Sequence record: NC_049849.1 | Direction: 5' to 3' (one strand) | Length of the DNA: 64,000 nt | Shown: in pieces, positions 1 through 64,000 of the stretch | How the letters are laid out: each line of letters opens with the position of its first letter | How positions within the stretch are numbered: position 1 is the stretch's first letter | Position numbers and translations under genes: made by a program | Notes under the pieces: model-generated | Seen by the model: only the letters and a program-made list of their open reading frames with translations | The model's database searches: none | What the model was told of the DNA's origin: nothing

Positions 1-5
1 TAATC

Positions 6-1064
6 ATGCAAGCAAAGATTGAATCGGCTTCGATTCAGGATGCGCTCAAGACGGTTCTCCGTCTAGCGGCCCCGGCTTCCGGTAACATCACCCTCGACGT
101 ACAAGACAAAATCTATCTGCGGTCGTTCGGTGAGCTGAATCAGTGCCACGTCAAGCTGCCCGGTACGCCCAAAGGCAAGGCATCGTTTTCGATCCCTGCT
201 ACTACCCTGCAAGATGCAGTCAAGGGTCGCAAGGAAGTCAGCCTCGAGTTCAAGAATACCATGCTGAATATCACGGCTGGTTCTTACAAGGCTGACTTGG
301 CGACCGTTGACGCCATCATGCTCGAAGCTCCGCAATCCGAAGGCAAGCCGGAGGTCGTCAAGATTTCCGGCGAGCAAGCTCAGTGGCTGAAGCAAGCTGT
401 GACCGCAGTGAGTCTCAAGCCTAACGTTATCGTGTCGGCGTTCATGCCGTGCGGTATCAAGCTGACGAAGAAAGGCGCGTATGTCGCTTGTTTCGATTCG
501 ACCCACATGGCATTCATCAAGTCGAAGGAAATCACGGGTGACTGCGAATTCGTGCTGCCGTTGGACACGGTGCAAGCTGTGCTCGATATCTTCGCGCACT
601 CCGACTTCACGATGGAAATCTCGACTTCGAACATCCGCGTTAAGAACAAGGTCGCTCAGGTGATCTTGGCTGTGCCGGAACTCGATCAAGGTCTGCCGAA
701 GCTGACTCAGGTTATCTCGACCTCTGAGGAAGCGATCGCTGCGAAGGGCAAGTCGATTGAAGTACCGCGGCAAGACCTGCTTGCATTCCTCGACAACAGC
801 CGAGCGGTTGCAATCAAGGAACGCGCTGAGATTGAATGCTCGGCGAAGGAAACGAAAGTGCAGTTCGCAATGAAGACTGCGAACGGCAATACCAAGGTCA
901 CTCTGGACTGCAAGGCTAAGGCCGTGTCGTTCAAGGTTGACTTTGAACAGTTTGACGAAGTGGTCCGCAAGTCTGGCGACGCCGTTAGCATCCGCGTGGT
1001 GAATGGTGCTTTCCTTCTTGCTCAGACTCCCAAGACGGTAATGATCGTTGGTTTGAATCAGTAG
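6..1064 (+). CDS. dnaN: DNA polymerase sliding clamp (beta-clamp-like)
   Basis: 352 aa, the size of a beta clamp. Three-domain alternating beta/alpha pattern; 'GIKLTKKGAYVACFDSTHMAF' resembles the DnaN ATDGHRL segment; replication context. Confidence 0.65.
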   Translation: MQAKIESASIQDALKTVLRLAAPASGNITLDVQDKIYLRSFGELNQCHVKLPGTPKGKASFSIPATTLQDAVKGRKEVSLEFKNTMLNITAGSYKADLATVDAIMLEAPQSEGKPEVVKISGEQAQWLKQAVTAVSLKPNVIVSAFMPCGIKLTKKGAYVACFDSTHMAFIKSKEITGDCEFVLPLDTVQAVLDIFAHSDFTMEISTSNIRVKNKVAQVILAVPELDQGLPKLTQVISTSEEAIAAKGKSIEVPRQDLLAFLDNSRAVAIKERAEIECSAKETKVQFAMKTANGNTKVTLDCKAKAVSFKVDFEQFDEVVRKSGDAVSIRVVNGAFLLAQTPKTVMIVGLNQ

Positions 1065-1073
1065 CATACACAA

Positions 1074-1445
1074 ATGATAGTCTCACAGAATCTCGATAGC
1101 GGTTTGTTCTACACGATGGATTGCGGATACCTGTTGCCCCTTCAAGACTTGACGCAGGGGCAAGAGCTCCGCTTTGAGCCTATGGCGGCGAACTCGTCCA
1201 TGCTTGAAATGGAAAAGGTGTTGATCGGTGATCAGGTGGTAGGCATGAACTTCAAGTCGGGGTTCCAGACTGTCAACAAGCATACCTACATCCTGGTAGC
1301 CAGTGCACAAGCGCAGAAGGCAGAGAACTACTCCGTACTCTTTCGTAGTGAAGACGTGGCGGTGTACAACTTCCCGAATCGCGGGTGCCTGGCCATCAGT
1401 ACCAAGTTGTCTCCGATGGTACGTACCTTTGTGAAGGAGCAATGA
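1074..1445 (+). CDS. hypothetical protein
   Basis: 123-aa ORF tightly packed in the operon, phage-like codon usage. Confidence 0.55.
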   Translation: MIVSQNLDSGLFYTMDCGYLLPLQDLTQGQELRFEPMAANSSMLEMEKVLIGDQVVGMNFKSGFQTVNKHTYILVASAQAQKAENYSVLFRSEDVAVYNFPNRGCLAISTKLSPMVRTFVKEQ

Positions 1446-1771
1446 TGTGCAATGACCAAACTGAAAATTACCCGGAACCGCTAGGGCATTTCCAAGAGGG
1501 TCAGTGGTGGATCAACGAGTTGGATGCGTGGGCCAAGCAGCCCGGAACTACCGATGATCAAAAGCGCGCAGTGGCAGTCGTGCATCACATGCTGCGCAGT
1601 GCTAGAGCTTATGAACTAGCGCATCCGAAACAAGACCTGAATCATACTCTTGCTGCCCTGCACCGTGCTCTGTACGTTGACCAGCTTTCGTTGCCAGCGG
1701 AATTGCAATTGACCGAAGAGCAATACTGGAAGCTGGTCGAAGATTACAACCGAGGTGTTAAGGATGAGTGA
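1442..1771 (+). CDS. hypothetical protein
   Basis: ATGA overlap with the upstream stop; start refined to 1442 within ORF 1385..1771. Confidence 0.55.
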   Translation: MMCNDQTENYPEPLGHFQEGQWWINELDAWAKQPGTTDDQKRAVAVVHHMLRSARAYELAHPKQDLNHTLAALHRALYVDQLSLPAELQLTEEQYWKLVEDYNRGVKDE

Positions 1772-2006
1772 TCCTGACAACACCGACCCCGGTCCTATCG
1801 TCAGCAGGCTGTTCAACAAGCACGAGACGCTGGAAGACTTCGCAGAGGAAATCGAGCGGCTGATGCTTGAAGAGCAGAACGATCCTACGCGTACCAAGCC
1901 GTGGACGGTCAGGAGCCGTACTGAAACGGCGGACCGCACCATTACGATCCTGGAAGACCCGAACGACCCCAACATTACAATGCGCATAGAACGCATGGAG
2001 CTCTGA
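1764..2006 (+). CDS. hypothetical protein
   Basis: Acidic 80-aa ORF coupled to both neighbours. Confidence 0.5.
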   Translation: MSDPDNTDPGPIVSRLFNKHETLEDFAEEIERLMLEEQNDPTRTKPWTVRSRTETADRTITILEDPNDPNITMRIERMEL

Positions 2007-2527
2007 TGGCAAGCCTAGTTGAAGTACTCAAGGCCGATCCTGAGTACAAGAAATTCCGGCGCATCTTCAAGACCATTAGTGGTCGCTTGAAGCTCGAGCG
2101 GGATCGCAAGGAAGTTACGGATATGCACTCAAGCCGTGAGATTCATTCGCTCTACGGCAAGGCGCAGTACAATCCGAACAAGCTGTACTCAGCACAAATG
2201 AATGATGCGCGTAATCGTGCGCGCATGACAAAGATTCGTCAGTCGATTGAAGAGCAGTATGATCTGCTGCATCGTGCGACCAAAGCCTTCCGGCAGTATG
2301 CGCTCGCGTACTACAAGGACGAGCTGAAGCCGTACTCGAATCAGCAGCAGCGCATGGCCGTTATCGAACGAGTCATGGTCAAGGCTTTGGACTTGGAGAG
2401 CGAGTGCGAGAACGTCATCAAGCACATCGACCGCTACATTCAAGACTTGGACCAAGCGAGCTACACGTACTCGAATACAACCAAGATTCTCGAACTCCTA
2501 CTGAACAACAAGGGTAAGACCATATGA
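2006..2527 (+). CDS. hypothetical helical protein
   Basis: 173 aa, predicted all-helical/coiled-coil, coupled start/stop. Confidence 0.6.
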   Translation: MASLVEVLKADPEYKKFRRIFKTISGRLKLERDRKEVTDMHSSREIHSLYGKAQYNPNKLYSAQMNDARNRARMTKIRQSIEEQYDLLHRATKAFRQYALAYYKDELKPYSNQQQRMAVIERVMVKALDLESECENVIKHIDRYIQDLDQASYTYSNTTKILELLLNNKGKTI

Positions 2528-2889
2528 GCGACCCCATCGTAATTTGGAAAGCTGGCGAGTCCGTGTTTACTCAAGGTATGATTCTGGATCATGACGTGGT
2601 GATGCCACGCGACAAGTTTGAAGCTATCGAATCCCAGTACACCGTGATTGAAGATGGCGACAACTTCTGGAAGTGGCCAGTGCGTGACTTCCTCGGCATG
2701 CTGTCTCTGGCTGCCAAGTGCAGACTGACGGGCTTGACTGACGATGAAGCTGTAGCAGTTTTCATGCAGTTCCCTGATAGCCTCCATAAGCGGTTCGTAT
2801 GGTTTCATACGCCATCCCGTAAATACGAGGCCAATAAGCACCTACTGAAATGCCAAGCTGAGATTGATGCCTACTCGGTACCAGCATAA
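2524..2889 (+). CDS. hypothetical protein
   Basis: ATGA-coupled 121-aa ORF. Confidence 0.55.
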   Translation: MSDPIVIWKAGESVFTQGMILDHDVVMPRDKFEAIESQYTVIEDGDNFWKWPVRDFLGMLSLAAKCRLTGLTDDEAVAVFMQFPDSLHKRFVWFHTPSRKYEANKHLLKCQAEIDAYSVPA

Positions 2890-2910
2890 CCACACTACTG
2901 GAAGATACAC

Positions 2911-2942
2911 AATGCCCGGCGCCTCGATTGGTCCCGGGCATT
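2911..2942 (+). terminator. stem-loop, possible intrinsic terminator
   Basis: AATGCCCGG ... CCGGGCATT inverted repeat in an intergenic gap, short T tail. Confidence 0.4.
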
Positions 2943-2955
2943 TGTCATTCGTGCA

Positions 2956-4530
2956 ATGGAAAAAATAGTCAAGATTTACAAGCGCGAGGCATTCCTCATC
3001 AAGAGCTCGCAAATCAAGCGAGACGTGCGGGAAGACATAGAACGCAACTTCACCTTCCGGTTCTATGAGCAGAAAGCGTGCGACAAGTGCGAGTTCGTAG
3101 CCGATAGGTTCGACGAGGATACGTGCGGCAGTTGTCCTGCGTATCTCGGCGGCGCCTTGATGGCCAAGAACATCAAGATCAAAGAGAACAAGTTCATTAC
3201 CACGCCGATTGGCAATCGCAAACTCCTAGTCAAGACTCTGGCAGAGCATGGGTACGAGGCCAAGTTCGTTTCCAAGCATCCGAAGAAAGAGGATACGGCG
3301 TTCAAGCGCCCCTTCAAGTTCACGGGTAAGCTGCGTGACTTCCAACCTGCAGCCGTGAGTGCGTTGATCGAAGGTCAACGCGGAGTACTGAAGGCTCGCC
3401 CACGTTCAGGCAAGACCGTTATGTCCACGGCTGCTATCTGCAAGGTCGGCAAGAAGACTTTGATCTTGGCCAGCCAGCACGATTGGTTGGTCGGCTTCTA
3501 TGAAACCTTCTGCGGTTCCAAGACTCAAGACCCATTGACTACAGCGCGGGGGTCTGGCGTCACGGCGGCCGAACGTCGAAAGTACTTCAAGGAGAAGAAG
3601 CGGGCCAACGTTGGCTTCTGCAAGACCTTGGAAGACTTCAAGCGTCATGACGTATGCTTGGCTACGGTGCAGACGTTTCGCAGCGAGGGTGGCCAGAAGC
3701 TGTTGCGCAAGATTCGTGATATGTTCCACGTCCTGGTCATTGACGAAGTACACTACTCGGCCGCTCCGAACTACGCTAAGGCTATCTCCAAGCTGAACGT
3801 CAAATACTGTTGGGGTTTGTCGGGTACTCCGACTCGCAAGGACCAACGGCATTCGATCATGCACAATCTGATTGGTCCGATCTTGTTTGAGCCGAAGATC
3901 GAATCGCTCAGACCTGCAATCGCATTGGTCAAGACAGACTTCACCGATCCGCGCAAACAGGCGCAGTGGTCCAGTCTCGTAAATAAACTAGAATCCGACC
4001 CTAAGCGGTTGAAGCTGATTGCCAAGTGGGCAGTGAAGGACATTGAGAACGGCCACATGGTGCTCCTGCCATTCGCACGTATCAAGGTCATCAAGGCCGT
4101 GGTCATGGCGATCAATAAGATCGCGGGTAAGAAAGTCGCCGAGGAGTTTCACGGCAGCGTTAAGAAGGAAAAGCGTACCGAGCTGATTGAGGCGGCCCGT
4201 AAGTACAAGGTCAAGTGCTTGGTAGGCCAGGCCAAGCTGCTGTCGACCGGCATCAACATCCCCCGCGCATCGTGCATCTATGACGTGACGTTCAGTTCCA
4301 ACAAAGAGAACTGCGAACAGCGCGTGGCGCGTATCCTCACTCCGTACGATGGAAAGCCCACGCCGTTGCTCCGCATCTTTATGGACAACACTGGTGTGCG
4401 GCGCGGATGTTTGCGAACAGAGTTCTGGCAGTGCATCAAGCCCAAGTTCAATCCGATATGGAAGGGCGACGATCAAGAGTTGTTCATCAACTACTTGTCG
4501 AACAAAGATAAGGACATGGAAAAATGGTAA
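2956..4530 (+). CDS. superfamily 2 DNA helicase (UvsW/XPB-like)
   Basis: Q-motif LRDFQ, Walker A ARPRSGKT, DEVH, SGT, LLSTGINIP, QRVARI; N-terminal CxxC...CxxC. Confidence 0.85.
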   Translation: MEKIVKIYKREAFLIKSSQIKRDVREDIERNFTFRFYEQKACDKCEFVADRFDEDTCGSCPAYLGGALMAKNIKIKENKFITTPIGNRKLLVKTLAEHGYEAKFVSKHPKKEDTAFKRPFKFTGKLRDFQPAAVSALIEGQRGVLKARPRSGKTVMSTAAICKVGKKTLILASQHDWLVGFYETFCGSKTQDPLTTARGSGVTAAERRKYFKEKKRANVGFCKTLEDFKRHDVCLATVQTFRSEGGQKLLRKIRDMFHVLVIDEVHYSAAPNYAKAISKLNVKYCWGLSGTPTRKDQRHSIMHNLIGPILFEPKIESLRPAIALVKTDFTDPRKQAQWSSLVNKLESDPKRLKLIAKWAVKDIENGHMVLLPFARIKVIKAVVMAINKIAGKKVAEEFHGSVKKEKRTELIEAARKYKVKCLVGQAKLLSTGINIPRASCIYDVTFSSNKENCEQRVARILTPYDGKPTPLLRIFMDNTGVRRGCLRTEFWQCIKPKFNPIWKGDDQELFINYLSNKDKDMEKW

Positions 4531-5201
4531 CGAAGAAGCAAGACTCCAAGGCTGCGAAGAAAGCAGTCAAGCAAGCGAAGCCCGAGAAGAAGACCGTGAA
4601 GCCTGCAGCGCCTGCGCACGTTGAGCTGCCGACCAAGATCGAAATCAAGACCAAGCACCCTCTGATCCCTGGCTACGTATTCCGGCAAGCTCCCTTCAAG
4701 TGGGACCCGATCATCTTTTCCCTTGAGTCGGAGAAGCTGAAGTCAGCGTTGATCGAACCCGCTGGTCAAGACGAATCGCTTGAGCTGTTCCTGAACAGTC
4801 CGATGGCTCCAATGCTCTACTCGGTGTCCGGTGCTCCTGATGATGCGAAAGCTTTGTACTTCGCAGCGTATCTCATGGCGCATCACATCAAGCACGTGCC
4901 GAACGCTAACCCGGTCTGGCATTCTCTGTATGGCGGCTTCAGCAATCCGCTACTCGACAAGGCGCGGGACGGAAACCTCTTGCCGTCCATGTTGATTCTC
5001 ACGAATCTTACTCCGACCTCTACGGGTTCGAAGCTGGAGAAGGCACGCGATCTGCTGACGCACTTCCAAAACATTCCGCGCATCGTGGTGTCGGCGGGTA
5101 TCGATCCTATCTCTTTCTTCGCCACGTCGCTGCACCTTCCGGTCAACGGCTTTGCATATTTCAGTGAAGCCCTCATCAAGTCACGAGTCGAGATTTACTA
5201 A
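4524..5201 (+). CDS. hypothetical; possible degenerate DnaC/IstB-like helicase loader with Lys/Ala-rich N-terminus
   Basis: Directly upstream of DnaB. Spacing SVSGAPDDAKA / MLILTNL / RIVVSAG mimics an AAA+ core lacking the catalytic residues. Confidence 0.4.
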   Translation: MVTKKQDSKAAKKAVKQAKPEKKTVKPAAPAHVELPTKIEIKTKHPLIPGYVFRQAPFKWDPIIFSLESEKLKSALIEPAGQDESLELFLNSPMAPMLYSVSGAPDDAKALYFAAYLMAHHIKHVPNANPVWHSLYGGFSNPLLDKARDGNLLPSMLILTNLTPTSTGSKLEKARDLLTHFQNIPRIVVSAGIDPISFFATSLHLPVNGFAYFSEALIKSRVEIY

Positions 5202-6551
5202 ATGAGTCGCGTCAAAGTTTCAAGTCCAAGAGTTGAGACCGCTGTACTACGTGGCATGTGCCACAAGGACTTGGCTGTCAGCGGTACTCTAGTGTCCAGC
5301 ATGGATACGTCGTACTTCAGTTCTGAAATCACGACGGAGATTTTTGAGTACATTCGTGAGGCGTTCCATCAAGACGGCAAGAGCCCGCGATACAAAGTCT
5401 TGTTGGAAGACCCCAGCCTAAGCAAGGCTGCTCGGCAGTACCTGCGTGACTCCGAAGGTTCGATTGACTCGAAGAGCGATGCAAAGAAGGCCATCAAGGT
5501 CCTGAGCAAGTATCGTCAAATTCGTGAGATTGCAAACCTCGCACACTACCTGTCTGATTCTATCCAAGAGGATAAGCCGGACATGGAAGAAATGATGGAC
5601 AAGGCAACGCAGATGCTGGCGACGGCACGCGCTACCAAGTCCAGCAAAGATGACTTCGTTCACTTTGGTAAGAAGTCGACTTCGAAAGAACTGGTCAATG
5701 AACTACTCTTCAGCAAGAAGTCTGAACGTGTGATTCCTTCGGGGTTCCAGACGTATGACTCAGTCTCTGGTGGGTTCTTGCGCGGGTCGCTGTTCACCAT
5801 CGGCGGTACGTCGGGTGGCGGTAAGTCGCAGCTGGCATCCTCTATGGCAGTCAGCTTCTGCGAGCGTGGGTTTCGAGTAGTAGTCGTGCCTCTTGAAATG
5901 GGCAAGAGCGACATGCTGGCTCGTATGATGGCCAAGGTCTGCAAATTCGACTCGGGTCGCTTGCTTAAAGAAGACCTGCCCCTCGACATTGCAAAGAAGC
6001 TGGCAAAGAAATTCGCCAAGTGGGAAGCCAAGTGTGCCGAGAATGGCGGACGTTATACGATCTACAAGCCGCCTGGCGATCCGTACATTGAGGATATCTA
6101 CGCCGCGGTAGCTCCCCTCAAAGCCGACGTTCGCGTCATCGACTATATCTCGTTGACCAAAGAGCGCCAAGGCGTTGACCAATGGAAGAAGCTCGGTCAG
6201 GATTCGCGTTACGGCAAGATTGATGCTGAAGCGAATCAATGCGTAAATATCCAGTTGTGTCAGATTAGCGAGGAAGGCAAGGTGAAGTACTCGTCGGCGA
6301 TCAAGGAACACTCCAGTGATGCTTGGTTCTTCGTTGCTACCGATGAGACGAAAGAGCAGGGCATCATTCGCATCACGCAGGAAAAGTCACGTAACGGCAA
6401 TGGCTTCCCGTTCACGCTGGGTATCTCTTATGAGCACTCGGACGTGTACGACTTGGAAGACTGGGACCAGAACCAACCACGCAACGCACTAGGTAACACT
6501 GAAGCTCAAGAGCAAGAGCTCAAAAACTTCAGCAATCAAGCGGACGTTTAA
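5202..6551 (+). CDS. dnaB: replicative DnaB-like helicase
   Basis: Walker A GGTSGGGKS, VPLEM, Walker B VIDYISL, QLCQI, ITQEKSRNG; N-terminal helical domain. Confidence 0.85.
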   Translation: MSRVKVSSPRVETAVLRGMCHKDLAVSGTLVSSMDTSYFSSEITTEIFEYIREAFHQDGKSPRYKVLLEDPSLSKAARQYLRDSEGSIDSKSDAKKAIKVLSKYRQIREIANLAHYLSDSIQEDKPDMEEMMDKATQMLATARATKSSKDDFVHFGKKSTSKELVNELLFSKKSERVIPSGFQTYDSVSGGFLRGSLFTIGGTSGGGKSQLASSMAVSFCERGFRVVVVPLEMGKSDMLARMMAKVCKFDSGRLLKEDLPLDIAKKLAKKFAKWEAKCAENGGRYTIYKPPGDPYIEDIYAAVAPLKADVRVIDYISLTKERQGVDQWKKLGQDSRYGKIDAEANQCVNIQLCQISEEGKVKYSSAIKEHSSDAWFFVATDETKEQGIIRITQEKSRNGNGFPFTLGISYEHSDVYDLEDWDQNQPRNALGNTEAQEQELKNFSNQADV

Positions 6552-9500
6552 ATGCTAGATAAACAGTTCAAGTACAAGATTCCTGACCACGACGAGAAGT
6601 CGTACCAGCTGTCATTGAGTCGCTGTTCCAACTGGAGCAGTGGCAAGGAGCGTACTCTGATCGTATTGCAGACCGTGCCGACTGAGAGTCTGTCGAGCGG
6701 TGTGCTGATGAGCAAAGGCTTGGTGGCGAACACCATCAAGAACTGCATCAACTTCTCGAAGGAGAATGCCAAGAAGCATTACGGTGTCAGCTTCAACAGC
6801 ACGTATGCGGTCGTTAACTTCAACAATCGCAAGCACATGCACCTCAAAGGCCAAGGCCGTCAGGATGCAGAGGTTGAGTTCGGCAAGCGGCTGAAGAGCA
6901 TCATCAAAGACTTGAAGCCGACGCGCATCTTGGTGTCTGGTGATATCGCAGCCGAGCAACTCCTTGCTATTGAAAACCTGGAGTTCAAGCGCGGCTGGAT
7001 TCACGACTACAAGGGCATGACTGTCGTCAATACGCTGGACTTGGATCAGCTGCTGGCGAAGGGCGGTGCTCTTGCAAACCTGCTGGGCTATTGGACGCGT
7101 CACCTTACCAATCTGATGATCGGTAAGAACCCGTTCGATCTGTCGAAGCTCAAGGCTACGGCAATCTATGTAGACACGATTGAGAAGTTTGACCGCATGA
7201 TGGTTCGGTTGAAGAAGGCATCCGAGATTGCCATCGACACTGAAACCAAGAACCTGTCAGTCCTGCATAACAAAATCTATACGATCCAGTTTGCGACTGA
7301 TATCAATCCCGACGAGGGATTCGTGCTGCCGCTATGGCATCCGAAGACTCCCTGGTCGAAAGAAGACCTCAAGTACATTCGCAAGACGCTGCGAGCATTC
7401 CTGTTGAACAAGCATCCGAATGATGCCATGTTTGTGTACTTCAATGGGATGTTTGACTTGCGCATCATGCGTCAGCAGTTCAAGATTCCGATTCTGCGTC
7501 AGCGCACTTGGGAAATCACAGCGGGCGAACACTTGCTCGATGAGAACACCAAGGACTTGAAGAACTGCGGCAAGAAGACGAAGATGAAAGGCTCGGGTTG
7601 CGGCCCTGGCGGTTTGCTGCACACCTATGCACGGTATGGCAACGACCACTACTTGACTGCGGACTTCTCGAAAGAGGAGCGCACGACCACGGGTAACATT
7701 GAACCGTCCGACAAGAACTTCCTGCTGTACGCGGCAACTGACGTTGTGGCATTGCTCGGCATTCGCAAGATGCAGCTCAAGGCAGCGGCCACATACGAAA
7801 TCGAGGGGAAGTCCTACAGGCCGTACTACGAGAAGCACGTCATTCACATGATGGGCTCGACGGCTCACCAGCTGTCGCACCTGATGAATGACGGCTCGTA
7901 CGTTGACACCAAGTACTTGAAGAAGTTGATCGGCAAGGCCTCGCCTCTGCTCAACGAAATCAACAAGGTGCTGGAGAAGATGCGCACGGTGCCGGCCTTC
8001 GTCGATGCCAACGCTCGCATTCTCGCAGCCAATGGCATCAAGGCCAAGTCGCTGTTCGGCGGTCCTGCTCAGTGGGCGTTCGCTCCGTCGAAGACTGCGC
8101 ATCTGCGCGTCCTATTCTTTGACGTGCTGGGGTTGGAATCTGTCGCAGAAACGAAGAGTGGTGCCCCTTCGACCGGCAAGGAATTCCTGAAGCACTACAA
8201 GTCTATTCCTGAAGTCGCGCTGTTCGCTGAATGGCAGAAGATGCAGAAGCTGCTTTCGACCTACGTGAAGGGCTGGGCTCGTCGCATGGGTAAGGACGAA
8301 GACTCATTGACCGATGACTTCATCCGCGCAGGCTATTCGTTCTTCGGCGTGAACACTGGTCGCTTGAACTCGCGTGATCCGAACTTCCAACAGATTCCGT
8401 CGCACGGCGATCTGGCGAAGATCATCAAGCGTCTGTTTATTGCGCCCAAGGGTCGACTCCTCATCCGTTATGACTATTCGGCACACGAAGTACGTGGCTG
8501 GTCGATCATTGCGAAGGACGAGGTACTGGCCAACGCATTCAGGGCAGGTCAGAAGCTGCGTCAGCAATGGATTCAAAGTCCGACTGACGAAGTGAAGAAG
8601 GAACTGAAGCAGAAGGGTGACATTCACATTCAGAACGTGTATCGATTCTGGAAGAAGTGGGTGGGCAAGGACGACCCGATGCGTCAAGCCGTTAAGGCTG
8701 TGGTGTTCGGCGTGCTGTACGGCAAGTCGGCAAAGAGCCTGGGTGTTGATATCGGCGCAGACGAGAAGGAAGCGCAAGCGATCATTGACAAGATGTTCTC
8801 TGAGTTCAAGATGGGTGCTCAGTGGACAAAGAAGATGAAGTCGTTGGCTGAGAACAAGTACTATGTGTACTCGATCATCGGCCGTCGTCGTAATCTCTAC
8901 GCAGGTCTGACTGGTGAGAAGGGAATCATTAGCCAGCAGATTCGTCGCGGGTCTAACGCTCCGATCCAAGGCTTCGCATCTGAAATCGGCATGAAGGCAG
9001 GCCGCATCATCACCGAGTACTACTATGATGACGTGCAAGCGCTGATGCAGAAGTTCGACCCTGACCTTGAGTACGAAGACATGGTGCTGCAAGCTAACCG
9101 CACGGTGCACGATGCGAACTACTACTCGGTGCCGTACTCGATGGTGATTCCATTTATCCACATGCTGCAGCACGGTGCGACGTACGGCGTGGCGCGACGC
9201 ATGGAGAAGGAGTTCGACTTCAAGTTCACGGTCGAGCCTGAAATCGAAATCGAAATCGGCGGACGTGACGACAAGACCTACAAGTGGGACTGGTCGTTGC
9301 CGAACCTGATTGAGTGCATCGAGAAGGCAGTGCATGACACGCACGACCTAGGTCAGCTTGATGGTACGCCGGCCGAGGTGATGGCGAAAATCATGGCTCC
9401 GTATCAAGACTCGAAAACTCGTAAATACCTGCAAGAGAAATATCCCCTGCTTGGTATCACGAAGCTTGAGCCGCAAATCAAATCGGCAGTACCTGACTAT

Positions 9501-9719
9501 CTCAAGCAGTTGGGTACGAAGGTAGATAAGATTTCGGCGCAGGTCGATGACTTGATTAAGCTCAACAAGAAAGCCAAGGACGGAATCTTGAAAGAGAAGG
9601 TCGATGGTAAGAAGGTTGAGCGAGACGTTGGCAAGGAACTGAAGCAGGCTGAAGCTAGTCATGCAGCAGCTCTTGACGATCATCGCAGGTTCAAAGCGTT
9701 GCAAAAGGAAATGGCATAA
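6552..9719 (+). CDS. polA: family A DNA polymerase with 3'-5' exonuclease and N-terminal UDG-like domain
   Basis: ExoI AIDTET, FNGMFDL, YAATD; TGRLNSRDPNFQQIP; motif A YDYSAHEVR; motif B RQAVKAVVFGVLYG; NAPIQG; motif C TVHDA. Confidence 0.92.
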   Translation: MLDKQFKYKIPDHDEKSYQLSLSRCSNWSSGKERTLIVLQTVPTESLSSGVLMSKGLVANTIKNCINFSKENAKKHYGVSFNSTYAVVNFNNRKHMHLKGQGRQDAEVEFGKRLKSIIKDLKPTRILVSGDIAAEQLLAIENLEFKRGWIHDYKGMTVVNTLDLDQLLAKGGALANLLGYWTRHLTNLMIGKNPFDLSKLKATAIYVDTIEKFDRMMVRLKKASEIAIDTETKNLSVLHNKIYTIQFATDINPDEGFVLPLWHPKTPWSKEDLKYIRKTLRAFLLNKHPNDAMFVYFNGMFDLRIMRQQFKIPILRQRTWEITAGEHLLDENTKDLKNCGKKTKMKGSGCGPGGLLHTYARYGNDHYLTADFSKEERTTTGNIEPSDKNFLLYAATDVVALLGIRKMQLKAAATYEIEGKSYRPYYEKHVIHMMGSTAHQLSHLMNDGSYVDTKYLKKLIGKASPLLNEINKVLEKMRTVPAFVDANARILAANGIKAKSLFGGPAQWAFAPSKTAHLRVLFFDVLGLESVAETKSGAPSTGKEFLKHYKSIPEVALFAEWQKMQKLLSTYVKGWARRMGKDEDSLTDDFIRAGYSFFGVNTGRLNSRDPNFQQIPSHGDLAKIIKRLFIAPKGRLLIRYDYSAHEVRGWSIIAKDEVLANAFRAGQKLRQQWIQSPTDEVKKELKQKGDIHIQNVYRFWKKWVGKDDPMRQAVKAVVFGVLYGKSAKSLGVDIGADEKEAQAIIDKMFSEFKMGAQWTKKMKSLAENKYYVYSIIGRRRNLYAGLTGEKGIISQQIRRGSNAPIQGFASEIGMKAGRIITEYYYDDVQALMQKFDPDLEYEDMVLQANRTVHDANYYSVPYSMVIPFIHMLQHGATYGVARRMEKEFDFKFTVEPEIEIEIGGRDDKTYKWDWSLPNLIECIEKAVHDTHDLGQLDGTPAEVMAKIMAPYQDSKTRKYLQEKYPLLGITKLEPQIKSAVPDYLKQLGTKVDKISAQVDDLIKLNKKAKDGILKEKVDGKKVERDVGKELKQAEASHAAALDDHRRFKALQKEMA

Positions 9720-9732
9720 GCCATTCCTCACT

Positions 9733-9764
9733 AGCGGGACTGCCTAAGCGGTGGTCCCGCTTTT
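9733..9764 (+). terminator. rho-independent terminator
   Basis: AGCGGGAC...GTCCCGCT stem followed by a T-run, just after the polA stop. Confidence 0.7.
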
Positions 9765-9780
9765 ACCCATTGAGGTGTTC

Positions 9781-10404
9781 ATGTTTGGCACAATCACCCT
9801 GGCGTCGAATGGCGGCCTGGAAGTTCTACCCATCTTTAAAAACCATCTGAGTGGCACACATAATCCGGGCCGTCAGAATGGAACCTGGGTCCTTGAAACT
9901 TATGACGAGTCGGCAGAGGTCTACCTACCGCAACGTGATAAGCACGTAACGATCTGGTGCAACGATCCCGAGCACTACTTCTGGACTGAGTACTTGCAGT
10001 CCCAAGAAGCGACGAAAGATACGCAACGCGCAAAGCTACAGAAGGTAGCGCGCAACTTGCCTGGAAACATCAACTACGCTGTACTCAATACCGAAGGCGA
10101 CCATGGGTCTATCTCGCTGTTGACTCCTGAGTACAATGGCGCCGCAATCGCCGTTTCGGTCGTCATCAGTCAGCGCTCAGCTCAGTTGCTGTGGTCGATC
10201 AGTGAAGACGAAGACTTGATCGAAAAGCTGCGCGCAAGCGATCCACGCATGTACTCGATCTACAGGTTCCCCGAAGTCCGCGGCGCCATGTTCATCAACA
10301 CTCTGGCCGTGTGCTCGAAGTGGTGGAAGTGGATGCAGACCTTTGAAGGTAATACGTTGAAGTGCTGCAATGCACTCGAGGTCATGCTGTGTAAGGAACG
10401 TTGA
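9781..10404 (+). CDS. hypothetical protein
   Basis: GAGG RBS before ATG 9781; 207 aa. Confidence 0.6.
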   Translation: MFGTITLASNGGLEVLPIFKNHLSGTHNPGRQNGTWVLETYDESAEVYLPQRDKHVTIWCNDPEHYFWTEYLQSQEATKDTQRAKLQKVARNLPGNINYAVLNTEGDHGSISLLTPEYNGAAIAVSVVISQRSAQLLWSISEDEDLIEKLRASDPRMYSIYRFPEVRGAMFINTLAVCSKWWKWMQTFEGNTLKCCNALEVMLCKER

Positions 10405-10405
10405 T

Positions 10406-11395
10406 ATGTCGGACTATCTAGACCGGCAAGACAAGCTGGCATTCGTTCTCGACCAGATGCGTCAGTACTCAGGTGAAGCCAAGCGCCTGTCTGGCTCTAC
10501 GATGATTCTCTGTCCGTTCCATGCGGACGCCACGCCGAGCTGTCGTATCTTTCACGGCTCTGATACGAAGTACCCTGGAGCATTCAAATGCTATGGATGC
10601 CCCGAAGGTGGCGGCTGGAACAAGATCGCCGAGCACATCGGACTGCAGCCGTACAAGCCTGGCAAGCCTACGACGAAATATGCGTTGGGCATCAATCTCG
10701 CGCTAGAGGATGATGAGCCGATTGACGATGCGTACTTCACGACTGAGCTGCCGAAGGGTAAGAAGTGGCGGTCGATCCCCACTAACTTCCTACGCAAAGT
10801 CGGGTGCAAGTTCTATCACTCCGAGAAGTACAACACCAAGTACCTGTTCATGCCAGTCATCGTGAATGGCGAAATGAAAGGCTTTGTGCGCGGGCGTCTC
10901 CGCAAGGAAGAAGGCAAGCCGTCGTATCTGAACTCTAAGACTGCATGGACTGCGACCTACGGGTTCTTTCCGTTTGACTTCGCAATCAAACGCGCAAAGA
11001 AGTACAAGCGCATCGTCTTGGTCGAGGGGCAACGCGATGCTCTGCGGCTTCTCATGATGGGCATTCCGGCCGTGGCTATTCTCGGGTCGCAGTCGTGGAC
11101 AGAGTACAAGGCGCAGCTGCTCGAGCTCTATGGCATTGAAGAATGTGTGCTGCTATTCGACGGCGATCCTGCAGGCATCAAAGCAACGAAGACCGCACTA
11201 ACGTTTCTGAAGCCGCACTACAAGTGCACGGTCATCAAGCTGTGGAAGCTCGAAGGTTCTCCGTATCACGAGTACAAGCAAATCAAGTCGAAGAAAAAGC
11301 GCAAGGCTTTCAAGAGCAAGCTTTGGGACCCGGGCAATTGCCCTGAATGGATTTTAGATCGAATCAAGGAGAAGTACTTTGCTAGCTCTGCTTAA
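10406..11395 (+). CDS. dnaG: DNA primase (DnaG-like, CHC2 zinc finger + TOPRIM)
   Basis: CPFH...CYGC zinc finger; TOPRIM LVEGQRDAL and FDGDPAG; start refined to 10406. Confidence 0.88.
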   Translation: MSDYLDRQDKLAFVLDQMRQYSGEAKRLSGSTMILCPFHADATPSCRIFHGSDTKYPGAFKCYGCPEGGGWNKIAEHIGLQPYKPGKPTTKYALGINLALEDDEPIDDAYFTTELPKGKKWRSIPTNFLRKVGCKFYHSEKYNTKYLFMPVIVNGEMKGFVRGRLRKEEGKPSYLNSKTAWTATYGFFPFDFAIKRAKKYKRIVLVEGQRDALRLLMMGIPAVAILGSQSWTEYKAQLLELYGIEECVLLFDGDPAGIKATKTALTFLKPHYKCTVIKLWKLEGSPYHEYKQIKSKKKRKAFKSKLWDPGNCPEWILDRIKEKYFASSA

Positions 11396-11780
11396 GACAG
11401 GCTGGTCCGCATTCAAAGGATTCTTGCCCAACCCGTGGCTCATCGTCGTGGTGTTCATCGCTTTGTGCACCGTGGGTCTCTACGGCTACCATTCTGGCTC
11501 TACCGCAATGGAAACTGCGAAGAATCTGGAAATCCAGAAAATCGTAAATAGCAGGAACATGGAGCGTGGCGATTGGAATACGCGACTGGCCAATCTGGAA
11601 ATCAAAACGTTTGACCAGTCTCTGTATTTCAAGAACCTGCAAATCACAAGCGCGGTCGAACGCGAGCGTATCGTTACCGAGTATGTGACGAAGTGGAAGA
11701 CTCAGCCGGCCAATCAAGACTGCGGTCTGCCAGCTGATGCGATCAGCGTGCTTAACTCTCTGCAAGAGGTTCGCAAATGA
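11379..11780 (+). CDS. inner-membrane spanin (Rz-like)
   Basis: Single N-terminal TM helix (WLIVVVFIALCTVGLYGY), periplasmic coiled region, C-terminal Cys; coupled to a lipoprotein gene. Confidence 0.7.
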   Translation: MLALLKTGWSAFKGFLPNPWLIVVVFIALCTVGLYGYHSGSTAMETAKNLEIQKIVNSRNMERGDWNTRLANLEIKTFDQSLYFKNLQITSAVERERIVTEYVTKWKTQPANQDCGLPADAISVLNSLQEVRK

Positions 11781-12082
11781 TGCGCCTACGCTTCGCACTG
11801 TTGTCTCTCGTTCTCGTGAACATTGTTCTTTTGGCCGGATGCGCACCCACTCCGCAAAAGCCTGACCAGTCGTTGATCCCAACCAACGAAGTCCGAGTCA
11901 GTCCCGATGCTCTTTTGCAATGTCGTAAATACGAGAAGTTAGAAGTGAGGAAATATACGCCGCCCGAAGTGGTGGAGATAATTTCCGGTCTCTACAATCT
12001 GATTGACGAGTGCTCAGATAAACAAAAAATCCTGTCTGAGTTCGTCAACGGTTTGAATTTGAAAAACGTAAATACCCAGTAG
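11777..12082 (+). CDS. outer-membrane spanin lipoprotein (Rz1-like)
   Basis: Signal peptide with lipobox LAG-C, Pro-rich start, two further Cys. Confidence 0.72.
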   Translation: MMRLRFALLSLVLVNIVLLAGCAPTPQKPDQSLIPTNEVRVSPDALLQCRKYEKLEVRKYTPPEVVEIISGLYNLIDECSDKQKILSEFVNGLNLKNVNTQ

Positions 12083-12131
12083 CCAGATTCCCTTCCCAAC
12101 TCTAGTCTGGTACAGACAATAGGAGAAAGAA

Positions 12132-13061
12132 ATGTCCGAAGCCCAAGTTAACGCCGCCTTTGATGATCTGACCGCCGGTGCCGTTTGGCAACGTGAGAAG
12201 AAAGGCAAGATCATTCAAGTGACGGTGTTGGGTGTCACCAACCTGCATCTGAAAGACGAGCAAGCGGAAAAGAATCCGCCGCAAGTCGTGTTCATCGACT
12301 CGAAGACTCGTATGTGCACCATGAACGTCGATCAGTTCCTGAAGGGTCGTGTGTTCTACAACGTCAACCCGATCGTTGAAAACAACCTCGAGTATCTGCT
12401 GATCGACCGCGGCATCGCCGACGAAGAAGCCGATTCCGAAGAAGACGAAGTTCAAGAACTCGAAGGTGATACTGGTGACGAGCTGCCTGACCTCGACCTG
12501 GGTGAAGACGCTGAAAGCGAAGAGCTGACCGACGGTTCGGTTAACGAAGAGCTGGACGAAGACCCCGTGCCGGTACAGTTCTTCAGCTCCAGCAATTCCA
12601 GCAAGCCCGCTATCGACGGCAGCGTTTTGGCCGCAGCTGTGATTTCCTACACGCAGCGCCCGAGCCCCGCGACCAATGAAATCGTGCATGAGTTCCTGGT
12701 CGATGCCGCGCAACTGAATGCCGAACAGCTCACGCAGTGCTTCAGCACCGCAGCTGCCAACGGTGGTCCGATCTACGGTGCCTTCATTCTCGGCGATGCG
12801 ATGTATCAGTGGGAGCGTTTCCTCGGCGTGTATCCGATGTACAGCGGCGCCGATCTGTTGCTGACCGTCGTCCTGGGTAGCGAAACGAGCTTCAACATTA
12901 CCGAAGTCCCGGCCGCTCCTGCAGTTCAAGTCCAGCCGGCTCCGGTCGCTGTCGAAGCTCCGGTGCAGCAAGCCCAGCAAGCTCCGGCTGAGCCCGAAGC
13001 TGAAATCCAAGTTGCTCAGTCGCCCAGCGCCGCTGCGGTAGCCGCGCAAATCGTTCAGTAA
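12132..13061 (+). CDS. hypothetical acidic protein
   Basis: AGGAG RBS, 309 aa, acidic linker and Ala/Pro/Gln tail, followed by a terminator. Confidence 0.7.
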   Translation: MSEAQVNAAFDDLTAGAVWQREKKGKIIQVTVLGVTNLHLKDEQAEKNPPQVVFIDSKTRMCTMNVDQFLKGRVFYNVNPIVENNLEYLLIDRGIADEEADSEEDEVQELEGDTGDELPDLDLGEDAESEELTDGSVNEELDEDPVPVQFFSSSNSSKPAIDGSVLAAAVISYTQRPSPATNEIVHEFLVDAAQLNAEQLTQCFSTAAANGGPIYGAFILGDAMYQWERFLGVYPMYSGADLLLTVVLGSETSFNITEVPAAPAVQVQPAPVAVEAPVQQAQQAPAEPEAEIQVAQSPSAAAVAAQIVQ

Positions 13062-13068
13062 TCTTTCG

Positions 13069-13098
13069 AGGGGCAGGCATTAACGTGTCTGCCCCTTT
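13069..13098 (+). terminator. rho-independent terminator
   Basis: AGGGGCAGGCAT-TAAC-GTGTCTGCCCCT stem-loop plus TT. Confidence 0.65.
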
Positions 13099-13104
13099 AC
13101 TCAT

Positions 13105-14109
13105 ATGCAAATCAAAACTTCCGATTACGTACTGGTTAAGCAGGCTAACGGCAAGCCGTTCCTGTTGAAGGCCGAGAAGGTAACGAGCGAAACGGTGACG
13201 GGTGTGGTGGTCAAGAACTGTCACATTCCCGGAAAGAAGCAAGTGCTGGACGTGCCGCGCAGTGACTGCTTTGCCAACATGGGTGACGAACCTGAGCCAG
13301 GCAAAGCCTACGGCGTAGACCTCGAAGTCTATCGTGGTCGCAAGGATCATCACGAGTTTGGTATTCAGAACTTCTTCTACAAGCCGAAGAAGGATGTTAC
13401 CAAGCAGTACCTCAAGATGTTGGACGTTGCCAGCAAGAAGCTGAAGGCCGCAGGCTTCGGCAAGATGCTGAACGACGAAATCATTTGGGAACTGTACAAG
13501 CACAAGGGTCAGAAGTGGGCAGGCTTCTACTACCCACGCAAGGGCGACACGATCCCGCCGCGCATCAAGCTGTACTTGGAAATCAACGGCGGTGTCGCCA
13601 AAGACTACATCGGTTACGTCTACCACGAGTTCGGGCATCACCTGCACAGCGCGTACCTGATGGAAAACACCAAGATGGACGCCAGGTGGATTCAGCTGTT
13701 CAATACGTCAGTCAAGGTCGTGAACATCAACAAGTCGCTGTGCGAGCAACTGCTGCAGGCTCTGCTTGATGGCGAAACTCGACCGTCCAAGTTCAAAGGC
13801 GACATTGAAGACGACGAGCTGAAGCTCGCGTATCAGTGGGTGCTGCGTACGATCCAGCAGAATCACGCAATTTCAGTACGCGAGCTCGACCGGTTGTTTG
13901 AAGCAGACTTCAAGTCCGATATCGAAGCGCTGTGGCCGAAGCATCACATCCGCAAGAAAGACTTGGAGCCCATCGTCTCCGACTACGCAACGACGAATTA
14001 CCGAGAGCTGTTTGCCGAGAGCTTCCGCATGTATATGGAAGGCATCAAGCTCCCGAAGAATGTTCATTCGCTGCTCGAGAAGACGCTCACCTACATCAAG
14101 AATCTGTAG
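13105..14109 (+). CDS. zincin metallopeptidase-like protein (anthrax lethal factor/PPEP-like)
   Basis: HEFGH zinc motif and downstream YATTNYRELFAESF third-ligand motif. Confidence 0.6.
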   Translation: MQIKTSDYVLVKQANGKPFLLKAEKVTSETVTGVVVKNCHIPGKKQVLDVPRSDCFANMGDEPEPGKAYGVDLEVYRGRKDHHEFGIQNFFYKPKKDVTKQYLKMLDVASKKLKAAGFGKMLNDEIIWELYKHKGQKWAGFYYPRKGDTIPPRIKLYLEINGGVAKDYIGYVYHEFGHHLHSAYLMENTKMDARWIQLFNTSVKVVNINKSLCEQLLQALLDGETRPSKFKGDIEDDELKLAYQWVLRTIQQNHAISVRELDRLFEADFKSDIEALWPKHHIRKKDLEPIVSDYATTNYRELFAESFRMYMEGIKLPKNVHSLLEKTLTYIKNL

Positions 14110-14110
14110 C

Positions 14111-14452
14111 ATGGCAGAAAACATCCTAGAGTATCTCTTTCAGACCAACATTGATGGCTTGCAGGAATCAGCGGGCTTTACGCTGAGGCAACAGGATGCT
14201 GATCTGTTGCGTCAGTTTTTCTTTATGGGCGCTTATAACGCAATCATGCTGCAGCGTACAGGGCTCAAAGGTCTGAACGCGGCAAAGCCCGACGAAGTAG
14301 CGTGCTACACGCAGAACCAAATGCTCGGTGAAATCTTTGACGTGATAGGTACTGAGGAAGGCATGGATGATGAGTACGAAGACGAAGAGCAAGACTCCGA
14401 CGAAGACGACGAAGAGCAAGAAGCCATTCCGCCAAACCGGAACCTACACTAA
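14111..14452 (+). CDS. hypothetical protein with acidic C-terminus
   Basis: Start refined to 14111, right after the upstream stop. Confidence 0.55.
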   Translation: MAENILEYLFQTNIDGLQESAGFTLRQQDADLLRQFFFMGAYNAIMLQRTGLKGLNAAKPDEVACYTQNQMLGEIFDVIGTEEGMDDEYEDEEQDSDEDDEEQEAIPPNRNLH

Positions 14453-14735
14453 GATCAAGCAGTCGTATCCGGCTACGTCGATCTGCAAGCGGTTGAAGTT
14501 CGGCGAGACTTCGATCAAAGGTATCAGGCCTGACGGGTCTGTTATCAAGATCAAGCTCAAGGACTTCATCATGGCTAAGCGCTCAGAGGACGGCGGCACT
14601 ATCATGGTGACGTATACGGTACGCTCGGATCAAGGCATGTATCTCGAGTTCGTTAAGCACATGAACGACGATATCAGCCAATACCGCCAGGGTACGACCT
14701 TGGTCTACATATCACGCAAGAGGGTAAAAGAATGA
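14367..14735 (+). CDS. hypothetical protein
   Basis: GAGGAAGG upstream; overlaps the previous gene by 86 nt, so the start is uncertain. Confidence 0.45.
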   Translation: MMSTKTKSKTPTKTTKSKKPFRQTGTYTKIKQSYPATSICKRLKFGETSIKGIRPDGSVIKIKLKDFIMAKRSEDGGTIMVTYTVRSDQGMYLEFVKHMNDDISQYRQGTTLVYISRKRVKE

Positions 14736-15301
14736 TTGTCAAACTTTTGGAACTGCTGCATATCTCGCACGAAGAATTTCTGCAGCGCTCGTGTTATACC
14801 GAAGCCGAGTTCAACAGCTGGGGTGAAATCAACGTGCCTCGCCAGGCGTATGTCATCGCAAATCTGATTGCTGCAAATCGCAACCTACAGCAAGCACAAC
14901 GTACGGTGATTCATATCGCAGCCGGCGACGAGAACTGGACGCCTTCGAGTGAAGAGCAGCAACAGTTGGCACGTGACTTCTTCAAGGCGATGAACGAGGG
15001 TACCCCCTTCACCACGCGTAACGGAGTCAAGGTCACGCCTGTGCAAGTCGGCGTCGTGAACAATCTGATTGTCGAACCGCGTGGTGATGAAGACACGCAA
15101 TACGGCAGTGAAGCAGAGCGCGCCATGGGTGGCACGGCGGGTGCCGGAACAGTCATCACTGCGGGCGACGAAACCTGGCAGCCAACGCAAGAGCAGCTCG
15201 AGCAACTCGTGAAAGAGTTCAAGGAAGCCGAGTACGATCCCAACGGCGGCTGGGTCCGTAAGCCGTACACTGTCATCAGCGACAAGAGCAACAACCCATG
15301 A
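14732..15301 (+). CDS. hypothetical protein, possible N-terminal HTH plus duplicated motif
   Basis: Internal repeat AGDENWTPSSEEQQQLARDF / AGDETWQPTQEQLEQLVKEF. Confidence 0.6.
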   Translation: MIVKLLELLHISHEEFLQRSCYTEAEFNSWGEINVPRQAYVIANLIAANRNLQQAQRTVIHIAAGDENWTPSSEEQQQLARDFFKAMNEGTPFTTRNGVKVTPVQVGVVNNLIVEPRGDEDTQYGSEAERAMGGTAGAGTVITAGDETWQPTQEQLEQLVKEFKEAEYDPNGGWVRKPYTVISDKSNNP

Positions 15302-16278
15302 AGCAATACCTTGACACCGTAGAATTCGTCATTGCCAACGGAGTACGGCAGTCTAACCGTACCGGCATCGACACCATTGCATTCCCTGGCGCTTCCATGC
15401 GCTTCGATCTGCGCGATGGGTTTCCTGCAGTCACGACCAAGAAGCTAGCCTTCAAGTCCGTCATCGGCGAAGGCATTGGGTTCTTGCGTGGCGTTGAGTC
15501 AGCCAAGGACTTCCGAGACCTCGGCTGCCAAGTCTGGAATCAGAACGCCAACGAGAATCAGCAGTGGTTGGACAATCCGTACCGCAAGGGTGAAGATGAC
15601 CTCGGCCCGGTCTACGGTTCGCAGTGGCGTCGCTGGAAAGGCACGAAGAAAATCTCGCGCTTTGACAAGAAAGCGAGTCGAGCGGCTATGGACTCGGGTT
15701 GGGAAATGGCTGGCGCCGATATCGCGGCTGAGGACGATCACCACTACTTCTTCTACGAGAAGGAAATCGACCAACTGCAGATGTGCTTGGACAAGCTGCG
15801 CAACAACCCGACCGATCGCCGCATTCTGTTCCACGGCTGGAACCCCGCGGTACTCGATCAAGTCGCACTCCCGGCATGCCATCTGCTGTATCAGTTTCTG
15901 CCGAACGTCGCACAGCGTGAGTTGTCCATGACTTGCTATATTCGTAGCAACGACTTGTTCCTCGGTGCACCGTTCAACATTGCAGAAGCTGCCTGGCTCC
16001 TGTCGTTGTTTGCTCGACTGTCTGGATTCACTCCGCGTTACTTGCAAATCTTTATCGGTGACGCACACGTATACGTCAACCACCTCGACGCATTCAAGCT
16101 TCAGCGCTCGCGTGAAGTCTACGCATCGCCGAAGCTGCAAATCTCTGATGAAGTTCCGACGCATACGCATCCGGCTGCTGAGAGCATTGACGAAGTAGCC
16201 AACCTCATTCGCCCCGAGCATTTCACTCTGGTCGACTATCTCCATCACGATCCCATCAAAGCCGACATGGCTGTTTAA
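15298..16278 (+). CDS. thyA: thymidylate synthase
   Basis: DLGPVYGSQWR, DRRILFHGWNP, ALPACHLLYQF, YIRSNDLFLGAPFNIA. Confidence 0.95.
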   Translation: MKQYLDTVEFVIANGVRQSNRTGIDTIAFPGASMRFDLRDGFPAVTTKKLAFKSVIGEGIGFLRGVESAKDFRDLGCQVWNQNANENQQWLDNPYRKGEDDLGPVYGSQWRRWKGTKKISRFDKKASRAAMDSGWEMAGADIAAEDDHHYFFYEKEIDQLQMCLDKLRNNPTDRRILFHGWNPAVLDQVALPACHLLYQFLPNVAQRELSMTCYIRSNDLFLGAPFNIAEAAWLLSLFARLSGFTPRYLQIFIGDAHVYVNHLDAFKLQRSREVYASPKLQISDEVPTHTHPAAESIDEVANLIRPEHFTLVDYLHHDPIKADMAV

Positions 16279-16290
16279 CTGAGAGCACTA

Positions 16291-16566
16291 ATGCAACCCT
16301 TTCACGACTTCGTACTCATCAAGATCATCGACACCACGACCAAGAGCGCAGGCGGTCTGTACATCGCTCAGCAATCCCGTTCGCCGTACAAGCGCGGTGA
16401 AGTGGTCAATCTCGGCCCGGGTGCTGTGAACTTCAACGGCGTCACCATTCCCATGCAGTCGCAGATTGGCGACGAAGTGGTTTTCAGCTCGGACGTTGAA
16501 ACCTTTACCGAGAACGGCGAAGAGTACACGCTCATCAAAGACGCCTTCATCCTGGCCAAGGTGTAA
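16291..16566 (+). CDS. groES: co-chaperonin GroES (Cpn10)
   Basis: PFHDFVLIK, mobile loop TKSAGGLYI, GEVVNLGPG, GDEVVF, GEEYTLI. Confidence 0.9.
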   Translation: MQPFHDFVLIKIIDTTTKSAGGLYIAQQSRSPYKRGEVVNLGPGAVNFNGVTIPMQSQIGDEVVFSSDVETFTENGEEYTLIKDAFILAKV

Positions 16567-16569
16567 GTC

Positions 16570-16914
16570 ATGATTGTCGGCCTCGACTTTGACGAAACCT
16601 ATACCCGCGATCCTGAAACCTGGGATAAGGTGATTGCGGTTCTCCGCGCAGCACGCCACACGGTCTACTGCGTGACCATGCGTTACCCAGGCCTGGAAGA
16701 GTCGCTCGAAGTATCGTCGCAGCTCAACGGCAAGGTCGACGCGTGCTTCTTCACCGGCCGCAAAGGCAAGCGCGACTTCATGTATGCACAAGGCATCAAC
16801 GTGCATGTGTGGATCGACGATATGCCCGACGCCATCATCATGGACTTTCACCCGCACAAGGTGAGCGAATCTGAAGGCCAAGGCCTGTGGGTTCCGGGTA
16901 GCTCTGCAACGTAA
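16570..16914 (+). CDS. HAD-family phosphatase
   Basis: Motif I LDFDET, motif II VTMR, motif IV WIDD. Confidence 0.7.
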   Translation: MIVGLDFDETYTRDPETWDKVIAVLRAARHTVYCVTMRYPGLEESLEVSSQLNGKVDACFFTGRKGKRDFMYAQGINVHVWIDDMPDAIIMDFHPHKVSESEGQGLWVPGSSAT

Positions 16915-16924
16915 TAGCGCAATA

Positions 16925-16933
16925 TCGTAAATA
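16925..16933 (+). promoter_or_regulatory. TCGTAAATA motif (candidate phage promoter) upstream of the deazaguanine cluster
   Basis: One of 16 exact copies on the + strand; intergenic; followed by a hairpin (16935-16961) and the queD RBS. Confidence 0.6.
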
Positions 16934-16934
16934 C

Positions 16935-16961
16935 AGGGATGTGGACTAGCTCCACGTCCCT
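16935..16961 (+). other. stem-loop (terminator or 5' stabilising hairpin)
   Basis: AGGGATGTGGA-CTAGC-TCCACGTCCCT. Confidence 0.5.
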
Positions 16962-16981
16962 ACTCACTTTTAAGGATTATC

Positions 16982-17428
16982 ATGGTCTGGCAATCTACCA
17001 AAACGTACGGTCATGAAGTTGGACTGAGCTGCGCATTCCGACAATGGCGCGCTCACTCGCATTGCCGTTTCGTTCATGGGTACGCACTGGCATTCAAGTT
17101 CGTCTTCGAGACTGAAGAGCTGGACAGCACGAACTGGGCAGTGGACTTCGGCGGCCTCAAGTCGTTGAAGCAAATGCTGCAAGACACGTTTGACCACAAG
17201 ACTGTTGTTGCCGAAGACGATCCCGAACTCGAATGGTTCAAGGAAGCAGAGAAGCGTGGCATCCTCGAACTGGTGGTACTGCCGCATGGTGGCTGCGAGA
17301 AGTTTGCAGAGTTCACGTATGAAGCCGCTGAGCAGTGGCTCAAGGATGCGGGCTTCAGTCCTCGTTGCCGACTGGTCTCTGTTGAAGTCTCCGAGCACGG
17401 CGCCAACTCCGCAATCTTCAAGCGTTAA
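16982..17428 (+). CDS. queD: 6-carboxy-5,6,7,8-tetrahydropterin synthase
   Basis: HSHCRFVHGY, VDFGGLK, FDHKT; T-fold size; Que cluster context. Confidence 0.9.
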   Translation: MVWQSTKTYGHEVGLSCAFRQWRAHSHCRFVHGYALAFKFVFETEELDSTNWAVDFGGLKSLKQMLQDTFDHKTVVAEDDPELEWFKEAEKRGILELVVLPHGGCEKFAEFTYEAAEQWLKDAGFSPRCRLVSVEVSEHGANSAIFKR

Positions 17429-17430
17429 TT

Positions 17431-18033
17431 ATGAAACCAATCATTCTTCTGTACGGTGGTGGCATCGACTCGACTACGCTACTGGCGCACCTGTCTAAGC
17501 ACCGTCGAGTATATGCAATGTTCTTTGCCTACGGTCAGAAGGCCGAAGCGTTGGAGCGCGAAGCCTGCAAGTATTTCTGCGAACGCTACCACGCTGAGTT
17601 CGTTGAAGTCAAGCTGCCCATTTCGGAACTCGCGGACTCCGCGATCCTGAACGGCGGTGCTCTGGCTGACAATCCCGCTATCAACATTGTTGATGGTCGC
17701 AACCTGACGTTCATTACCTTGGCTTCGATGTTCGCGGCCAAGGTAGACGTGACTGAGATTGCTGTAGGCTTCCATGTTGAGCCGGTAGCGCGCCCCTTCC
17801 CGGATGCGAGCCCCGAGTTCCTGGATGCAGTTAACACGATGCTGCCGCAAGCCTTCGTACACAAAGCTCAAGTCGTTGCTCCTTTCAAGGACATGACCCG
17901 CGCTGAAATCTTCCGATACGCGGATTCGATGGACTCAGAAATTCTGGCCCAAGCACATACGTGCTATGAAGACGTACCCGGTGGTTGCGGCAAGTGCAGC
18001 CACTGCCTAATCAAAGCAGAACTAACGGAGTAA
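17431..18033 (+). CDS. queC: 7-cyano-7-deazaguanine synthase
   Basis: PP-loop GGGIDS, FAYGQ, VDGRN, YPD-like FPDAS, zinc cluster TCY...CGKCSHC. Confidence 0.88.
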   Translation: MKPIILLYGGGIDSTTLLAHLSKHRRVYAMFFAYGQKAEALEREACKYFCERYHAEFVEVKLPISELADSAILNGGALADNPAINIVDGRNLTFITLASMFAAKVDVTEIAVGFHVEPVARPFPDASPEFLDAVNTMLPQAFVHKAQVVAPFKDMTRAEIFRYADSMDSEILAQAHTCYEDVPGGCGKCSHCLIKAELTE

Positions 18034-18036
18034 TCC

Positions 18037-19317
18037 ATGTGTGGCATCATCCTCGCAGCCGGTCCCAAGTATCTGTCCGGCGGATACATGAGCACTCAAC
18101 TGAGCCATCGTGGTCCTGACGCAGACACCGCAGGCGTGAACGGCAACGTATTCATTGCGCATCGTCGCTTGGCTATCGTTGACACTACATCGCTGAATGC
18201 TCAACAGCCACGATTTAAAGCGCAGCAGTACGCTTGCGTTTTCAACGGCGAGCTTTTCAACTACAAGAAACTGACGTGTGGTTCCGAGATTGAGCTGATT
18301 TCGGAACTGCTGTATGCTGGGCACGATCTGAGTCAGATACTCAATGGCTACTACGCCGTCGCCATGCACGATATCTCCCGCAATCGCATCACCCTGGCTC
18401 GCGATATCTTTGGCGTCATGCCTTTGTTCTATGCGAAGTACGAGGGTTCCTTCTTTGTCGCGTCTGAGCGCAAGGCAATGTATGCGCTGGTTCCCGAAGA
18501 CAAGATCAAGCCGGTGCCTGCTAACACTCGCATCGACTACTGCTTGAAGACTCGAAAGCTCACGTTCACCAAGTACACGCAGCCTTGGACGTTCAATCTG
18601 CCGGGCGTCATCTACGGCCCGTACGAAAGCCACACGGCTCAAGTCTTTCTCAATGCAGTGCGCGAAGTTGCACAGCATAGCGATAACGGATTCTCGGTTG
18701 CTCTATCCGGCGGCCTGGATTCGTCGTTGGTTCTGGCAGCGTGCCGTGGCTTGGGTCTGACGCCCACCGCGATTCTCACGACGTACATTGCAGAGACCGA
18801 AACCGAAGAAATGCGCAGCGCCAAGGCTCTGGTCAAGCACTTCAAGTGGGAGCATCTGCATAAGCTCATCAAACTCGAAGAGCCCGACTACGACCTGCGA
18901 CACTGGATCGAAACGCCGCCGAATCCGATTCGTGATTTTGCGTATCGTCGTCATGCTGCAGTTGCCAAGCACAGTCCGAGCAAAGTGATCCTGTGCGGTG
19001 AAGGTGCTGATGAGCTAGGCCTCGGCTATCCTCTAAATGGCGAGTTCAATACCCCGCTCGCACGATACATGAAGAAGGTTTCGCTGTTGAAGTCTCAAGC
19101 TACAATGACGCTCGATCGCGTTAACACGGCTGGTATGCAGTACTCGAAAGAATATCGCGTGCCGTTCCTACATATCCCATTTGTGCAGCACGCGTTGACT
19201 GTCGACCAAGTCGGCAAGACGCACTTCCGCAAGATGGCAACGTATCTTGGGATTCCTGACGGCATCCTACCGAATAACAAATACTCCGATGAAGAACGCA
19301 TCGGTCGAGCCCAATGA
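18037..19317 (+). CDS. asparagine synthetase B-like glutamine amidotransferase
   Basis: N-terminal Ntn nucleophile MCGI, HRGPD, HRRLAIVD, FNGELFN, ARDIFG; PP-loop SGGLDSS; GEGADEL. Confidence 0.85.
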   Translation: MCGIILAAGPKYLSGGYMSTQLSHRGPDADTAGVNGNVFIAHRRLAIVDTTSLNAQQPRFKAQQYACVFNGELFNYKKLTCGSEIELISELLYAGHDLSQILNGYYAVAMHDISRNRITLARDIFGVMPLFYAKYEGSFFVASERKAMYALVPEDKIKPVPANTRIDYCLKTRKLTFTKYTQPWTFNLPGVIYGPYESHTAQVFLNAVREVAQHSDNGFSVALSGGLDSSLVLAACRGLGLTPTAILTTYIAETETEEMRSAKALVKHFKWEHLHKLIKLEEPDYDLRHWIETPPNPIRDFAYRRHAAVAKHSPSKVILCGEGADELGLGYPLNGEFNTPLARYMKKVSLLKSQATMTLDRVNTAGMQYSKEYRVPFLHIPFVQHALTVDQVGKTHFRKMATYLGIPDGILPNNKYSDEERIGRAQ

Positions 19318-20735
19318 AAAACAAGAAACAAGTAGCGACTGTCGAGCATGTTGGCTACGACTTGATGCCCGCCGCTGTAGACTTCTTTGATACTTTTGAG
19401 AGTGTCGGAGTCAAGTACGGCAACAACAAGCAGAGCAAGTGGTGGACTCGCGATCTGCGCGATGGTGTCCATGTCTTCTATCTGCCGGATCGTACGCTCT
19501 ACCGTGGACGTGCCGGAGCGACTCAGTCGTGCATTGCCAGTGTTGAAGTCGATGAGTTCCTTGAGTACTCGTTGCTGAGCAATCCCGAGCTGTACTCTAG
19601 CTGGGGCCTGCGCTACGCAATGATTAGCCCGCCACATATGGGGTTCAAGCCGGCTCCGGTACGCAATCCGCATATCCGTTTGTTCGCGGACTCGGGTGGC
19701 TTCCAGATTCGCCAAGGCGTCACCGACTTCATTGATCCCAATACTCTGGTCGACTTCTACAACAAGACGACTGACATTGGTATCGGCCTTGACGTTCCTA
19801 TGCACCCGTTGCTGTATCCGAAGATGCTGCAGCGCATGGCGCATGTTACCTGCATGAACGGCGAGTACATCAAGAAGCAACTGAACCCTGGCGTCATGCT
19901 GTACGATCTGAACCACGGCATGGACTTGGTCGACCGCAAGGCTTTCCTCGACGTGACCGAAAAGTACGAGCCGCTCGATGGTATCTCGCTGGCTGGTACG
20001 TCGAGCAATGCGCGTGGTGAGTACGGCGTGTCTGCGCACATCGTTAACGGCGTGGTTGGTATCGCATATGTCCTGGCTCGTTCTGCCAAGCGTTATCGCA
20101 CGGCTCACATCCTGGGCACCACGACTCCGTTCTATATGTTCGTGTTCAACGTCATGACTCGCGGCAAGTTCTTTCCGCATATCACATCTGATAGTTCGAC
20201 GTACGCGCAAGCGGCAATCATGAATACGCACTTGATGGGCATCCCCGGCATCAACATGCTGCGACGGAATCCGATGCCGAAGACTGATCTGTCGACTCTG
20301 CCATGCAGCTGCCCTATCTGCCACATGACGAAGTACACGCAGTCGTACGTAATCAACAATCGGTCAAACATGATTCACAGCATCTGGTACTACGTTCAGA
20401 TGATGCGCTACACGGAGCACTTGGCTGACGAGTTCCTGGCAGGCCGTACCAAGGACTTGGAAATCCTGAAGGTGCTCGGACCCTCGACGTTTAGCCCTGT
20501 CCACATGAAGGGTACGATGCGATTCCTACGCGACCTGATCGAGCACGGCTACAACAAGGCTTATGCGAACAGCAAGGACTTCATTCACTCGATGCTGGGT
20601 AAGAAGACCACGACCAATCTCTTTGGTGGCGAGCGTTCGGCTGGAGTCTTACACGGTGATGCCGAACGTACGGACCGCATTCTCACCAGCTACGAAACGT
20701 ACCATAAGAAGACCGGAGTGAAGAAGCGCAAATGA
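19314..20735 (+). CDS. TGT/DpdA-family guanine transglycosylase
   Basis: ADSGGFQ, LDVP, HILG, SDSSTY (nucleophilic Asp), zinc site CSCPIC...H; lies inside the Que cluster. Confidence 0.8.
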   Translation: MKNKKQVATVEHVGYDLMPAAVDFFDTFESVGVKYGNNKQSKWWTRDLRDGVHVFYLPDRTLYRGRAGATQSCIASVEVDEFLEYSLLSNPELYSSWGLRYAMISPPHMGFKPAPVRNPHIRLFADSGGFQIRQGVTDFIDPNTLVDFYNKTTDIGIGLDVPMHPLLYPKMLQRMAHVTCMNGEYIKKQLNPGVMLYDLNHGMDLVDRKAFLDVTEKYEPLDGISLAGTSSNARGEYGVSAHIVNGVVGIAYVLARSAKRYRTAHILGTTTPFYMFVFNVMTRGKFFPHITSDSSTYAQAAIMNTHLMGIPGINMLRRNPMPKTDLSTLPCSCPICHMTKYTQSYVINNRSNMIHSIWYYVQMMRYTEHLADEFLAGRTKDLEILKVLGPSTFSPVHMKGTMRFLRDLIEHGYNKAYANSKDFIHSMLGKKTTTNLFGGERSAGVLHGDAERTDRILTSYETYHKKTGVKKRK

Positions 20736-21337
20736 AAGTAGAAATCAAAACGTTTGAAAACGTGTGGGGCTGCGCTGTATTCAACGCCGAGCTGCATCGG
20801 AAGATGAAGCATCATCATTTGGTGGTCGGCGTCGATACGCTATTCAGTTCCAAATACAAGCCGGTCAAAGGCAAGACCACAATCGTCATCGACAACTTTG
20901 CACGTCTGCGCAGTAGCGGCGTTCCTATCATCGGGTACGAAAAGTCTCCGACGCAGACCTGGGTGAAAGTTAAAGCTAGCTGGAAGAAGCCGAAGCCCAA
21001 CAAGCCCGAGATTAAGAAGCCGGTGTATCTGGCAGGCGAACTCAAGGTGCTGCTCCCTACGGTTCCGCTGATGCTCGAGTATCAAGCCGCCGTGACCTTG
21101 GAGCAGATGGAAGCTCTGGCCGAGAAGTACAGAGCTGAAATCGACAAGCCTAAGAAAGGCTCACACAAGTGGTTGCGTCGTTCGGTCAACAGCACGCTCA
21201 AGGTCCTGGCGCCTGAGAAGTATGACCCCAAGTTTAAAGAGAAGGCCGCAGCTGCTCCTAAGTCCAAGCTTGGTGCCAAGGCGAAGAAAGCGAAAGACGT
21301 AAATACAGAAGTCGCTAAGAGGAAGGGCAAGAAATGA
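20732..21337 (+). CDS. hypothetical Lys-rich protein within the Que cluster
   Basis: Coupled ATGA overlaps on both sides. Confidence 0.6.
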   Translation: MKVEIKTFENVWGCAVFNAELHRKMKHHHLVVGVDTLFSSKYKPVKGKTTIVIDNFARLRSSGVPIIGYEKSPTQTWVKVKASWKKPKPNKPEIKKPVYLAGELKVLLPTVPLMLEYQAAVTLEQMEALAEKYRAEIDKPKKGSHKWLRRSVNSTLKVLAPEKYDPKFKEKAAAAPKSKLGAKAKKAKDVNTEVAKRKGKK

Positions 21338-22182
21338 AAGACGTGATTGTCATTCAAAACGTCGACCGAGTAATTCGACCTAAGGACTATGAAACCCTCG
21401 GCGAGAAGATTCGAGTAACGTCGATCTTCCGTACGATTCAAGGCGAAGGTCCGTATACCGGATATCCTTCGGTCTTCGTTCGACTGTCGGGCTGCAACTT
21501 CGGTAACAAGGCAGAGGACTCCGCGTGCCGTTGGTGTGATACAGCCTTCCAGTTCGATCAAGGCTATGATTACACGGCAGAAGAACTCCTGGCTGCAGTG
21601 CAGAATCAGCCTGACTTCCACGCCTCTGACGTTGTAGTCATCACTGGTGGTGAGCCGACGCTGCAACACAATCTGCTGAAGTTCATGAAGCTGTGCCATG
21701 AGAACGACCTGTCTATGCAGATTGAGACCAACGGCACACAGCCCTCGTTCTACCAGCAGATAGAAGAGCTTGATGAAGAAGGAACCCTGCCTTATACTTT
21801 TGTAGCGAAGGGTACAGGTGTCTTGCACGTCGTGAGTCCCAAAGCGATTTACAAGGCCGGCAAGATTCCGCAACCTAGTCAGCATGTCCTGAAGGCTACC
21901 GCGTGTCTCAAGTTCGTCGTGTCATCTGATCCTGAGAGCCCGCATCACGAAGTGCCCGAGTGGTCGCGTAGTGCCCGCAACAAGTTCCGAAGCATACCCG
22001 TGTATGTTTCGCCCATGGCCGTTTACAAGCGAGCGTACGCTGGTGAAGTCTCATCCATTTGGGACCGAGACCTCATCGACCAAGAGCGCACGGCAGCTAA
22101 CTACGCGTATGCTGCACAGTACGCGATGGCTAATGGTTTCCTGCTATCACTCCAAACTCACTTGTTCACGTCGATACCATGA
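21334..22182 (+). CDS. queE: 7-carboxy-7-deazaguanine synthase (radical SAM)
   Basis: IFRTIQGEG, VFVRLSGC, CX10CX2C cluster motif, VITGGEP, IETNGT, SPK, LSLQTH. Confidence 0.9.
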   Translation: MKDVIVIQNVDRVIRPKDYETLGEKIRVTSIFRTIQGEGPYTGYPSVFVRLSGCNFGNKAEDSACRWCDTAFQFDQGYDYTAEELLAAVQNQPDFHASDVVVITGGEPTLQHNLLKFMKLCHENDLSMQIETNGTQPSFYQQIEELDEEGTLPYTFVAKGTGVLHVVSPKAIYKAGKIPQPSQHVLKATACLKFVVSSDPESPHHEVPEWSRSARNKFRSIPVYVSPMAVYKRAYAGEVSSIWDRDLIDQERTAANYAYAAQYAMANGFLLSLQTHLFTSIP

Positions 22183-22538
22183 ACAACCCCAATCCCTCCG
22201 TTGACGATATATTGTACCTTCTTCGTCGTGGCATCAACGGCGAGGTTGCCGTCACTTACAAAGACTACCCCTTATTCAAGGGACCGAGCCAGTTCATAAC
22301 GTACTTCGGTAACTGCACTGTCGTGTTTTTCGATGACGGCGGCGGATGCCTGAAGTATGTAGAGAGCGCAAGCGACGCGCACGGCAACGTCGCTGTGTAC
22401 TCCGATTGGCACAACGCTTGGCTCGAAGCTAACAAAGACGAAGAAGACGATTGGTTCCGCGATCCCATCGAACTGCTGAGCGACGCTGAATACATTGAAC
22501 TGCTGGACGTGCTCCAGCGCGCAACAAAGAAGGACTGA
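22179..22538 (+). CDS. hypothetical protein
   Basis: Coupled 119-aa ORF. Confidence 0.55.
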   Translation: MNNPNPSVDDILYLLRRGINGEVAVTYKDYPLFKGPSQFITYFGNCTVVFFDDGGGCLKYVESASDAHGNVAVYSDWHNAWLEANKDEEDDWFRDPIELLSDAEYIELLDVLQRATKKD

Positions 22539-22540
22539 AC

Positions 22541-23200
22541 ATGACTTACACTACCGATCACAAGACTGGCCTCGACGTTCGAGCACATCTGATTGAGCAA
22601 GGCGTAGAGACGCCGTTCACTCCGAAGAAGATTGACCAGACGCGCTTGCAAGTTCTGTTTGCAGAGCTGCACCGCGAGGTCGGTCTCGACTTGGCAGACG
22701 ATTCGATCGCTGAGACTCCGCGCCGCCTGGCCAAGCTGTACTCCACGCAAGAGTACTTCCGCGGTCTCGACTACGCGAACTTCCCGAAGGCCACGGTCGT
22801 GGACAACAAGATGGGCTACGACGAAATGGTGGTTGAGCGCAACATCATCGTCAACAGCCTTTGTGAGCATCACTGGCTGCCCATCATTGGCGGCGCTTTC
22901 GTCGCGTACATTCCCGAGAAGAAAGTCATCGGTCTGTCGAAGCTCAATCGCCTCGTTGACTTCTTCTGCCGACGCCCGCAGATTCAAGAGCGCCTGGTAG
23001 AGCAAATCTATCACGCTCTGTCGTTCCTGCTGGAGACTAAGAACGTCGCAGTCGTGATTGAAGCAGAGCATATGTGCGTCAAGACGCGTGGCGTTGAAGA
23101 TGCGTGCTCTGACACCGTGACTTCGAAGCTCGGCGGCAAGTTCCGCGATCCCGCTCTGCGTGCTGAGTTCCTTACTCTTGCCAAAGGACTGCGTGGATGA
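22541..23200 (+). CDS. folE: GTP cyclohydrolase I
   Basis: ETPRRLAK, SLCEHHWLP, VIGLSKLNR, RRPQIQERL, EAEHMC. Confidence 0.95.
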   Translation: MTYTTDHKTGLDVRAHLIEQGVETPFTPKKIDQTRLQVLFAELHREVGLDLADDSIAETPRRLAKLYSTQEYFRGLDYANFPKATVVDNKMGYDEMVVERNIIVNSLCEHHWLPIIGGAFVAYIPEKKVIGLSKLNRLVDFFCRRPQIQERLVEQIYHALSFLLETKNVAVVIEAEHMCVKTRGVEDACSDTVTSKLGGKFRDPALRAEFLTLAKGLRG

Positions 23201-23442
23201 AACGCCGCGACGATTTAGATAAAGTAATCAAGACTCTTTGCGATGGAAACCGGAGATTCAGTTTCGCGTTCACTCGCAACGTTGCGCAGATTCGCGCAGG
23301 TCTTGATCTTGCAGAGGACAAGCGCCCACGCCCGGTAACGGATGAAGAGCTGCTTAACTCGGTGCTTGAGCTATCACTCGAAGCCTCTGCCTATCTCGCC
23401 GCACAAGGCTTCGTCTATTACGAAGGACACAACAGTGACTGA
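23197..23442 (+). CDS. hypothetical protein
   Basis: Coupled 81-aa ORF. Confidence 0.45.
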   Translation: MKRRDDLDKVIKTLCDGNRRFSFAFTRNVAQIRAGLDLAEDKRPRPVTDEELLNSVLELSLEASAYLAAQGFVYYEGHNSD

Positions 23443-23582
23443 TGAAATGCGGGGCACGTTGCTCCTGTGGGTATCCAATCGTGGCCGGGTGAAACAGCCA
23501 GTGCCTAAACCAGTCGTCTCGGAAGCCCTGTGGCGCCTAGCTTTCAGCGGACAAAATTTAATAGTCCAAGGAGGTACACACG

Positions 23583-24002
23583 ATGCTAACATTCCCGCAA
23601 ATCATCAAGCGCACCACGAAAGATCGAATCGCCAGCGCAAAGTACGTAAAGATTCTCAAGACCAAGTCCGGCTATGACCAGCTAGGTCGGGGGTACATTG
23701 CAGCGCAAACCATGAGCACTCACGAGTTCGATTACTCGACGGGTAAGTGGTATCCTGCAAAGAACAAACCGATGTATCTGACCAAGGCAGTCTTCTTTGA
23801 CAACAAGCTGCACTGCCTTGTGTCTTGCAGCTGCCCTGACTTCCCCTATCGCTGGGAGTATGCACTGACGGCAAAAGACGCATCGGAGATTGAGTACTCT
23901 GACGGTTCTGCTCCGAACATCACCAACCCCACGCTCAGGCCCGGCGCCTGCAAGCATCTGGTTCGCTTGTATCTGCGTATTCAAAACAAGCTCAAGAAAT
24001 GA
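23583..24002 (+). CDS. SWIM zinc-finger protein
   Basis: GGAGG RBS; CSCPDF...CKH motif. Confidence 0.7.
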   Translation: MLTFPQIIKRTTKDRIASAKYVKILKTKSGYDQLGRGYIAAQTMSTHEFDYSTGKWYPAKNKPMYLTKAVFFDNKLHCLVSCSCPDFPYRWEYALTAKDASEIEYSDGSAPNITNPTLRPGACKHLVRLYLRIQNKLKK

Positions 24003-24289
24003 CAGTCGATATCAAAAACCTCAAAGCCGCTATCAAGGGACTACCCACTGAGCAGACGGACGTTAACCCGGTCGAGTCCGGTACGACTGTTCACGCGATG
24101 AAGCCTGACTACGAGCGCCACAACAATCCGCCTCAGGAGCAGCAGCGCAAGTCGTCGGTCAACATTGGGTGGATCACGGGCGGCATCAACACTGCACCGC
24201 AGCACAATGCCTCCCAGTATCTCGGCAACCTCACTGAAGCCGACAAGGCCCACCAACGCCTAGTCGAACACTTGAAGAACAAACAGTAA
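23999..24289 (+). CDS. hypothetical protein
   Basis: Coupled 96-aa ORF. Confidence 0.5.
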   Translation: MTVDIKNLKAAIKGLPTEQTDVNPVESGTTVHAMKPDYERHNNPPQEQQRKSSVNIGWITGGINTAPQHNASQYLGNLTEADKAHQRLVEHLKNKQ

Positions 24290-24290
24290 C

Positions 24291-25253
24291 ATGGCTAAGT
24301 ATCAGCACTCCGAAACATTCAGGGCACTGAAGTCTACCAAGGAAGAAATCGAAGGCAATCTCACCAGTGCACAGTATCTACAGACGCTGGACTACTTTCT
24401 GTGGAGTGCGCTGAATCCCATCGCGGCGGAGTGTCCTGATTTCTTCTACTCGATGATCGCCAAGTTCGTGAGTCTGCAAACGACGAAACCGAATACGAAG
24501 TTCACGAGTGGGGACAAGAAGCAGCTGCCGCTCATCTTGTTCAATGCCTTGATAAACAAGAACGCAGAGAAGCGATTCGAGTCTATTAAAAAGATGTATT
24601 GGAATCGCGGGCTACTCTTTGGTCTGATCCTGACCTTTCAGAAGCTGACCAACGAGTACCAAGCTCTGCACTCAGTCTTCAACGATGTTGACTTGACCAC
24701 TCGAGTCAATCGTATGCGTCAGATTGAGAAATCAGTCGGCGCGAAGAACCCAGCGTATCTCTACGCAACGATTCAGCAAGTGGCCTACTGGGACTCGAAG
24801 GCTCGCTGGTTCAAGTCGTTGATCGTACAGAAGTTCACGCGTATGGCGATGCTGCAAGCACAGCAGACCTACAAGGACTTCGACCACAAGGTTCCGCTGG
24901 ATGATGTATCACACGTCTACATGATGGTAGTCAACAAAGCCATTGATCGCTGTAACTCCAACATGGGAGTGATCACGACCTTTGTTCAGAATTGGTTGCC
25001 TACGGCTCGAGCAATCGTGCAGCAGATGGCATCCAAGTCTACCGATGAGTCATGGGACGAGCTGGCAGAAACCCTGGGTGACAGTTTAGAGCTCGGTGCT
25101 ACAATGCCGAACACTGACTCTGAAACCCTGCAGCAAATCTCTTACCTCGCACGACTGGCCGATCCACAAGGCTTGGTGCGTACCCACTTGCAAATCCCTC
25201 AATGGGTAGCGGCCAAATACCGCGCCCGCCTTCTCAATCTTGCTAAAGAGTAA
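24291..25253 (+). CDS. divergent sigma70-family factor (RpoD-like non-conserved region + region 2, no region 4)
   Basis: RMRQIEKSVG...KARWFKSLIVQKFTRMAMLQA...LDDV...NKAIDR...MGVITTFVQNWL aligns by eye with RpoD KLQQIEEETG...KARRAKKEMVEANLRLVISIA...LDLI...MKAVDKF...GYKFSTYATWWI. Confidence 0.6.
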   Translation: MAKYQHSETFRALKSTKEEIEGNLTSAQYLQTLDYFLWSALNPIAAECPDFFYSMIAKFVSLQTTKPNTKFTSGDKKQLPLILFNALINKNAEKRFESIKKMYWNRGLLFGLILTFQKLTNEYQALHSVFNDVDLTTRVNRMRQIEKSVGAKNPAYLYATIQQVAYWDSKARWFKSLIVQKFTRMAMLQAQQTYKDFDHKVPLDDVSHVYMMVVNKAIDRCNSNMGVITTFVQNWLPTARAIVQQMASKSTDESWDELAETLGDSLELGATMPNTDSETLQQISYLARLADPQGLVRTHLQIPQWVAAKYRARLLNLAKE

Positions 25254-25254
25254 A

Positions 25255-25983
25255 ATGAAAAACATTCGTGAACTGTTGGCCCTGCAGTACGCTACCAATG
25301 ACAAGCTGGCCCCTGGCTGGCTCGAACGCTCGGACGTGGACTTCTATTCCGCGATCCGCGATGAAGCAGGTGAACTAGCTGTCTCCGCAGGTTGGAAGCC
25401 GTGGTGGTCGAAGGCTGAGTCGAAGCTGGACCGCGACAACTGCAAGGTCGAAGTCGTTGACCTGCTGCACTTCCATATGTCGGCAGTGCTGCGTGAATGC
25501 TTCGAGCAGGAAGGCGACGAGCTGGAAGACCTGAGCGATGAAGCGCTGAAGCGTGAACTCATCGAGTCGGCCGCCGACAATTTCGAGTACGCCAACTACT
25601 CGAGCATCAACCCGGATCGTACGGACGTTCAGGCTGTCAATGACTACCTGGGTGACGTGCTGTGCATGGGCGCTATCTCTTCGGTCCCTCAGTTGATGGC
25701 TCTGGCTGAACGCTTTGGCATGATTGAGGCTGAGTTCGGTCTGCGCTACATCGCAAAGAATGCACTCAACAACTTCCGCAAGGCTCACAACTACAAGGGC
25801 GATATCGAAGGCATGCCTGCGTATCGCAAGATGTGGTTCGACGGCCAACAGGAAGACAACTACTACGTGACCGCGTATCTGAACAAGCAAGTCGAGAACG
25901 GTAAGACTCCGACCTATCAGCAGTTCTATGACGCAATGGAAGCCATGTATGTCGGAAATTACGACCCTACTCAATTTGCTTGA
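25255..25983 (+). CDS. dimeric (all-alpha) dUTPase
   Basis: AIRDEAGEL, WKPWW, VEVVDLLHF, YIAKNALNNFR. Confidence 0.8.
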   Translation: MKNIRELLALQYATNDKLAPGWLERSDVDFYSAIRDEAGELAVSAGWKPWWSKAESKLDRDNCKVEVVDLLHFHMSAVLRECFEQEGDELEDLSDEALKRELIESAADNFEYANYSSINPDRTDVQAVNDYLGDVLCMGAISSVPQLMALAERFGMIEAEFGLRYIAKNALNNFRKAHNYKGDIEGMPAYRKMWFDGQQEDNYYVTAYLNKQVENGKTPTYQQFYDAMEAMYVGNYDPTQFA

Positions 25984-26269
25984 TCGGCAAGTCAACACTG
26001 ACTACGTTGAAGGCCTTGAGCGCGCAGTCCAGACCAGCGATGCAATCAGGGCTGCTGTAGCCGACGGCTTAGACGTTGCGCAAGTCATGACTCAACACCT
26101 CGCGCGGCACACGCAGCACAAGGCGCAGAGTCTGCAAGCTGTTATTGAGACAACCCTGCTTGCACTCCAAGCACTGCAGGGTCTTGATGACTCGAATCAG
26201 AAAATCGTAAATAAGATCGTCGATGCACTAACGACTTCTATTGGTGCATCCAAACTGAGGAATAACTAA
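25949..26269 (+). CDS. hypothetical protein
   Basis: Helical 106-aa ORF; start refined. Confidence 0.5.
   Translation: MSEITTLLNLLDRQVNTDYVEGLERAVQTSDAIRAAVADGLDVAQVMTQHLARHTQHKAQSLQAVIETTLLALQALQGLDDSNQKIVNKIVDALTTSIGASKLRNN
26205..26213 (+). promoter_or_regulatory. TCGTAAATA motif upstream of the SSB gene
   Basis: Exact motif about 57 nt before ATG 26270. Confidence 0.55.
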
Positions 26270-27784
26270 ATGGCAAAGCAGAAAGGTACTGACCTCGACG
26301 GTTACAAGTCGGGCCGCAGCAATGACGACCGCAAGCGTCCTGAAGATATCGTTGACGTACTGAAGGTACCCGACAACGGTGACAAGTGGACCACGGTTCG
26401 TATGATTGGCATCCTCGCCACGTACGCTGGCTACTGGGTCACGACGACGAAGAAGGACGGCAAGGAAGGCACGTTCTACACGCCCAGCCCTTCGTACGAT
26501 CCCGAGTCGCAAGAGTTCGACCGTTCCAAGTATGACCCGTGGCTCGACGCAGCGGATCGTTTGAACACGCAAGATCGCCGAGTCATCAGCCCGCGCCGTG
26601 TGGCATACTCGAACGTCATTGTGCGCGCTGAGCAAAAGAAGGCGCCGAAGAAGAAGCCGAAGCCGACCAAGGCCGAGTTGAAGTCGGGCTTCAAGGATAA
26701 GGAATCGGAAACCTGGACGCCGGTCCGCGTTATGGCGTTCCCTTCGTCGTTGATGAACAAGATCATCAAGTTCAAGAACGCCAACATGGTCGAGACCAAG
26801 AAAGGCGAGAAGGGCTACCATGTCAACGATCCGAAGTACGGCTGCGATATCCGTATCTCCTACGACTCGAAGGCTTCCGGTACTGACAAGTACTCGGTGT
26901 TGATGGCTGATCGCAAGCCCATCACCGAAGAAGAATCCGAATACCTGCTGTACGATATCTCCGAACTGCAAACGGTGCCGGACGAAGCAGAGGTGAAGCG
27001 CGACTTCGAATCGTGGGCCAAGCGTAACGGCATCAAGCTCGGCAAGAACAAGTCGAAGGATGATGACGACGAAGAAGACGATATCGACGAGGACGAAGAC
27101 GACCTCGATGATGACGACGAGCCGAAGTCGAAAAAGAAGGGCAAGGGCAAGGGCAAGGCCGACAAGAAGTCGAAGGGCAAGAAGAAGTCCAAGTCTGATG
27201 ACGACGAAGACGAAGACGAGGATGAAGATGACCTCGACGACGAAGACGACGAAGACGAGGATGACGACGAACCCAAGTCGAAAAAGAAGGGTAAAGGCAA
27301 GCCCGCCAAGTCCAAGAAGTCGAAGGATGATGATGATGACGACGAAGACGAGGATGAAGATGAAGATGAAGATGACGACGATGATTCGGATGACGATGAT
27401 GAGGATGACTCTGACTCGGATGATGAAGACGATGACGACGATGACTCGGATGATGACGAGGACGATGATGAAGATGAGGATGACGACGACGAGCCCAAGT
27501 CGAAGAAGTCCAAGTCTAAGTCGAAAGGTAAACCCGCCAAGGGTAAGAAGAAGTCCAAGTCTGATGATGATGACGAAGACGATGATGACCTAGACGACGA
27601 TGACTCCGATGATGAGGACGAAGACGACGACGAAGATGAGGACGATGAGCCCAAGTCGAAGAAGTCGAAGAAAGCCAAGTCGAAGAGTAAGGAAAAGTCC
27701 AGCAAGAAGGGCAAGAAGTCGAAGGGTAAGAAGAAGTCCAAGTCGGATGATGACGAAGACGAAGACGACGACATTCCTTTCTAA
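26270..27784 (+). CDS. single-stranded DNA-binding protein (T4 gp32-like core) with long charge-block tail ending DDDIPF
   Basis: Core motifs TTVRMIG, YSNVIVR, VMAFPSSLMNKI, NDPKYGCDI resemble gp32; the C-terminal DDDIPF is identical to the bacterial SSB tip; gene lies upstream of recA. Confidence 0.7.
   Translation: MAKQKGTDLDGYKSGRSNDDRKRPEDIVDVLKVPDNGDKWTTVRMIGILATYAGYWVTTTKKDGKEGTFYTPSPSYDPESQEFDRSKYDPWLDAADRLNTQDRRVISPRRVAYSNVIVRAEQKKAPKKKPKPTKAELKSGFKDKESETWTPVRVMAFPSSLMNKIIKFKNANMVETKKGEKGYHVNDPKYGCDIRISYDSKASGTDKYSVLMADRKPITEEESEYLLYDISELQTVPDEAEVKRDFESWAKRNGIKLGKNKSKDDDDEEDDIDEDEDDLDDDDEPKSKKKGKGKGKADKKSKGKKKSKSDDDEDEDEDEDDLDDEDDEDEDDDEPKSKKKGKGKPAKSKKSKDDDDDDEDEDEDEDEDDDDDSDDDDEDDSDSDDEDDDDDDSDDDEDDDEDEDDDDEPKSKKSKSKSKGKPAKGKKKSKSDDDDEDDDDLDDDDSDDEDEDDDEDEDDEPKSKKSKKAKSKSKEKSSKKGKKSKGKKKSKSDDDEDEDDDIPF
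27050..27781 (+). repeat. intragenic low-complexity repeat: alternating Asp/Glu and EPKSKK-led Lys blocks
   Basis: Four GA(G/A)CC(C/G)AAGTCGAA(A/G)AAG units separated by GAY/GAR runs. Confidence 0.85.
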
Positions 27785-27809
27785 GCAGTCGTAGGTAATC
27801 CATAACTCG

Positions 27810-27851
27810 AGGGAGCCCCTTTACTCAAGGGCGCTCCCTTCGTTCGTTTTC
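27810..27851 (+). terminator. rho-independent terminator
   Basis: AGGGAGC-CCCTT / AAGGG-C-GCTCCCT stem followed by a T-rich tail. Confidence 0.6.
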
Positions 27852-27865
27852 AGGAAAATTTTTGC

Positions 27866-29467
27866 ATGGCAAAGAAAGAGAAAGACGCAAAAGCAAAGAA
27901 GACCAAGGTCAAGGCTGACGACAAGGAACTGAAGAAAGCCAAGAAGGCGGTCAAGGCTGTGATTGACGACGCTGAGAAGAAAACCAAGAAAGCCCTGAAG
28001 GCTGCAAAGGCAAAGAAGTCGAAGTCGCGGTCCGATGATGACGAAGTAGATGACGACGGCGACGAAGCTTCTGGTGAAGCGGGGTTCGATCCCTACGCGC
28101 ATATGAACTCCGACCTGGATGAAATCGAACGCCAGGTACAAGTTACATCGGGTCTCGAAGAAGACGCATTCCCCATGTCCACGGGTCTGCTGATGAAAGA
28201 CTTGATGCTGGGTGGTGGCATTCGCCCCGGCATGTACACGACTGCAGGTGGCGAGCAATCGACCAAGACCACTTCGGTTATCAACGACTTCGCGGCTGCT
28301 ACCCTCGCTGGTGTGCCGATCAAGTCGTGGTGGGACTACGAAGGTTCGACGGTCAACAGCCATCCGTACGTTGAGTCGATCATGCGAGCCAACGGCATCA
28401 AGAAAACGGCGCGTGATTTGTTTGGTGTGCGTGACTCTGCTACTGGCAAGTACATCGTCACTCCGATTATCCGTTTCCAAACGGAGTCGATTCTCGAAAA
28501 GTTCTTTGACTACTTTCACGGTATGCTCAAGCGTCTGCCGAACAAGCGACTGCTGGCGGGCAAGTGGTGGTACATCTATGAGGACTCGAAAGAGAACCAG
28601 AAGAAGTACGGCGAGTTCGCTTCAAAGAAGATGCCCAAGATGTACGGCAAGGGCATCTACATTCCTGTACCGAACGACGATGGGTCGCTGCAAGCTGTGG
28701 TCGGCGTTGACTCGTATCCGGCAATGAATCCTCTGCTGAACGATGAGGACGAGGCCAACGAAGGTCTGGCTCTGAATGCCCGTCGATTCTCCAAGCTGCT
28801 GCCCCGCGTGAAGGGCCTGCTGGTACAAAAGCGCGTGGCACTCCTCGGCGTGAATCAGTTGCGTGATATCCCGATGGCTCGATACGGTCCGACTCAGATG
28901 GAACCCGGCGGCAAGGCTTTGCAGTTCAACTCGGACGTGCGCCTCTGGAATTCCAGCCGTGCCCTGTCTGGTGTGCCGTACGGCAATCCGAAGGGTGAAG
29001 GCAAATTTGAGTTTGAAGATTCGATCACCGGCGAAGGCAAAGATCGCTACCGCTACATTCATCAGAAGATGGTGAAGAATAAGCTGAGTCAGGAAATCCC
29101 CGAAGTGTGGTATCGCCTGTGGGTCGAAGACGTGAACGGCGAAGCGCAGGGGTATGACCCGGTGTGGGATACGATCTACTACTTGTTTGTCACGGGTCAG
29201 GTCTCGGGTAAGCGTCATGCCATGACGTTGAACTTGGAGAAGCTCGGCGCAGCCAAGAAGTCTACGAGCTGGAAGGAACTCAAGCTGTGGGTTCTCGGTA
29301 GCAAGGACGACAAGAAAAAGATCAGTGAGCGCTTGGGCTACAAGCCAATGGACCTTCGCAAGTTCTGCTTCTCGCAGATGAAGAAGGGCACGAGCAAGGA
29401 GTTGTACTTTGCCCAACAAAATAAAAACGCGAAAAACAAGGATTCATCCGACGATTCGGAAGACTGA
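27866..29467 (+). CDS. recA: RecA/UvsX-like recombinase with Lys-rich N-terminal extension
   Basis: STGLLMKDLMLGGGIRPG, variant P-loop GEQSTKTT, VGVDSYPAM, GVNQLR, PGGKALQFNSDVRL. Confidence 0.85.
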   Translation: MAKKEKDAKAKKTKVKADDKELKKAKKAVKAVIDDAEKKTKKALKAAKAKKSKSRSDDDEVDDDGDEASGEAGFDPYAHMNSDLDEIERQVQVTSGLEEDAFPMSTGLLMKDLMLGGGIRPGMYTTAGGEQSTKTTSVINDFAAATLAGVPIKSWWDYEGSTVNSHPYVESIMRANGIKKTARDLFGVRDSATGKYIVTPIIRFQTESILEKFFDYFHGMLKRLPNKRLLAGKWWYIYEDSKENQKKYGEFASKKMPKMYGKGIYIPVPNDDGSLQAVVGVDSYPAMNPLLNDEDEANEGLALNARRFSKLLPRVKGLLVQKRVALLGVNQLRDIPMARYGPTQMEPGGKALQFNSDVRLWNSSRALSGVPYGNPKGEGKFEFEDSITGEGKDRYRYIHQKMVKNKLSQEIPEVWYRLWVEDVNGEAQGYDPVWDTIYYLFVTGQVSGKRHAMTLNLEKLGAAKKSTSWKELKLWVLGSKDDKKKISERLGYKPMDLRKFCFSQMKKGTSKELYFAQQNKNAKNKDSSDDSED

Positions 29468-30110
29468 ATCCCGTGAGGTGAATCTTCACGAGTTGCTCTC
29501 GGAACCAGCTACTCTGGTATCGGAGTTCGAGCCCCTGCCAAAGAGAAAGGTGAAGCCGAGATTCAAATCGGCTTTCTTCTTTCGGCTGGGCGACAAACAC
29601 GATGCAGAGCGTAAGCGTAGGGCCGAACTGAAACCCGCAGTTATCCAAGTGGCTAACGAAGCTGTGGTGGTCAGGTCGGAGTCCTACAAAGACGAGCTGG
29701 GTCCGCGAGTAGACAATGAAGCGAGCTCGGTCAGAGAATTTCTTCTGACCGAGTTTGCGATCAAGAGTACAGCGGCGGATACAGGAATGCTGCAGGCTGT
29801 TGAGGTACTGAAGAATGTCTCCGGGTCCGAAGTAGAGGAATCTATTCAGCGTCGCTTTGAACAGCTACGGCACAAGGCGATGACGATTCGACTAGCTCGG
29901 TACCTGGCTGATCACTTCGGCCTTGAAGAGTCTGACGTTGACCTGCTGCTCGATGCAGTTACGCCCCCTAAGCCAGCGAATATCATATTCCCTAGCCTAT
30001 CAGAAGTAACGCCGGACTCTCCGGTCGGTGCAGCAAATGAAAAATCAAGATCAGCTACTAAGTCTGTTTCCAGGCCTGGTGCCAAGCGACTTCGTACCCC
30101 AGCAAAGTAA
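29409..30110 (+). CDS. hypothetical protein upstream of terL
   Basis: 233-aa ORF overlapping both neighbours; start uncertain. Confidence 0.45.
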   Translation: MPNKIKTRKTRIHPTIRKTESREVNLHELLSEPATLVSEFEPLPKRKVKPRFKSAFFFRLGDKHDAERKRRAELKPAVIQVANEAVVVRSESYKDELGPRVDNEASSVREFLLTEFAIKSTAADTGMLQAVEVLKNVSGSEVEESIQRRFEQLRHKAMTIRLARYLADHFGLEESDVDLLLDAVTPPKPANIIFPSLSEVTPDSPVGAANEKSRSATKSVSRPGAKRLRTPAK

Positions 30111-32145
30111 AAAGAAGAAAAAGAAGAAGCGCGACTTAACCGAGGCCGAACGCATCGCTGAAGAGGTTGCAGAAGCTCAAGCTAAAGCAAAAGCCTTTGA
30201 TGACGAGCATGGCACGGACTTCGATATCGTGAAGCTCATGGACGAGGCAGTCGACCCATTGACCGGCACCTTGCGTGACCTCAAGATCGACGACCGGGAC
30301 TTGCCAGTGGCTAAGAACTACTGGGACTGGAGCTTCAACTTCGTAGGCGGCTCGACGCAGCCTTGGTCGCGTCAGATGTGGGCAATGCTGAAGTTCTTCG
30401 GCGAGATATGCCCAGTCTGCTCTGACAAGAAATGGTTCCGTGATGTGATGAACGTGCCGAAGGATTACCCGAGCAAGGACCTGCCCGAGCGACTGGTCAT
30501 GCTTGAGTACGGCGTGTGCCCCAAATGCAAACGGCATCGTCGGCAGCTGATTAAGAAAGGCCGCATGAACGACTACACTGAGTACGTTGGCGTGTGGGGT
30601 CAGCGGTCAGGCAAATCCGTTACTGCAGTGAACGCGGCTGGATATCACGGCCATCGATTTCTCAAGTTCCCAAAGCTGCCGGGTCTCACTCCTGGTATGG
30701 CCGAGGCAACGAACTTGACTGCGACGTTTACGGCACCGACTGCAGGACAGGCTTCAGCCGTTCTGTGGGAACCGTTCCTGAACGTTGTAGAGGAGTGCAA
30801 GTGGTATCAAGACTACTTCAAACTCCTAGACCACTACGGCAACAAGTATGGCATCGAGCTATACGCAAAGAAGAAAGAGTTCATCAAGTTCTTCAATAAG
30901 AAGATTCACTTTCAGCTTGCGAGTCCGAACAAGACTACACTCCGGGGTGCTACACGTATCCTAGGTTTGATCGACGAGCTGGGCCTGTTTCGCATTCCTG
31001 ATTCAGAGGACGGCGAAGACGACAAGGAACGCGCCAACGCTGACGAAGCACACAAGTCGCTAACCAACTCGTTGCTGACGATGCAGAACTCATACAAAGA
31101 ACTGTTGAGCCGTGGATTCTTCCATTGCCCTAACGGTTTGATGATGAGCGTTTCATCGCCCTTCAGTGACCGAGACAAGGTCATGCGGCTGCTGGCTGAA
31201 GCAGAAGGCGACATTGGTTCGAAGCTCATCTTTGGTACGCAGCTTGCGACGTGGGAAGTCAACCCGAACATTGAGAAGACTGACCCCATCATTGCTCTGG
31301 CCTACGAGAAGAATCCCGATAAGGCCGACCGTGACTTTGGTGCACGGCCACCGCGCATTGAGTCTCCGTTCATTCACGTTAACACTGTGAAAGAGGGAAT
31401 CTTCGTCGGCACGAAGAACACGCACGAACTCGAGCATGCCATTCAAGGCGGCAAGCTTTACGGTACGTTGCGTCGTGTGGCGAATACGGGTGCTGCTACT
31501 CTAATGTCTCTGGACGCTGGCGAAGTCAACAACTCATTCTCTATGACGTTGTTTACGCTGGACACCAAGACGATGAAGCCTGCGCTTCAGACTCTGGTCG
31601 AGGTAATGCCGCGTGAGGGATATCGCATCGACCACAACCTGGTGTACGAGAACATCATTCTGCCGCTGGCTAAAGAATGCAACTCGCACGTCATCATTGC
31701 GGACCGATGGAACTCGCTAGATATCCTGAGCCGGCTGACTGCTGACTTGACCTGGGACCCTATCGTGCAACAGATTACGCCGCGTCGTAAGGACTTCGAT
31801 GCAGTGCGCACAATGCTAGAGAACGACGGTATCACATGCCCGTTGCCAGAGATTCCATTGCACTCGTTCATCAACAAGTCGGTGGAAGACTATCGGCAGT
31901 TTTTCGTAAATAAGCCGATAGCACATTTGGCGCATCAGATGACGACGATTCGAGACGACGGACCCGGCAAGTGCCCAGTCAAAGGCCACCGATATACCGA
32001 CGACTCGTTCCGTGCATTCGCGCTAGGTGCGGCACGCATTCACACTCCCAAGTTTGTGGAGAAGCTGCAAAAGGCAATGACCTTAAAGAGTCGAGGCCCG
32101 ATGCCCGCAGCAGTCTACATATCAAGAGGCGGAATTCGCAGGTGA
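30028..32145 (+). CDS. terL: terminase large subunit
   Basis: Walker A WGQRSGKS, Walker B GLIDELG, SVSSP coupling motif, RNase H-like nuclease SLDAG...ADRWN...DDSF; N-terminal CPVC...CPKC. The start may be 30037. Confidence 0.82.
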   Translation: MQQMKNQDQLLSLFPGLVPSDFVPQQSKKKKKKKRDLTEAERIAEEVAEAQAKAKAFDDEHGTDFDIVKLMDEAVDPLTGTLRDLKIDDRDLPVAKNYWDWSFNFVGGSTQPWSRQMWAMLKFFGEICPVCSDKKWFRDVMNVPKDYPSKDLPERLVMLEYGVCPKCKRHRRQLIKKGRMNDYTEYVGVWGQRSGKSVTAVNAAGYHGHRFLKFPKLPGLTPGMAEATNLTATFTAPTAGQASAVLWEPFLNVVEECKWYQDYFKLLDHYGNKYGIELYAKKKEFIKFFNKKIHFQLASPNKTTLRGATRILGLIDELGLFRIPDSEDGEDDKERANADEAHKSLTNSLLTMQNSYKELLSRGFFHCPNGLMMSVSSPFSDRDKVMRLLAEAEGDIGSKLIFGTQLATWEVNPNIEKTDPIIALAYEKNPDKADRDFGARPPRIESPFIHVNTVKEGIFVGTKNTHELEHAIQGGKLYGTLRRVANTGAATLMSLDAGEVNNSFSMTLFTLDTKTMKPALQTLVEVMPREGYRIDHNLVYENIILPLAKECNSHVIIADRWNSLDILSRLTADLTWDPIVQQITPRRKDFDAVRTMLENDGITCPLPEIPLHSFINKSVEDYRQFFVNKPIAHLAHQMTTIRDDGPGKCPVKGHRYTDDSFRAFALGAARIHTPKFVEKLQKAMTLKSRGPMPAAVYISRGGIRR

Positions 32146-32148
32146 CAT

Positions 32149-33192
32149 ATGTTTGAAGCAGTATCAGTAGGTGACATGCACTTTGACGGCGCCTGGGCGA
32201 ACATGGTCGAGAACCACGCTCAGATGCTGGTCAATGAAATCCGCCGCGGTCCGGTCAAGTACGCAACGACCAAGGGCATTCGCCATATCATCCTCAAGGG
32301 TGACGTGTGCAATAAGCCCAGGCTTTCGTACGAGTCGTACCTGGCCTTGCTCAAGCTGTTTCTGAAATACTCAAAGCTCGAGTGGCATTTGATCCCCGGC
32401 AATCACGAAATGTTTAGCGTCGATCCCACGGTCGGTCATTCGCTAGATATCTTCAAGCCGTTGATTAAAGAGGGGCTGCTTCCTAACGTCCATGTGTATG
32501 ACACAGTGACCGATGTAGAGATTGATGGTGCAGCCTTGCGCTTCCTGCCATGGCCGCATCAGAAGTTCTCTAAGTCACGACTGAACATTGCACACGTTGA
32601 AGTGCGCGGTGCCAAGTCTGACTCAGGCAAAGTCTTTGACAAGGCCAAGAATGAATCGGATGCCGTGGCTATTGTTGGTCACCTGCATACGCCACACACT
32701 GTACGCAATACGCACTACGGTGGTACGATCATTCAGCAGAGCTTTGGTGAGAAGGCAAAGAAGGGATTCCTTCACGTTCAGTGGAACGGGCCCGATGACT
32801 ATGAGATTGACTATGTGCCGCATGTGCCCGAGTACAGTCTGCATACCATTGTGGTCGAATCGAAGAAAGACCTGAAGCGCATTCCGACGGACACCAAGAA
32901 GCTGGTACGGTTGGTGATAGAGAATGGCGCCGACGTGGATAACACCATGTGGGCCGGATTCTCAAACGTCATCAAGACCACGCCGTTCAAGTCGCAGGCC
33001 GATCTACAGGCCGTGCTTGATTCCGAAATGACCGATGGCAGTAGTTTGTCGATCAACACCGATGACTACTTTAAGGCTTGGCTCCAGCTCAAACAGCTTG
33101 ACGCCAAGGACGAGAAACGAATTATCAAGAGACGCTATAGGGCTATCAATGGGAGCAACCTGTATAGTAATCAAACGCGAGCTAGTAGTTAG
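32149..33192 (+). CDS. SbcD/Mre11/gp47-like metallophosphoesterase nuclease
   Basis: GDMH, GDVC, GNHE, AHVE, GHLH motifs. Confidence 0.82.
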   Translation: MFEAVSVGDMHFDGAWANMVENHAQMLVNEIRRGPVKYATTKGIRHIILKGDVCNKPRLSYESYLALLKLFLKYSKLEWHLIPGNHEMFSVDPTVGHSLDIFKPLIKEGLLPNVHVYDTVTDVEIDGAALRFLPWPHQKFSKSRLNIAHVEVRGAKSDSGKVFDKAKNESDAVAIVGHLHTPHTVRNTHYGGTIIQQSFGEKAKKGFLHVQWNGPDDYEIDYVPHVPEYSLHTIVVESKKDLKRIPTDTKKLVRLVIENGADVDNTMWAGFSNVIKTTPFKSQADLQAVLDSEMTDGSSLSINTDDYFKAWLQLKQLDAKDEKRIIKRRYRAINGSNLYSNQTRASS

Positions 33193-33376
33193 CCAATGCC
33201 CACTCCCTGACGGTGCTTGCTTCTTCAAGCATCGTGAAAACGGATTTTGTAAATATACAGAGACAGACGGCATGACTGTAAACCAGTTGGCCGACCTTGT
33301 TGGTACGACCCGAATAGACGAGGCACAGTACCAATCAATTCAAACCAATATCAGATCAAAGATGGAAAACCTATGA
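33149..33376 (+). CDS. small Cys-rich / HTH-like protein
   Basis: C..CPL...C...C followed by MTVNQLADLVG; start uncertain. Confidence 0.35.
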   Translation: MGATCIVIKRELVVSQCPLPDGACFFKHRENGFCKYTETDGMTVNQLADLVGTTRIDEAQYQSIQTNIRSKMENL

Positions 33377-34050
33377 AAGAACTTACTCTCTCCGAAATCC
33401 TGGCCTTTCCCGCGAACTCTCCGCTGTGGGTGTTGAACACGACCAACAGCTCCGAAGTCGCGCAAGCAGGCGAACTGCTGATCCCGGTCCCGCGTCGTCA
33501 TGGCAACGGCTCCGACGTTATCGCGGTGCCGATGAGCTGGCTGCCGTATGACTTGACGATGGACGCCGAACGCGAACTGATCGTCAATGCCTCCGAGTTC
33601 CGCAAGGCGCTGCACAATGGAAACCTGGTCGTGATCCCGCAAGAGGAAGCCGACAAGCTGCTGGGGGATTCGGAAGCTCGCGGTGAACGCAAGCGCCTGC
33701 TGGACAAGAAGCGTCAGATCGACATTGCACATGCCAAGGCTATCAGCGGTGGCGACAAGGAAGAGTCGGGCAAGCCGGCTACCAATCCTGAACGTGCGAA
33801 GCGTGACCCCAATCTCGGACCGAACGAAATTCAACCGGGCATCACTCACCAATTCAAGGCATGGGTTGAGCGTCTGAATCTCCTGGCCGATGACTCGGTC
33901 AAGTCCGAAATCCGCCTGCGTCGCAATTTCACATTCAAGGAACTGCGCTTCGCCATGGCCGGCTTGAACAACAAGCCGCAAGCTCAAAACGCCCTGCAAG
34001 ATATCCTCCACGCCAAGAAGGCGAAGAAGGCCGCGAAGGGCGGGAAGTAA
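33373..34050 (+). CDS. hypothetical protein
   Basis: 225 aa, strong codon bias, followed by a terminator. Confidence 0.65.
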   Translation: MKELTLSEILAFPANSPLWVLNTTNSSEVAQAGELLIPVPRRHGNGSDVIAVPMSWLPYDLTMDAERELIVNASEFRKALHNGNLVVIPQEEADKLLGDSEARGERKRLLDKKRQIDIAHAKAISGGDKEESGKPATNPERAKRDPNLGPNEIQPGITHQFKAWVERLNLLADDSVKSEIRLRRNFTFKELRFAMAGLNNKPQAQNALQDILHAKKAKKAAKGGK

Positions 34051-34076
34051 TAACGCGACCTGACAAAGGTCAAAAT

Positions 34077-34109
34077 CCCAGTGTTGTATTTTCGCAACAC
34101 TGGGTTTTT
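34077..34109 (+). terminator. rho-independent terminator
   Basis: CCCAGTGTTG / CAACACTGGG stem plus TTTTT. Confidence 0.75.
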
Positions 34110-34123
34110 CCATTTGTAAGACG

Positions 34124-34132
34124 TGATAAAAT
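34124..34132 (+). promoter_or_regulatory. possible extended -10 sigma70 promoter (TGnTAAAAT)
   Basis: TGATAAAAT ahead of the small-gene cluster; no good -35. Confidence 0.35.
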
Positions 34133-34181
34133 TCCTATGCGGGATAATCCGTCCCGGATTCTGTGAAAGTGAGAAACGAAA

Positions 34182-34433
34182 ATGTTGATTACAAACGAGC
34201 GCGCTTTGGCAATCCTCGCAATGTGCGATGCAGCATTGAACGCGGGCCTAAGCGTTATCAAAGCGGCTTTTCCGGGCGATGACGGAATCACGGTAGAGGT
34301 CAGCTGGGCTTCTGATGCGGGACACGGAAGCATTCACGTCAGCGCAGTCAGCCGGCGTGGCGTTCGCGTGGCGCGTCCGGGTACTGGGGACTTCCGAGTG
34401 CCGCAATTCCGCGCAAAGTTCACTGAGCAGTAA
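34182..34433 (+). CDS. small hypothetical (early-type)
   Basis: A-rich leader, 83 aa. Confidence 0.55.
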   Translation: MLITNERALAILAMCDAALNAGLSVIKAAFPGDDGITVEVSWASDAGHGSIHVSAVSRRGVRVARPGTGDFRVPQFRAKFTEQ

Positions 34434-34444
34434 GAGCAGTACTC

Positions 34445-34460
34445 GAGGGCTCCGGCCCTC
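34445..34460 (+). repeat. GAGGGC-TCCG-GCCCTC hairpin, copy 1
   Basis: Identical 16-mer at 34762. Confidence 0.75.
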
Positions 34461-34491
34461 GTTTGCAAATGTTCGATAAGGAAAAATCGAA

Positions 34492-34749
34492 ATGTTGATT
34501 AAACGGACGCAGGCATCCGCATTCGCCGGAATGGTAGCCGCGGTGGCGAAACAGAAAGACAGCGGCAACGTTGTCCAGGTGCAATACGCGCATCCTGACG
34601 GGTTTGATGTTGAACTCCGATGGGTCGACTCTAGCGCGTGTCATGGCGGCGTGGTACGCGTCGTTGTGTCTGACGAGAACGTTCAGTGGCAGCATCCAGA
34701 ATGCGGATTCGTTCCACTCGACGTATTCAAGCATCGCTATCAAGTCTAG
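34492..34749 (+). CDS. small hypothetical (early-type)
   Basis: AAGGAAAAATCGAAATG leader. Confidence 0.6.
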   Translation: MLIKRTQASAFAGMVAAVAKQKDSGNVVQVQYAHPDGFDVELRWVDSSACHGGVVRVVVSDENVQWQHPECGFVPLDVFKHRYQV

Positions 34750-34761
34750 TACGCAGTGACC

Positions 34762-34777
34762 GAGGGCTCCGGCCCTC
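34762..34777 (+). repeat. GAGGGC-TCCG-GCCCTC hairpin, copy 2
   Basis: Identical to 34445; followed by a T-run. Confidence 0.75.
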
Positions 34778-34824
34778 TTTTTAACACTTCAATTCACGCA
34801 AACCCACGATTAGGAAAAATCGAA

Positions 34825-35286
34825 ATGTTCACCATCAAAAACGCAGACACCGAAATCGCTTATGGCGTCGTTCGCATGAGCAAGATTCAGTTCGAGGCGG
34901 TCAAGGAATTCATGCACTCGCAATCAAACATCGTGAAGTTCCCTGGCTTGGTCACGTTGGTCGCTCAAGGTTCGGGTTACTATCGACTGCTGCCGAACTT
35001 CGGTGACCCCAAGTCGACCGAGCGCGTCAAGGGTGCCATGAAACTCATCGGCCGCGCCATCAAGGACTTTCAGGCTGACGTTGCGGCGGACATTCGCCGG
35101 GTGCAACATATGAAGACGACCGGCGCGCAGACCGTTGCCTATGTCGGCGACAAGAACTGGAACACGGGCAACTACCAAACCGTGCATCGCCCGGCTGCGC
35201 ATCAGCCGAAGAAGCCGCGGCCGATTGTGCAAACGGACATTAACAAGCTGGCATCACGCTTTCGCGTTAAAGGGGTATACGCATGA
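34825..35286 (+). CDS. hypothetical protein
   Basis: AGGAAAAATCGAAATG leader; start refined. Confidence 0.6.
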   Translation: MFTIKNADTEIAYGVVRMSKIQFEAVKEFMHSQSNIVKFPGLVTLVAQGSGYYRLLPNFGDPKSTERVKGAMKLIGRAIKDFQADVAADIRRVQHMKTTGAQTVAYVGDKNWNTGNYQTVHRPAAHQPKKPRPIVQTDINKLASRFRVKGVYA

Positions 35287-35795
35287 ATACGTACACTTTG
35301 GTTCTACTTCTCGTTTCTCTCATCACTGCCTTCTGGCAAGGCATGCGCCGAAAGAGCATCGAGCGCTACGCCAATCGAATGCGGGAGCGCAACAGTATTC
35401 TGCAATGTCAGCTGGACTCGTTGAAAGAATCTTATGTCGTGCGCAGTTCGCAACGGCGCGAGCGTGAGCTTTGTTCCATTGTGACGTGCTTTCATAGTAT
35501 GCACATGCTGGACAAGGATTACCCGAACAGTCAGCTGCACCTGGATGTGAAAGACGCATTGAGCGGAGCACGTCTGGCAAACTTTGAGCATGACGGTATT
35601 CAAGGCACTTGCTACTACAGCGCCGAGCGCGATATGTGGGAAGGTCGCGTACTGCTCGAAGATGAAAACCTGCAGTACTACGCGCTGACTATCGAAGGCG
35701 CAGAGAAAGAATTTCACGGAAAACTAGGGGCACGAGAACATGACCTCAAGAAAGAAGCTGATCGCGGAGCGGGATCGTCAACGGAAGAAGCTTGA
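35283..35795 (+). CDS. hypothetical membrane-anchored protein
   Basis: N-terminal hydrophobic helix. Confidence 0.5.
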   Translation: MNTYTLVLLLVSLITAFWQGMRRKSIERYANRMRERNSILQCQLDSLKESYVVRSSQRRERELCSIVTCFHSMHMLDKDYPNSQLHLDVKDALSGARLANFEHDGIQGTCYYSAERDMWEGRVLLEDENLQYYALTIEGAEKEFHGKLGAREHDLKKEADRGAGSSTEEA

Positions 35796-36168
35796 CGCCG
35801 AACGCGAACAGGCAGCGCTGCAAGCAAACTATGAGCGCCTGGCTACTATGTCGGGCGGCTTTGCTAGAGGCGGCGCTGCCAAGACCGGCTTGAAAGACAA
35901 GCAAAAGAGGTTTGATGCGGCTGCACGTTTCGGAGTACGCTATTCAGAAGATGAAGGCGTAAAGATGAAAGCGCAGCCTTCGGTACCCAAAGTAAAAGCA
36001 GCACCGCAGTACGAATCCCATATGCTCGAGCGTGAGCATGAAGCCTTGGAGCAGACACGCAAACTCAAAGCGCGCGTCGGCATCGCGGGCAACAAGATGG
36101 GCCTTCAATACCTTACCGACTCTGACCTCGAAGACGAGAAGAAGGGTCTGCTACGCCGTCGTTCATAA
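35740..36168 (+). CDS. hypothetical basic protein
   Basis: 142-aa ORF. Confidence 0.5.
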   Translation: MTSRKKLIAERDRQRKKLDAEREQAALQANYERLATMSGGFARGGAAKTGLKDKQKRFDAAARFGVRYSEDEGVKMKAQPSVPKVKAAPQYESHMLEREHEALEQTRKLKARVGIAGNKMGLQYLTDSDLEDEKKGLLRRRS

Positions 36169-36183
36169 CTAGGAAATCTGACA

Positions 36184-37455
36184 ATGGAAAAGTCAACTCG
36201 CATCAATTGGTCTGTCGAAGAACAGAACCTGGTCGCTGGTCGTTTGTTTGTTCTGTGGAATGTTACCGGCGACAAGCCGACGATGAACCGGCTGTTGGAT
36301 CAAGCACAACGAGAAGTGCTGCCATCCAATCGTTGGCGCAATACGTTGTCTCCCAGCTCGTGCCTTAACGTCATGGCCCGATTCAACAAGCTTGCGGGGT
36401 TCCCCGTGGGCAAAGATCACTCGTCGCGCAAGCGCGTTATGAGCTACGCTTGGACGAAGGAAGAGTGCGAAGTGGTCGCGGACTTCGCTTGCGAAATCAT
36501 AACCAGCGATGGTCTGACGATCATCGGGGCAATCAATCAAGCTCAGTCGATCCTGGGCAAGACCAACAAGAAAGTCATTCGGCAAGCCAACGACGTGCGC
36601 TCCTATGCAGAGCATATGGCTCCGGTGTTCATCAAGCGCGGCTTTGGAAAAGAATGGCAGACGGTTGCCGACGTGCTGAACCCTGACCGCGATCCACTGT
36701 CGGAGCGCAAGGCAGTCGAAAACTGGCCGGGTGTGCGAAGTGAGCCTATTGAAGTACGGACGTTGCCGCCGGTCGAAGATGAGACGGTGCTTGCTCATCC
36801 GGGTGAGCCTCTGCCGGTCAATCAAATGCCGGAATCCATCGAGGCTCCGAAGCCTGCTCAAGTCAATCAAGACTTGGTCATGGCGATGGTGGAAGCGATG
36901 CGCCCGCAATTCGATGCGCTGGTGAAGAATGCAGCCAAAGCTGCGTTTATGCAGTTGACTGCGAGCGTGCCAGCGCTTATGGATGAAATGTTCCAGGAAC
37001 TTGCTGGCTCTCCCGGCATTGCCGTTGCGCGAATTCCGAACACTCCGGCAGCCGAGTCTTCACCAGCGAAAAAGCGTGGGCGTCCGCGTGGAATTGCGAA
37101 CAAGCCGAAGCCGGTCTACGAAGGCCCGACCAAAGCTCCTGACATTTCTACGGTCGAACGTCAGGACGTAGTGATTGCAGGATTCCGCGGCGCACATCTG
37201 TCTCCCATTTGGGATTACTTGGAACTGCGCTATGTCGAAGACAGCCGCGAACTCCTGCATGAAGTCGACACGAATACCATTCTCATCCATATGACGGATG
37301 GCAGCTTCACGGTGACGAAGGAAGCACGCGATGCAGCCGGTACCTATCACGCATGCCGCATGCCGGTTCACAATCTGAAGACCCTGTTGACCCGTCTGAA
37401 CAATGGCGCAGCGCTCGAAGCTGCCAAGAAGTCTGTCCGCACGTTCTCTGAATAA
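36184..37455 (+). CDS. putative DNA-binding protein: two Myb-like W[ST]xEE repeats and an AT-hook
   Basis: WSVEEQNLV...QAQ, WTKEECEVV...QAQ, KKRGRPRG. Confidence 0.6.
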   Translation: MEKSTRINWSVEEQNLVAGRLFVLWNVTGDKPTMNRLLDQAQREVLPSNRWRNTLSPSSCLNVMARFNKLAGFPVGKDHSSRKRVMSYAWTKEECEVVADFACEIITSDGLTIIGAINQAQSILGKTNKKVIRQANDVRSYAEHMAPVFIKRGFGKEWQTVADVLNPDRDPLSERKAVENWPGVRSEPIEVRTLPPVEDETVLAHPGEPLPVNQMPESIEAPKPAQVNQDLVMAMVEAMRPQFDALVKNAAKAAFMQLTASVPALMDEMFQELAGSPGIAVARIPNTPAAESSPAKKRGRPRGIANKPKPVYEGPTKAPDISTVERQDVVIAGFRGAHLSPIWDYLELRYVEDSRELLHEVDTNTILIHMTDGSFTVTKEARDAAGTYHACRMPVHNLKTLLTRLNNGAALEAAKKSVRTFSE

Positions 37456-37465
37456 GGAAACTGAA

Positions 37466-37717
37466 ATGCCGATTCTTCAAGGTCCCAGCGTTCCCGGTAC
37501 TGGTTACAAGCCTGTCATTGGCTTTCGGTACATGGTGGCAATCTCTGAAGGTCAGAAGACCGTGGCGTTTCCGGTCCGCAACCCCGAACCTGCTATCTCA
37601 ATCTACAAGAAGCCGAAGCTGAATCTGATTCTCTCGGTCAAGGTGCTGGTCAACAGCCTCGCATACGCAGCTCTGGTGGCTGTCATCGGCTTCTCTATTT
37701 TTAAGGCATTCGCATAA
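37466..37717 (+). CDS. small membrane protein
   Basis: AAGGAAA RBS; C-terminal TM helix. Confidence 0.55.
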   Translation: MPILQGPSVPGTGYKPVIGFRYMVAISEGQKTVAFPVRNPEPAISIYKKPKLNLILSVKVLVNSLAYAALVAVIGFSIFKAFA

Positions 37718-37974
37718 TGGCAAAACCTATTCCTGAAATCGGCGGCTTGATTGCTCTTCAGTCGAATCTGATTGAGCACATGGGCGCAAACCAGACGCCG
37801 GTCTATCGTGTGCGCTACAACAAGGACACCGACACCTGGGAAGCTGTGGTCGGCTCGCGTGGCGGATTCCTGCTGTTCCTGAATTCGCAACCGGAGCCTG
37901 AGCACAACTTTCTCCGCGTTTCTTCAATCATCAAGACGGGCAATGGCGCATGGGCCGATCCAGTAACGATCTAA
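37717..37974 (+). CDS. hypothetical protein
   Basis: TAATG coupling. Confidence 0.55.
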   Translation: MAKPIPEIGGLIALQSNLIEHMGANQTPVYRVRYNKDTDTWEAVVGSRGGFLLFLNSQPEPEHNFLRVSSIIKTGNGAWADPVTI

Positions 37975-38621
37975 ATCTTCACTCCAGTCCAAGCCTCGCT
38001 CATCTGTCCGAGTACGAGTATCAGAAGGCAATGTGCCTGCGTGAACGTTCGAAGTACACGAAAGCCATTGCCACTACGACTGCGGTGTTGCGTAAGTACG
38101 AGCAGCCGCACGAAGATGCGCTCAAGACCATCAAGGAACTGCGTACGCAAATCCGCGAGAACACGAAGGGTATGCCTACCGATCCGTTCGAGGACACGCT
38201 GTACATGGGCATGGCAGCGTCTCAGCGTGAGACTGATGCAGCGAAGGCAATCTGCAAAGGCCTGTACAAGGTGCTGGCGCAGAAGCTCCACCCGGACAAG
38301 GGCGGCGATCCTGAATTGTTCGCAGAGATTCACCAAGCCTACAAGCAGTACGATATCGACTTCTTGCGCATACAGTACACGCTGCTGGAGTCTGAGTCGA
38401 GCTTGAACTGGAAAATCTCTGAAGGCGTTGCCTTCTGGCACGCGCAGTGGGAGCGTGCCGCGCAGGACTTCAAAATCCTGCAAGAGTCAAAGTGGTTCAC
38501 GGTCGTGCGGTTCCATATGACTGGACAGCAGGCTTTGGCCGAGAAAGCTATGGCCGAAACTCTCAAACATCGAATCTTTGAACTCCGCTCCGAGTTCAAT
38601 CACCTGGTGACGAAGAAATGA
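37950..38621 (+). CDS. J-domain (DnaJ-like) protein
   Basis: YKVLAQKLHPDKGGDPELFAEIHQAY with the HPD triad; start uncertain. Confidence 0.75.
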   Translation: MGRSSNDLNLHSSPSLAHLSEYEYQKAMCLRERSKYTKAIATTTAVLRKYEQPHEDALKTIKELRTQIRENTKGMPTDPFEDTLYMGMAASQRETDAAKAICKGLYKVLAQKLHPDKGGDPELFAEIHQAYKQYDIDFLRIQYTLLESESSLNWKISEGVAFWHAQWERAAQDFKILQESKWFTVVRFHMTGQQALAEKAMAETLKHRIFELRSEFNHLVTKK

Positions 38622-38650
38622 AAGCGAAAGGAATGAAAGCGAAAGGAATG
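38618..38650 (+). repeat. 15-bp tandem duplication ATGAAAGCGAAAGGA x2 + ATG
   Basis: Seen directly at the gene start; gives three in-frame ATGs. Confidence 0.8.
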
Positions 38651-40348
38651 ACCGAGTACCGCATCGAGGTTCGCAACGATCCAGAGTGCTACTATATCAA
38701 ATCGCAAAGCCTGAACGCGCTGATCGAAGAACTGCAGCACGAAAGCCATGTGCATGGATTCACGCTGGAAGAAATCACGCGCATCACTCACGCGGGCAAC
38801 GACATCACGCTGTGGCCTGTGAACACCAAGGCCGAGCAGAAGACCGTGAAGAAGCCCCGCGCTAAGAAAGCAAAGAATTCCACGGGCAAAGCCTTTCAAG
38901 TCTACACAGGCTCGGAAGAAATTCTCACGTTCTACTTCGACTCAATAGAAGCGATGGTCGAGACGCTGGCAGAGTCTGAAGGTATCCGTATGGAAGCGCC
39001 GGAGCGCAGCATCCACATTCACGATGTGGATCACATCACGGAAAAAGACACGGGCACTGTGGTCTGGAAGTATGAAGACCTGTGCCATACTTTGCGGTAC
39101 GTCACAGGTGTCAAGACTTACGATCTGGTGACGTACAATACGCTGCCCCGCCTTCTCAAGGTACTCAGTACCAGCGGCTACGAGGCGATACACGCAGTAG
39201 TCACCCCGGAAAACACGGCTTGGATCAAGAACAAGGGCAAGATCGTGTGGAAGAATAACTCTTTGACGAAGACTCAACAGAAAGCAATGAAGAAGGCCAA
39301 GCCCAAAGCTGTGAAGTCGCCGAAGCTCCAACAATTCCAGGTGCATCTGAACTACGCCGACGAAGTTCTGGATTACTCTTTCAAAGACTCAGCCAGTCTG
39401 CTGAAGTACCTCAAGGCTCCGGACTCCGACTTGGACTTCTCTCTGGAAGATATCAAGTACATCACGCTCGCAGATTCGGATGAAGTGATCTGGAAGCCTA
39501 GTGCTCCAAAGGCTGCCAAGCCCAAGGCAAAGAAGGAAGCCCCGACTCACATTTTGTACTACCATGATGCGTTGGCCGTGCATCGTGAAGTCAAGGGCGT
39601 AGCGATTCAAGCTACTCTGAAGTCGATTCTCAGCGACATTGAAACGCACGGCGTGCTGATGATCCACGGCCACACCATCCATATGTCGGGCCTGCTGTGG
39701 GTCGAAGCCGAAGACACTGGTGAAGTCGTGTGGGGCGCACGGCCTGAAAATCCGCCGGTGCGAAAGCTGGAGCCGCACGAAGAAGAGTACTATGTATATC
39801 ACTACAACGACAATGGCGACCTCCAGTCGGAGTACACCAAAGAGTCGTTGGCCGTTTTGCTTGCTCGCATCGGAGGTACCGACGCCCTCACCGTTGGGCA
39901 GAAGCTGATCGAAGTGCGCAATATCTCGCATGTCGGAGAAGTTGTCAGCGGCAAAACTGTGTGGACGAATCGCGTTCAGAACTTCACCATCCACACGGAA
40001 GCTGGCGACAACTTCGTGATTCAGAAGTACTCGTTGAAAGAATTGCTGCAAGAGCTGCGCAGCGAGCGGGGTCTGGATTACTGCGTATACACGTACTGGA
40101 TCAGCGAAATTCAAATGATCTGCGCCGAGGACGGTAAGGTGCTGTGGAAGGCTGAGCCGATGACTGCAGAGAATCAAGTGCCGGTCTCGAAGGAATCAAT
40201 GGCCATGACTGACGCAGCACTCGGTATCGTGCGCTTGCCGTCGATTGCGCTCTACACGGAAACCTATACGCTGTTGAAGAAACGCGCAGACGAAGCAGGC
40301 ATGATTATGACCGCGTACATCAGACAGGTGTTGGAAAAAGCCAAGTAA
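38618..40348 (+). CDS. multi-repeat protein with a C-terminal ribbon-helix-helix-like domain
   Basis: About 7 degenerate ~65-70-aa modules ending (D/E)xGxV[VIL]W; C-terminus SIALYTETYTLLKKRADEAGMIMTAYIRQVL. Confidence 0.65.
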   Translation: MKAKGMKAKGMTEYRIEVRNDPECYYIKSQSLNALIEELQHESHVHGFTLEEITRITHAGNDITLWPVNTKAEQKTVKKPRAKKAKNSTGKAFQVYTGSEEILTFYFDSIEAMVETLAESEGIRMEAPERSIHIHDVDHITEKDTGTVVWKYEDLCHTLRYVTGVKTYDLVTYNTLPRLLKVLSTSGYEAIHAVVTPENTAWIKNKGKIVWKNNSLTKTQQKAMKKAKPKAVKSPKLQQFQVHLNYADEVLDYSFKDSASLLKYLKAPDSDLDFSLEDIKYITLADSDEVIWKPSAPKAAKPKAKKEAPTHILYYHDALAVHREVKGVAIQATLKSILSDIETHGVLMIHGHTIHMSGLLWVEAEDTGEVVWGARPENPPVRKLEPHEEEYYVYHYNDNGDLQSEYTKESLAVLLARIGGTDALTVGQKLIEVRNISHVGEVVSGKTVWTNRVQNFTIHTEAGDNFVIQKYSLKELLQELRSERGLDYCVYTYWISEIQMICAEDGKVLWKAEPMTAENQVPVSKESMAMTDAALGIVRLPSIALYTETYTLLKKRADEAGMIMTAYIRQVLEKAK

Positions 40349-40357
40349 TCGTAAATA
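40349..40357 (+). promoter_or_regulatory. TCGTAAATA motif
   Basis: Intergenic, 24 nt before ATG 40381. Confidence 0.6.
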
Positions 40358-40380
40358 TCAATTTCACAAGGCGCATTTGA

Positions 40381-40683
40381 ATGAATCCCAACACCAAGCT
40401 CAGTCTGCCGATAATTGAGTTGTATGTTGCACAGTTCACGTACACGGTACTCCCTTCGGGGCGCGCTATCGTGTGCGAGGCTACGTTGAACAACGGCCAC
40501 TGCGTTCACGGCATTGCCAATGTGATCGACATTGAAAACTTCGATCAAGCGGCCGGTGAAAGCGCTGCAAAGCGTAAGGCGCTGGACGCAGTCGCCGAGT
40601 ACGCGGCCTACGACATGCAGACGCAGATTAGCCGCATCCGCATGGGTGTGACGCCTGATACCCTGGGCGTTCTGAAGAAGTAA
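40381..40683 (+). CDS. N4 gp49/Sf6 gp66-family protein, Tad1-like (candidate anti-Thoeris/CBASS sponge)
   Basis: IVCEATLNNGHCVHG...DIENFDQAAGESAAKRKAL...Y matches the family pattern C.L.NGF.V.G.S...D..NFD..IG...A. Confidence 0.55.
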   Translation: MNPNTKLSLPIIELYVAQFTYTVLPSGRAIVCEATLNNGHCVHGIANVIDIENFDQAAGESAAKRKALDAVAEYAAYDMQTQISRIRMGVTPDTLGVLKK

Positions 40684-40688
40684 CACAC

Positions 40689-40763
40689 GGGCCTGTAGCT
40701 CAAGGGTAGAGCAGTCGACTCATAATCGGTTGGTTGCGGGTTCGAACCCCGCCGGGCCTACCA
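40689..40763 (+). tRNA. tRNA-Ile2 (anticodon CAT, lysidine type; Met not excluded)
   Basis: Full cloverleaf, anticodon loop CTCATAA, TTCGAAC T-loop, encoded CCA; anticodon arm resembles bacterial ileX. Confidence 0.88.
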
Positions 40764-40783
40764 AACATACACAAGGAACAGTG

Positions 40784-41161
40784 ATGCTTTTAACTGGCAA
40801 GACCGTAGACGGCAAGGACGTGGAGTGGAACGTACTGGGTGTGCAGAAGCATGCCCTGTACAAAGCATGGCTGCGTTGCAAGGATGAGAACTCGATCATC
40901 TACGTGTGGACGGAAATGCAGAAGGATCGCAAGCCCTTCTTTCGTTTCAATGCTGAAGTAGCTCTGCTCTACTGCCCTGGTGACTACAAGCTGGCAGCGA
41001 CATTCGAAGTGGACGGCTACAAGATTCATGTGCTGAAGAAGCAGAGCGTGCCGATCCCTTACATGCGCGTCAAAGAGGAGCAAGACAAGGGCGCACCAAG
41101 ATCAAGCAGTGGTTCAATCGCATTGAGCGTATCGAGTCCGACGACAAGGAGTAACCCGTGA
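40784..41161 (+). CDS. hypothetical protein
   Basis: AAGGA RBS; start refined. Confidence 0.55.
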   Translation: MLLTGKTVDGKDVEWNVLGVQKHALYKAWLRCKDENSIIYVWTEMQKDRKPFFRFNAEVALLYCPGDYKLAATFEVDGYKIHVLKKQSVPIPYMRVKEEQDKGAPRSSSGSIALSVSSPTTRSNP

Positions 41162-41376
41162 GCGAGACCACGCAAGAAGCCCTCAAGAAAGTCATGGAGC
41201 ATATGCAATCTCTCAGCAGTGAAGAGCTTCATGCTCAGCTGGCTGAGTACTCGAACGACCCGATGACTTTGGCTTTTAAAGAAGCCGGCGAGTTCATGGA
41301 GTGGCTCAACGAGAAAGCCGAGGCTGATCCTGAGTTCCGGGAAAAGCTGCGTTTGCTATCTGCGCAATCGGAGTGA
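41158..41376 (+). CDS. hypothetical protein
   Basis: GGAG RBS, GTG start. Confidence 0.5.
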   Translation: MSETTQEALKKVMEHMQSLSSEELHAQLAEYSNDPMTLAFKEAGEFMEWLNEKAEADPEFREKLRLLSAQSE

Positions 41377-41466
41377 GAAATGATCTACTGGGTTAAGCAC
41401 GGCGTCATGACGATGCCGCACTGGATAATGCACTGATATCCTGTCGGTGCCAGTGCGGCCAAGGAT

Positions 41467-41739
41467 ATGGCCGTGCGAGAATCAAACAAAGCAGTACGAA
41501 TGGCAGAAAATGCCCGCATCAAAAACAAGCGCAAACGCTACTGGGGTGGAGATAACGACCCGCGCCGTGCAGGCAAAGCGTATCAAACCCCCAAGGCTTG
41601 CGCTTGTTGGATGTGCCAAAACCCTAGGCGTTCTTATACGGACGACACTCCGCGTGGTATGACCCACCAGGAAGCGTCTGACCATGAGTTCGCAAATCTC
41701 TTTACTGGATATCTTGATGACCGTGATTCAAACGAATGA
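41467..41739 (+). CDS. hypothetical basic protein
   Basis: AAGGA RBS; CACWMC motif. Confidence 0.5.
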   Translation: MAVRESNKAVRMAENARIKNKRKRYWGGDNDPRRAGKAYQTPKACACWMCQNPRRSYTDDTPRGMTHQEASDHEFANLFTGYLDDRDSNE

Positions 41740-42055
41740 AGCCGCTTTTGGCGGCGACGTTCTGACTCAAAACATTCCTGTGGTCGTTCGCTTCAGCGCT
41801 CCGTGGTGTGGCCCCTGCCGCAGCTACGCGCCGATGTTCGACAAGGCAGCTACTGAGCTGCAAGGCAAGGTCCGTTTTGTTCTCGTCGAAGCCGACGACA
41901 ATCCGGGTCTGACGCAGCAATTCAATGTGCGCGGCCTGCCGACCACGCTGTTCTTCAGCCAGGGTGAAGTCAAGGCTGCAGTCACCGGCGTCATGACTTC
42001 GCTGCAGCTCAACGAGCGCCTGGCTCGTGAGTTTCCCGAAATCGTAAATACCTGA
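41717..42055 (+). CDS. trxA: thioredoxin
   Basis: FSAPWCGPC active site, cis-Pro loop RGLPT. Confidence 0.92.
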   Translation: MTVIQTNEAAFGGDVLTQNIPVVVRFSAPWCGPCRSYAPMFDKAATELQGKVRFVLVEADDNPGLTQQFNVRGLPTTLFFSQGEVKAAVTGVMTSLQLNERLAREFPEIVNT

Positions 42056-42078
42056 CACGACAACAATACGAGGTCCCC

Positions 42079-42306
42079 GTGTACGAAGGCAAACAGTTAT
42101 CGAAAGTTCCTTTTGATGAAGTCCAACTCGGGGACTTCGTTCAGTCCCACGCTACGCGCAACATCGGAGTCATTACCGCAAAGATTCCGAAAGAGCGCGC
42201 ACGGCTCGCAGAGGACGGCGAGTTGATTATCAAGTGGGAATCGAATCGTCAGTCGTGGGCGTATCACTACCATTTTGATCGCGTTACCTACAGAGGACAC
42301 AAATGA
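42079..42306 (+). CDS. hypothetical protein
   Basis: GAGG RBS, GTG start. Confidence 0.5.
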   Translation: MYEGKQLSKVPFDEVQLGDFVQSHATRNIGVITAKIPKERARLAEDGELIIKWESNRQSWAYHYHFDRVTYRGHK

Positions 42307-42518
42307 GCAGTCCCAATCAAGTCTTGCTTGACCGGTATCAGGAACTCCACAACATGATGGTGCTAGTCACTGCTCAAATTCAGAAGGCTGACATTGACTG
42401 GCGGCATCTTGCGGCAGCAGGCATTACGGTGGTCGCAGTTTCGCAATTGCGCAAGGCCGAACCTACGTTGTCGCTCGGCCAGGCACTTGAAAAGGTGCGC
42501 GCTTTTCAGAAATCGTAA
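42303..42518 (+). CDS. hypothetical protein
   Basis: Coupled 71-aa ORF. Confidence 0.5.
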   Translation: MSSPNQVLLDRYQELHNMMVLVTAQIQKADIDWRHLAAAGITVVAVSQLRKAEPTLSLGQALEKVRAFQKS

Positions 42519-42521
42519 ATA
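42513..42521 (+). promoter_or_regulatory. TCGTAAATA motif upstream of tRNA-Arg
   Basis: Exact motif 20 nt before the tRNA. Confidence 0.6.
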
Positions 42522-42540
42522 CATCAAGTAGCAAACATGA

Positions 42541-42617
42541 GTCGCGTTAGCTCAGTGGATTAGAGCAACAGCCTTCTAAGCTGTGGGTCATTGGTTCGAA
42601 TCCAATACGCGATGCCA
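42541..42617 (+). tRNA. tRNA-Arg (anticodon TCT)
   Basis: Full cloverleaf GTCGCGT/ACGCGAT, anticodon loop CTTCTAA, TTCGAAT, CCA end. Confidence 0.93.
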
Positions 42618-42641
42618 ACAATCTCAATTTCAGAGACCTGA

Positions 42642-42887
42642 ATGAACGAACTTAATCTGGTTCAGAAGCGCATCGCCAAAGTCATCGCTGACTATGCCGG
42701 CATCGCCGAAGAGCACATTTCGGCTGATGCAGACTTCGAAGCGTTTGATCTTGATAGCCTTGATGAGGTCGAAATCATCATGGAAGTCGAAGATGAGTTC
42801 ATGATTGAAATTCCCGACGACGAGCTGAGCAACGTTCGCACGATTGCGCAGCTGGCCGATATTGTTTCTGCAAAGGAATATTCGTAA
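42642..42887 (+). CDS. acpP: acyl carrier protein
   Basis: Acidic 81 aa; DLDSLDEVEIIMEVEDEFMIEIPD with the phosphopantetheine Ser. Confidence 0.9.
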   Translation: MNELNLVQKRIAKVIADYAGIAEEHISADADFEAFDLDSLDEVEIIMEVEDEFMIEIPDDELSNVRTIAQLADIVSAKEYS

Positions 42888-43190
42888 ATGGAAAGAATGC
42901 CGGAGCTCTCCGAGAACGCAGCACTCCTGATCGCTAGTTTAGAGGCTTCGGTGCTGTATCGTGCCAGTATCGCGGATGCACAAAGTTTCGATGGCACCCG
43001 CGCTACTGATTTCGTAAATAAAGACAGACGGGCTTTGATAAAGTACGTTGCGGCTCTCGAAACCCAAGCAGCGAAGCAGGCAAATCCTGATGCGCAGATT
43101 GCGAAGATGAAAGAGCAACTCAAGAAGCTGCGTAAGAAAAACAAAGAGCTACGTGCAGTAGCACCCGGACGTTCATACATTCTCAAATAG
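42888..43190 (+). CDS. hypothetical coiled-coil protein
   Basis: TAAATG coupling. Confidence 0.5.
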   Translation: MERMPELSENAALLIASLEASVLYRASIADAQSFDGTRATDFVNKDRRALIKYVAALETQAAKQANPDAQIAKMKEQLKKLRKKNKELRAVAPGRSYILK

Positions 43191-43204
43191 GACTTACCCT
43201 ACCC

Positions 43205-44011
43205 ATGAAGAAAGCAAAGAAAGACCCCGGCGCTCTGCTGAAGAAAAAGAAGAAGGCAGCCGCCGAAGTCGAAACCACGACCAAGAAAAAGAAGGTCGAT
43301 GGCAAGGCCGACAAGGCAGTGAAGATCAAGAAGTCGGTTGATGACGCCAAGAAGCTGAAGAAGGCCGAGAAGGTTACCAAGGGTAATCCTGAAGGCAAGA
43401 AGAGCAAGGCCGACAAGGGATTGACTCCTCTGCAAAAGGCGCAGCTGGCGAAGAAGAATGGTACGGCCAAGCCGAAGGCCAAGCGCAAGCCGTTGCCTAC
43501 GTGGAAGGCTCCCTCTGATCTGAAGCGCTACGCATTCGAGATTCGCTTCACGACCGAGAAGGACGGCATGCCTGGTTCGACCATCAAGGTCACGCGCTAT
43601 CAAGGCAAGATCGAAGCAGACAAGGACCCGCGTAAGATGTGGGACCTGGCGACCTACGATCCGCAAACGGTCATCGGTATCGCAGCACGTCTGTCTCTGA
43701 CGCTGTTCCATGCAACGGGCAAGCCTTCGAGCAAGGGCGTTCCGTCGCGTCTGCAAGGCAAGACTGAGTACATCTTGCACGGCGCCGTCGGCCCGACCAA
43801 GGAAGGCAAGATCAAGGCTGCAATCGCCAAGGTCTTCGTCGAGCAAGCGAACAAAAAGGGTAAGGTCGTTCTGGTCGAACTCGACAAGAAAGATTACCAG
43901 ACCAAAAAGATTCGCAAGGTCAACAAGTACTTTGCGGGTGCATTCGCCAACGTGATCGCCGAAGCTCCGAAGCATGAGCGCAAGCGTCGCAAGGAAGCGG
44001 ACGACGAATAA
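43205..44011 (+). CDS. hypothetical protein with Lys-rich N-terminal third
   Basis: 268 aa, strong codon bias. Confidence 0.7.
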   Translation: MKKAKKDPGALLKKKKKAAAEVETTTKKKKVDGKADKAVKIKKSVDDAKKLKKAEKVTKGNPEGKKSKADKGLTPLQKAQLAKKNGTAKPKAKRKPLPTWKAPSDLKRYAFEIRFTTEKDGMPGSTIKVTRYQGKIEADKDPRKMWDLATYDPQTVIGIAARLSLTLFHATGKPSSKGVPSRLQGKTEYILHGAVGPTKEGKIKAAIAKVFVEQANKKGKVVLVELDKKDYQTKKIRKVNKYFAGAFANVIAEAPKHERKRRKEADDE

Positions 44012-44340
44012 TGCTCAGCAGCGTTCAAATCCTCTACCTGATTACGGGGCACACCGTCATCGCCAAGGTTAGCGAAGCCTACAAGACTTCTGCTATCCTC
44101 GGCGGCGACAAGCAGGTTGATCCTGACAGCATCACGCTGGAACGTCCTGTGCAAGTCACTCTGGTTCCGCATCAAGGTCAAACGATCCCGATGCCGCAGC
44201 CCTTCGGTGGTCTGTTGACCGCAGCGACGGCACGCGAAGAGTTCCAGATTTTGCGGTCTCATGTGGTTGTGTCTGTTGATGCACCCAAGGAAGTCGAAGA
44301 CCTGCATATGGAGTGGACTTCGAAAATCGCTATGCGGTAA
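44011..44340 (+). CDS. hypothetical, possible Sm/LSm-like beta-barrel
   Basis: ILYLITGHTVIAKV...ITLERPV...ILRSHVV pattern. Confidence 0.45.
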   Translation: MLSSVQILYLITGHTVIAKVSEAYKTSAILGGDKQVDPDSITLERPVQVTLVPHQGQTIPMPQPFGGLLTAATAREEFQILRSHVVVSVDAPKEVEDLHMEWTSKIAMR

Positions 44341-44356
44341 TTCCTGAAATCCAAAA

Positions 44357-44445
44357 TCGTAAATAGTAGGGTAAGCAGGGAAGTCTGCAGTCTTCCCTGT
44401 AGTACAGAATAAGTTTGCGAGTTCTGAATTCAGAAATCGTAAATA
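44357..44445 (+). promoter_or_regulatory. tandem TCGTAAATA motifs with a hairpin and a 14-bp palindrome
   Basis: Motifs at 44357 and 44437; CAGGGAAG/CTTCCCTG hairpin 44376-44399; TTCTGAATTCAGAA 44422-44435. Confidence 0.65.
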
Positions 44446-44515
44446 CATGGACAAGCGATGACCGTGAGCTTTGAATCGGTCGCATCATCCCAAACCTATA
44501 GGACAGAAACACATC

Positions 44516-45403
44516 ATGGCAAAGAACGCAAAGGCAGCAGGCAAGAAGGCGGCTGGTAAGAAGGCCGCTGGCAAGAAGCAAGTCGAGAAGAAGGTCACGA
44601 AGGCTGCTGGCAAGAAGGGCCCGGCCCCCAAGAAGCAAGCTGCGAAGAAGACGGTTGCCAAGAAGACCGTAGCCAAGAAGACGGCAGCGAAGACCCCGAA
44701 GGCTGCCAAGGCTCCACGTGGTGCGAAGGGTGGCAAGCAAGCTGTGGCAGCGTCGCAAGTTCAAGTCAACAACGGCATGCTGATGGTTCAGGTCGTCAAG
44801 AGCATCGTTGGCGACAAGATCAAGGTCACGGCCGAGTACTTCGAAGTCGACGGCGTGAAGATTCCGCGCGCTCTGGTCATCGCAGTTGCCGGCAAGGAAG
44901 TGATCTATCGCGCTTCGATCAACCTGGGCACGATTCAAGACGCCAAGACGATCAAGGGCAATCTGGTCTACACGACTGAACTGGGTCAGGTCATGATTCT
45001 GGATTCGTCGGTCGCTTCCATCGTGATCGGCAACGGTGCAGCCGCCGGTGGTGAAGCCGAAGTCGAAGAGTCGGACAGCGAAGAGTCGGATACCGAAGAC
45101 GGTGACGACGAGTCGGACAGCGACGATGAAGACGAAGCTGATTCGGATGATGAAGATTCGGACGAAGACGACGAAGACTCGGATGACGAGGACTCCGACG
45201 AAGACGACGAAGATTCTGATGATGAAGATTCGGACGAAGACTCCGATGACGAGGACGACGAAGACTCGGACGAGGATGATGAGGATTCCGACGACGAAGA
45301 CGAAGACTCCGACGACGAAGACTCGGATGATGAAGACGACGAAGACGACGAAGATTCGGACGATGACGAAGAAGACTTCGACGACGAAGATGACGACGAG
45401 TAA
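44516..45403 (+). CDS. polyampholyte protein: histone-like K/A N-terminus, small beta core, ~100-aa Asp/Glu/Ser tail
   Basis: AKAAGKKAAGKK..., then DSDDEDSDEDDE repeats; start refined to 44516. Confidence 0.8.
   Translation: MAKNAKAAGKKAAGKKAAGKKQVEKKVTKAAGKKGPAPKKQAAKKTVAKKTVAKKTAAKTPKAAKAPRGAKGGKQAVAASQVQVNNGMLMVQVVKSIVGDKIKVTAEYFEVDGVKIPRALVIAVAGKEVIYRASINLGTIQDAKTIKGNLVYTTELGQVMILDSSVASIVIGNGAAAGGEAEVEESDSEESDTEDGDDESDSDDEDEADSDDEDSDEDDEDSDDEDSDEDDEDSDDEDSDEDSDDEDDEDSDEDDEDSDDEDEDSDDEDSDDEDDEDDEDSDDDEEDFDDEDDDE
45060..45400 (+). repeat. intragenic acidic tandem repeats (DSDDE/DSDEDDE)
   Basis: Recurrent GA(T/C)TC(G/C)GA(T/C)GA(T/C)GAA units. Confidence 0.85.
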
Positions 45404-45413
45404 GCAGTAAGGT

Positions 45414-45447
45414 AAAAGGTTGACGGGTTAAAATCCGTCAACCTTTT
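45414..45447 (+). terminator. rho-independent terminator (bidirectional-looking)
   Basis: AAAAGGTTGACGG / CCGTCAACCTTTT perfect 13-bp stem. Confidence 0.8.
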
Positions 45448-45463
45448 CGTCATTGAGGAAACT

Positions 45464-45754
45464 ATGGATTCCGAAAAAGACCATTTGGCGTTGTACAGTC
45501 ACGACTGCTTGTCGTGCGGGCACCTGGTTCAAGGCGCGCCGACCAAGCACACGAAGTGCCACGCTACCAAGGGTAACAAGCTCTGTCCTGCCAACGACGT
45601 GGTGATAGTCATTACCGGCAAGATCGACCAGTTGGTTGCCAAACTCAAGAAGGCGCGTAAAGCAAAAGACGCGCAGGCAGAAGCCAAGCTGTGGTCCAAG
45701 GTTGTCAAGGAACCGGCCGCAGTACAGCAGCGTATCTACGACCTGCTGGCATAA
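45464..45754 (+). CDS. small Cys-rich protein
   Basis: CLSC...C...C; GAGG RBS. Confidence 0.6.
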   Translation: MDSEKDHLALYSHDCLSCGHLVQGAPTKHTKCHATKGNKLCPANDVVIVITGKIDQLVAKLKKARKAKDAQAEAKLWSKVVKEPAAVQQRIYDLLA

Positions 45755-45766
45755 CAGGAGCGTTAA

Positions 45767-46441
45767 TTGGAAAAAGCAGATATCGGACTTATCAAGTATC
45801 GGCAGTGGTTGATCCCGGCTGGTGGCAAGTCCTATCAGAAGCTGGTTGACCTTGGCTTCCCGATTACTCGGATTCACGAAGACAGCCAAGAGCTTCTGAG
45901 CTACGCCCTAAAGAAAAAGGGTATGACCGCAAAGGTCACGAAGTTTCAAAAGGTCCTGTCCAAGTTTCAGGACGAAGTGTGCGAATGGTGGATGAGTCGT
46001 GATCCTGAACGCCGCGAGTGCCGGTTCGAAAAGAAGGCCTGGGTGTTCAAGACCACGAAGAAAAGCGCGAGCGTCAAAGGCTTGAAGGACGCAGAGCGCC
46101 TGAAAAGCAAGCTCGAAGACTTTCTGCGACGCTGGGGTTTCATCGCAACAGCAACGGTATCCGAAGCGCACGGTCTGGTGAAGGTGCAATGCGCTATCGC
46201 ATTCTCCGAGAAGCCTCCGGTCATCACGGTCAAGGACACGCCGAACGAAGCGCCGCGCAAAATCCTGCAATTCGGATTCACGCGGTTTGTGTCGTGGACG
46301 ATTCACGGCAAGTTCCATTGGCGGTTGGAAACGCAGACTGGAACCGAGTGGGTGTTCTTGAAAGAGGGCAGCTGCCTGGTCACCGAAGTGTGCGATCCTA
46401 CCGAGCATCTTAAGTCTCTCATGGAGGTCTTCAATGTCTAA
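45767..46441 (+). CDS. hypothetical protein
   Basis: AGGAG RBS, TTG start. Confidence 0.55.
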   Translation: MEKADIGLIKYRQWLIPAGGKSYQKLVDLGFPITRIHEDSQELLSYALKKKGMTAKVTKFQKVLSKFQDEVCEWWMSRDPERRECRFEKKAWVFKTTKKSASVKGLKDAERLKSKLEDFLRRWGFIATATVSEAHGLVKVQCAIAFSEKPPVITVKDTPNEAPRKILQFGFTRFVSWTIHGKFHWRLETQTGTEWVFLKEGSCLVTEVCDPTEHLKSLMEVFNV

Positions 46442-46643
46442 CGAAGCGAAGCCTGACGAAGACGTGCCCGGCAAGGGTTGGATGTGCTACGAGTCGCCGG
46501 AGATTGTGGGCATCGTTCACTCCAAGCTTTCCGGTACAGGCAAGACTGAGGTGTCTGTCTACAATCGGAACACTGGCGAAACGCGATACGTTGAACATGG
46601 CAGCGCCGAGTGGCACGAGAAAATGCGCGCCTTGGGCGGCTAA
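46434..46643 (+). CDS. hypothetical protein
   Basis: GGAGG RBS. Confidence 0.55.
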   Translation: MSNEAKPDEDVPGKGWMCYESPEIVGIVHSKLSGTGKTEVSVYNRNTGETRYVEHGSAEWHEKMRALGG

Positions 46644-46659
46644 CTAACGAAGGAATCTA

Positions 46660-48678
46660 ATGGCAAGGAAATCAGCCAAGCAAGAGGGCTTCGTCATTGC
46701 AGAGGGGTTGGATGGTATCCGTCTCAATCCCGCAATGTACCTCGGGGCACGCGGCCCTCATATGGTGCATCGCTGCATCAAAGAAGCCTTCGATAACTCC
46801 TACGACGAGCACGTAGCAGGTCGCAATGACACCATTGAGGTTGTCATGGACTTGGACCGCAATCTGTACGCGGTGGCCGATAAAGCGGGCGGCATCCCGA
46901 CCGACTACAAGAAGTTGCAGGACGGTACGAAAGAAACGATCATGACGGCTGCGTTCACGCGAGCGCACGCCGGTGGCAAGTTCAACGACAAGTCGTACAA
47001 GACTTCGGCAGGCACCCACGGCGTGGGCGTTGCAGCAGTCAATGCGGTGTGTGAGAAGATGGTCGTTTTCTCGAACTACAATGACAAGCTGGTCCGTCAG
47101 GAGTTCTCTAAGGGCAAGATCATCGGCAAGAAAGACCCGGTCGGTGTGAAGGCGATTGACAAGGACTTCCAAGGCTTGCTGTTGGAGAAGACTTCGAAGT
47201 ACGGCACCATCGTTTTCTTCGTGCCCGATCAAGAAATCGTTTCGGTCGATGCAGCGCGTGGCAAAGAGCTGCCGAAGAAGTACGAGAAGGCTGTGGCTGA
47301 GCCTGCATGGATTGGCAACTGGCTGCGCAACATTGCTGACCTGTACCCCGGATTGATTATCAAGTATTCGATCATGAAGAAGGGTCAGCGCAAGGACTTC
47401 ACCTTCCTGAACAAGAAAGGTATCGAAGTCATCCCGCGCAAGATGGCAGAGAAGAATGAGTTGGGTCTGATGGCGAAGCCGATGACTCACAAGTCGGACT
47501 TCATCACGTTGTCGATTCAGTGGTCCGATCATACTGATACCGATATGTTCCTGTCGTTTGTGAACGCAAGCCCGACCATCGAGCACGGCACACATATGCA
47601 AGGCTTGCGTGACGCGATGTTCCAGGCGGTCAAGCCGTTCGCGCCGACACCGAAGAAGAATCAGAAGGGTTCGGGGTTCTCGGGCAACGATCTGCTGATT
47701 GGTCTGCTCGGTATGTTTGAATGGCGTATGCACGGTGCCACGTACACGTCGCAGATTAAGGACAAGCTGGACTCCAAGGTCGACCGCGAAGTCTACAATG
47801 AACTCCTGCCGGTCTTCGAAGCCTACTTCAAGAAAAACCCTGGCGTCCCGAAGACGTTGGTCAAGCGAGCACTTGTCGTAAATAAAGGACGTGAAGAGCT
47901 GGCACGTACGGTCAAGCAGTTGGCTGATGTGAAGAAGACGCAGCGCGGTTCGGTGCTCCCGCCCAGCTTGGCTGTTGCAGAGAAGGCGGACCCGCGTCGG
48001 CGTGAGCTGTTCATTGTTGAAGGCGACTCGGCAGCGAAGACTGCGATTGATGCACGGAACTCTGACTACCAAGAGGTGTTGGCAGCAGGCGGTAAGCCTC
48101 TGAACGTGCTGAAGGCTACGCTCCCGCAAATCCTGAAGCATGAAGGCATTCAAGAGCTCATCATTTCGCTGGGCGCTGATATGAAGACCTTCAACCCGAA
48201 GGACGAGAAGCCGCAGATTTCGAGCGAGGGGTTGCGTGCCGCGCACATCATTCTGCTGGTCGATCCGGACCCCGACGGTGGACACATTGCAGTTCTCTAT
48301 CTCGCAGCGATCTATCGTTTGCTGCCAGGTCTGTTGAAGCAGGGGCGTGTGTGGTGCGTCGATGCTCCTCTGTTCGCGGGGCTGAAAGACGGCACCGTCT
48401 ACGGCGCACCAACGCTGGATGACTGCGTCAAGAAGCTGCCGAAGGGCATGACTGCAAAGGACGTGGTCCGCATCAAGGGCTGGGGTGAAGTCGATGAGAA
48501 CTGGCTGGAGCCTCTGGCGTTCGATCCAAAGAAGCGCCGACTGATCCAGATTAATCCGTTTGCTGACGCCGAGAAGGAAAAGTATTTCCGCAACATCGTT
48601 GCAGAAGATGCCAGCTACCGCCGACAACTCCTAGGTTTGGGTGACGATGATGCTCAAGAAGAAAGTCAAGAAAGTTAA
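46660..48678 (+). CDS. gyrB: type IIA topoisomerase subunit B (GyrB/ParE-like)
   Basis: EAFDNSYDE, DKAGGIP, HAGGKF, GTHGVG, ELFIVEGDSA, GGKPLN, DPDPDGGHI. Confidence 0.93.
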   Translation: MARKSAKQEGFVIAEGLDGIRLNPAMYLGARGPHMVHRCIKEAFDNSYDEHVAGRNDTIEVVMDLDRNLYAVADKAGGIPTDYKKLQDGTKETIMTAAFTRAHAGGKFNDKSYKTSAGTHGVGVAAVNAVCEKMVVFSNYNDKLVRQEFSKGKIIGKKDPVGVKAIDKDFQGLLLEKTSKYGTIVFFVPDQEIVSVDAARGKELPKKYEKAVAEPAWIGNWLRNIADLYPGLIIKYSIMKKGQRKDFTFLNKKGIEVIPRKMAEKNELGLMAKPMTHKSDFITLSIQWSDHTDTDMFLSFVNASPTIEHGTHMQGLRDAMFQAVKPFAPTPKKNQKGSGFSGNDLLIGLLGMFEWRMHGATYTSQIKDKLDSKVDREVYNELLPVFEAYFKKNPGVPKTLVKRALVVNKGREELARTVKQLADVKKTQRGSVLPPSLAVAEKADPRRRELFIVEGDSAAKTAIDARNSDYQEVLAAGGKPLNVLKATLPQILKHEGIQELIISLGADMKTFNPKDEKPQISSEGLRAAHIILLVDPDPDGGHIAVLYLAAIYRLLPGLLKQGRVWCVDAPLFAGLKDGTVYGAPTLDDCVKKLPKGMTAKDVVRIKGWGEVDENWLEPLAFDPKKRRLIQINPFADAEKEKYFRNIVAEDASYRRQLLGLGDDDAQEESQES

Positions 48679-50263
48679 GAAGGCCACCGGCCTACGGATG
48701 AGCGCAGTAGATGCGACTGAGGTTACAGTCAACGTTGACAAGATGCTCGCGGCCAACGTCGATAAGATCGCGGCTGATGAGTTCGCAGCACGTGCACTTC
48801 GGACTTACGGTTCGTACGTGGTCGAGGATCGCGCAATCCCTGACTACCGCGATGGGTTGAAGCCCAGTCACCGTGCGATCATTTGGGCGTTGGACGGCAT
48901 CAACCTGCGTCCGAATGCCAAGCACAAGAAGTCGGCACGGGCCGTCGGCGATGCAATGGGCAAGTTCCATCCGCACGGCGACTCTGGTCTATATACCGCA
49001 ATGGAAACGCTGGTCAATACGATCCCGCCATCCATTGACGGTCAAGGCAACTGGGGCACGCCGATCAACATGGCGGCAGCGCAGCGGTACACCGAGGCCA
49101 AGATGAGCAAGTTCACTCACTTGTTCCTGTTGGACAAAGAGTACCTGCAAGTCGTGCCGAAGGTTCAGAACTATTCGGGTGATGAAGTCTGGCCGGTCTA
49201 TCTGCCTGCGTTGCTTCCCTACATTCTGTTCAACGGGGGCACTCCGCCTCCCGCGTATGGCGTGAAGGCAGGCAATCCGTCGTTCAGTTTCGACTCGGTG
49301 TCGAAGATCGTTACCGCAATGCTGCGTGGCGAGAAGTACGACGCCAAGCGACTGTCGAAGGAACTGCAGCTGTTCCACAACTTCGGATGCGAGCCGGTCA
49401 TCACGAAGGATGAGTACTTGCAGTTCATGGCGACTGGCAAGGGTTCAGTGAAGTATCGTGGCGTCGTGAACACTGATCCGAAAAAGAAGATCATTCACAT
49501 CACGACGTTTGTACCGAACGGGTTTGCATCGACCAACGGCATTGAGAAAGCGCTGAACAACATTGCCGAACTGAAGGGCGTCAAGCGTGCGTTCTCCAAG
49601 CAAGGTAAGAAGTCGCCAGGCTCTGGTCCGTACGGCGCGCTGTACGTGATTGAATGTCAGAAGTCGATCAAGGACTCCGAGTTTCAAAAGATCGTCGAGA
49701 AGGTCAAGCAGCAAGTCACCAACTCGGTGCCGTATCGACTGGGCGTGACGGTTCGTTCCAAGACTGAAGAAACCGAATTCAAGTATCTGAACTTCGTGCA
49801 GTTCTTCCAGGCATGGGTGAACTATCGAGTGAAGCTTGAGGTGCGGCTCATCAAGCACTTGATCGCCAAGGTGGAGCGTGAGCTCTACATCAATCGCGTG
49901 TATCTCTACGCGGTTGAGCACATGAAGGAAATTCTTGCGGCGTTGCCCAAGGTGTTGGTCAAGGATGATCCGAACACTGCACTGAGCAAGGCACTCAAGA
50001 TTCCGCTCGAAGATGCGACCATCATCCTCGACCGAAAGGTACGACAACTCGCAAAGCTGGAAGCCGCGGCGCTGAAGGCAAAGATCAAGGAGCTAGAGAC
50101 CGAACTCAAGACCCTAAAGACTGACTTGAAGAAGCCCGGAGAACGCGCAGCACGCGATACAGAGCAGCGCGTGGCGTCGTATCTGAAGGCACCGGACTCC
50201 ACGAACTCGGGTATCCCGGTTGTTGTAAAAACGCAACAAACGAAGAAAATCAAGAAATCGTAA
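48641..50263 (+). CDS. gyrA: type IIA topoisomerase subunit A (GyrA/ParC-like, no C-terminal pinwheel)
   Basis: RAIPDYRDGLKP, KKSARAVG, HPHGD, catalytic AAQRYTE; the start may be 48647 or 48650. Confidence 0.92.
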   Translation: MTMMLKKKVKKVKKATGLRMSAVDATEVTVNVDKMLAANVDKIAADEFAARALRTYGSYVVEDRAIPDYRDGLKPSHRAIIWALDGINLRPNAKHKKSARAVGDAMGKFHPHGDSGLYTAMETLVNTIPPSIDGQGNWGTPINMAAAQRYTEAKMSKFTHLFLLDKEYLQVVPKVQNYSGDEVWPVYLPALLPYILFNGGTPPPAYGVKAGNPSFSFDSVSKIVTAMLRGEKYDAKRLSKELQLFHNFGCEPVITKDEYLQFMATGKGSVKYRGVVNTDPKKKIIHITTFVPNGFASTNGIEKALNNIAELKGVKRAFSKQGKKSPGSGPYGALYVIECQKSIKDSEFQKIVEKVKQQVTNSVPYRLGVTVRSKTEETEFKYLNFVQFFQAWVNYRVKLEVRLIKHLIAKVERELYINRVYLYAVEHMKEILAALPKVLVKDDPNTALSKALKIPLEDATIILDRKVRQLAKLEAAALKAKIKELETELKTLKTDLKKPGERAARDTEQRVASYLKAPDSTNSGIPVVVKTQQTKKIKKS

Positions 50264-50273
50264 ATCGTAAATA
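50258..50273 (+). promoter_or_regulatory. overlapping double TCGTAAAT(A) motif upstream of the histone-like gene
   Basis: TCGTAAATCGTAAATA at the gyrA stop. Confidence 0.6.
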
Positions 50274-50402
50274 TCCTGTATAATCGTCATGCGCAGTTTG
50301 CGACATTTTGAAACGCAAATTCCGCATGGCACAATTTCATTTCGTTCAATCGAACGAATCTATCCCGCGAATCATTCGCACCTTCCCTCTAGGAAAAATA
50401 AA

Positions 50403-50864
50403 ATGTCGAACATCGTTAAGCAAGTCGCCGAAGTCACGAAAGCTGCCAAGGCTCTGGAAAAGCAACTGAAGGCCGCTACCAAGCGCGCCGACAAGGCTGA
50501 GAAGACTGTCGAGAAGCTGGAAGCAAAGCTCGAAGGCAAGAGCGGCAAGGCTGCGAAGAAGACCAAGGCCGAAAAGCCCGCGAAGGCTGCCAAGGTCAAG
50601 AAGGAAAAGGCCGAGAAGCCCGCCAAGGCCAAGAAGGAAAAGGCTGGCAAGGCTGAGAAGGTTGCCAAGAAGGAAAAGGTCGCCAAGGTCAAGAAGGCTG
50701 ACAAGGCCGCGAAGCCTGCGAAGGGTGACAAGAAGGCCAAGGCTGACAAGGCCGGTAAGGCTGAGAAGGCGAACAAGAAGGCCGACAAGGCAGCCAAGGC
50801 TGGCAAGAAGGAAAAGAAGTCCAAGAAGAACGATGATGACGACTCGTTCACGCTGGGCAACTAA
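50403..50864 (+). CDS. histone H1-like Lys/Ala-rich protein with N-terminal coiled coil
   Basis: Repeated EKPAKA/KAGKAEK units; AGGAAAA RBS; start refined. Confidence 0.75.
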   Translation: MSNIVKQVAEVTKAAKALEKQLKAATKRADKAEKTVEKLEAKLEGKSGKAAKKTKAEKPAKAAKVKKEKAEKPAKAKKEKAGKAEKVAKKEKVAKVKKADKAAKPAKGDKKAKADKAGKAEKANKKADKAAKAGKKEKKSKKNDDDDSFTLGN

Positions 50865-50870
50865 GTAAAC

Positions 50871-50904
50871 AAGGGGTGGAGGCGATAGAGTCTCCACCCT
50901 TTTT
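50871..50904 (+). terminator. rho-independent terminator
   Basis: GGGTGGAG / CTCCACCC stem plus TTTTT. Confidence 0.75.
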
Positions 50905-50926
50905 GTCATTTAACGAGGACGCGCCA

Positions 50927-51895
50927 ATGAGCAAACGTGAAATTTCCAACTTTGACAAACTCCAAGCGAAGCAGGGTCTTGCTGCTAAGAACCTTTCGCA
51001 GATGAGCAAGATTTCTGACTACGGCACGAGCACCGAGACCGAAGACAAGTTCCTGGCTGCTAATCGTACGAAGGCAGAAGCCACGTTGACCAAGCTGCGC
51101 AAGACCCGCGCATTCGTTCAGGCAACTCTTACCAAGGTATCGACATTGCCTCTGCTGGAAAGCAAGCATGAGCGCATGATCGTCCTGTCCGGCGTTCACA
51201 AGAAACTGGAAGCCGCACGAGCACAACCGCTACCCACTTCGGTGCGTGGCAAGTTCAATATGTTCTGCAATGAAGTCGCGAGTTTGAAGGACGGTGTGTT
51301 TTCGGAAATCGTGGACAAGCGCGAAATGACAGTACTCGGTGGAACCGAACTGCTGGCTACCATCGACAACTCGATCAGCCGGCAAGAAGCGCGCCTGCAA
51401 CAAGCCGATGTGACTGCCGCGTCTGAGCATGACACCGAGAAGGCGTACCAACGAGCCGCAGAAATCATCAACAACAATCGCAAGGAAGCAGATCGTCTTG
51501 ATTCGATCAAGAACCGTGAGTTCGTCGTGGCTCGTGCGCCCATCGTTGCGATGACTCAAACCCCGCTGTCGGTTGCAAAGCTGAAGCACGCAGGCATTGC
51601 GGCTGAGGACGTTTCGGGATATCCGATGGTTCGCAACCAGTTGGTCCTGGGTATCAACAAGGAAGCGCTGGAAAGCCCGACCTCGAAGCGCAAGATGAAA
51701 CCCGAAGACGCTGCAGCCGAACTGCTGAAGTCGATCAGCGCTTCCATGAATGAGAAGGTTCAGTTCGTCACCGAGAAGCCGTACCCGTACAAAGGTGCGC
51801 TGTGGTACTGGATCGGAACCACGTACGAAATCAATGCACTGATGAAGGCTGCCGGCGGACGCTTGGTGATGAATCGCTGGGGCTTTGCATTCTAA
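50927..51895 (+). CDS. hypothetical protein
   Basis: GAGG RBS; 322 aa; start refined. Confidence 0.65.
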   Translation: MSKREISNFDKLQAKQGLAAKNLSQMSKISDYGTSTETEDKFLAANRTKAEATLTKLRKTRAFVQATLTKVSTLPLLESKHERMIVLSGVHKKLEAARAQPLPTSVRGKFNMFCNEVASLKDGVFSEIVDKREMTVLGGTELLATIDNSISRQEARLQQADVTAASEHDTEKAYQRAAEIINNNRKEADRLDSIKNREFVVARAPIVAMTQTPLSVAKLKHAGIAAEDVSGYPMVRNQLVLGINKEALESPTSKRKMKPEDAAAELLKSISASMNEKVQFVTEKPYPYKGALWYWIGTTYEINALMKAAGGRLVMNRWGFAF

Positions 51896-51905
51896 GGGGT
51901 ACGGC

Positions 51906-52433
51906 ATGGTATTGAATCATTTGTTTGTCACTCCTACAGTCGAGACGCTGAAGCACCTTACGGACATGATGGCCGCAACGCCCATCCACGGCCTCGATCT
52001 TTCGAACTTGCGTGTCACCCTGTTCATCAGCCCGGATGAAATCGAAGCCGAGCCCACCAAGGTGTACAGCGCTACTCCGGGATCGTTGGTGCTGCAGCAT
52101 GATGCAGAAGTTGATGGAACGTCGTTGGTCATGCCTCTCGCCAGTGACTCCATGTATATGGCGAATCGTCAGCTTCAGGAAGGCGGCACCGAGCCCGCAT
52201 TTTTTGGTGGTTGGTATCTCCCGTACATGAAGCTGGTACGAGCACTGCCTCCTATGCGCCGCAACATCCGTGCTTGGATCAACTCCATCAGCACGACGCT
52301 GTACACGTATCAAGAGCCTCTGTATTTCACGAATGAACAAGTCGTGGCAGAGGAGTTCACTGCAATCCCCGACTATTACTACATGGTCGATACGATGCGC
52401 GCTGCCGGTATCGAAACGAAGAATATGCTATGA
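51906..52433 (+). CDS. 2H-phosphoesterase-fold protein (T4 57B/Acb1-like), catalytic histidines apparently lost
   Basis: LRVTL and YLPYMKL at the positions of the two HxT motifs; DGTSLVMPLAS segment is similar to 57B DGSVLVLVLDS. Confidence 0.5.
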   Translation: MVLNHLFVTPTVETLKHLTDMMAATPIHGLDLSNLRVTLFISPDEIEAEPTKVYSATPGSLVLQHDAEVDGTSLVMPLASDSMYMANRQLQEGGTEPAFFGGWYLPYMKLVRALPPMRRNIRAWINSISTTLYTYQEPLYFTNEQVVAEEFTAIPDYYYMVDTMRAAGIETKNML

Positions 52434-52900
52434 TCTTCGCCACGATCACGCTCCCACATTGCTGGGTGTGCGGCGCACGCTTTAATGACCTGCCGGACAA
52501 TCCGGGTAGCGCGATGCGAGAAGAGCATCACGTCGTACCAAGGGCAGCCGGTGGGGCAGACGGTCCAACCGTGAGCCTGTGTGAGACACATCACCAGATG
52601 CTCCACAAAGTTTCAGCTGGTAAGGAACCCCGGCGCTATTTATTCCACCCATTGATTCAGGCATTACCCAGCAAAGAGCAGCAACAAAAGGTCGTCTATT
52701 TGGCCACCGTTGCACACAACGCCTTCGCTGCTACCAAGGACGATCCCAACAAGAAGCGCAGAGTTGAGGTCGGGCTTGATGCACAAACTCAGCAGATGCT
52801 AGACCAGCTGCGAGCGATCTACAAGAAAGGTAACGAGGCACTGCTCAAGCACGCCTTGGCCGAACTACACAAGCGCCATTTCCTAAAGAGGACACAATGA
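52430..52900 (+). CDS. HNH endonuclease
   Basis: CWVC...EEHHVVPRAAGG...SLCETHHQMLH. Confidence 0.8.
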   Translation: MIFATITLPHCWVCGARFNDLPDNPGSAMREEHHVVPRAAGGADGPTVSLCETHHQMLHKVSAGKEPRRYLFHPLIQALPSKEQQQKVVYLATVAHNAFAATKDDPNKKRRVEVGLDAQTQQMLDQLRAIYKKGNEALLKHALAELHKRHFLKRTQ

Positions 52901-53622
52901 AAGAGCAAGAAGTGCAGGTTGAAGAAACTAACGCCGTCAAGGCAAAGAAAGATGCGCCCCGCTGCTCGGAGTGCATCCACTTCAAGAACCACGCACTGAA
53001 GGGCAACAAGATGGTATGCTCAAAGCTGGGCATCCGTGGATTCGCCGAAGCACCGAAGGGTTGCTACACGCCAGATGTTACCAAGCTGTGCGGGAACTCC
53101 GATCAGTTCATTCAGCTGGCCGCTCTGTTGTCGTCCTACACGCCCGCAGAGAAACGCATCGTTGCCGCTCTGCTGCGTCAGCGTAAGAACGACTTGAAGT
53201 TCGGGCAGAAGTTGTACTTCCGCGCAGTCGGCGGCGACTATCTCTCGAACTACCTTTCCGGTTTCTATCTCTCGCGCACACGCTCGAAGGAAATCATTCT
53301 GTGCGGTGATGCGGATCGACGTAAGCGCGGCCACATGGTCACGGCTATCTTTCAAGATACGTTCGAACTCATGACGGCCAAGGAATGGAAGATCAAGCGT
53401 GCCGCATTGATCGACGCCAATCGCATCGAAGACCCGAAGCAGCCGCTGCGTAAGTTCAAGCCGCAGCAGACGAAGGAAGTTCAGGCGCTGATGAACTACC
53501 AGCCGCCGACGTTGGATACCGAACAGTCATTCCTGGACGCGCACTCCGAGAAGCGTAGCAAGGGCGGTAAGAAGAAAGCAGAGCTCACGTCGTTCAAGGT
53601 TCGCAAGGGTGGTGCTAGTTGA
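52897..53622 (+). CDS. hypothetical zinc-binding protein
   Basis: CSECIHF...C...C. Confidence 0.6.
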   Translation: MKEQEVQVEETNAVKAKKDAPRCSECIHFKNHALKGNKMVCSKLGIRGFAEAPKGCYTPDVTKLCGNSDQFIQLAALLSSYTPAEKRIVAALLRQRKNDLKFGQKLYFRAVGGDYLSNYLSGFYLSRTRSKEIILCGDADRRKRGHMVTAIFQDTFELMTAKEWKIKRAALIDANRIEDPKQPLRKFKPQQTKEVQALMNYQPPTLDTEQSFLDAHSEKRSKGGKKKAELTSFKVRKGGAS

Positions 53623-53623
53623 T

Positions 53624-53893
53624 ATGGCATATGATCCAAGACCGGACACCATGGAGTTTATGCAGCAAGTGCGGGCGTTGGAGGCGCAGCAGAAGTATCT
53701 GAGTCCGTCGCAGGCGGGCTTTCCAGCAGTAACAAGAAGCAAGACTCAAGGAACCGAGTCGTTGATTGTCATCGAGCGACGTATGTACGGCTGCTCCGAC
53801 TGGCATCCATTTCATTCCACACATAGCAGTAAAGATGCAGAACGCATCCTCGGCAGCAACAACTCAACCTTTGAGTACAGGTTAAGAGAATGA
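53624..53893 (+). CDS. hypothetical protein
   Basis: Coupled small ORF. Confidence 0.45.
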   Translation: MAYDPRPDTMEFMQQVRALEAQQKYLSPSQAGFPAVTRSKTQGTESLIVIERRMYGCSDWHPFHSTHSSKDAERILGSNNSTFEYRLRE

Positions 53894-54816
53894 AGCTACA
53901 TGAAAAGCTGGGCATCACACCAAAAGAGTTGGTGTCCAGTTTCGATTACCTCTTTAGGTTCATCGACAATAAGACGTTCAAGGCCCAGGTGAACGACGGC
54001 TTTAACGTTAAGAAGCGCATTGATGCTTGCGGCTACATGCTGAAGAACTGCAAGCTCTATGCCTATGCGTGGCACTGCCACAAGCAGGGTCTCATCACCC
54101 GGCCGAAGGCAGCAGAGTTCGAAATCGAAGAATGCGACGTTGCAATGCTACGCAAGCTCGACCTGTCGCGCATACCGGCTCACTTCCAACCCTTCGCGTT
54201 GCGTGAGTTCGATGCGTACCTAGCAGAATTTCTCACGTCATCAGACTTGAGTTCGGTGCTAGGCAAGTTCATTACGAAGAAGATGACTTTTCTCATCAAG
54301 TCGTATGGACAGACCCGCGAAGCATTGAAGTCGGCAATGGTCGAGGCAGCGATCTATAACATCTATCGCTGCTTCCCCTACTACGATTCATACCTTCACT
54401 TCTGCAACATTGGAAAAGGGGCGTCAGAGAAATACGGACATTCTCTCATCAAGCATTTCACGGCAAAGAAGAATCAAGTTCTGCAAAAGAACGCGGACGG
54501 CACGCACGAATCGCGCATGGTCCCGATCGCTGCAGTAGAACATATGCTCGAGTCTCCGAATGAGACTAAGCAGACAATTAAAGATGTGCTCGAAGGCATC
54601 AAGCTCAAGCCTCGAGTGCGTTTGTTTTTCCAACTCATGGCTGGCGAGCACGACCAAGGCTTTTCCGAATATCTTGGCGTGAACAACTCGGACGCGGCCG
54701 ACACCATGAAGTATTCGCACTACCGAGCTAGGGTACAGAAATATCTCGGCGTGACGCATACTCAAGTCAACAACCTCTTGGAACGTTTAAGGAACAAAGT
54801 AAATGGCAATGCCTAA
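53890..54816 (+). CDS. putative sigma-like/HTH transcription factor
   Basis: Region-2-like helix run (KFITKK...TREALKSAMVEAA) and region-4-like C-terminus (QKYLGVTHTQVNNLLERLRNK). Confidence 0.45.
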   Translation: MKLHEKLGITPKELVSSFDYLFRFIDNKTFKAQVNDGFNVKKRIDACGYMLKNCKLYAYAWHCHKQGLITRPKAAEFEIEECDVAMLRKLDLSRIPAHFQPFALREFDAYLAEFLTSSDLSSVLGKFITKKMTFLIKSYGQTREALKSAMVEAAIYNIYRCFPYYDSYLHFCNIGKGASEKYGHSLIKHFTAKKNQVLQKNADGTHESRMVPIAAVEHMLESPNETKQTIKDVLEGIKLKPRVRLFFQLMAGEHDQGFSEYLGVNNSDAADTMKYSHYRARVQKYLGVTHTQVNNLLERLRNKVNGNA

Positions 54817-55228
54817 CACCCGTGAGTGCTCTGGTGGTATCGTTCTCCGTCAGAAGCGTGGTGAGCTGCGTGTACTGATGGTCAAGTCCACACGCAACAA
54901 GAAGTGGACATTCCCGAAAGGCGGAATGGAGCCTGAGCTTTCGGCGACCGAAAACGCGGTCAAAGAAATCTTTGAAGAGGCTGGGGTTGTTGTCTGCCCC
55001 GATCAGATGGTTGGCCGCTATGACTATGTAAAAGACGGCACATTGCAAATGGTGTATCTGTTCCTCATGCGTCCAGTGCTGCAGGTTGATGATTACCCGG
55101 AAGCGTTGATCCGCCGCCGCAAGTGGATGCGCATTGATGCGGCGTGCGCTTCTTTGTGCGATACGCAATCGGCGCTGTTGCAGCGCGCTGTGAACTCTTA
55201 TGAGAATCCATTCGGCGCGGCGCTCTAA
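54803..55228 (+). CDS. Nudix hydrolase
   Basis: WTFPKGGMEPELSATENAVKEIFEEAGV Nudix box. Confidence 0.88.
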   Translation: MAMPNTRECSGGIVLRQKRGELRVLMVKSTRNKKWTFPKGGMEPELSATENAVKEIFEEAGVVVCPDQMVGRYDYVKDGTLQMVYLFLMRPVLQVDDYPEALIRRRKWMRIDAACASLCDTQSALLQRAVNSYENPFGAAL

Positions 55229-55238
55229 AGAAAGCTGA

Positions 55239-55306
55239 GCGCGGCGTGTTCGGTACATTGGTACACGGTTTTCGTTTCGCCTCATGTACCGAACAGCGCG
55301 CCGCGC
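55239..55306. repeat. long inverted repeat (8+12 bp stem, 3-nt bulge, 25-nt loop)
   Basis: GCGCGGCG-TGTTCGGTACAT ... ATGTACCGAACA-GCG-CGCCGCGC. Confidence 0.8.
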
Positions 55307-55321
55307 TTGCGAAGATTTTTC

Positions 55322-55351
55322 TTGCACGTTTTTATTGAGCGCCCCTATAAT
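55322..55351 (+). promoter_or_regulatory. host sigma70-type early promoter
   Basis: TTGCAC-N18-TATAAT with an upstream T-tract. Confidence 0.7.
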
Positions 55352-55392
55352 TGTTTTGTTCGCAATGAAGCGAACATCAAACAAGGAACAAA

Positions 55393-55623
55393 ATGCAAAA
55401 CGAAAATGCGCGCAACGTGATTTTGAACATCGCACGTACGGCGAATGTTCGCTATGACGGACGAGACGAAGATGGCAACGAATGCTTCCTCGTCGGATTC
55501 GTAGAATTGGCATCTGTCATCGCCCTGCTCGAAGCTTCGGGCTATGGATACGCGGATATCGAAATTGATCTGCAGCAGCCGATCAGCGGCGGCGTATATC
55601 TCCGCGTGTACGTCGAAGGATAG
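55393..55623 (+). CDS. early hypothetical protein
   Basis: AAGGA RBS; first gene after the promoter. Confidence 0.6.
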   Translation: MQNENARNVILNIARTANVRYDGRDEDGNECFLVGFVELASVIALLEASGYGYADIEIDLQQPISGGVYLRVYVEG

Positions 55624-55826
55624 CCTGTAAAATCAGGACGCACGGGCGACGTTTTCGGACGTGCGCCCGCGTGTCATTTCTGCGACGTCAGAAAATTGAC
55701 GGTTGCCGGTTTCTCTCGGCCTGGAGCGGTGTTGTATCTACGCAACACCGGTCTTTACAGTCGGTTTTCGTGATATCATATCTACATGGGGAATCGGTCC
55801 CCGAAATCTGAAAAGGAACATTCAGA

Positions 55827-56150
55827 ATGCAACGCGTCCAAATGATCTACACGGCAGGCACGGAAACGGAACAGTGGGAGCAAGATATCCTGCGCATCAT
55901 TTCCGAGAACGTCAAAATCGAGCTGTCCCTCTACGTGCATATGATGCAAGGAAACGGGATGCCGATCACGAAGGTTCAGGCGCAGGCGATCAACGCGGCG
56001 CTCGTGAATGCGAATCTCGAATTCACGACGTTTCAAGATGACGACGTAATCCGCAATTTCTATCACGCGCCGAAGAGCCCGCTGTCTCTGTATCTCACGT
56101 CCGACGATATCGCATCCGATGATTGGACGGTCGGATTCAACGAAGGTTGA
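55827..56150 (+). CDS. early hypothetical protein, paralog A
   Basis: QAQAINAAL and D.W.xGF shared with the next gene. Confidence 0.7.
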   Translation: MQRVQMIYTAGTETEQWEQDILRIISENVKIELSLYVHMMQGNGMPITKVQAQAINAALVNANLEFTTFQDDDVIRNFYHAPKSPLSLYLTSDDIASDDWTVGFNEG

Positions 56151-56177
56151 ACGCACGGCAGGACAACGCAAGACACT

Positions 56178-56193
56178 GAGCCCTTCGGGGCTC
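56178..56193 (+). other. GAGCCC-TTCG-GGGCTC tetraloop hairpin
   Basis: Intergenic; related hairpins at 56612, 34445 and 34762. Confidence 0.65.
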
Positions 56194-56235
56194 GTTTGTA
56201 TTTCTCAATTCGGATTTTTGATAAAGGAAAATATC

Positions 56236-56589
56236 ATGGCATCGCAAACGAAAATCATCATCGGCGCAAAAATGGAACTGTACGACTGGGCGGCCGACAT
56301 GCTCCGCGTCATCGCAGAGAACGTTGCCCACAATGTTGAGCTGACGTTGAATGTCCGCAACATGGGATCGAGCGATGGCGAGTTCATCAGCAAGCTGCAA
56401 GCCCAGGCGATCAACGCAGCGCTCATCACGCGGTACGCATTTGAAGATGAGGACGACCCCGAATGCGGAATCGCTCAACGCAGTTTCTTCGCAGACAACG
56501 GCGTGGGTTGCGGCATCTACATCTTCAGCGAAGATGGCTATGACACCGACGAATGGTGCATCGGATTCTTCGGCGATTCGGACGAGTAA
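56236..56589 (+). CDS. early hypothetical protein, paralog B
   Basis: AAGGAAAA RBS; paralog of 55827..56150. Confidence 0.7.
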   Translation: MASQTKIIIGAKMELYDWAADMLRVIAENVAHNVELTLNVRNMGSSDGEFISKLQAQAINAALITRYAFEDEDDPECGIAQRSFFADNGVGCGIYIFSEDGYDTDEWCIGFFGDSDE

Positions 56590-56653
56590 CACCCGGTAGC
56601 AAAATCACCCAGCCCTTCGGGGCATTTTCAACGTTAGACAAGGAGCAGTCAAC

Positions 56654-56956
56654 ATGAAAGCCAACGCCAAGCAAGCTAAGAAGGTTCTCCGCGCCATCGG
56701 TATCGACGCAACCGCGACCTGGTCGCAGCACGGTCGCCTTCTGATGGAAACGGAAACCCTGAGCATGAAAGCCATTCGTGCGAAAGCTCAGGAGCTGAAG
56801 GACGTTCTCGGATTCAAAGATGTATTCGATCAAACGAACTGGGGCGCCAAGCAGGTCGTTGTTAAGAGCGGGCATCGCGCCGTCGTGTTCACGCGCTACA
56901 ACGGGTGCCCTGCAATGCACATCGAATTTCAAGACGGCGCAGCGCTCGTCTTCTAA
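56654..56956 (+). CDS. early hypothetical protein
   Basis: AAGGAG RBS. Confidence 0.6.
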   Translation: MKANAKQAKKVLRAIGIDATATWSQHGRLLMETETLSMKAIRAKAQELKDVLGFKDVFDQTNWGAKQVVVKSGHRAVVFTRYNGCPAMHIEFQDGAALVF

Positions 56957-56995
56957 TCAATCAGCAACAGAAATCTCTGACAAGGAAAAGTCATC

Positions 56996-57553
56996 ATGAA
57001 CGCAACTTCCAAGCTCGTCGCTCTCACCCAAGCACTCGCACACGTCGGACAGCTGAAAGGGCAGCTCGAAGACATTGCCGACGAATGCGGCGTGGATTCA
57101 GAGGCGCTGTCCCAGGCATTGCAGGACTTCTACAACGCGGTAGTCGACAAGAAGCAGCAGGCGCGTGCCGCGTCTATCGAATCGGTCAAGGCGCTGAAGT
57201 CGTTGTCTGAGACGGGCACCAATCGCCAAGCCGGTCCGCGTGCCAAGAAGCGCCGCATTGATGAGAACGTGTCCGCGAATCTTGCGGAAGCAATCAAGAC
57301 GTTCAAGGCACATACCACATACATTCGTATGTATCGAGCGCCTCTGCAATCGAACAAATACGGCATCGGCAATGTCCGTGTGAAGTTCTACGGCGCTTAT
57401 ATCAATCAGGTTTCACTAGTCGGCAAGCTCGCAAAGCTGGGATTCAAGATGGTGACCCAAGCGAACGTCGAAAACTTTCAATGCGCCAGCCTCATGTTGG
57501 TAGCCAAGTCGTTCAAAACGGCTGACACGGGCTGGATCGCAATCACGAAGTAA
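56996..57553 (+). CDS. early hypothetical protein
   Basis: AAGGAAAA RBS. Confidence 0.6.
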   Translation: MNATSKLVALTQALAHVGQLKGQLEDIADECGVDSEALSQALQDFYNAVVDKKQQARAASIESVKALKSLSETGTNRQAGPRAKKRRIDENVSANLAEAIKTFKAHTTYIRMYRAPLQSNKYGIGNVRVKFYGAYINQVSLVGKLAKLGFKMVTQANVENFQCASLMLVAKSFKTADTGWIAITK

Positions 57554-57602
57554 GCCGCACATTCCGGCCTCTAGTACAACCCTTACAAGCTACACAAGAA
57601 TC

Positions 57603-58091
57603 ATGGCACGCTACCAATCGAAACTCACGCTCGCAGGTACCAAGCTCATCATCGCGGGTCTTCAATTGAAGATCAAGCAGGAGCCGAAAAAGAAAGTCGA
57701 TCTGCAAATTTCGGAAAAGACGATGAAGCAGATTGTTGACGTACCCGAAGGTAAGCTGCGCCGCCAGCTGCTCAAGATGTTCAAGCAGTCGGTGGCGATG
57801 TATCGCCCGAAGCACCAAGGCATCATTGTCGAGATTCGCCATGACCATGTTCGCGTGGCAGAGGTGATCACCGAAGCAGCGCGTGAAGCTCTGTTGTCTA
57901 TGGAGTGGAAGGGTAAACGTCAATCGACGGATACGGCGGAACATTGCCGCATCGCCGATGCGATGGACACGATTAAGGCGTACAATCTGTACCCCGAGCT
58001 GAAGTGCGGTTGCTGCGGCAAGGTCGCCGATAAGCGTAGCCTGTTGGCATTTAACGGAATCTGCGGACGCCAAGCGTGCCGCGCAAACTAA
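57603..58091 (+). CDS. hypothetical protein with C-terminal zinc ribbon
   Basis: CGCC...C...C. Confidence 0.6.
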   Translation: MARYQSKLTLAGTKLIIAGLQLKIKQEPKKKVDLQISEKTMKQIVDVPEGKLRRQLLKMFKQSVAMYRPKHQGIIVEIRHDHVRVAEVITEAAREALLSMEWKGKRQSTDTAEHCRIADAMDTIKAYNLYPELKCGCCGKVADKRSLLAFNGICGRQACRAN

Positions 58092-58102
58092 GGAGCACTA
58101 CA

Positions 58103-58375
58103 ATGCAAATCACCAAGGTTGAGTTTTCGGTTGCGGCGGGCAAGTACGACCTGGACGAGAAGAACTACAAATACTGCGACACGTTCAAGTCGTTCGACGA
58201 AGCGCAGGAAGCGGCCAAGACGTGCGCGGGCTACCACTTTATCGAAGTGGAAATGTACGAGTACTGGGAGGCGGGTGGCGCTGAATACATGCGCCGCACC
58301 GACATGGACAACGGCGAACAGCGACGCTTCTACAAGAAAGGCGTTATCTGGATCGCGGACGGGGAGCTGGAATGA
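58103..58375 (+). CDS. hypothetical protein
   Basis: AAGGAG RBS; start refined. Confidence 0.6.
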   Translation: MQITKVEFSVAAGKYDLDEKNYKYCDTFKSFDEAQEAAKTCAGYHFIEVEMYEYWEAGGAEYMRRTDMDNGEQRRFYKKGVIWIADGELE

Positions 58376-59010
58376 TGCGCGCATTGATCGCAGTAGTTAT
58401 GGCGCTCGCGGGGGCTTCGGCCCTTGCGGGTCCTGGGCAAGATTGCCAATTCGTCATGAGCGGCGACATGCTGGTGCCGCTTTGCAAAGCGGCTGAGCCG
58501 AAGTACAACGACAACTACCAGGTGCCGAAATTCAGCCTGCGTATGTCCTACAACGACTACGCGTGGTGGAAGGTACAGATGGTGACAGCGGTCGACGTTG
58601 CGAGCCCGTCGCGTCGTATGCAACTCATTCAAGAGTTCGACCGCAACGTTCGAGCGTGGGACACTCAAATGAATCGTGAGTTGCAGGCGATCAACGACAA
58701 GATCGAATCGAAGCCCGCGATGCAAGAGTGCCGCAAGGCAGTACAGGACATGGCGCGCATCGTTGATATGCGCGATAGCTTGAAGGCGCCAGGCGACGTT
58801 GTAGAAGTTCTAGGTGCTGGCAAGAATGATGCGCAGCGCGTGGTGCTTGCACGTCAGACAACGTTGGCATTCAACGAGCATTACGCCAACAAGTATTCTC
58901 TGGTGAACGCCATGAATACGTCATGCGACATGCACGGCAACGCTCGTGTCGCCGTTGACTATCTCATTCAAGGCGTTCAGAACTATATCCCCACAAAGGT
59001 AATCAAATGA
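58372..59010 (+). CDS. predicted exported protein
   Basis: Signal peptide MMRALIAVVMALAGASALA; four Cys. Confidence 0.6.
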   Translation: MMRALIAVVMALAGASALAGPGQDCQFVMSGDMLVPLCKAAEPKYNDNYQVPKFSLRMSYNDYAWWKVQMVTAVDVASPSRRMQLIQEFDRNVRAWDTQMNRELQAINDKIESKPAMQECRKAVQDMARIVDMRDSLKAPGDVVEVLGAGKNDAQRVVLARQTTLAFNEHYANKYSLVNAMNTSCDMHGNARVAVDYLIQGVQNYIPTKVIK

Positions 59011-59213
59011 AGAAGCAAGACACCGGATTGGTTGTAATCGACTTTCGCAACCCCAACTTCTTTGAGTGGGGCGCGAACTGGGCACGTATGGGCGAGCCGG
59101 AATCCGAAGTCCATCGCCTGATGGATGAGCAGTGGGAATACGAGCAGTACTCGACCGAAGACCGTGACGAGTTCTGGCGCGGCTACCACGCTACCAAGGA
59201 GCAGCAAGCATGA
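59007..59213 (+). CDS. hypothetical protein
   Basis: Coupled small ORF. Confidence 0.5.
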   Translation: MKKQDTGLVVIDFRNPNFFEWGANWARMGEPESEVHRLMDEQWEYEQYSTEDRDEFWRGYHATKEQQA

Positions 59214-59482
59214 CGGAACAACAACTGCAGGCCCTGACCGAAAAGCAAGATCGCATCTACCACAAGACGATTCAGCGCACGGCAGAGATTGCCGCGATTC
59301 AAGGACACATCACGTACTGGCAGACAGTGCTGATGACTGGAGCGTACCGCGACATGAACACTTTCCACCTCAATGGTGATCCCCTTTCCGACAAGGAAAA
59401 ACGCGATAAAGCGCTCGGCATCATTCAAAATCACGTAGACCGGCTACAGGGTATCTCGGACTACGAACTCGGCTGCATCTAA
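59210..59482 (+). CDS. hypothetical protein
   Basis: AAGGAG RBS, coupled. Confidence 0.55.
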   Translation: MTEQQLQALTEKQDRIYHKTIQRTAEIAAIQGHITYWQTVLMTGAYRDMNTFHLNGDPLSDKEKRDKALGIIQNHVDRLQGISDYELGCI

Positions 59483-59512
59483 AACAAGAAATCGACTGAC
59501 AAGGAAAAGTCA

Positions 59513-60094
59513 ATGAAGGCCCAACTCATCTTTCGCCGCTTCGCATTGGTCGCTATCGGAGCGTTCACCGCATTCTGTTTCATCCAACATGATCGCGCAG
59601 TCAAGACGCCGAGTGCTCCGTATGAATGGTTGACCAAGCTCAATCAGGTGCAGAAGTATCCGGTGGCTGATATCGAACTCGCCGCCGAGCAGCTGTACTC
59701 GATGGAAGACTTGCAGTGCCTGGCCAAGAACGTCTTTCATGAAGCCGGCGTTGAAACGGACAACGGCAAAATTGCCGTCGCGCAAGTCACGCTCAATCGC
59801 GTGGCTGCTGGTCGCTGGGGCGATTCGATTTGCGACGTGGTGTACAGCCCCGCGCAGTTCAGCTGGACGCTCCAGCCGCACAAGGTCAAAGAGGAACCGA
59901 AAGGTGAGCTGTGGGAATCGTCGTTGCAAGCCGCTGTGCGCGTCCTGCAAGGCGAGCGCAACGATGAGTTGGCCGAGTCCCTGTTCTATTACAACCCGGA
60001 CAAGGTCCGCAGAACTCCAGCTTGGGCCAGCAAGAAGTACATGATTGGCAAGGTCGACTCTCACATTTTCTTTACACAGGATCGCAAGAAATGA
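59513..60094 (+). CDS. SleB/CwlJ-like cell wall hydrolase (Hydrolase_2) with N-terminal anchor
   Basis: CLAKNVFHEA...AVAQVTLNRV...ICDVVY..AQFSW; LFYYNP; W. Confidence 0.85.
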   Translation: MKAQLIFRRFALVAIGAFTAFCFIQHDRAVKTPSAPYEWLTKLNQVQKYPVADIELAAEQLYSMEDLQCLAKNVFHEAGVETDNGKIAVAQVTLNRVAAGRWGDSICDVVYSPAQFSWTLQPHKVKEEPKGELWESSLQAAVRVLQGERNDELAESLFYYNPDKVRRTPAWASKKYMIGKVDSHIFFTQDRKK

Positions 60095-60447
60095 GTGCTC
60101 TTACGAAATTGAAAGAGGTTCGTCAGCTTCTGGCAGAGCCAAGTGCCTGGCGCCAGGACAACTATGCGGGCTTCCGTCAGGAGGACGGAACAATCTCCGC
60201 CTGCTCGACCGAATCGCCGAACGCCAACTGCTTCTGCATTCTTGGTGCACTGATTCGCGTAGGCGTTGAGGACGGCACCGCGAAGGACGCAGTCATAACC
60301 CAAGCGATCCGGTTCGGTATTGATATTTTGTACCCGCAGTACTGCACGATATCGGAATTCAACGACGCGCCTGGCCGTACGCACAAAGAAGTACTTGAAG
60401 TGCTCGACGTTGCAGAGCAGCGCCTTCAGGTACTCGGAATCATCTGA
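60091..60447 (+). CDS. paralog family member 1 (C[FW]C[IM]LGA / FNDxPxRTH; DUF6197-like)
   Basis: Motifs shared with three downstream genes; start refined. Confidence 0.75.
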   Translation: MSALTKLKEVRQLLAEPSAWRQDNYAGFRQEDGTISACSTESPNANCFCILGALIRVGVEDGTAKDAVITQAIRFGIDILYPQYCTISEFNDAPGRTHKEVLEVLDVAEQRLQVLGII

Positions 60448-60465
60448 CATTAAGGAACAGCAGAT

Positions 60466-60780
60466 ATGAACAAGCAGTCATTTCTGAGCCGCTTCGGCTT
60501 CTCTTTGCTTATGTGTGTTTTGGTTGGCACTGCCAGCGTGGTCGGCATCGCGGTAACCGACGCAAAAGCCAAACCCAAGGAGGACGCCAAGCCCTATCTT
60601 GGTACGCACGTCGGAAACGTGGGCTACTCCAGCATTGAACTGTGGACGGCGCAGCTTCCCGACGGAACCAACTGCGTTGTCACCATCAACGCGTCCAAAA
60701 ATCACGGCCTCGTCCACAAGACGGCCAAGGACCCTGGCGTTTCCTGCGACTTCTCGCAATCTCTCAAGGTTCAACAATGA
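60466..60780 (+). CDS. membrane-anchored hypothetical protein
   Basis: N-terminal TM helix; AAGGA RBS. Confidence 0.55.
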   Translation: MNKQSFLSRFGFSLLMCVLVGTASVVGIAVTDAKAKPKEDAKPYLGTHVGNVGYSSIELWTAQLPDGTNCVVTINASKNHGLVHKTAKDPGVSCDFSQSLKVQQ

Positions 60781-61139
60781 AGAGCACACTCGAACACCTC
60801 AAGGCGGCCCGCGCCGTTCTCGCCGAGCCTATCAACTGGCACCAAGGTGACTTCGCAGCCCATCGCGCAGAAGATGGTACGATCACGCCGACGGATTCCG
60901 AACACCTGCAAGGACGCGCACCCAACTGCTGGTGCATCCTCGGCGCGTTGCGTAAAACCGATAAGTACGACAACGGCGAAGCGGATCAAGCGTTGCGCGC
61001 CGCTATGTTTGAGCTCTTCGGCACACGCAAAATCGTGGCGTTCAACGATCAGCCGGGGCGTACGCACAAAGATGTACTCGCCGTGTTTGATCGCGCCATC
61101 GCCCATGAACAACAATGGCAGCAAGGACAACAGCAATGA
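60777..61139 (+). CDS. paralog family member 2
   Basis: WHQG, NCWCILGAL, FNDQPGRTH; start refined. Confidence 0.75.
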   Translation: MKSTLEHLKAARAVLAEPINWHQGDFAAHRAEDGTITPTDSEHLQGRAPNCWCILGALRKTDKYDNGEADQALRAAMFELFGTRKIVAFNDQPGRTHKDVLAVFDRAIAHEQQWQQGQQQ

Positions 61140-61492
61140 CTGACAAGACCCCACTAGAAGTTCTGAAAGACATACGCGAGACCTTGAGCGACCCTGAGCA
61201 TTGGCGCCAGGGCGACTATCAAGGGCATCGCATCGGCGGCGTGACATTCGATCTATGCCATGCAGCCGTTCAAGGTCGCGCACCCAACTGCTGGTGCATC
61301 CTCGGTGCCATGTTGAAGAGCACCTATGTGCGCGGCTTGGTGGTCGAAAAGAAACTTGAGCAAGCAGTCAATCACTTCCACCCGCGCTTCAACTCAGTCG
61401 CGGCCTTCAACGATGAGCCCGGTCGGACGCACGAAGAGGTACTGCAAGTGATTGACTACGCCATTCAACGTGAGCAGGAGCAAGCGCAATGA
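61136..61492 (+). CDS. paralog family member 3
   Basis: WRQG, NCWCILGAM, FNDEPGRTH. Confidence 0.75.
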   Translation: MTDKTPLEVLKDIRETLSDPEHWRQGDYQGHRIGGVTFDLCHAAVQGRAPNCWCILGAMLKSTYVRGLVVEKKLEQAVNHFHPRFNSVAAFNDEPGRTHEEVLQVIDYAIQREQEQAQ

Positions 61493-61881
61493 GCAAGACC
61501 ACACTAGAAATTCTGAAGGAAGCGCGTCAGCTTCTGGAAAAGCCTGAGTCGTGGATCAAGGGCTACTATGCAGCCAAGCGCGAGTCTGATGGTCGCATCC
61601 AGGTCCTCATCAGCGAAGAAATCGACGGCGGAAAAGGCGTGGTCGTCCGGGCAGTAGGAGGCACTGATCCTCGTGCTGATTGCTTCTGCATGTTGGGCGC
61701 GTTGCAACGTGCAGGTGCGTTGGAGCGCAACAGCGAAGCCGAAGCCGTGCTGCGTGACGCCATCAAGATCAAGATCGGTTTTCACGATCAGGTACATTCG
61801 TTCAACGACTCGCCGCAGCGTACACACGACGAAGTACTGGCAGTGTTCGATATCGCAATTCAACAGGAGCAGCTGAAATGA
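61489..61881 (+). CDS. paralog family member 4
   Basis: WIKG, DCFCMLGAL, FNDSPQRTH. Confidence 0.75.
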   Translation: MSKTTLEILKEARQLLEKPESWIKGYYAAKRESDGRIQVLISEEIDGGKGVVVRAVGGTDPRADCFCMLGALQRAGALERNSEAEAVLRDAIKIKIGFHDQVHSFNDSPQRTHDEVLAVFDIAIQQEQLK

Positions 61882-62090
61882 GTTTCAAACTTGTAGTTCG
61901 CATCGAAGTTCAGAACGAAGAAGGCGAAGTCGTTGATGCGCGTGGTTACGCGACGCATCCGAAAATGAAAGGCTGGTCGCCGTTGCAGACCACGAAGCAG
62001 ATGCGTGAGTTCGCGCACATCGGAAACGCGCATGAGGCCATGAACCACATGCACAAGGTCGTCGGCGCAGTTGCCGATATCATCGGTTAA
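61878..62090 (+). CDS. hypothetical protein
   Basis: AGGAG RBS, coupled. Confidence 0.5.
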   Translation: MSFKLVVRIEVQNEEGEVVDARGYATHPKMKGWSPLQTTKQMREFAHIGNAHEAMNHMHKVVGAVADIIG

Positions 62091-62137
62091 GCAGTACCCA
62101 ATCCAACCTCACAACATCAACAAGGACAACATACATC

Positions 62138-62896
62138 ATGGCAAACAAGAACCGCGGTGCTCGTGCTCAGGACTTCAAGCAGGGCCGTACCATGTACCTT
62201 GCGTACTTCGGCGAACTGCAAGTCGTTCACATCCTCGGCCGGCCTTACAACCGAGGTGGCGGCTCGATCATGAGCGCAGTCGACGTTATGAAGGTCGACT
62301 ACAAAGGCCGCTATGAGAGGGACACTCTGTTCCTCGGTGATCGCGGCGTGCCGGGTTTCGCATACGATCAGCGCCCGAATGAAATCTTTCTGTCGCGTGG
62401 GGCGTGCGAGCGCAACCTCGAACGTATCAAGGAGTACCGCGATGAGTTGTGCACTCGAATCTCAAACGACATGCCCCTATCGTGGATGGATTATCCCGAC
62501 TACGACGACTGGCATGAGCCGTCGCCCGACGAGCAGGTACGGAATGTCCTGAGCCGCATGGCAAGTGTCGGCACGCGTGAAGGCTACTTGCACGAAGTGC
62601 CCGAGCGCCTCTATGAAAACTTCACCATGAGCGATCACAGTACCACGTACGTCTGCCGCAAGCTCGAGTCTGACTGCATCGCCATTGACTACAAGCGCGA
62701 CGACGCCACGGGTGACTGCAAAGACGTGCATGAGTTCTACACGTTGCAGAAAGGTATGTGGCGTCGAATTCTCGAAGGCCGTTTCCATGATCGCAAAAGC
62801 CCGACGGCCTCGAAAGACTTCTGCAAGTTCCCGGTCGCGCACGAAATCAACGAGCTGCTGAAAGGCCTCGTCACCTACGCAATGGAGAGGAACTAA
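62138..62896 (+). CDS. hypothetical protein
   Basis: AAGGA RBS; 252 aa. Confidence 0.6.
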   Translation: MANKNRGARAQDFKQGRTMYLAYFGELQVVHILGRPYNRGGGSIMSAVDVMKVDYKGRYERDTLFLGDRGVPGFAYDQRPNEIFLSRGACERNLERIKEYRDELCTRISNDMPLSWMDYPDYDDWHEPSPDEQVRNVLSRMASVGTREGYLHEVPERLYENFTMSDHSTTYVCRKLESDCIAIDYKRDDATGDCKDVHEFYTLQKGMWRRILEGRFHDRKSPTASKDFCKFPVAHEINELLKGLVTYAMERN

Positions 62897-62897
62897 C

Positions 62898-63257
62898 ATG
62901 CCGTATCGCAATATGACTTCTCACAACATTGCAGTCGACGCAATCGAGCAGGCGCTGCGGCACTTGATCCAGTCGCAACGCGGATTCACGTTCGACTTCA
63001 AGAACGGCAACGGCTTGCAGATCAAGCGGCAGCTTTCGCACTACGCGCAGTTCAAGCCTGGGTACGAAGTGATTGTGCAGTTCCTCGAACATCGTGCCGA
63101 TGACGGGTGCTACGTCGTGTGCGCAGTCGAGCACTTCTCGTTGGCGAATCAGGAGTCGGCCATCGAGGCGTTCATGACGCGACTGATGGGGCCGAATCCA
63201 CACCGCGCTACCGACCTCGGTCAATCGGTCGAGTCCTTCTTCGTGAGGAAAGAATGA
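62898..63257 (+). CDS. hypothetical protein
   Basis: GAGG RBS. Confidence 0.55.
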   Translation: MPYRNMTSHNIAVDAIEQALRHLIQSQRGFTFDFKNGNGLQIKRQLSHYAQFKPGYEVIVQFLEHRADDGCYVVCAVEHFSLANQESAIEAFMTRLMGPNPHRATDLGQSVESFFVRKE

Positions 63258-63535
63258 GCAGTCGGCCCAACTGGAGCGGTGTCCGCGTGCTGGTAACGCC
63301 TACGGAACGCCTGAATCACTACTCCAAGGTCGCGGTAGCATTGCAGGATGCAAGCGACGCCCTTGGTAAGGCAATCGCCATGTGCAGTGATTCGTGCGGC
63401 GATTCTATCCACGGTACGGACTGGGGCACCTACAGAAAGATGGTGACCACCAAACTTCGCGTTGAAGAATTACATCGTAAATACAGGGAGCGCGCAGAGC
63501 GTGCCCTGAAGAAACAACATCAACAAGGAAAGTAA
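63254..63535 (+). CDS. hypothetical protein
   Basis: Coupled; start refined. Confidence 0.5.
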   Translation: MSSRPNWSGVRVLVTPTERLNHYSKVAVALQDASDALGKAIAMCSDSCGDSIHGTDWGTYRKMVTTKLRVEELHRKYRERAERALKKQHQQGK

Positions 63536-64000
63536 ATGAAGCTCCGCATTGGTCAATTCGACGCCAACGAGGCCATCACGCATAACCTGCGCACGCTGGC
63601 AGCGTTTGGTACAACGACTCGCAAAATTCGCAGAGGCTTGCAATTTGCATCGGCGCCGCTCGACCAAGTAGGCACGGTCACGCTTGTACTGCTGGACAAT
63701 CAGCAAGCCACGGAGTATCAGTGGCGCAAGGCTCGCGAGTCGGCCGTCAAGTTCCTCAAGGCTCTCAGCGACGAACTCGGGTCGCTGCTGCAGTGGGTGG
63801 GAATGCCCGCGCCGACTCCTGATTCGCAATGGTATGAACGCGAAGCCGAGGCGCGTGTACGAGTGCAGTTCACGTCGGACAAGCCGCAGCGTCAGCTGGA
63901 GCTGATGGTCACCCCCATGACCACGGACTTCGTAGAGACCGCTACGATGGCTCAGCTGGTAACGTACGTGTACATGACGCTGAACGTTGCGCATGAGTTC
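63536..64000 (+). CDS. hypothetical protein, 3'-truncated by the window end
   Basis: AAGGAAAG RBS; frame open from ATG 63536 to the end (155 codons); absent from the ORF track. Confidence 0.55.
   Translation, partial: MKLRIGQFDANEAITHNLRTLAAFGTTTRKIRRGLQFASAPLDQVGTVTLVLLDNQQATEYQWRKARESAVKFLKALSDELGSLLQWVGMPAPTPDSQWYEREAEARVRVQFTSDKPQRQLELMVTPMTTDFVETATMAQLVTYVYMTLNVAHEF

Follow-up and report, generated by a model that had tools for sequence, protein, structure and literature searches.

The window analysed here, a stretch of 64,000 nucleotides, comprises bases 1-64000 of Achromobacter phage Motura (NC_049849.1), a jumbo phage. It contains a FolE-QueD-QueE-QueC preQ0 operon in a DNA-metabolism module, with genes for thymidylate synthase, dUTPase, SSB, RecA and primase nearby, and inside this operon lies a translationally coupled gene for a transglycosylase. 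The genes of the locus are as follows.

16982..17428, plus strand: QueD, a 6-carboxytetrahydropterin synthase of the PTPS family
17431..18033, plus strand: QueC, preQ0 synthase
18037..19317, plus strand: asparagine-synthetase-B-like (AsnB-like) glutamine amidotransferase whose N-terminus reads MCG; its gene is coupled to that of the transglycosylase
19314..20735, plus strand: transglycosylase, intact ORF of 473 aa, identical to QDH83434.1
20732..21337, plus strand: basic orphan protein of 201 aa, pI 10.1, directly downstream of the transglycosylase
21334..22182, plus strand: QueE, radical-SAM CDG synthase
22541..23200, plus strand: FolE, GTP cyclohydrolase I

The ATG of the transglycosylase overlaps the stop codon of the AsnB-like gene (ATGA), and its own stop overlaps the ATG of the 201-aa gene. 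In relatives, the 201-aa basic gene is kept directly downstream of the transglycosylase; family and fold searches with this neighbour gave no lead, and it is a possible partner of the enzyme. QueE and FolE directly follow the homologue in about 8 of the 13 loci of at least 24% identity and likewise on contig P0003. An initial annotation, made from the letters alone, had read positions 19314-20735 as a genuine transglycosylase gene, which the match of the intact ORF to QDH83434.1 bears out. All the motifs that it quoted (DSGGFQ, HILG, SDSSTY and CSCPIC...H) are found in the translation, and their conservation across 196 family representatives is far above chance.

Searches with the single sequence returned no Pfam match at E ≤0.01, no PHROG match and nothing by phmmer against the PDB, and the family assignment was built instead on a profile of homologues. 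The Pfam TGT family (PF01702) does not match the Motura protein and matches 5 of 28 relatives weakly (best E-value 5.2e-6), while NCBIfam TgtA gives a weak local match (5.5e-5; 21.8 bits, where the cut-off is 350). The family assembled in this way contains at least 1133 clusters at 50% identity, mainly from jumbo phages. The Atlas clusters closest to it consist mostly of viral members (84-100% Viruses), and no cellular relatives were found in 185,579 cellular genomes. The branch of the tRNA-guanine transglycosylase (TGT) superfamily that holds the Motura protein is thus large and almost purely viral. Phage NCTB, which was reportedly entered without a DpdA in a 2019 listing, belongs to this family as well.

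The elements of the protein referred to below, all on the plus strand, are these.

19353..19382: barrel strand β1, residues 14-23 (GYDLMPAAVD), from the model and structural alignment
19383..19568: Ins1, residues 24-85, a family-specific inserted β-subdomain of five strands in the β1/α1 loop, from the model
19689..19706: DSGGFQ (within FADSGGFQ), D126-Q131, from the family alignment
19785..19799: GLDVP, which contains D160 and aligns to LDIP of arcTGT in the profile alignment
19914..19919: H201-G202, which aligns to the Gln-Gly of arcTGT and VH7D DpdA2 in profile alignments
19983..20033: residues 224-240 (ISLAGTSSNARGEYGVS), the Gly-rich loop after β6
20106..20117: HILG, strand β7
20184..20204: TSDSSTY, with D293 at 20190-20192
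20304..20378: zinc site C331-x-C333-x2-C336-x18-H355, with CSCPIC at 20304-20321 and H355 at 20376-20378
20550..20732: C-terminal extension past the TGT-aligned core, residues 413-473, made of two helices, a low-confidence linker and a Lys/Arg tail
20616-20624: conserved [S/G]-L-F motif in the C-terminal linker

The three active-site aspartates align to the corresponding blocks of arcTGT and are nearly invariant among the 196 family representatives (D126 in 194, D160 in 195 and D293 in all). By analogy with the characterised enzyme (PMC10164549), D126 is predicted to be the general acid/base and F130 the residue that stacks on the base. [quoted passage not shown] H265 and G268 of HILG are present in 196 of 196 representatives, as is the zinc ligand H355, and the three zinc cysteines are kept in 194 of 196. 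Position 201 is occupied by His in 190 of 196 representatives and is followed by Gly (G202) in every one. In the alignments this His matches the His of CAjan DpdA1, as against the Gln of arcTGT and VH7D DpdA2; His is also the state of bacterial DpdA (H181) and a phage DpdA signature at the base-recognition position (PMC10164549, PMC6884629).

The initial annotation had described a mixture of TGT and DpdA characters, and both sides of the mixture are present. Cellular TGTs and bacterial DpdA likewise have the exact DSGGFQ and a zinc site, and the DSS-type nucleophile motif together with His-Gly is what bacterial DpdA and DpdA1 typically show. That annotation had called the zinc motif typical of tRNA-guanine transglycosylases; bacterial DpdA also carries one (PMC10164549), so the site is no marker of activity on tRNA. 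The CxCxxC motif is nevertheless absent from the DpdA1, DpdA2 and DpdA3 representatives examined (CAjan, VH7D and phiST, respectively).

The AlphaFold model (pLDDT 87.3, pTM 0.88) adopts a TGT-type (β/α)8 TIM barrel. Structural comparison (VIA) gave a Z-score of 22.9 to arcTGT over 305 residues and 20.7-21.7 to QTRT1 and bTGT, the aligned spans of the three being 301-319 residues, against at most 12 for the next unrelated TIM barrels; Foldseek E-values against TGTs ranged from 3e-11 to 3.5e-7. The barrel begins near the N-terminus. Strand β1 starts at residue 14 and covers residues 14-19 in the model, with P19 conserved in 153 and A20 in 167 of 196 family members, and is followed by Ins1, in which P58-D59-R60 and D80 are conserved in the family. 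Residues 1-122 folded alone reach a pLDDT of 87.6, and Ins1 is confidently modelled without the rest of the protein. The structural alignment to arcTGT opens by pairing model residue 8 with chain residue 27, and the profile alignment picks up again at residue 86 (arcTGT residue 45). The additional material is therefore an insertion of about 60 residues after β1 (24-85) and not, as first described, an extension of about 110 residues before the barrel; with DSGGFQ at residue 89 in E. coli Tgt, the net displacement in Motura is about 37 residues.

The same material had been proposed as a possible DNA-targeting module, a role that is not supported for this β1/α1-loop insertion. Ins1 has no meaningful match among known folds (best Foldseek E-value 0.44 in the PDB, best VIA Z-score 3.7 in an exhaustive search), and it is acidic to neutral, with a pI of 5.7 in Motura and a median net charge of +1 across the family. 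Its identification as a known DNA-binding fold was accordingly dropped. DNA binding is more plausibly assigned to the C-terminal region (413-473), which carries a basic charge in 96% of the family.

Placement of the protein relative to known systems relies on profile bit scores and structure scores, pairwise identities being 10-16%. The best match in both sequence and structure is the catalytic domain of arcTGT, the archaeosine tRNA-guanine transglycosylase (P. horikoshii, PDB 1iq8 / 1j2b), with a profile E-value of 5.5e-10 and 41.7 bits over residues 86-380, as compared with 14.8 bits for DpdA2, 8.2 for DpdA1 and none for DpdA3. The DSGxFQ, LDxP, HxxG, DSxSY and PCSCPVC blocks of arcTGT align with the Motura protein, the short spacing between nucleophile and zinc site is common to both, and both would use preQ0. 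That the closest relative by sequence is a tRNA enzyme counts against a DNA substrate. Together with the exact DSGGFQ and zinc site and with the GenBank label of QDH83434.1 ('tRNA guanine transglycosylase'), it favours an arcTGT-like phage protein that replaces G15 or G34 of host (or phage) tRNA by preQ0 and so tunes translation during infection. We consider this improbable on several grounds. First, arcTGT carries C-terminal C1-C3/PUA tRNA-binding domains, in place of which the Motura protein has helices and a basic tail; no TGT_C2, PUA or DUF5591 Pfam matches were obtained for it. Second, the Gln-Gly of arcTGT is replaced by His-Gly. Third, the gene is viral, belongs to a family not found in cellular genomes and sits in a DNA-metabolism operon. 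Fourth, the only tRNAs in the window are tRNA-Met(CAT) and tRNA-Arg(TCT), in agreement with the initial annotation, which had noted the lack of a GUN anticodon; the other 157 kb of the genome, for which it had proposed a scan for GUN tRNAs, encode no tRNA at all. The whole Motura genome contains a single TGT-superfamily gene and no QueF, QueA or ArcS. Finally, every phage preQ0 cluster tested has proved to modify DNA, and the DpdA of phage 9g failed to complement a tgt mutant (PMC6884629).

Two further differences set the Motura protein apart from arcTGT: the latter has an N-terminal β-hairpin before β1, whereas the former lacks the hairpin and has its 60-residue β-subdomain after β1, and in the pocket loop TSS stands where arcTGT has a bulky VVPL. 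The distance to bTGT, the bacterial tRNA TGT, is greater. Bacterial enzymes have Gln at the base-recognition position, a DCV-type nucleophile motif and an N-terminal β-sheet before β1, as opposed to the His-Gly, DSS and β1 from residue 14 found here. Against the family profile E. coli Tgt reaches 9 bits, and hhalign aligns the zinc motif alone. The protein thus does not cluster within the bacterial tRNA TGTs; such clustering, with exchange of G34 in tRNA only, would have spoken against the reading of the initial annotation.

We therefore read the ORF as a catalytically competent TGT-superfamily enzyme of the DpdA type whose substrate is the phage's own double-stranded DNA, with a probability of roughly 0.75. 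Fold, conserved residues, operon context and family distribution are direct observations; from these we infer the substrate, both as to DNA and as to the base. Every tested phage with preQ0 genes and a DpdA has 7-deazaguanines in its DNA (PMC6884629, PMC10516641). The general idea of a DNA deazaguanine system in Motura is already published, having been predicted by Iyer et al. in 2021 (PMC7824862). A search for raw sequencing reads in which a modification might show up returned assembled contigs only.

Against this reading, bacterial DpdA needs DpdB, and neither a DpdB-like ATPase nor a DpdC partner was identified; the operon holds no ParB-like annotation. By sequence, the Motura protein was compared with DpdA1, DpdA2 and DpdA3 through one representative each (CAjan, VH7D and phiST) and with bacterial DpdA through the published description of the S. 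Montevideo enzyme (PMC10164549). With the latter it shares the TIM-barrel TGT fold, three invariant aspartates, His-Gly and a CxCx2Cx(n)H zinc site; bacterial DpdA inserts preQ0 into DNA, and the same is predicted for the Motura protein. The two differ in their insertions. The nucleophile D293 and the first zinc cysteine, C331, lie 38 residues apart in Motura; the corresponding distance in the S. Montevideo enzyme is about 112 (PMC10164549), so that the phage protein has no large helical Ins8 domain. Conversely, Ins1 is a 60-residue β-subdomain in Motura and a 21-residue loop in bacterial DpdA. Membership of the bacterial DpdA group was rejected, given no match to Pfam DpdA (PF23859, which is assumed to be present in the Pfam copy used) and the lack of Ins8 and DpdB.

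Among described phage subfamilies, DpdA2 (Vibrio phages nt-1 and VH7D; PMC6884629, PMC10516641) is the nearest by structure and profile. The nt-1 protein gives a Foldseek E-value of 8.7e-9, and that of VH7D scores 14.8-34 bits (34 with the family HMM) and 78.6% in hhalign. DpdA2 proteins are of similar length (458 aa), contain DSGGxQ, HxLG and DSSTx motifs and are encoded next to FolE in large myoviruses, but they lack the CxCxxC zinc motif, have Gln and not His at the recognition position, and resemble the Motura protein only in the core (residues 119-304). The homology is remote, and with His and the zinc motif present in Motura, membership of DpdA2 was rejected. DpdA1 (9g, CAjan) and DpdA3 (phiST CGPG_00065) belong to the same superfamily and share the operon logic of preQ0 or CDG genes with a transglycosylase; DpdA1 has the His and the DSS motif in common with Motura. 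At 306 and 259 aa, respectively, the two are far shorter than the Motura protein, and they lack the zinc motif. Similarity to DpdA1 is marginal (8.2 bits, 15.9 with a wider HMM, 41% in hhalign), and models of actinophage DpdA1 proteins match at Foldseek E-values of ~1e-7 with TMq 0.35-0.37. DpdA3 was rejected at 0.7% in hhalign and HMM E-values of 0.3-0.5, with a weak structural echo only (Foldseek 2.7e-4) and a phiST tblastn search that reaches none of the Motura family; the archaeal-virus DpdA4 (DUF6610, PF20314) was rejected with no Pfam match at E ≤0.01. The Motura protein thus probably represents a distinct, large and undescribed viral subfamily, outside DpdA1, DpdA2, DpdA3, DpdA4 and bacterial DpdA.

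In the mechanism that we propose, FolE, QueD, QueE and QueC would be co-transcribed and make preQ0 from GTP. Following the TGT/DpdA mechanism, the transglycosylase would flip the target deoxyguanosine into the barrel pocket, where D293 would displace guanine to give a covalent enzyme-DNA intermediate, D126 would serve as general acid/base, D160 and H201-G202 would read the base edge, and F130 would stack on the base; the incoming 7-deazaguanine would then resolve the intermediate. The zinc site would pin the β8/α8 insertion. The AsnB-like amidotransferase, a candidate enzyme for further base modification, would probably turn the base into an amide or amidine derivative, before or after insertion. 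It is not a Gat-QueC orthologue, with which it shares the PP-loop motif alone. The modification would serve to shield the phage DNA from host restriction.

This scheme places base exchange on the DNA polymer. A pre-replicative route, in which exchange occurs on a free nucleotide or nucleoside and the phage polymerase incorporates the modified dNTP, would fit the neighbouring dUTPase and thymidylate synthase, which suggest engineering of the nucleotide pool. We know of no TGT-superfamily enzyme that acts on mononucleotides, and the basic C-terminal tail points to a polymer substrate. An ADG nucleoside has been observed on infection with phage CP220 (cited in PMC10516641), but the present view in the field is that all such modifications are post-replicative (PMC10516641), and we regard this route as highly improbable.

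Which base is inserted into the DNA bears on the role of the AsnB-like enzyme. In a variant of our main reading that differs in substrate, the transglycosylase would insert not preQ0 but an amidated derivative (ADG or the archaeosine base) that the AsnB-like enzyme had produced beforehand, and CDG or another base in relatives without a nearby QueC. The AsnB-like gene lies directly upstream in translational coupling, with a catalytic MCG N-terminus and clear homology to AsnB, and many relatives lack QueC within 8 kb. The Gly-rich loop after β6 reads the 7-substituent in TGTs and DpdA (PMC10164549), and this loop (residues 224-240) differs between clades of the family: in the relative L008 the same slot is taken by a DUF5591/ArcS-like gene and the pocket loop is the G-T-S-S of Motura, and other pocket loops are seen in clades with no such neighbour. 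DpdA2 is known to be promiscuous, moreover, and the DpdA3 substrate is thought to be something other than preQ0 (PMC10516641). On the other hand, the pocket-loop correlation comes from a handful of loci, Motura encodes a canonical QueC and therefore makes preQ0, and the 9g, bacterial Dpd and nt-1 systems, where their order of steps is known, insert preQ0 and then modify it (PMC6884629, PMC10164549). We hold this variant to be possible but on balance doubtful.

Exchange of guanines in the phage DNA for a 7-deazaguanine base supplied by the neighbouring genes remains our preferred reading, and more speculatively it may be extended to the origin of the family. The Motura protein could represent a fifth phage DpdA lineage that branched off an arcTGT-like ancestor, separately from DpdA1-3, and kept its zinc site. 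With a recruited AsnB-like amidotransferase and a conserved basic orphan partner, it might install a 7-deazaguanine derivative by an undescribed route, in which CDG or the base already in DNA is amidated at the expense of glutamine and ATP, or else a derivative as yet unseen in DNA, and clades with different pocket loops might insert different bases. We offer this only tentatively.

Among the counter-defences of phages, 7-deazaguanine modification of DNA is a major one, directed at restriction and at some CRISPR systems, and DpdA is the signature gene by which such modifications are predicted. Because the family described here is large and invisible to Pfam TGT and DpdA models, surveys that rely on DpdA1-4 or Pfam would undercount modified phages. 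The mixture of TGT-like and DpdA-like features provides a natural system for asking what converts a tRNA transglycosylase into a DNA enzyme, and the coupled AsnB-like enzyme may uncover a new biosynthetic step.

Motura is a 221-kb jumbo myovirus that infects Achromobacter animicus, and positions 19314–20735 of its genome (MN094788.1), of which the window covers bases 1–64000, are 100% identical to the 1422-bp transglycosylase stretch. The intact reading frame encodes 473 residues; GenBank lists the product, QDH83434.1, as 'tRNA guanine transglycosylase'. The start codon overlaps the stop codon of the upstream gene, the frame's own stop overlaps the following ATG, and every gene of the operon is on the plus strand:

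16982–17428 (+): QueD
17431–18033 (+): QueC
18037–19317 (+): asparagine-synthetase-B-like (AsnB-like) amidotransferase, 426 aa, with GATase_7 and Asn_synthase domains and an MCG N-terminus
19314–20735 (+): transglycosylase
20732–21337 (+): orphan basic 201-aa protein, pI 10.1, 45 Lys+Arg
21334–22182 (+): QueE
22179–22538 (+): 119-aa protein between QueE and FolE, sub-threshold DUF7693 match (E 3e-4)
22541–23200 (+): FolE

The operon is flanked by genes for thymidylate synthase, dUTPase, SSB, RecA, and primase. The gene for the 201-residue protein overlaps both neighbors by ATGA; Pfam, PHROG, and Atlas searches gave no lead for this protein, which could be a candidate DNA-binding partner of the transglycosylase. 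The AT skew at window positions 26001–28000, a stretch overlapping the annotated ssDNA-binding protein gene, is 0.345, unusually high relative to the rest of the window. Elsewhere in Motura, positions 74267–77092 carry genes annotated as homospermidine synthase and glutathionylspermidine-synthase-like; earlier literature has reported such phage genes for polyamine metabolism, and Motura is among the phages listed (PMC9992855).

Searched as a single sequence, the transglycosylase had no match in Pfam, in PHROGs, or, by phmmer, among PDB sequences, and NCBIfam returned a local 21.8-bit match to archaeal TgtA and nothing more. Homologue searches retrieved 56 mostly full-length relatives, and an exhaustive profile search yielded 1133 clusters at 50% identity (627 with E-values of 1e-10 or better), in nearly all of which the match runs from about residue 12 to residue 467. 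The motifs quoted in the initial annotation were all found at their expected positions. In a 196-sequence family alignment, the predicted general acid/base D126 is conserved in 194 sequences, the predicted recognition residue D160 in 195, H201 in 190, and all three zinc-site cysteines in 194, while G202, H265, G268, the predicted nucleophile D293, and the zinc-site H355 are each present in 196/196. The transglycosylase motifs are therefore real and strongly selected.

An AlphaFold2 model was built with the family alignment as input (pLDDT 87.3, pTM 0.88). The best Foldseek matches in the PDB were QTRT1, arcTGT, and Z. mobilis TGT (E 3e-11 to 3.5e-7), with the CBASS protein Cap10 next. VIA-align Z-scores were 22.9 for arcTGT, 20.7–21.7 for QTRT1 and bTGT, and at most 12 for unrelated TIM barrels. 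Positions 86–380 of the family profile matched arcTGT (1iq8) with an E-value of 5.5e-10, aligning the DSGxFQ, LDxP, (H/Q)G, HxxG, DSxxY, and PCSCPVC blocks.

The model contradicts the earlier view that about 110 residues precede the barrel. Its first strand spans residues 14–19; the structural alignment with arcTGT opens by pairing model residue 8 with chain residue 27, and the sequence alignment picks up again where residue 86 meets arcTGT residue 45, so the conserved MPAAVD segment (P19 in 153/196 members, A20 in 167/196) is barrel strand β1. The arcTGT β1 sequence, which we take to be IMPVVNP, fits the +19 offset. The extra residues are Ins1 (24–85), modeled as five β-strands within the β1/α1 loop, an insertion position given this name in the structure paper on bacterial DpdA (PMC10164549). 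DSGGFQ lies at residue 89 in E. coli Tgt, so the true displacement is about 37 residues. Ins1 is a family hallmark: 192 of the 196 members have it, its median length is 63 aa, and β1 and DSGG lie 96–125 residues apart across the family. Folded alone, the region gave a confident prediction (pLDDT 87.6); P58-D59-R60 and D80 are conserved in the 196-sequence alignment, and no structural relative was found (best Foldseek E 0.44; best Z 3.7 among 48,161 chains). Ins1 lacks basic character: its pI is 5.7 in Motura, and the median net charge across the family is +1. The stretch that follows residue 412, outside the TGT-aligned core, is by contrast basic in 96% of members (median charge +7.5).

The linker between the C-terminal helices, otherwise variable, gappy, and of low pLDDT, contains a conserved [S/G]-L-F motif (window 20616–20624, residues 435–437; L in 166/196 and F in 167/196 members). 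This has the look of a short linear interaction motif and is loosely similar to sliding-clamp-binding peptides; dpdA adjoins clamp or processivity-factor genes in phages 9g and CAjan.

Bit scores for the known subfamilies, all from one 28-sequence family profile, were 41.7 for arcTGT, 14.8 for VH7D DpdA2 (YP_009006086, whose identity was confirmed and which Cui et al. tested), 9.0 for E. coli Tgt, 8.2 for CAjan DpdA1, and −2.3 for phiST DpdA3; hhalign probabilities against the Motura-type family were 78.6% for DpdA2, 41% for DpdA1, and 0.7% for DpdA3. Among predicted viral structures, its own family (BCSR5, probably NCTB, and others) ranked first at E 1e-26 to 1e-32, followed by nt-1 DpdA2 (8.7e-9), actinophage DpdA1 (~1e-7), and phiST DpdA3 (2.7e-4). 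A motif scan found the CxCxxC zinc motif in Motura, the family members GR7B and BCSR5, and E. coli Tgt, and none in CAjan DpdA1, VH7D DpdA2, or phiST DpdA3. The zinc site and three aspartates also occur in bacterial DpdA (PMC10164549), and the zinc site is therefore no marker of a tRNA enzyme; among phage DpdAs, it is unusual. Where Motura has H201-G202, arcTGT and DpdA2 have Gln-Gly, whereas DpdA1 has an aligned histidine and bacterial DpdA a corresponding H181; DpdA2 is described as lacking the 'conserved histidine' (PMC6884629). The spacing from nucleophile to first cysteine is TGT-like in Motura (38 residues) but about 112 residues in bacterial DpdA. The enzyme thus combines TGT-like and DpdA-like states and carries two family-specific additions, Ins1 and a C-terminal extension; this partly supports the earlier proposal of a DpdA subfamily with TGT features, minus its pre-barrel extension. 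The Motura type appears to form a separate, very large subfamily, with bacterial DpdA and DpdA4 compared through Pfam models and published descriptions.

Iyer et al. (2021) predicted a DNA deazaguanine system in Motura (PMC7824862), so the central reading already has a published precedent. Supplementary Data 1 of Hutinet et al. (2019; PMC6884629) lists NCTB (LT598654) with FolE, QueD, QueE, and QueC and with empty DpdA and DpdA2 columns; by tblastn, NCTB encodes a Motura-type family member at 9604–10650. According to Cui et al. (2023), every such virus now has a DpdA1–4 member; they may have filed NCTB-type proteins under an existing DpdA name. DpdA3 and DpdA4 membership of these proteins was ruled out by our tests, DpdA4 being compared through its Pfam model and descriptions. 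As a separate group, the subfamily appears undescribed in the literature examined.

The reconstructed 221,431-bp Motura genome contains a single TGT-superfamily gene. A role for its product in tRNA modification is very improbable: the protein lacks the tRNA-binding domains of arcTGT, QueF, QueA, and ArcS are undetectable in this genome, and its only tRNAs are tRNA-Met(CAT) and tRNA-Arg(TCT), which extends genome-wide the initial observation that neither tRNA in the window has a GUN anticodon. Every tested phage with preQ0 genes and DpdA has modified DNA, and 9g DpdA did not complement tgt (PMC6884629, PMC10516641). No cellular relatives were found in 185,579 bacterial and archaeal species (one genome per species), and the closest Atlas clusters are mostly viral (84–100% Viruses). 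The operon context, His-Gly signature, basic tail, viral-only distribution, and published phage record point to DNA; we put the probability that the enzyme acts on DNA at about three in four.

The contigs that carry relatives reach about 240 kb, and several are of jumbo-phage size. QueE and FolE follow the transglycosylase in about 8 of 13 fetched loci with at least 24% identity, as they do on contig P0003, and QueD is upstream in five. A homologue of the 201-residue protein is directly downstream in three loci (L008, L009, L017). In L009 (GCA_013581875.1 contig, 2954–6999), an NAD-dependent epimerase/dehydratase, an AAA_28 protein, and unknowns adjoin the transglycosylase. Loci L003, L009, L016, and L020–L022 have FolE, QueD, and QueE with no QueC within 8 kb, and such relatives may represent pathways that branch at CDG.

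The identity of the inserted base is less certain than the action on DNA. In TGTs and DpdA, it is the Gly-rich loop following β6 that reads the 7-substituent. Within the family (window 19983–20033; loci L002–L024), this loop falls into clade types: GTSS with a long loop, GIAQ/GIGQ, and short GASYL/GSAYF. The G-T-S-S pocket loop is common to Motura and L008, the two loci with an extra amidotransferase-like neighbor, while other clades have different loops; these clade-specific pockets hint at different inserted bases. The AsnB-like gene is present only in Motura and its nearest relative, and in L008 a DUF5591 (ArcS-type) gene holds its slot. QueC predicts preQ0 as the inserted base. The AsnB-like amidotransferase matches AsnB structures at 1e-20, has the catalytic MCG N-terminus, and is translationally coupled to the transglycosylase; an orthologous relationship to phage Gat-QueC was rejected, only the PP-loop being common with the 9g protein. 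With this enzyme present, the predicted end product is an amide (ADG) or an amidine (G+), formed before or after insertion. Through the AsnB-like enzyme, the phage may reach dADG or dG+ by a new route, or make a new derivative.

Follow-up and report, generated by a model that had tools for sequence, protein, structure and literature searches.

Introduction

Phage-encoded sigma factors are the main way in which phages without an RNA polymerase (RNAP) of their own reprogramme host transcription, and classically they drive late genes, as in T4 and SPO1. The T4 late sigma factor, gp55, acts with the co-activator gp33 and the sliding clamp gp45. T4 late promoters contain TAAATA, and gp55, which reads them, is a sigma factor consisting of region 2 only. 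To our knowledge, no other sigma factor able to function in the absence of regions 3 and 4 has been studied well.

Among jumbo myoviruses, gene 118 of phage PaBG has been shown by HHpred (99.9%) to encode a sigma factor of the sigma-70 type, whose relatives are confined to the PaBG group and to phiRSL1-like phages (PMC7412058, Evseev et al.). Sigma factors are encoded by all members of the jumbo-phage group to which Achromobacter phage Motura belongs (PMC7824862, Iyer et al.), a 2026 review states in general terms that they occur throughout this group (PMC13282480), and phiRSL1, a phage without an RNAP, is blocked by rifampicin (PMC5468394). None of these four papers (PMC7412058, PMC7824862, PMC13282480 and PMC5468394) comments on the absence of regions 3 and 4 in this family, and all are silent on the match to the RpoD non-conserved region, the C-terminal module and the SWIM-like partner described below. 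The Motura member, gp034, is the subject of this report. Annotation and the literature already identify it as a sigma factor; what is modestly novel is its shortened build.

Results

The window analysed here comprises bases 1–64000 of the genome of Motura, a 221,431-bp jumbo myovirus. It is the start of the genome as rebuilt from the sequence record, and over positions 20000–32000 it agrees letter for letter with the GenBank and RefSeq entries. Coordinates are given as window positions unless stated otherwise, with + for the plus strand. An ATG-started open reading frame (24291–25253, +, stop codon included) encodes gp034, a sigma-70-family protein of 320 residues whose translation is identical to Motura YP_009903623, designated 'RNA polymerase sigma factor' in RefSeq. 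The original GenBank record names the same product "DNA-directed RNA polymerase subunit alpha", a label that is wrong. gp034 matches PHROG 17569 ('RNA polymerase sigma factor') at E 6e-56, with residues 20–308 covering profile positions 3–325 of 341. It is the sole sigma factor annotated in the Motura genome, and no RNAP subunit gene is present among the annotated genes of that genome.

Searches identified 64 close homologues of gp034 and, at E ≤ 1e-3, 279 representative clusters, nearly all of them 300–360 residues long and matching end to end, such that a build of about 320 residues is conserved. They connect gp034 to PaBG gene 118 and to proteins of Lu11, of Dickeya and Erwinia phages, and of others. 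As a single sequence, gp034 had no match in Pfam or the PDB and fell below all Pfam thresholds, and family profiles were therefore needed. Two were used, an alignment of 40 homologues (A1) and a 118-member family alignment (A2), and RpoD was represented by 81 aligned sequences from gamma- and beta-proteobacteria.

The original prediction had likened several peptides of this protein to E. coli RpoD by eye. All of the quoted strings are present in the translation, and the resemblance is real: A1, A2 and hhalign comparisons agree on it. When A1 was compared with the single E. coli RpoD sequence, residues 125–239 aligned with RpoD 329–438 (E 3.8e-4) in the register that had been proposed. A1 proved too shallow for other comparisons, giving FliA in the PDB at E 0.67 and the RpoD alignment at E 0.012 in hhalign. 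With A2, the first PDB match was E. coli RpoD (E 1.7e-8), followed by SigA proteins of other phyla (1e-5 to 6e-4), FliA (1.9e-4) and RpoS (1.6e-3). Against the 81 RpoD sequences, hhalign aligned residues 111–243 of A2 with RpoD 314–442 (95% probability, E 3.6e-8), and when region 2 was cut out, residues 173–245 aligned with RpoD 374–445 (96% probability, E 2.1e-9). Individually, 86 of the 118 family members match Pfam Sigma70_r2 (PF04542), the best at E 2.6e-8. On the basis of the hhalign and Pfam matches, sigma region 2 (subregions 2.1–2.4) is assigned to residues 173–252 (24807–25046, +).

Residues with defined roles in E. coli RpoD can be located in this alignment. RpoD uses D403 for contact with the beta-prime clamp helices, and its region 2.3 aromatics Y430, W433 and W434 nucleate melting of the -10 element. 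In region 2.2, gp034 has KAIDRC where RpoD has KAVDKF, and D205 aligns with D403. The glutamine at RpoD position 406 is kept across the gp034 family, Motura itself having H208. In region 2.3, Y430 corresponds to F231 (F or Y in the family) and W434 to W235, which no family member has changed; the equivalent of W433 is lost, with N234 in its place.

Structural modelling gave a concordant picture. An AlphaFold2 (AF2) model built on A1 is all-helical and has a mean pLDDT of 86.5 with a low-confidence stretch at residues 255–271; the helical fold of sigma region 2 is present in it. In a Foldseek search of the PDB, the top 50 matches of this model were all RpoD chains (probability ~1.0, best E 1.7e-3, TMq 0.41–0.50). 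They include chains of only 278–307 residues, which consist of sigma 1.2, the non-conserved region and sigma 2 alone. Both checks of the sigma-70 region 2 assignment, by profile and by predicted structure, thus support it. These data identify gp034 as a sigma-70-family protein whose closest solved relatives are primary sigma factors.

The protein upstream of region 2 falls into two parts. Residues 1–110 (24291–24620, +) form a conserved, family-specific helical region that matches no part of RpoD in sequence. Y4, H6, S7, F10, K14, E18, L30, L33, N105, R106 and G107 are invariant, and pLDDT exceeds 90 from residue 30 onward in the AF2 models. In hhalign comparisons these residues reached only E 0.2–0.4 against RpoD 1–320; region 1.2, sought in residues 1–60, was not detected (E 0.16), and Pfam and hhalign gave no counterpart of RpoD region 1.1. 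Residues 111–172 (24621–24806, +) comprise helices that run into region 2.1, with a long helix at 154–196 in the AF2 model, and align with RpoD 314–373, the end of the non-conserved region. Matches to proteobacterial RpoD begin at profile position 111–116 (RpoD 314–315), while those to SigA, which is without the large insertion, begin at region 2.1 (position 174–175). Taken alone, residues 100–172 matched RpoD 128–373 weakly, at E 0.015 (range 0.015–0.1), a value that is not significant by itself. The best local alignment pairs residues 111–152 with RpoD 314–354 at an offset of 202, compared with 201 for the independent alignment of region 2, and such a shared diagonal would be unlikely to arise by chance.

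Residues 1–172 were also modelled separately (pLDDT 87.3). Foldseek matches of this model were non-significant (E ≥ 0.35); E. coli sigma-70 chains (0.46–0.56) alone exceeded a TMq of 0.25, and Thermus and mycobacterial SigA reached only ~0.18. It is probable that the last ~60 residues before region 2.1 are homologous to the RpoD non-conserved region, and for the remainder there is resemblance only. The proposal that gp034 has retained the non-conserved region is therefore supported in part, by these ~60 residues, whose weak match shares the region 2 diagonal; for residues 1–110 likeness is confined to the fold (TM ~0.5). Since these ~60 residues resemble the end of the non-conserved region of proteobacterial RpoD, they suggest descent from a primary sigma factor, an origin that computation supports only in part.

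The surroundings of the gene are conserved as well. The order SWIM-like protein, sigma, SSB, RecA/UvsX, gp039 and large terminase is kept in 35–38 related viral contigs. gp032 (23583–24002, +; PHROG 18980) is small and carries a C-x-C...C-x-H motif of the SWIM-like type that is conserved in relatives. In 35 of the 38 related loci its gene directly precedes that of the sigma factor. gp032 is the obvious candidate cofactor of gp034. In Motura only, a 96-residue open reading frame, gp033 (23999–24289, +), lies between the two; it has no homologue in the 38 related loci and no family match.

Two classes of short motif could serve as targets of gp034. The first, TCGTAAATA, is the most over-represented 9-mer of the Motura genome, with 31 sites of which 29 are on the + strand. 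The window holds 16 copies, all on the + strand, against 0.15 expected. One (26205–26213, +) lies 57 nt upstream of the SSB gene; the other 15 start at 3977, 9419, 11542, 11923, 16925, 31904, 40349, 42042, 42513, 43012, 44357, 44437, 47876, 50265 and 63475 (all +). The copy nearest upstream of the sigma gene (16925–16933, +) is in the intergenic gap before a block of 7-deazaguanine genes. Sites often directly follow the stop codon of the upstream gene and lie 4–760 nt before the next start. Information across the 31 sites is confined to the 9-mer and the three A/T-rich positions preceding it (AAA-TCGTAAATA in Motura), and no conserved -35 element was found 15–50 bp upstream. In each of 38 related loci the GTAAATA core occurs in 1–6 copies on the gene strand and is rare on the other, and in relatives it typically precedes the SSB and RecA genes by 20–100 nt. 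The GenBank record of Lu11 annotates the same element, AAAACTGTAAATA, as a 'putative middle/late promoter'.

The second class, AATTT[ACT]ATA, occurs at 16 places in the genome; none of six permuted 9-mers used as controls occurs at all. In 14 of the 16 cases the site is followed by a Shine-Dalgarno sequence and an open reading frame, usually 19–46 nt downstream. The genes preceded by such sites include sheath-region, virion, tail and lysis genes as well as gp032. A member of the class, AATTTCATA, is found before a sheath-region gene at ~116.6 kb of the genome. Another, the promoter-like element AATTTAATA (23555–23563, +), is 19 nt upstream of the start of gp032, the first gene of the SWIM-gp033-sigma operon, and AATTTnAT is kept at the equivalent place before the SWIM-sigma pair in most relatives. 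Both classes are without a -35 element and conserved family-wide, and both fit a sigma factor without region 4.

The original prediction named gp034 as the best candidate reader of TCGTAAATA. The motif is real, conserved and without a -35 element, but AATTTnATA is an equally serious candidate. Because the sigma operon is preceded by AATTTAATA rather than by TCGTAAATA, gp034 may read either of the two classes. gp034 might be a sigma factor whose targets are the AATTTnATA elements of the late structural genes and of its own operon, with positive autoregulation, TCGTAAATA being read by something else, for example the host's sigma-70 holoenzyme after modification by a further phage protein. Besides the enrichment of AATTTnATA over its controls and its conserved position before gp032, this arrangement would agree with the status of late genes as classical targets of phage-encoded sigma factors, with the near absence of TCGTAAATA from the structural module (112–194 kb of the genome), which holds only 2 of the 31 sites, and with the location of some TCGTAAATA sites only 4–9 nt from a start codon. 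Against it, GTAAATA is conserved as widely as the sigma factor itself and shares TAAATA with the T4 late promoter, which is read by a region-2-only sigma; a sigma gene usually lies under the promoter class preceding the one that it reads; and AATTTnATA, being always just upstream of a Shine-Dalgarno sequence, could instead act at the level of RNA or translation. A trend towards covariation was seen between residues of region 2.4 and the bases just before GTAAATA, with exceptions (loci L030 and L032) and confounded by phylogeny. We regard AATTTnATA as the target in a real possibility, short of an even chance, and reading of TCGTAAATA by gp034 as plausible and contested by this second class.

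At the other end of the protein, gp034 stops 68 residues past region 2.4. An acidic linker (residues 253–275; 25047–25115, +), in which S254 and E260 are conserved and pLDDT is below 50 at 255–258 and 264–271, leads to a conserved three-helix module (residues 276–320; 25116–25250, +) that is not recognisable as region 3 or region 4. Its consensus is A-K-x-A-D-P-x-G-x-A-R-x-x-L-G-I-x-E-x-L, and D291, G294, R297, L300 and I302 are conserved in 78–95% of the 118 sequences. The extreme C-terminus is variable; the last helix is absent in some members, and only L314 is well conserved there. The module as a whole appears too conserved to be a mere tail.

The prediction that region 4 is missing is supported by Pfam, hhalign and PDB profile searches of the tail. 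Sigma70_r3 and Sigma70_r4 were absent from the families listed in a Pfam scan of the 118 members, in which each unlisted family matched at most one member, and the C-terminal pieces of ten diverse members matched no sigma or helix-turn-helix (HTH) family in Pfam at E ≤ 10. A profile of the module from 28 phages (A4) retrieved only chance kinase matches from the PDB. Residues 245–320 or 270–320, compared by hhalign with RpoD 443–613, 443–530 and 530–613, gave E 0.012–0.054 at probabilities of at most 3.5% (530–613: E 0.012, probability 3.5%; 443–530: E 0.054; 443–613: E 0.024 at best). A reading of the L-G-I-P pattern as region 4 or an HTH was rejected, with no support from hhalign, Pfam or the PDB profile search. 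Regions 3 and 4 are not recognisable in gp034, and 45 residues are too short for regions 4.1 plus 4.2.

Residues 276–320 might instead serve as a region 4 cut down to a minimum, still holding the beta-flap tip and perhaps touching upstream A-tract DNA, making gp034 a complete two-part sigma factor in disguise. The strong conservation of the module, the prediction of three short helices after a flexible linker in the manner of a tethered sigma-4, the position of the best, non-significant hhalign match within RpoD 443–613 at region 4.1 (E 0.012–0.024), a weak match of one homologue to HTH_WhiA (E 0.013) and the information carried by the three A/T positions immediately before TCGTAAATA are in keeping with such an arrangement. 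The shortness of the module, the negative searches described above (in ten members, in the families listed for 118 members and in the PDB) and the absence of -35-like conservation 15–50 bp upstream of the motif speak against it. We consider it unlikely, while noting that a diverged region 4 or flap-binding element in the module could escape sequence methods.

That gp034 is a sigma-derived decoy, occupying the sigma-2 site of the host core RNAP and thereby shutting off host transcription, would account for the absence of regions 3 and 4, which normal sigma factors need, and for region 2.2, the core-binding motif, being the best-conserved part, but it is highly improbable given that regions 2.3–2.4 (the F/Y231 position and invariant W235) are as well conserved as the core-binding part, that compact, conserved, strand-biased promoter-like motifs unlike sigma-70 promoters need a reader, and that T4 gp55 demonstrates that a region-2-only sigma can work.

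Discussion

Taken as a whole, the evidence is best explained if gp034 serves Motura as an initiation factor of its own, of the sigma-70 family, binding host core RNAP and reading phage promoters without a -35 element, and we consider this probable. The protein would consist of a 170-residue helical domain, region 2, an acidic flexible linker and a conserved helical module of 45 residues. Region 2 would most likely bind host core RNAP, a probable partner because Motura encodes no RNAP of its own and rifampicin blocks its relative phiRSL1, with KAIDRC as the putative core-binding motif and F231 and W235 as the aromatics that would nucleate melting of the -10 element. gp034 would then direct host RNAP to short promoters lacking a -35 element, of which the candidate classes are GTAAATA (AAA-TCGTAAATA in Motura), before non-structural genes, and AATTTnATA, before structural genes and the sigma operon. 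We infer core binding, promoter class and timing from these features.

The nearest relatives of gp034 among described phages are the sigma factors of the jumbo myoviruses PaBG, Lu11 and phiRSL1 (PHROG 17569), the PaBG protein being the product of gene 118, annotated as 'RpoD subfamily RNA polymerase sigma-70 subunit'. They belong to the same family, to which gp034 is linked via intermediate sequences, and to the same length class of ~310–340 residues, and PaBG shares the gene order sigma-SSB-RecA with Motura. Divergence within the family is considerable: gp034 is only ~20–29% identical to the PaBG/Lu11 branch, and direct BLAST finds no match. Only the branch of phiRSL1, Motura and Sauron, as opposed to that of PaBG and Lu11, has the SWIM-like partner upstream. 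A second putative sigma factor of PaBG (gene 112) and its neighbours have no BLAST match in Motura.

Compared with bacterial RpoD of the proteobacterial type (group 1), gp034 aligns across regions 2.1–2.4 and for ~60 residues further upstream (RpoD 314–373), and E. coli sigma-70 is matched at TM ~0.5 by the full-length model as well as by that of the N-terminal domain. It differs in being 320 rather than 613 residues long and in lacking region 1.1 and detectable regions 1.2, 3 and 4. We put forward tentatively, as something more doubtful than likely, that an RNAP-less jumbo lineage (phiRSL1, Motura, Sauron, PaBG, Lu11 and hundreds of metagenomic relatives) uses a sigma factor descended from a proteobacterial primary sigma, independently of the origin of gp55, that this factor has lost regions 3 and 4 and recognises compact promoters lacking a -35 element, and that the SWIM-like neighbour, the C-terminal module or both take the role of gp33 as flap-binding co-activator. 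If true, this would provide a second, unrelated and widespread family of reduced sigma factors from which the minimal needs for promoter melting and for retention of sigma on core RNAP could be learned, helped by its descent from RpoD, by a compact promoter motif that is defined and by a partner gene that is conserved. It would also offer a way into the timing of gene expression in a lineage of jumbo phages that is poorly understood.

The clamp and co-activator of the T4 system have no clear parallel in gp034. The original prediction suggested that the phage sliding clamp might activate gp034 as in T4. Motura does encode a clamp, gp001 (6–1064, +; so annotated in RefSeq, and matching PHROG 947, processivity factor, at E 1e-20), of the DnaN type, while that of T4 is of the gp45 type. 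Nothing in these data connects gp001 with gp034, whose C-terminal tail has no conserved clamp-binding motif, and the suggestion is unsupported. The R-Q-x-L-L-x-F endings of close relatives, considered as a DnaN-type clamp-binding motif, are not conserved family-wide, the last helix being missing in some members. A scan of six-frame Motura open reading frames with RpoD-derived HMMs for regions 1.2, 2, 3 and 4 returned no gp33-like or sigma-4-like candidate, in a search insensitive enough to miss region 2 of gp034 itself. It gave one marginal match for region 4, in gp228 (E 0.068), which neither Pfam nor PHROGs backed and which was set aside.

The comparison with gp55 is closest at the level of design. 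Like T4 gp55, gp034, known here from its sequence, appears to be a phage sigma factor reduced essentially to the function of region 2 and associated with compact promoters without a -35 element, and T4's TATAAATA and TCGTAAATA have TAAATA in common. gp034 is almost twice the length of gp55, with a large N-terminal domain, and sequence similarity is absent: in hhalign the family profile aligned with gp55 only over 27 columns in the linker, at E 0.12. The description of gp034 as a gp55-like solution is plausible in view of its analogous architecture and its -35-less promoter motif but does not extend to sequence homology, and the likeness between the two proteins would appear to be one of architecture and function, not of descent.

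A second promoter-like motif and the SWIM-sigma operon

A second promoter-like motif, AATTT[ACT]ATA, occurs 16 times across the Motura genome, and every site is oriented with the genes. A Shine-Dalgarno sequence and an ORF lie downstream of 14 of these sites, mostly at a distance of 19-46 nt. One copy (window 23555-23563) is located ahead of the SWIM-sigma operon, and relatives keep AATTTnAT 5′ of the SWIM gene. Other sites in the genome include 105856, 116607, 122062, 123754, 131254, 154542, 168200, 189622, 193511 and 206603; besides the SWIM-sigma operon, the genes 3′ of the motif are structural, tail and lysis genes. AATTT[ACT]ATA may serve as a late promoter, or it may act at the RNA level.

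The SWIM gene itself, gp032 (window 23583-24002), encodes a small protein that carries a zinc motif of SWIM-like type, C-x-C...C-x-H, and belongs to PHROG 18980, a family without known function. In 35 of the 38 related viral loci a gp032-type gene directly precedes the sigma gene, and it is possible that gp032 is a sigma cofactor or regulator. The sigma gene, gp034 (window 24291-25253), was named "DNA-directed RNA polymerase subunit alpha" in the original GenBank record (MN094788), and BFVD/UniProt repeat this name, which the evidence does not support.

Neighboring features

The SSB encoded by gp037 (window 26270-27784) has a C-terminal half of ~240 residues in which poly-Asp/Glu blocks alternate with Lys-rich K-S-K-K-G-K blocks, a tail far longer than the usual acidic SSB tails. 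On the opposite strand of this region the repeat blocks give rise to long spurious ORFs. GC-rich hairpins were located in intergenic sequence at window 27805-27850, 34440-34465 and 34760-34785. They are built around a recurring core, CTCGAGGG...CCCTC, have T-rich runs after them, and look like a reused terminator element.

Implied guanine modification and the TCGTAAATA motif

RefSeq annotation places genes for 7-deazaguanine (queuosine-type) synthesis and insertion at window 16982-23200. They encode QueD, QueC, QueE, GTP cyclohydrolase I, an asparagine-synthetase-like protein and a TGT/DpdA-like transglycosylase. Because this block is encoded, modified guanines are implied in Motura DNA, and such modification could bear on how G-containing promoter motifs, TCGTAAATA among them, are recognized.

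Copies of TCGTAAATA include an overlapping tandem (AAATCGTAAATCGTAAATA, window 50255-50273) 3′ of the topoisomerase gene, a pair spaced 80 nt apart within a single intergenic region (window 44357-44445), and a copy at window 42513, 20 nt 5′ of tRNA-Arg. In the GenBank record of the related jumbo phage Lu11, AAAACTGTAAATA-type elements are labelled "putative middle/late promoter"; those annotated at the Lu11 locus (L127) lie at 961-976, 1039-1054 and 7181-7196. The Lu11 elements and Motura AAA-TCGTAAATA are one motif class.

Follow-up and report, generated by a model that had tools for sequence, protein, structure and literature searches.

Gene gp037 of Achromobacter phage Motura, a jumbo phage with a genome of 221 kb, lies at 26270–27784 on the plus strand of the window, by which we mean the whole stretch of 64,000 nucleotides from record NC_049849.1 that was analyzed. 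It is read from an ATG start to a TAA stop, encodes 504 residues and is 100% identical to positions 26270–27784 of MN094788/NC_049849, where it is already annotated as an ssDNA binding protein. The product matches the PHROG 15004 (SSB) profile with an E-value of 2.8e-61, residues 3–365 aligning with profile positions 2–386 of 421, and Motura has been placed in Iyer's jumbo-phage group 2.2, with gp32-type SSBs (PMC7824862). Gp037 is a predicted phage replication/recombination SSB of the PHROG 15004 / group 2.2 family. Two other reading frames were considered, an antisense ORF for a 304-residue poly-Ser protein (26860–27774, minus strand) and a +2-frame ORF of 177 residues. Both were rejected as artefacts that mirror the GAY/AAG repeats, since it is the annotated SSB frame that all relatives conserve.

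The neighbors of the SSB gene include a sigma-like factor, a dUTPase-like protein, a recombinase and a terminase. The phage sigma-like factor (24291–25253, plus strand; PHROG 17569, E 6e-56) is an upstream neighbor conserved across the family by synteny. A small helical ORF, gp036 (25949–26269, plus strand), abuts the SSB start codon; it has a positional ortholog in BcepSauron (Sauron gp241, E 4e-5) and no family match in Pfam, PHROG or NCBIfam. Downstream of the SSB gene, a consensus scan and RNA folding detected a terminator-like hairpin followed by a T-run (27808–27850, plus strand; −25.5 kcal/mol, z = −2.8), beyond which lies a RecA/UvsX-like recombinase (27866–29467, plus strand; PF00154, PHROG 97) with a Lys-rich N-terminal extension (residues 1–55, 24 K+R and 8 D+E) and an acidic C-terminus. 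The extension is present in all seven orthologs that were read (7/7), and the acidic C-terminal end in all but that of phiRSL1. The order sigma-like factor, SSB, recombinase is shared by Motura, RSL1, Sauron, GR11A, JA11, PaBG, L007, Afa-NA1, Lu11, Voja-6, Yoloswag, SNUABM_5, PhiXhv-16 and Yen9-02, with one extra ORF between SSB and recombinase in GR11A and Voja-6; for NCTB and RHph_N46 the recombinase side of the SSB is the only one recovered, as annotated. The SSB gene was found just upstream of the recombinase gene in every relative whose fetched flank reached the next gene. Two more charge-segregated proteins are encoded in the window, by ORFs 44471–45403 and 50289–50864, and both Motura and phiRSL1 encode a homospermidine synthase.

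The SSB begins with a peptide of 18 residues (26270–26323, plus strand) that is predicted to be disordered (pLDDT <50) and includes the family-conserved residues M1 and D10; by analogy, its role may resemble that of the N-terminal cooperativity segment of gp32. The folded core follows at residues 19–258 or thereabouts (26324–27043, plus strand). The AF2 model has a pLDDT of 86.5, mostly >90 in the core, and a pTM of 0.80. In a Foldseek search of the core model against the PDB, the top four matches were all gp32 cores (2a1k, 1gpc and 8gme, the last a gp32–Dda complex), with E-values of 3.3e-6 to 1.6e-5 and a probability of 1.0, and the next PDB match had an E-value of 0.06. The TM-scores against the gp32 structures, normalized to the target, are moderate (0.40–0.59) and the sequence identity is 14–16%. 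Structural matches in BFVD were phage SSBs, among them that of the T4-like phage ZZ1. Pfam gave no match for the Motura SSB or 27 relatives at E-values up to 0.1 or 1, and the PF00436 OB domain in particular was not found in the Motura protein; an NCBIfam search with it was likewise negative. No PDB gp32 chain was recovered by phmmer with the SSB or by hmmsearch with the family profile, the matches of which in the PDB were compositional tail matches only (TFIIF, eIF3c, nucleoplasmin, nucleophosmin). The term gp32-like, used in the preliminary description, therefore holds at the level of fold, gp32 cores being the sole significant PDB matches of a confident model, and has no counterpart at the level of sequence. 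The modeled core represents a gp32-type OB fold that has diverged very far.

Residues 1–258 carry a net charge of +7 (pI 9.1), and R44, W56, K62, R119, K142 and Y208 are invariant or nearly so across the family. The core of gp32 has a zinc site. In the family, a comparable C..CxxC(+H) motif is retained in the PaBG/JA11/P0036-41 clades and absent in Motura, RSL1 and Sauron, and the segment of the Motura SSB aligned to this motif has no Cys or His ligands. The alignment indicates that the zinc ligands were lost in Motura's clade.

The remainder of the protein, residues 259–504 (27044–27781, plus strand), is a tail of 246 residues. A short Lys segment (residues 256–263) opens the block map, after which five acidic and four Lys blocks alternate: acidic block 1 (residues 264–285, 27059–27124, net −19), Lys block 1 (286–308, 27125–27193, +13), acidic block 2 (309–335, 27194–27274, −24), Lys block 2 (336–352, 27275–27325, +10), acidic block 3 (353–409, 27326–27496, −52), Lys block 3 (410–430, 27497–27559, +12), acidic block 4 (431–461, 27560–27652, −27), Lys block 4 (462–491, 27653–27742, +17) and acidic block 5 (492–504, 27743–27781, −9), which contains the C-terminal tip; all are on the plus strand. 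Every Lys block starts with KSKK, with EP just before. The architecture given in the preliminary description, a folded core, then five Asp/Glu blocks with four EPKSKK-led Lys blocks between them and DDDIPF at the very end, was reproduced exactly by the ORF and the block map. The tail holds 100 Asp, 33 Glu, 57 Lys and no Arg (net −76); 75% of its residues are charged and the net charge is −0.29 per residue. Its charge segregation, measured as a Das-Pappu-type delta over blobs of five residues, is 0.415, which corresponds to z = 18.5 relative to 200 shuffled versions of this tail. Given pLDDT values of 43–51 and no secondary structure, disorder is predicted for the tail. Disordered, highly charged and with opposite charges strongly segregated, the tail has the sequence features of a blocky polyampholyte of the condensate-scaffold type. 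At the DNA level, a degenerate tandem duplication with a period of about 138–150 nt underlies the blocks at 27065–27381 (plus strand); TRF reports a period of 150, 2.1 copies and 74% matches, and the direct repeats form a family with 138-nt spacing and 60–74% identity. The best-conserved copy, at 27702–27771 (plus strand), is 89% identical to 27153–27222, the comparison being between the Lys-to-acid junctions of the last and first units.

The tail ends in DDDIPF (residues 499–504, 27764–27781, plus strand), identical to the bacterial SSB-Ct hexapeptide. The role of this C-terminal motif in partner docking has been described for bacterial SSB (PMC5872125, PMC7584906), for which at least 18 binding partners of the C-terminal peptide are known (PMC7584906). 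The earlier reading of DDDIPF as the bacterial SSB tip is borne out: among the matches listed, ORFs in which DDDIPF precedes the stop codon in Burkholderiales, Pseudomonas and Yersinia are canonical PF00436 SSBs, and six such bacterial ORFs match PF00436 at E-values of 1e-34 to 1e-42. We call the tip host-type because such ORFs in Burkholderiales, the order to which the host belongs, are canonical SSBs; the term is based on three sampled Burkholderiales SSBs and an end fragment from one member of the Alcaligenaceae (Pelistega). The genome scan used high-GC codons (pattern ATC CCS), and no Achromobacter record was among the matches listed. Motura itself encodes IPF as ATT CCT TTC, which this pattern would not match; the codons of the tip do not suggest that a 3' end was recently captured from the host.

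A phmmer search places relatives of the Motura SSB in no fewer than 461 clusters, defined at an identity of 50%. Among 150 family representatives the C-terminal ends fall into four classes, namely IPF, acid plus F/L, plain acidic and basic. Fifteen end in IPF, compared with about 0.02 expected for a random C-terminal tripeptide (150/8000), which argues that the tip is not due to chance. Several of these members also share the upstream hydrophobic position of bacterial tips (...DFDDDIPF, ...DMDDDIPF). Tips of the form xPF occur in 20 of 172 sequences. A Fitch count on an average-linkage tree, which is crude and has no support values, gave 16 changes for the 20 xPF tips, with a permuted mean of 19.3 and a permuted minimum of 16. 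We would claim from these data that the IPF tip is labile and occurs in at least two well-separated clades; given the weak clustering and the crude tree, no number of independent gains is claimed. The IPF tip is absent from every cultured relative examined, the Alcaligenes phage included. The hosts of these relatives presumably have SSBs that also end in an IPF-type tip, and docking to host proteins therefore seems dispensable for the family.

Taken as a whole, the observations are best explained, in our opinion, by a basic core that carries an autoinhibitory and multivalent tail hub, the tip of which docks host enzymes, possibly within a condensate; we regard this model as somewhat more probable than all else together. 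The core, with its net charge of +7, would coat ssDNA, and the tail would be an expanded version of the acidic C-domain of gp32, a domain that folds back onto the gp32 core (PMC5892887). As long as the protein is free of DNA, its acidic blocks would bind both the Lys blocks and the DNA cleft of the core, resulting in autoinhibition, and on binding of ssDNA the tail would be released as a multivalent electrostatic hub. The freed acidic blocks could next contact Lys-rich extensions on other proteins, for instance on the neighboring RecA-like recombinase, which is a candidate electrostatic partner of the tail. The terminal DDDIPF would dock into the SSB-Ct pockets present in genome-maintenance enzymes of the host, or into that of a phage protein imitating such enzymes, and multivalency would concentrate the recruited factors on phage ssDNA. 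Extension of the model to a condensate, of the kind reported in vitro for E. coli SSB and T4 gp32, is its least supported step, and the net charge of the tail, far from neutral, disfavors self-coacervation in the absence of polycations or basic partners. Recruitment of host partners and condensate formation by the Motura SSB are plausible, with precedents in the prophage DUF669 SSBs that carry DDDIPF and in the condensates of E. coli SSB and gp32.

The leading alternative concerns the partner of the tip. The tip may be directed to a phage partner, be it the recombinase, a polymerase or a helicase, in which case its identity with the host tip would reflect convergence on a generic ligand consisting of acid and a C-terminal hydrophobe. 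The acidic ends of gp32 and T7 gp2.5 likewise recruit the phage's own proteins, and PDB 8gme is a complex of gp32 with Dda. In phage HK620, the acidic C-terminal hexapeptide of the SSB recruits the neighboring phage recombinase, Sak4 (PMC5928155), and the SSB genes of the present family lie just upstream of a RecA-like gene wherever the flank reached it, with one extra ORF between them in two relatives. In addition to the 15 IPF members, about 24 of the 150 representatives end in acid followed by F, L, Y or W as the last residue, and the cultured relatives do without IPF. However, the last six residues of Motura are identical, not merely similar, to the PF00436 tip, and several IPF members copy the bacterial upstream hydrophobic position too, which together point to mimicry of the bacterial ligand. 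We consider an exclusively phage-directed tip fairly unlikely.

A broader version of the hub model would have the SSB tail, the Lys extension of the recombinase and the products of ORFs 44471–45403 and 50289–50864 form a charge-coded, membrane-less compartment for replication and recombination, the properties of which would be tuned by block number, with the variable tip selecting the host or phage enzymes admitted and phage polyamines (homospermidine synthase) acting as counter-ions. This version is speculative and we judge it quite unlikely in its entirety. No protein-shelled nucleus is known from group-2.2 jumbo phages. A role related to nucleus import or to a shell was set aside, as sigma factors and a T4-type capsid are the defining traits of group 2.2 and set it apart from group 1, which is of PhiKZ type (PMC7824862).

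Alternatively, the tail could be for the most part a low-complexity expansion, neutral or weakly selected, that arose by replication slippage in GAY/AAG repeats, at most a solubilizing or autoinhibitory acidic bristle with no role as a hub or in a condensate. The degenerate tandem repeats in the DNA are what such an origin would leave. The comparison of repeat number across relatives that had been proposed earlier revealed 3, 4 or 5 blocks in proteins that have cores of 100% identity and retain the tip; whole tail units are thus gained and lost rapidly, and tail length, detected from about 33 to about 280 residues across the family, is loosely constrained, the block copy number being polymorphic. 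The tip classes, basic ends included, also vary freely. The pattern itself, in contrast, persists. Charge-block tails were found in 119 of 150 family representatives, and alternation is retained in 106 of these 119 (median of 10 blocks) although the cores are only 30–50% identical; all 48 members tested (48/48) have segregated charges, with z from 4.5 to 24. The polarity of the junctions is conserved, with Pro in 74% of acid-to-base junctions versus 32% of base-to-acid junctions, Lys is used to the exclusion of Arg in the Motura tail (57:0), and old repeats of 60–74% identity have kept the pattern with no decay. We consider this reading of the tail very unlikely. The alternating acid/base tail is, by these comparisons, inherited across the family and, like the tip, recurrent, not a one-off. 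The earlier proposal of a chimeric SSB is to be corrected in this respect, the features not being specific to Motura: block tails run through a family with no fewer than 461 clusters, and roughly 10% of the representatives, spread over scattered lineages, end in IPF. Our literature search found no description of a block-charged SSB tail.

It is highly improbable that tail and tip are a decoy or DNA mimic that titrates host SSB-interacting enzymes or DNA-binding defense proteins: the tip matches the host-type one exactly, the poly-D/E tracts of 22–57 residues resemble DNA-mimic surfaces, and phage SSBs have been reported to be toxic to E. coli (PMC13687109), but there is no defense or anti-defense context among the neighbors of the SSB gene, the Lys blocks are left unexplained by a mimic, and the tail is family-wide while the tip is not.

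The tails of SSBs are switchboards of DNA replication and repair, and in this family of jumbo-phage SSBs the short acidic tail of gp32 appears to have been replaced by a long, regularly alternating polyampholyte of acid and lysine. Identical cores with 3, 4 or 5 blocks, together with four classes of tip, among them exact copies of the docking peptide of bacterial SSB, provide a natural series for the study of charge blocks in the bacterial cytoplasm. If the hub model is correct and the tail organizes factories of phage replication, prokaryotic viruses would have in it a counterpart of the charge-block condensates of nucleolar type, and jumbo phages a second route, besides the phage nucleus, to compartmentalized replication. 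If not, the family would still show that an SSB fold of non-bacterial type has come to mimic the host SSB tip more than once.

Among known systems, the gp32 proteins of T4 and RB69 share with the Motura SSB a three-part layout of short N-terminal segment, core and acidic C-terminal domain, as well as its role class as a phage replication/recombination SSB adjoining a RecA/UvsX-type gene. The zinc site of gp32 finds a parallel in the C..CxxC(+H) motif that other clades have retained, but not in Motura. The acidic tail of gp32 comprises roughly 50 residues; its counterpart in Motura is about five times longer, at 246 residues, is interrupted by four Lys blocks and has a bacterial tip at its end. 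The PF00436 SSBs sampled from Burkholderiales, Pseudomonas and Yersinia have the same last six residues, which likewise close a disordered tail, but their core is PF00436 and that of Motura is not, and the linkers of the sampled bacterial SSBs are rich in Pro, Gln, Gly and Ala whereas that of Motura is a charged polyampholyte. The acidic tail of T7 gp2.5 is comparable to that of the HK620 SSB. The tip of the latter is similar to the bacterial motif, not identical, on a short tail with no charge blocks. Prophage DUF669 SSBs also carry DDDIPF, interpreted as mimicry that plugs them into host DNA metabolism (PMC13687109), and thus likewise combine a non-bacterial SSB fold with a host-type tip; they differ in fold family, in their temperate setting and in having no block-charged tail. 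E. coli SSB phase-separates, driven by its disordered tail and by contacts of the tip with the core (PMC7584906), and gp32 and UvsX form condensates (droplets) in vitro (PMC11951158); the linker of E. coli SSB, however, is uncharged, and the Motura tail is charged and strongly net-negative. To the disordered acid/Lys regions of the eukaryotic proteins TFIIF, eIF3c, nucleoplasmin and nucleophosmin, the likeness of the tail is one of composition and not of homology.

A bacterial SSB tip caps a block-charged tail in a minority of the lineages of a jumbo-phage SSB family, Motura included. The window covers bases 1–64000 of Achromobacter phage Motura, a 221,431-bp jumbo phage (MN094788 / NC_049849; isolation host Achromobacter animicus), and the region singled out in the preliminary description is precisely one ORF, 26270–27784 (+), with an ATG start, 504 aa, a DDDIPF end and a TAA stop. 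The gene and its annotation as an ssDNA-binding protein, present in both GenBank and RefSeq, were already known; the tail architecture and its distribution are apparently new, no description of either having been found in a literature search.

The core, residues 1–258, was left unnamed by sequence comparison with Pfam, NCBIfam and the PDB (phmmer or family profile), and its sole sequence-level match was PHROG 15004, "single strand DNA binding protein" (E 2.8e-61). In an AlphaFold2 model from 27 homologs (mean pLDDT 86.5, pTM 0.80) residues ~19–258 are folded, and Foldseek returned four significant PDB matches, all gp32 cores (chains A and B of RB69 2a1k, along with T4 1gpc and the gp32–Dda complex 8gme; E 3e-6 to 1.6e-5, probability 1.0), the fifth match being four orders of magnitude worse. 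In a structure search of viral models, family members ranked highest and annotated phage SSBs came next, the protein of the T4-like Acinetobacter phage ZZ1 among them. gp32 has a zinc site, and the Cys...CysxxCys(+His) set present in one aligned core segment of several family clades (PaBG, Dickeya JA11 and family members P0035–P0041) is reminiscent of it, a further point in favor of kinship with gp32; no Cys is found in the same segment of Motura, phiRSL1 or BcepSauron. The fold is in agreement with the assignment of Motura to jumbo-phage subgroup 2.2 by Iyer et al. (2021, PMC7824862), who described the SSBs of that group as OB-fold gp32 orthologs. Given the gp32-only Foldseek matches, this agreement and the Cys/His set in other clades, the earlier designation "gp32-like" is right for the modeled fold, but Motura departs from the gp32 family in two defining respects, as it lacks both the zinc ligands and a match to the family profile.

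The tail, residues 259–504, consists of five acidic blocks (22, 27, 57, 31 and 13 residues; net −19, −24, −52, −27 and −9) alternating with four lysine blocks (23, 17, 21 and 30 residues; net +13, +10, +12 and +17), so that the block map and the ORF bear out the architecture first described, DDDIPF end included. Each lysine block is preceded by EP, opens with KSKK and ends in KKSK, the next Asp run starting at once or after one Ser. With 100 Asp, 33 Glu, 57 Lys and no Arg, the tail has a net charge of −76, and its charge segregation exceeds that of shuffled versions of itself by 18.5 standard deviations; the core is basic (net +7, pI 9.1). The tail is predicted to be disordered because residues 261–504 of the full-length AlphaFold2 model have pLDDT 43–51 and no secondary structure. 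The blocks go back to an old tandem duplication in the DNA, now degenerate, with a period of ~138–150 nt and copies 60–74% identical; one fresher pair (27153–27222 versus 27702–27771, 89%) joins the first and last Lys-to-acid junctions. Two reading frames overlapping the tail, 26860–27774 (−; 304 aa, poly-Ser/Asp/Phe/Leu) and 27060–27593 (+; 177 aa, Met/Thr/Arg/Lys-rich), are not genes but mirror artefacts produced by the GAY/AAG repeats.

That DDDIPF is a bacterial SSB tip was corroborated by a scan of bacterial genomes for DDDIPF-stop in high-GC codons, which gave at least 120 matches. Among the matches listed, the ORFs were mostly of 140–200 aa with Pro/Ala/Gln-rich linkers before the motif, and all six sampled (from Massilia, a Comamonadaceae, a Burkholderiales MAG, a beta-proteobacterial MAG, a Pseudomonas and a Yersinia) are PF00436 SSBs (E 1e-34 to 1e-42). 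A fragment from Pelistega, of the host's family Alcaligenaceae, likewise ends in DDDIPF; since no Achromobacter record was among the matches listed, the tip of the host's own SSB is inferred. Through this motif the protein would bind host enzymes that recognize the C-terminal peptide of SSB, for which at least 18 partners are reported (PMC7584906). Alternatively, its target might be a phage protein that has a comparable pocket; in HK620, for instance, the adjoining Sak4 is recruited by the SSB tip (PMC5928155). We consider it rather unlikely that the tip has only a phage partner.

Alternating acid/lysine blocks were present in all homologs examined individually (phiRSL1 ORF222, BcepSauron gp242, BCSR5, Vibrio GR11A, Dickeya JA11, PaBG, Lu11, Yoloswag, pEa_SNUABM_5, NCTB, Rhizobium RHph_N46, Yersinia fHe-Yen9-02 and Alcaligenes Afa-NA1); the weakest case, Pseudomonas phage Voja-6, has one acid-to-base transition. 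An exhaustive core-only phmmer search gave 461 clusters (50% identity), of which 339 have E <= 1e-10. Among the best 150 of the 461, a charged tail was found in 119, with four or more blocks in 106 of these 119 (median 10). Pro occupies 74% of 675 acid-to-base junctions ("DDEP-K", "DDKP-K", "DDLP-R") versus 32% of base-to-acid junctions, and the polarity of the repeat unit is thus conserved. The block tail is a hallmark of a large family of gp32-like jumbo-phage SSBs of which Motura is one member, and the proposal of a chimeric SSB is not upheld. Comparison of repeat number across relatives, suggested at the outset, revealed three proteins with 100% identical cores and three, four and five lysine blocks (tails of 131, 166 and 201 aa, tip unchanged); repeat number evolves very fast. 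Mostly neutral repeat expansion is nevertheless an improbable account of the tail, since alternation, junction polarity and Lys-only usage are conserved across cores 30–50% identical. That tail and tip together act as a decoy or DNA mimic seems very improbable.

Some records of the family deserve comment. In the annotated CDS of the SSB homolog of Xanthomonas phage PhiXhv-16, the poly-Asp reading is lost and the C-terminus consists of Met/Thr and poly-Met runs; the apparent cause is a single frameshift or an error of assembly within the GAY repeat, a warning that such tails are error-prone in assemblies. The RHph_N46 member bears the name "Nop14-like family protein", an annotation most probably mistaken and prompted by the composition of the charged tail. 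Afa-NA1 (78 kb) and Salmonella phage Sen-NF (108 kb), both far below jumbo size and with different stated hosts, gave identical SSB tblastn statistics (28.3% identity, E 9e-15) and may be partial or related assemblies.

Tip classes were counted in the same best 150 of 461 clusters. Lys/Arg-rich ends occur in 39 representatives, plain acidic ends in 33 and acid plus terminal hydrophobic ends in 29 (by our rule, which includes a few xPF and IPY ends); 15 end in IPF, namely 13 tailed proteins and the family members P0089 and P0120, and VPF, MPF, SPF and EPF ends are also found. IPF was not found in the nearest neighbors of Motura, and the IPF-bearing P0036/P0037 group falls in the zinc-retaining PaBG-like clade; the tip is therefore evolutionarily labile, with carriers in two or more well-separated lineages, in trees too crude for counting gains and losses. 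Among the cultured phages with known hosts that were examined, Motura is the sole carrier.

The neighbors of the SSB gene all lie on the same (+) strand. Upstream are a phage sigma-like factor (24291–25253; PHROG 17569, E 6e-56), a dimeric-dUTPase/MazG-like protein (25255–25983) and a small helical ORF (25949–26269) whose stop codon directly abuts the SSB start codon; the last weakly resembles BcepSauron gp241 (E 4e-5), which occupies the equivalent position, and has no clear similarity to phiRSL1 ORF223. A G+C-rich hairpin with a T-run (27808–27850, +; −25.5 kcal/mol, z −2.8) is possibly a terminator or attenuator separating the SSB from a RecA/UvsX-like recombinase (27866–29467, +), beyond which lies the large terminase (+). 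An annotated 7-deazaguanine cluster (16982–23200, +), comprising QueD, QueC, amidotransferase-like and tRNA-guanine-transglycosylase-like proteins, QueE and GTP cyclohydrolase, lies closely upstream of the replication genes; Motura has been cited for a deazaguanine DNA modification system (Iyer et al., PMC7824862).

What is demonstrated is the fold class, together with the disorder and charge pattern of the tail, the identity of the tip, the synteny and the distribution across the family; ssDNA binding, autoinhibition and hub action may be added by analogy with gp32 and bacterial SSBs, from whose behavior we infer them. The basic core would bind ssDNA; while the protein is free, its acidic blocks would pair with the lysine blocks and the DNA cleft, and ssDNA binding would release the tail as a multivalent hub. 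A likely client is the adjoining recombinase, whose N-terminal extension is Lys/Ala-rich (24 K+R in the first 55 aa) and is followed by a short acidic stretch; the C-terminus of the protein is acidic too. All six SSB-adjoining orthologs examined (records L001, L002, L004, L005, L006 and L007) share the Lys-rich extension, which exceeds 90 aa of Lys blocks in the metagenomic contig L007, and all except that of phiRSL1 share the acidic C-terminal run.

Condensate formation, also suggested in the preliminary description, is plausible because E. coli SSB (PMC7584906) and T4 gp32 and UvsX (PMC11951158) form droplets in vitro; it is the weakest link because the strongly net-negative tail would require basic partners or polycations. 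A phage-made polycation as counter-ion for the tail is a speculative possibility. Homospermidine synthase occurs in phiRSL1 and, outside the window, in Motura, where it is clustered with a glutathionylspermidine-synthetase homolog (PMC9992855). Two other charged proteins were observed. That at 44471–45403 (+; ~300 aa, no PHROG match) is likewise strongly charge-segregated, with ~90 N-terminal aa of "KKAAGKK"-type Lys/Ala repeats ahead of a middle domain of ~100 aa, and with its last ~110 aa forming an Asp/Glu/Ser tail; that at 50289–50864 (+; phrog_38087) is Lys/Ala/Glu-rich, of histone-H1-like low complexity, with a short acidic patch at its end.

The proposed pairing of tail and cleft has parallels in gp32, whose C-domain folds back onto its own core (PMC5892887), and in E. 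coli SSB, whose tip binds its own OB fold (PMC7584906). The prophage DUF669 SSBs, in which a fold other than that of bacterial SSBs carries a host-type tip, provide a precedent for the combination seen in Motura (PMC13687109).
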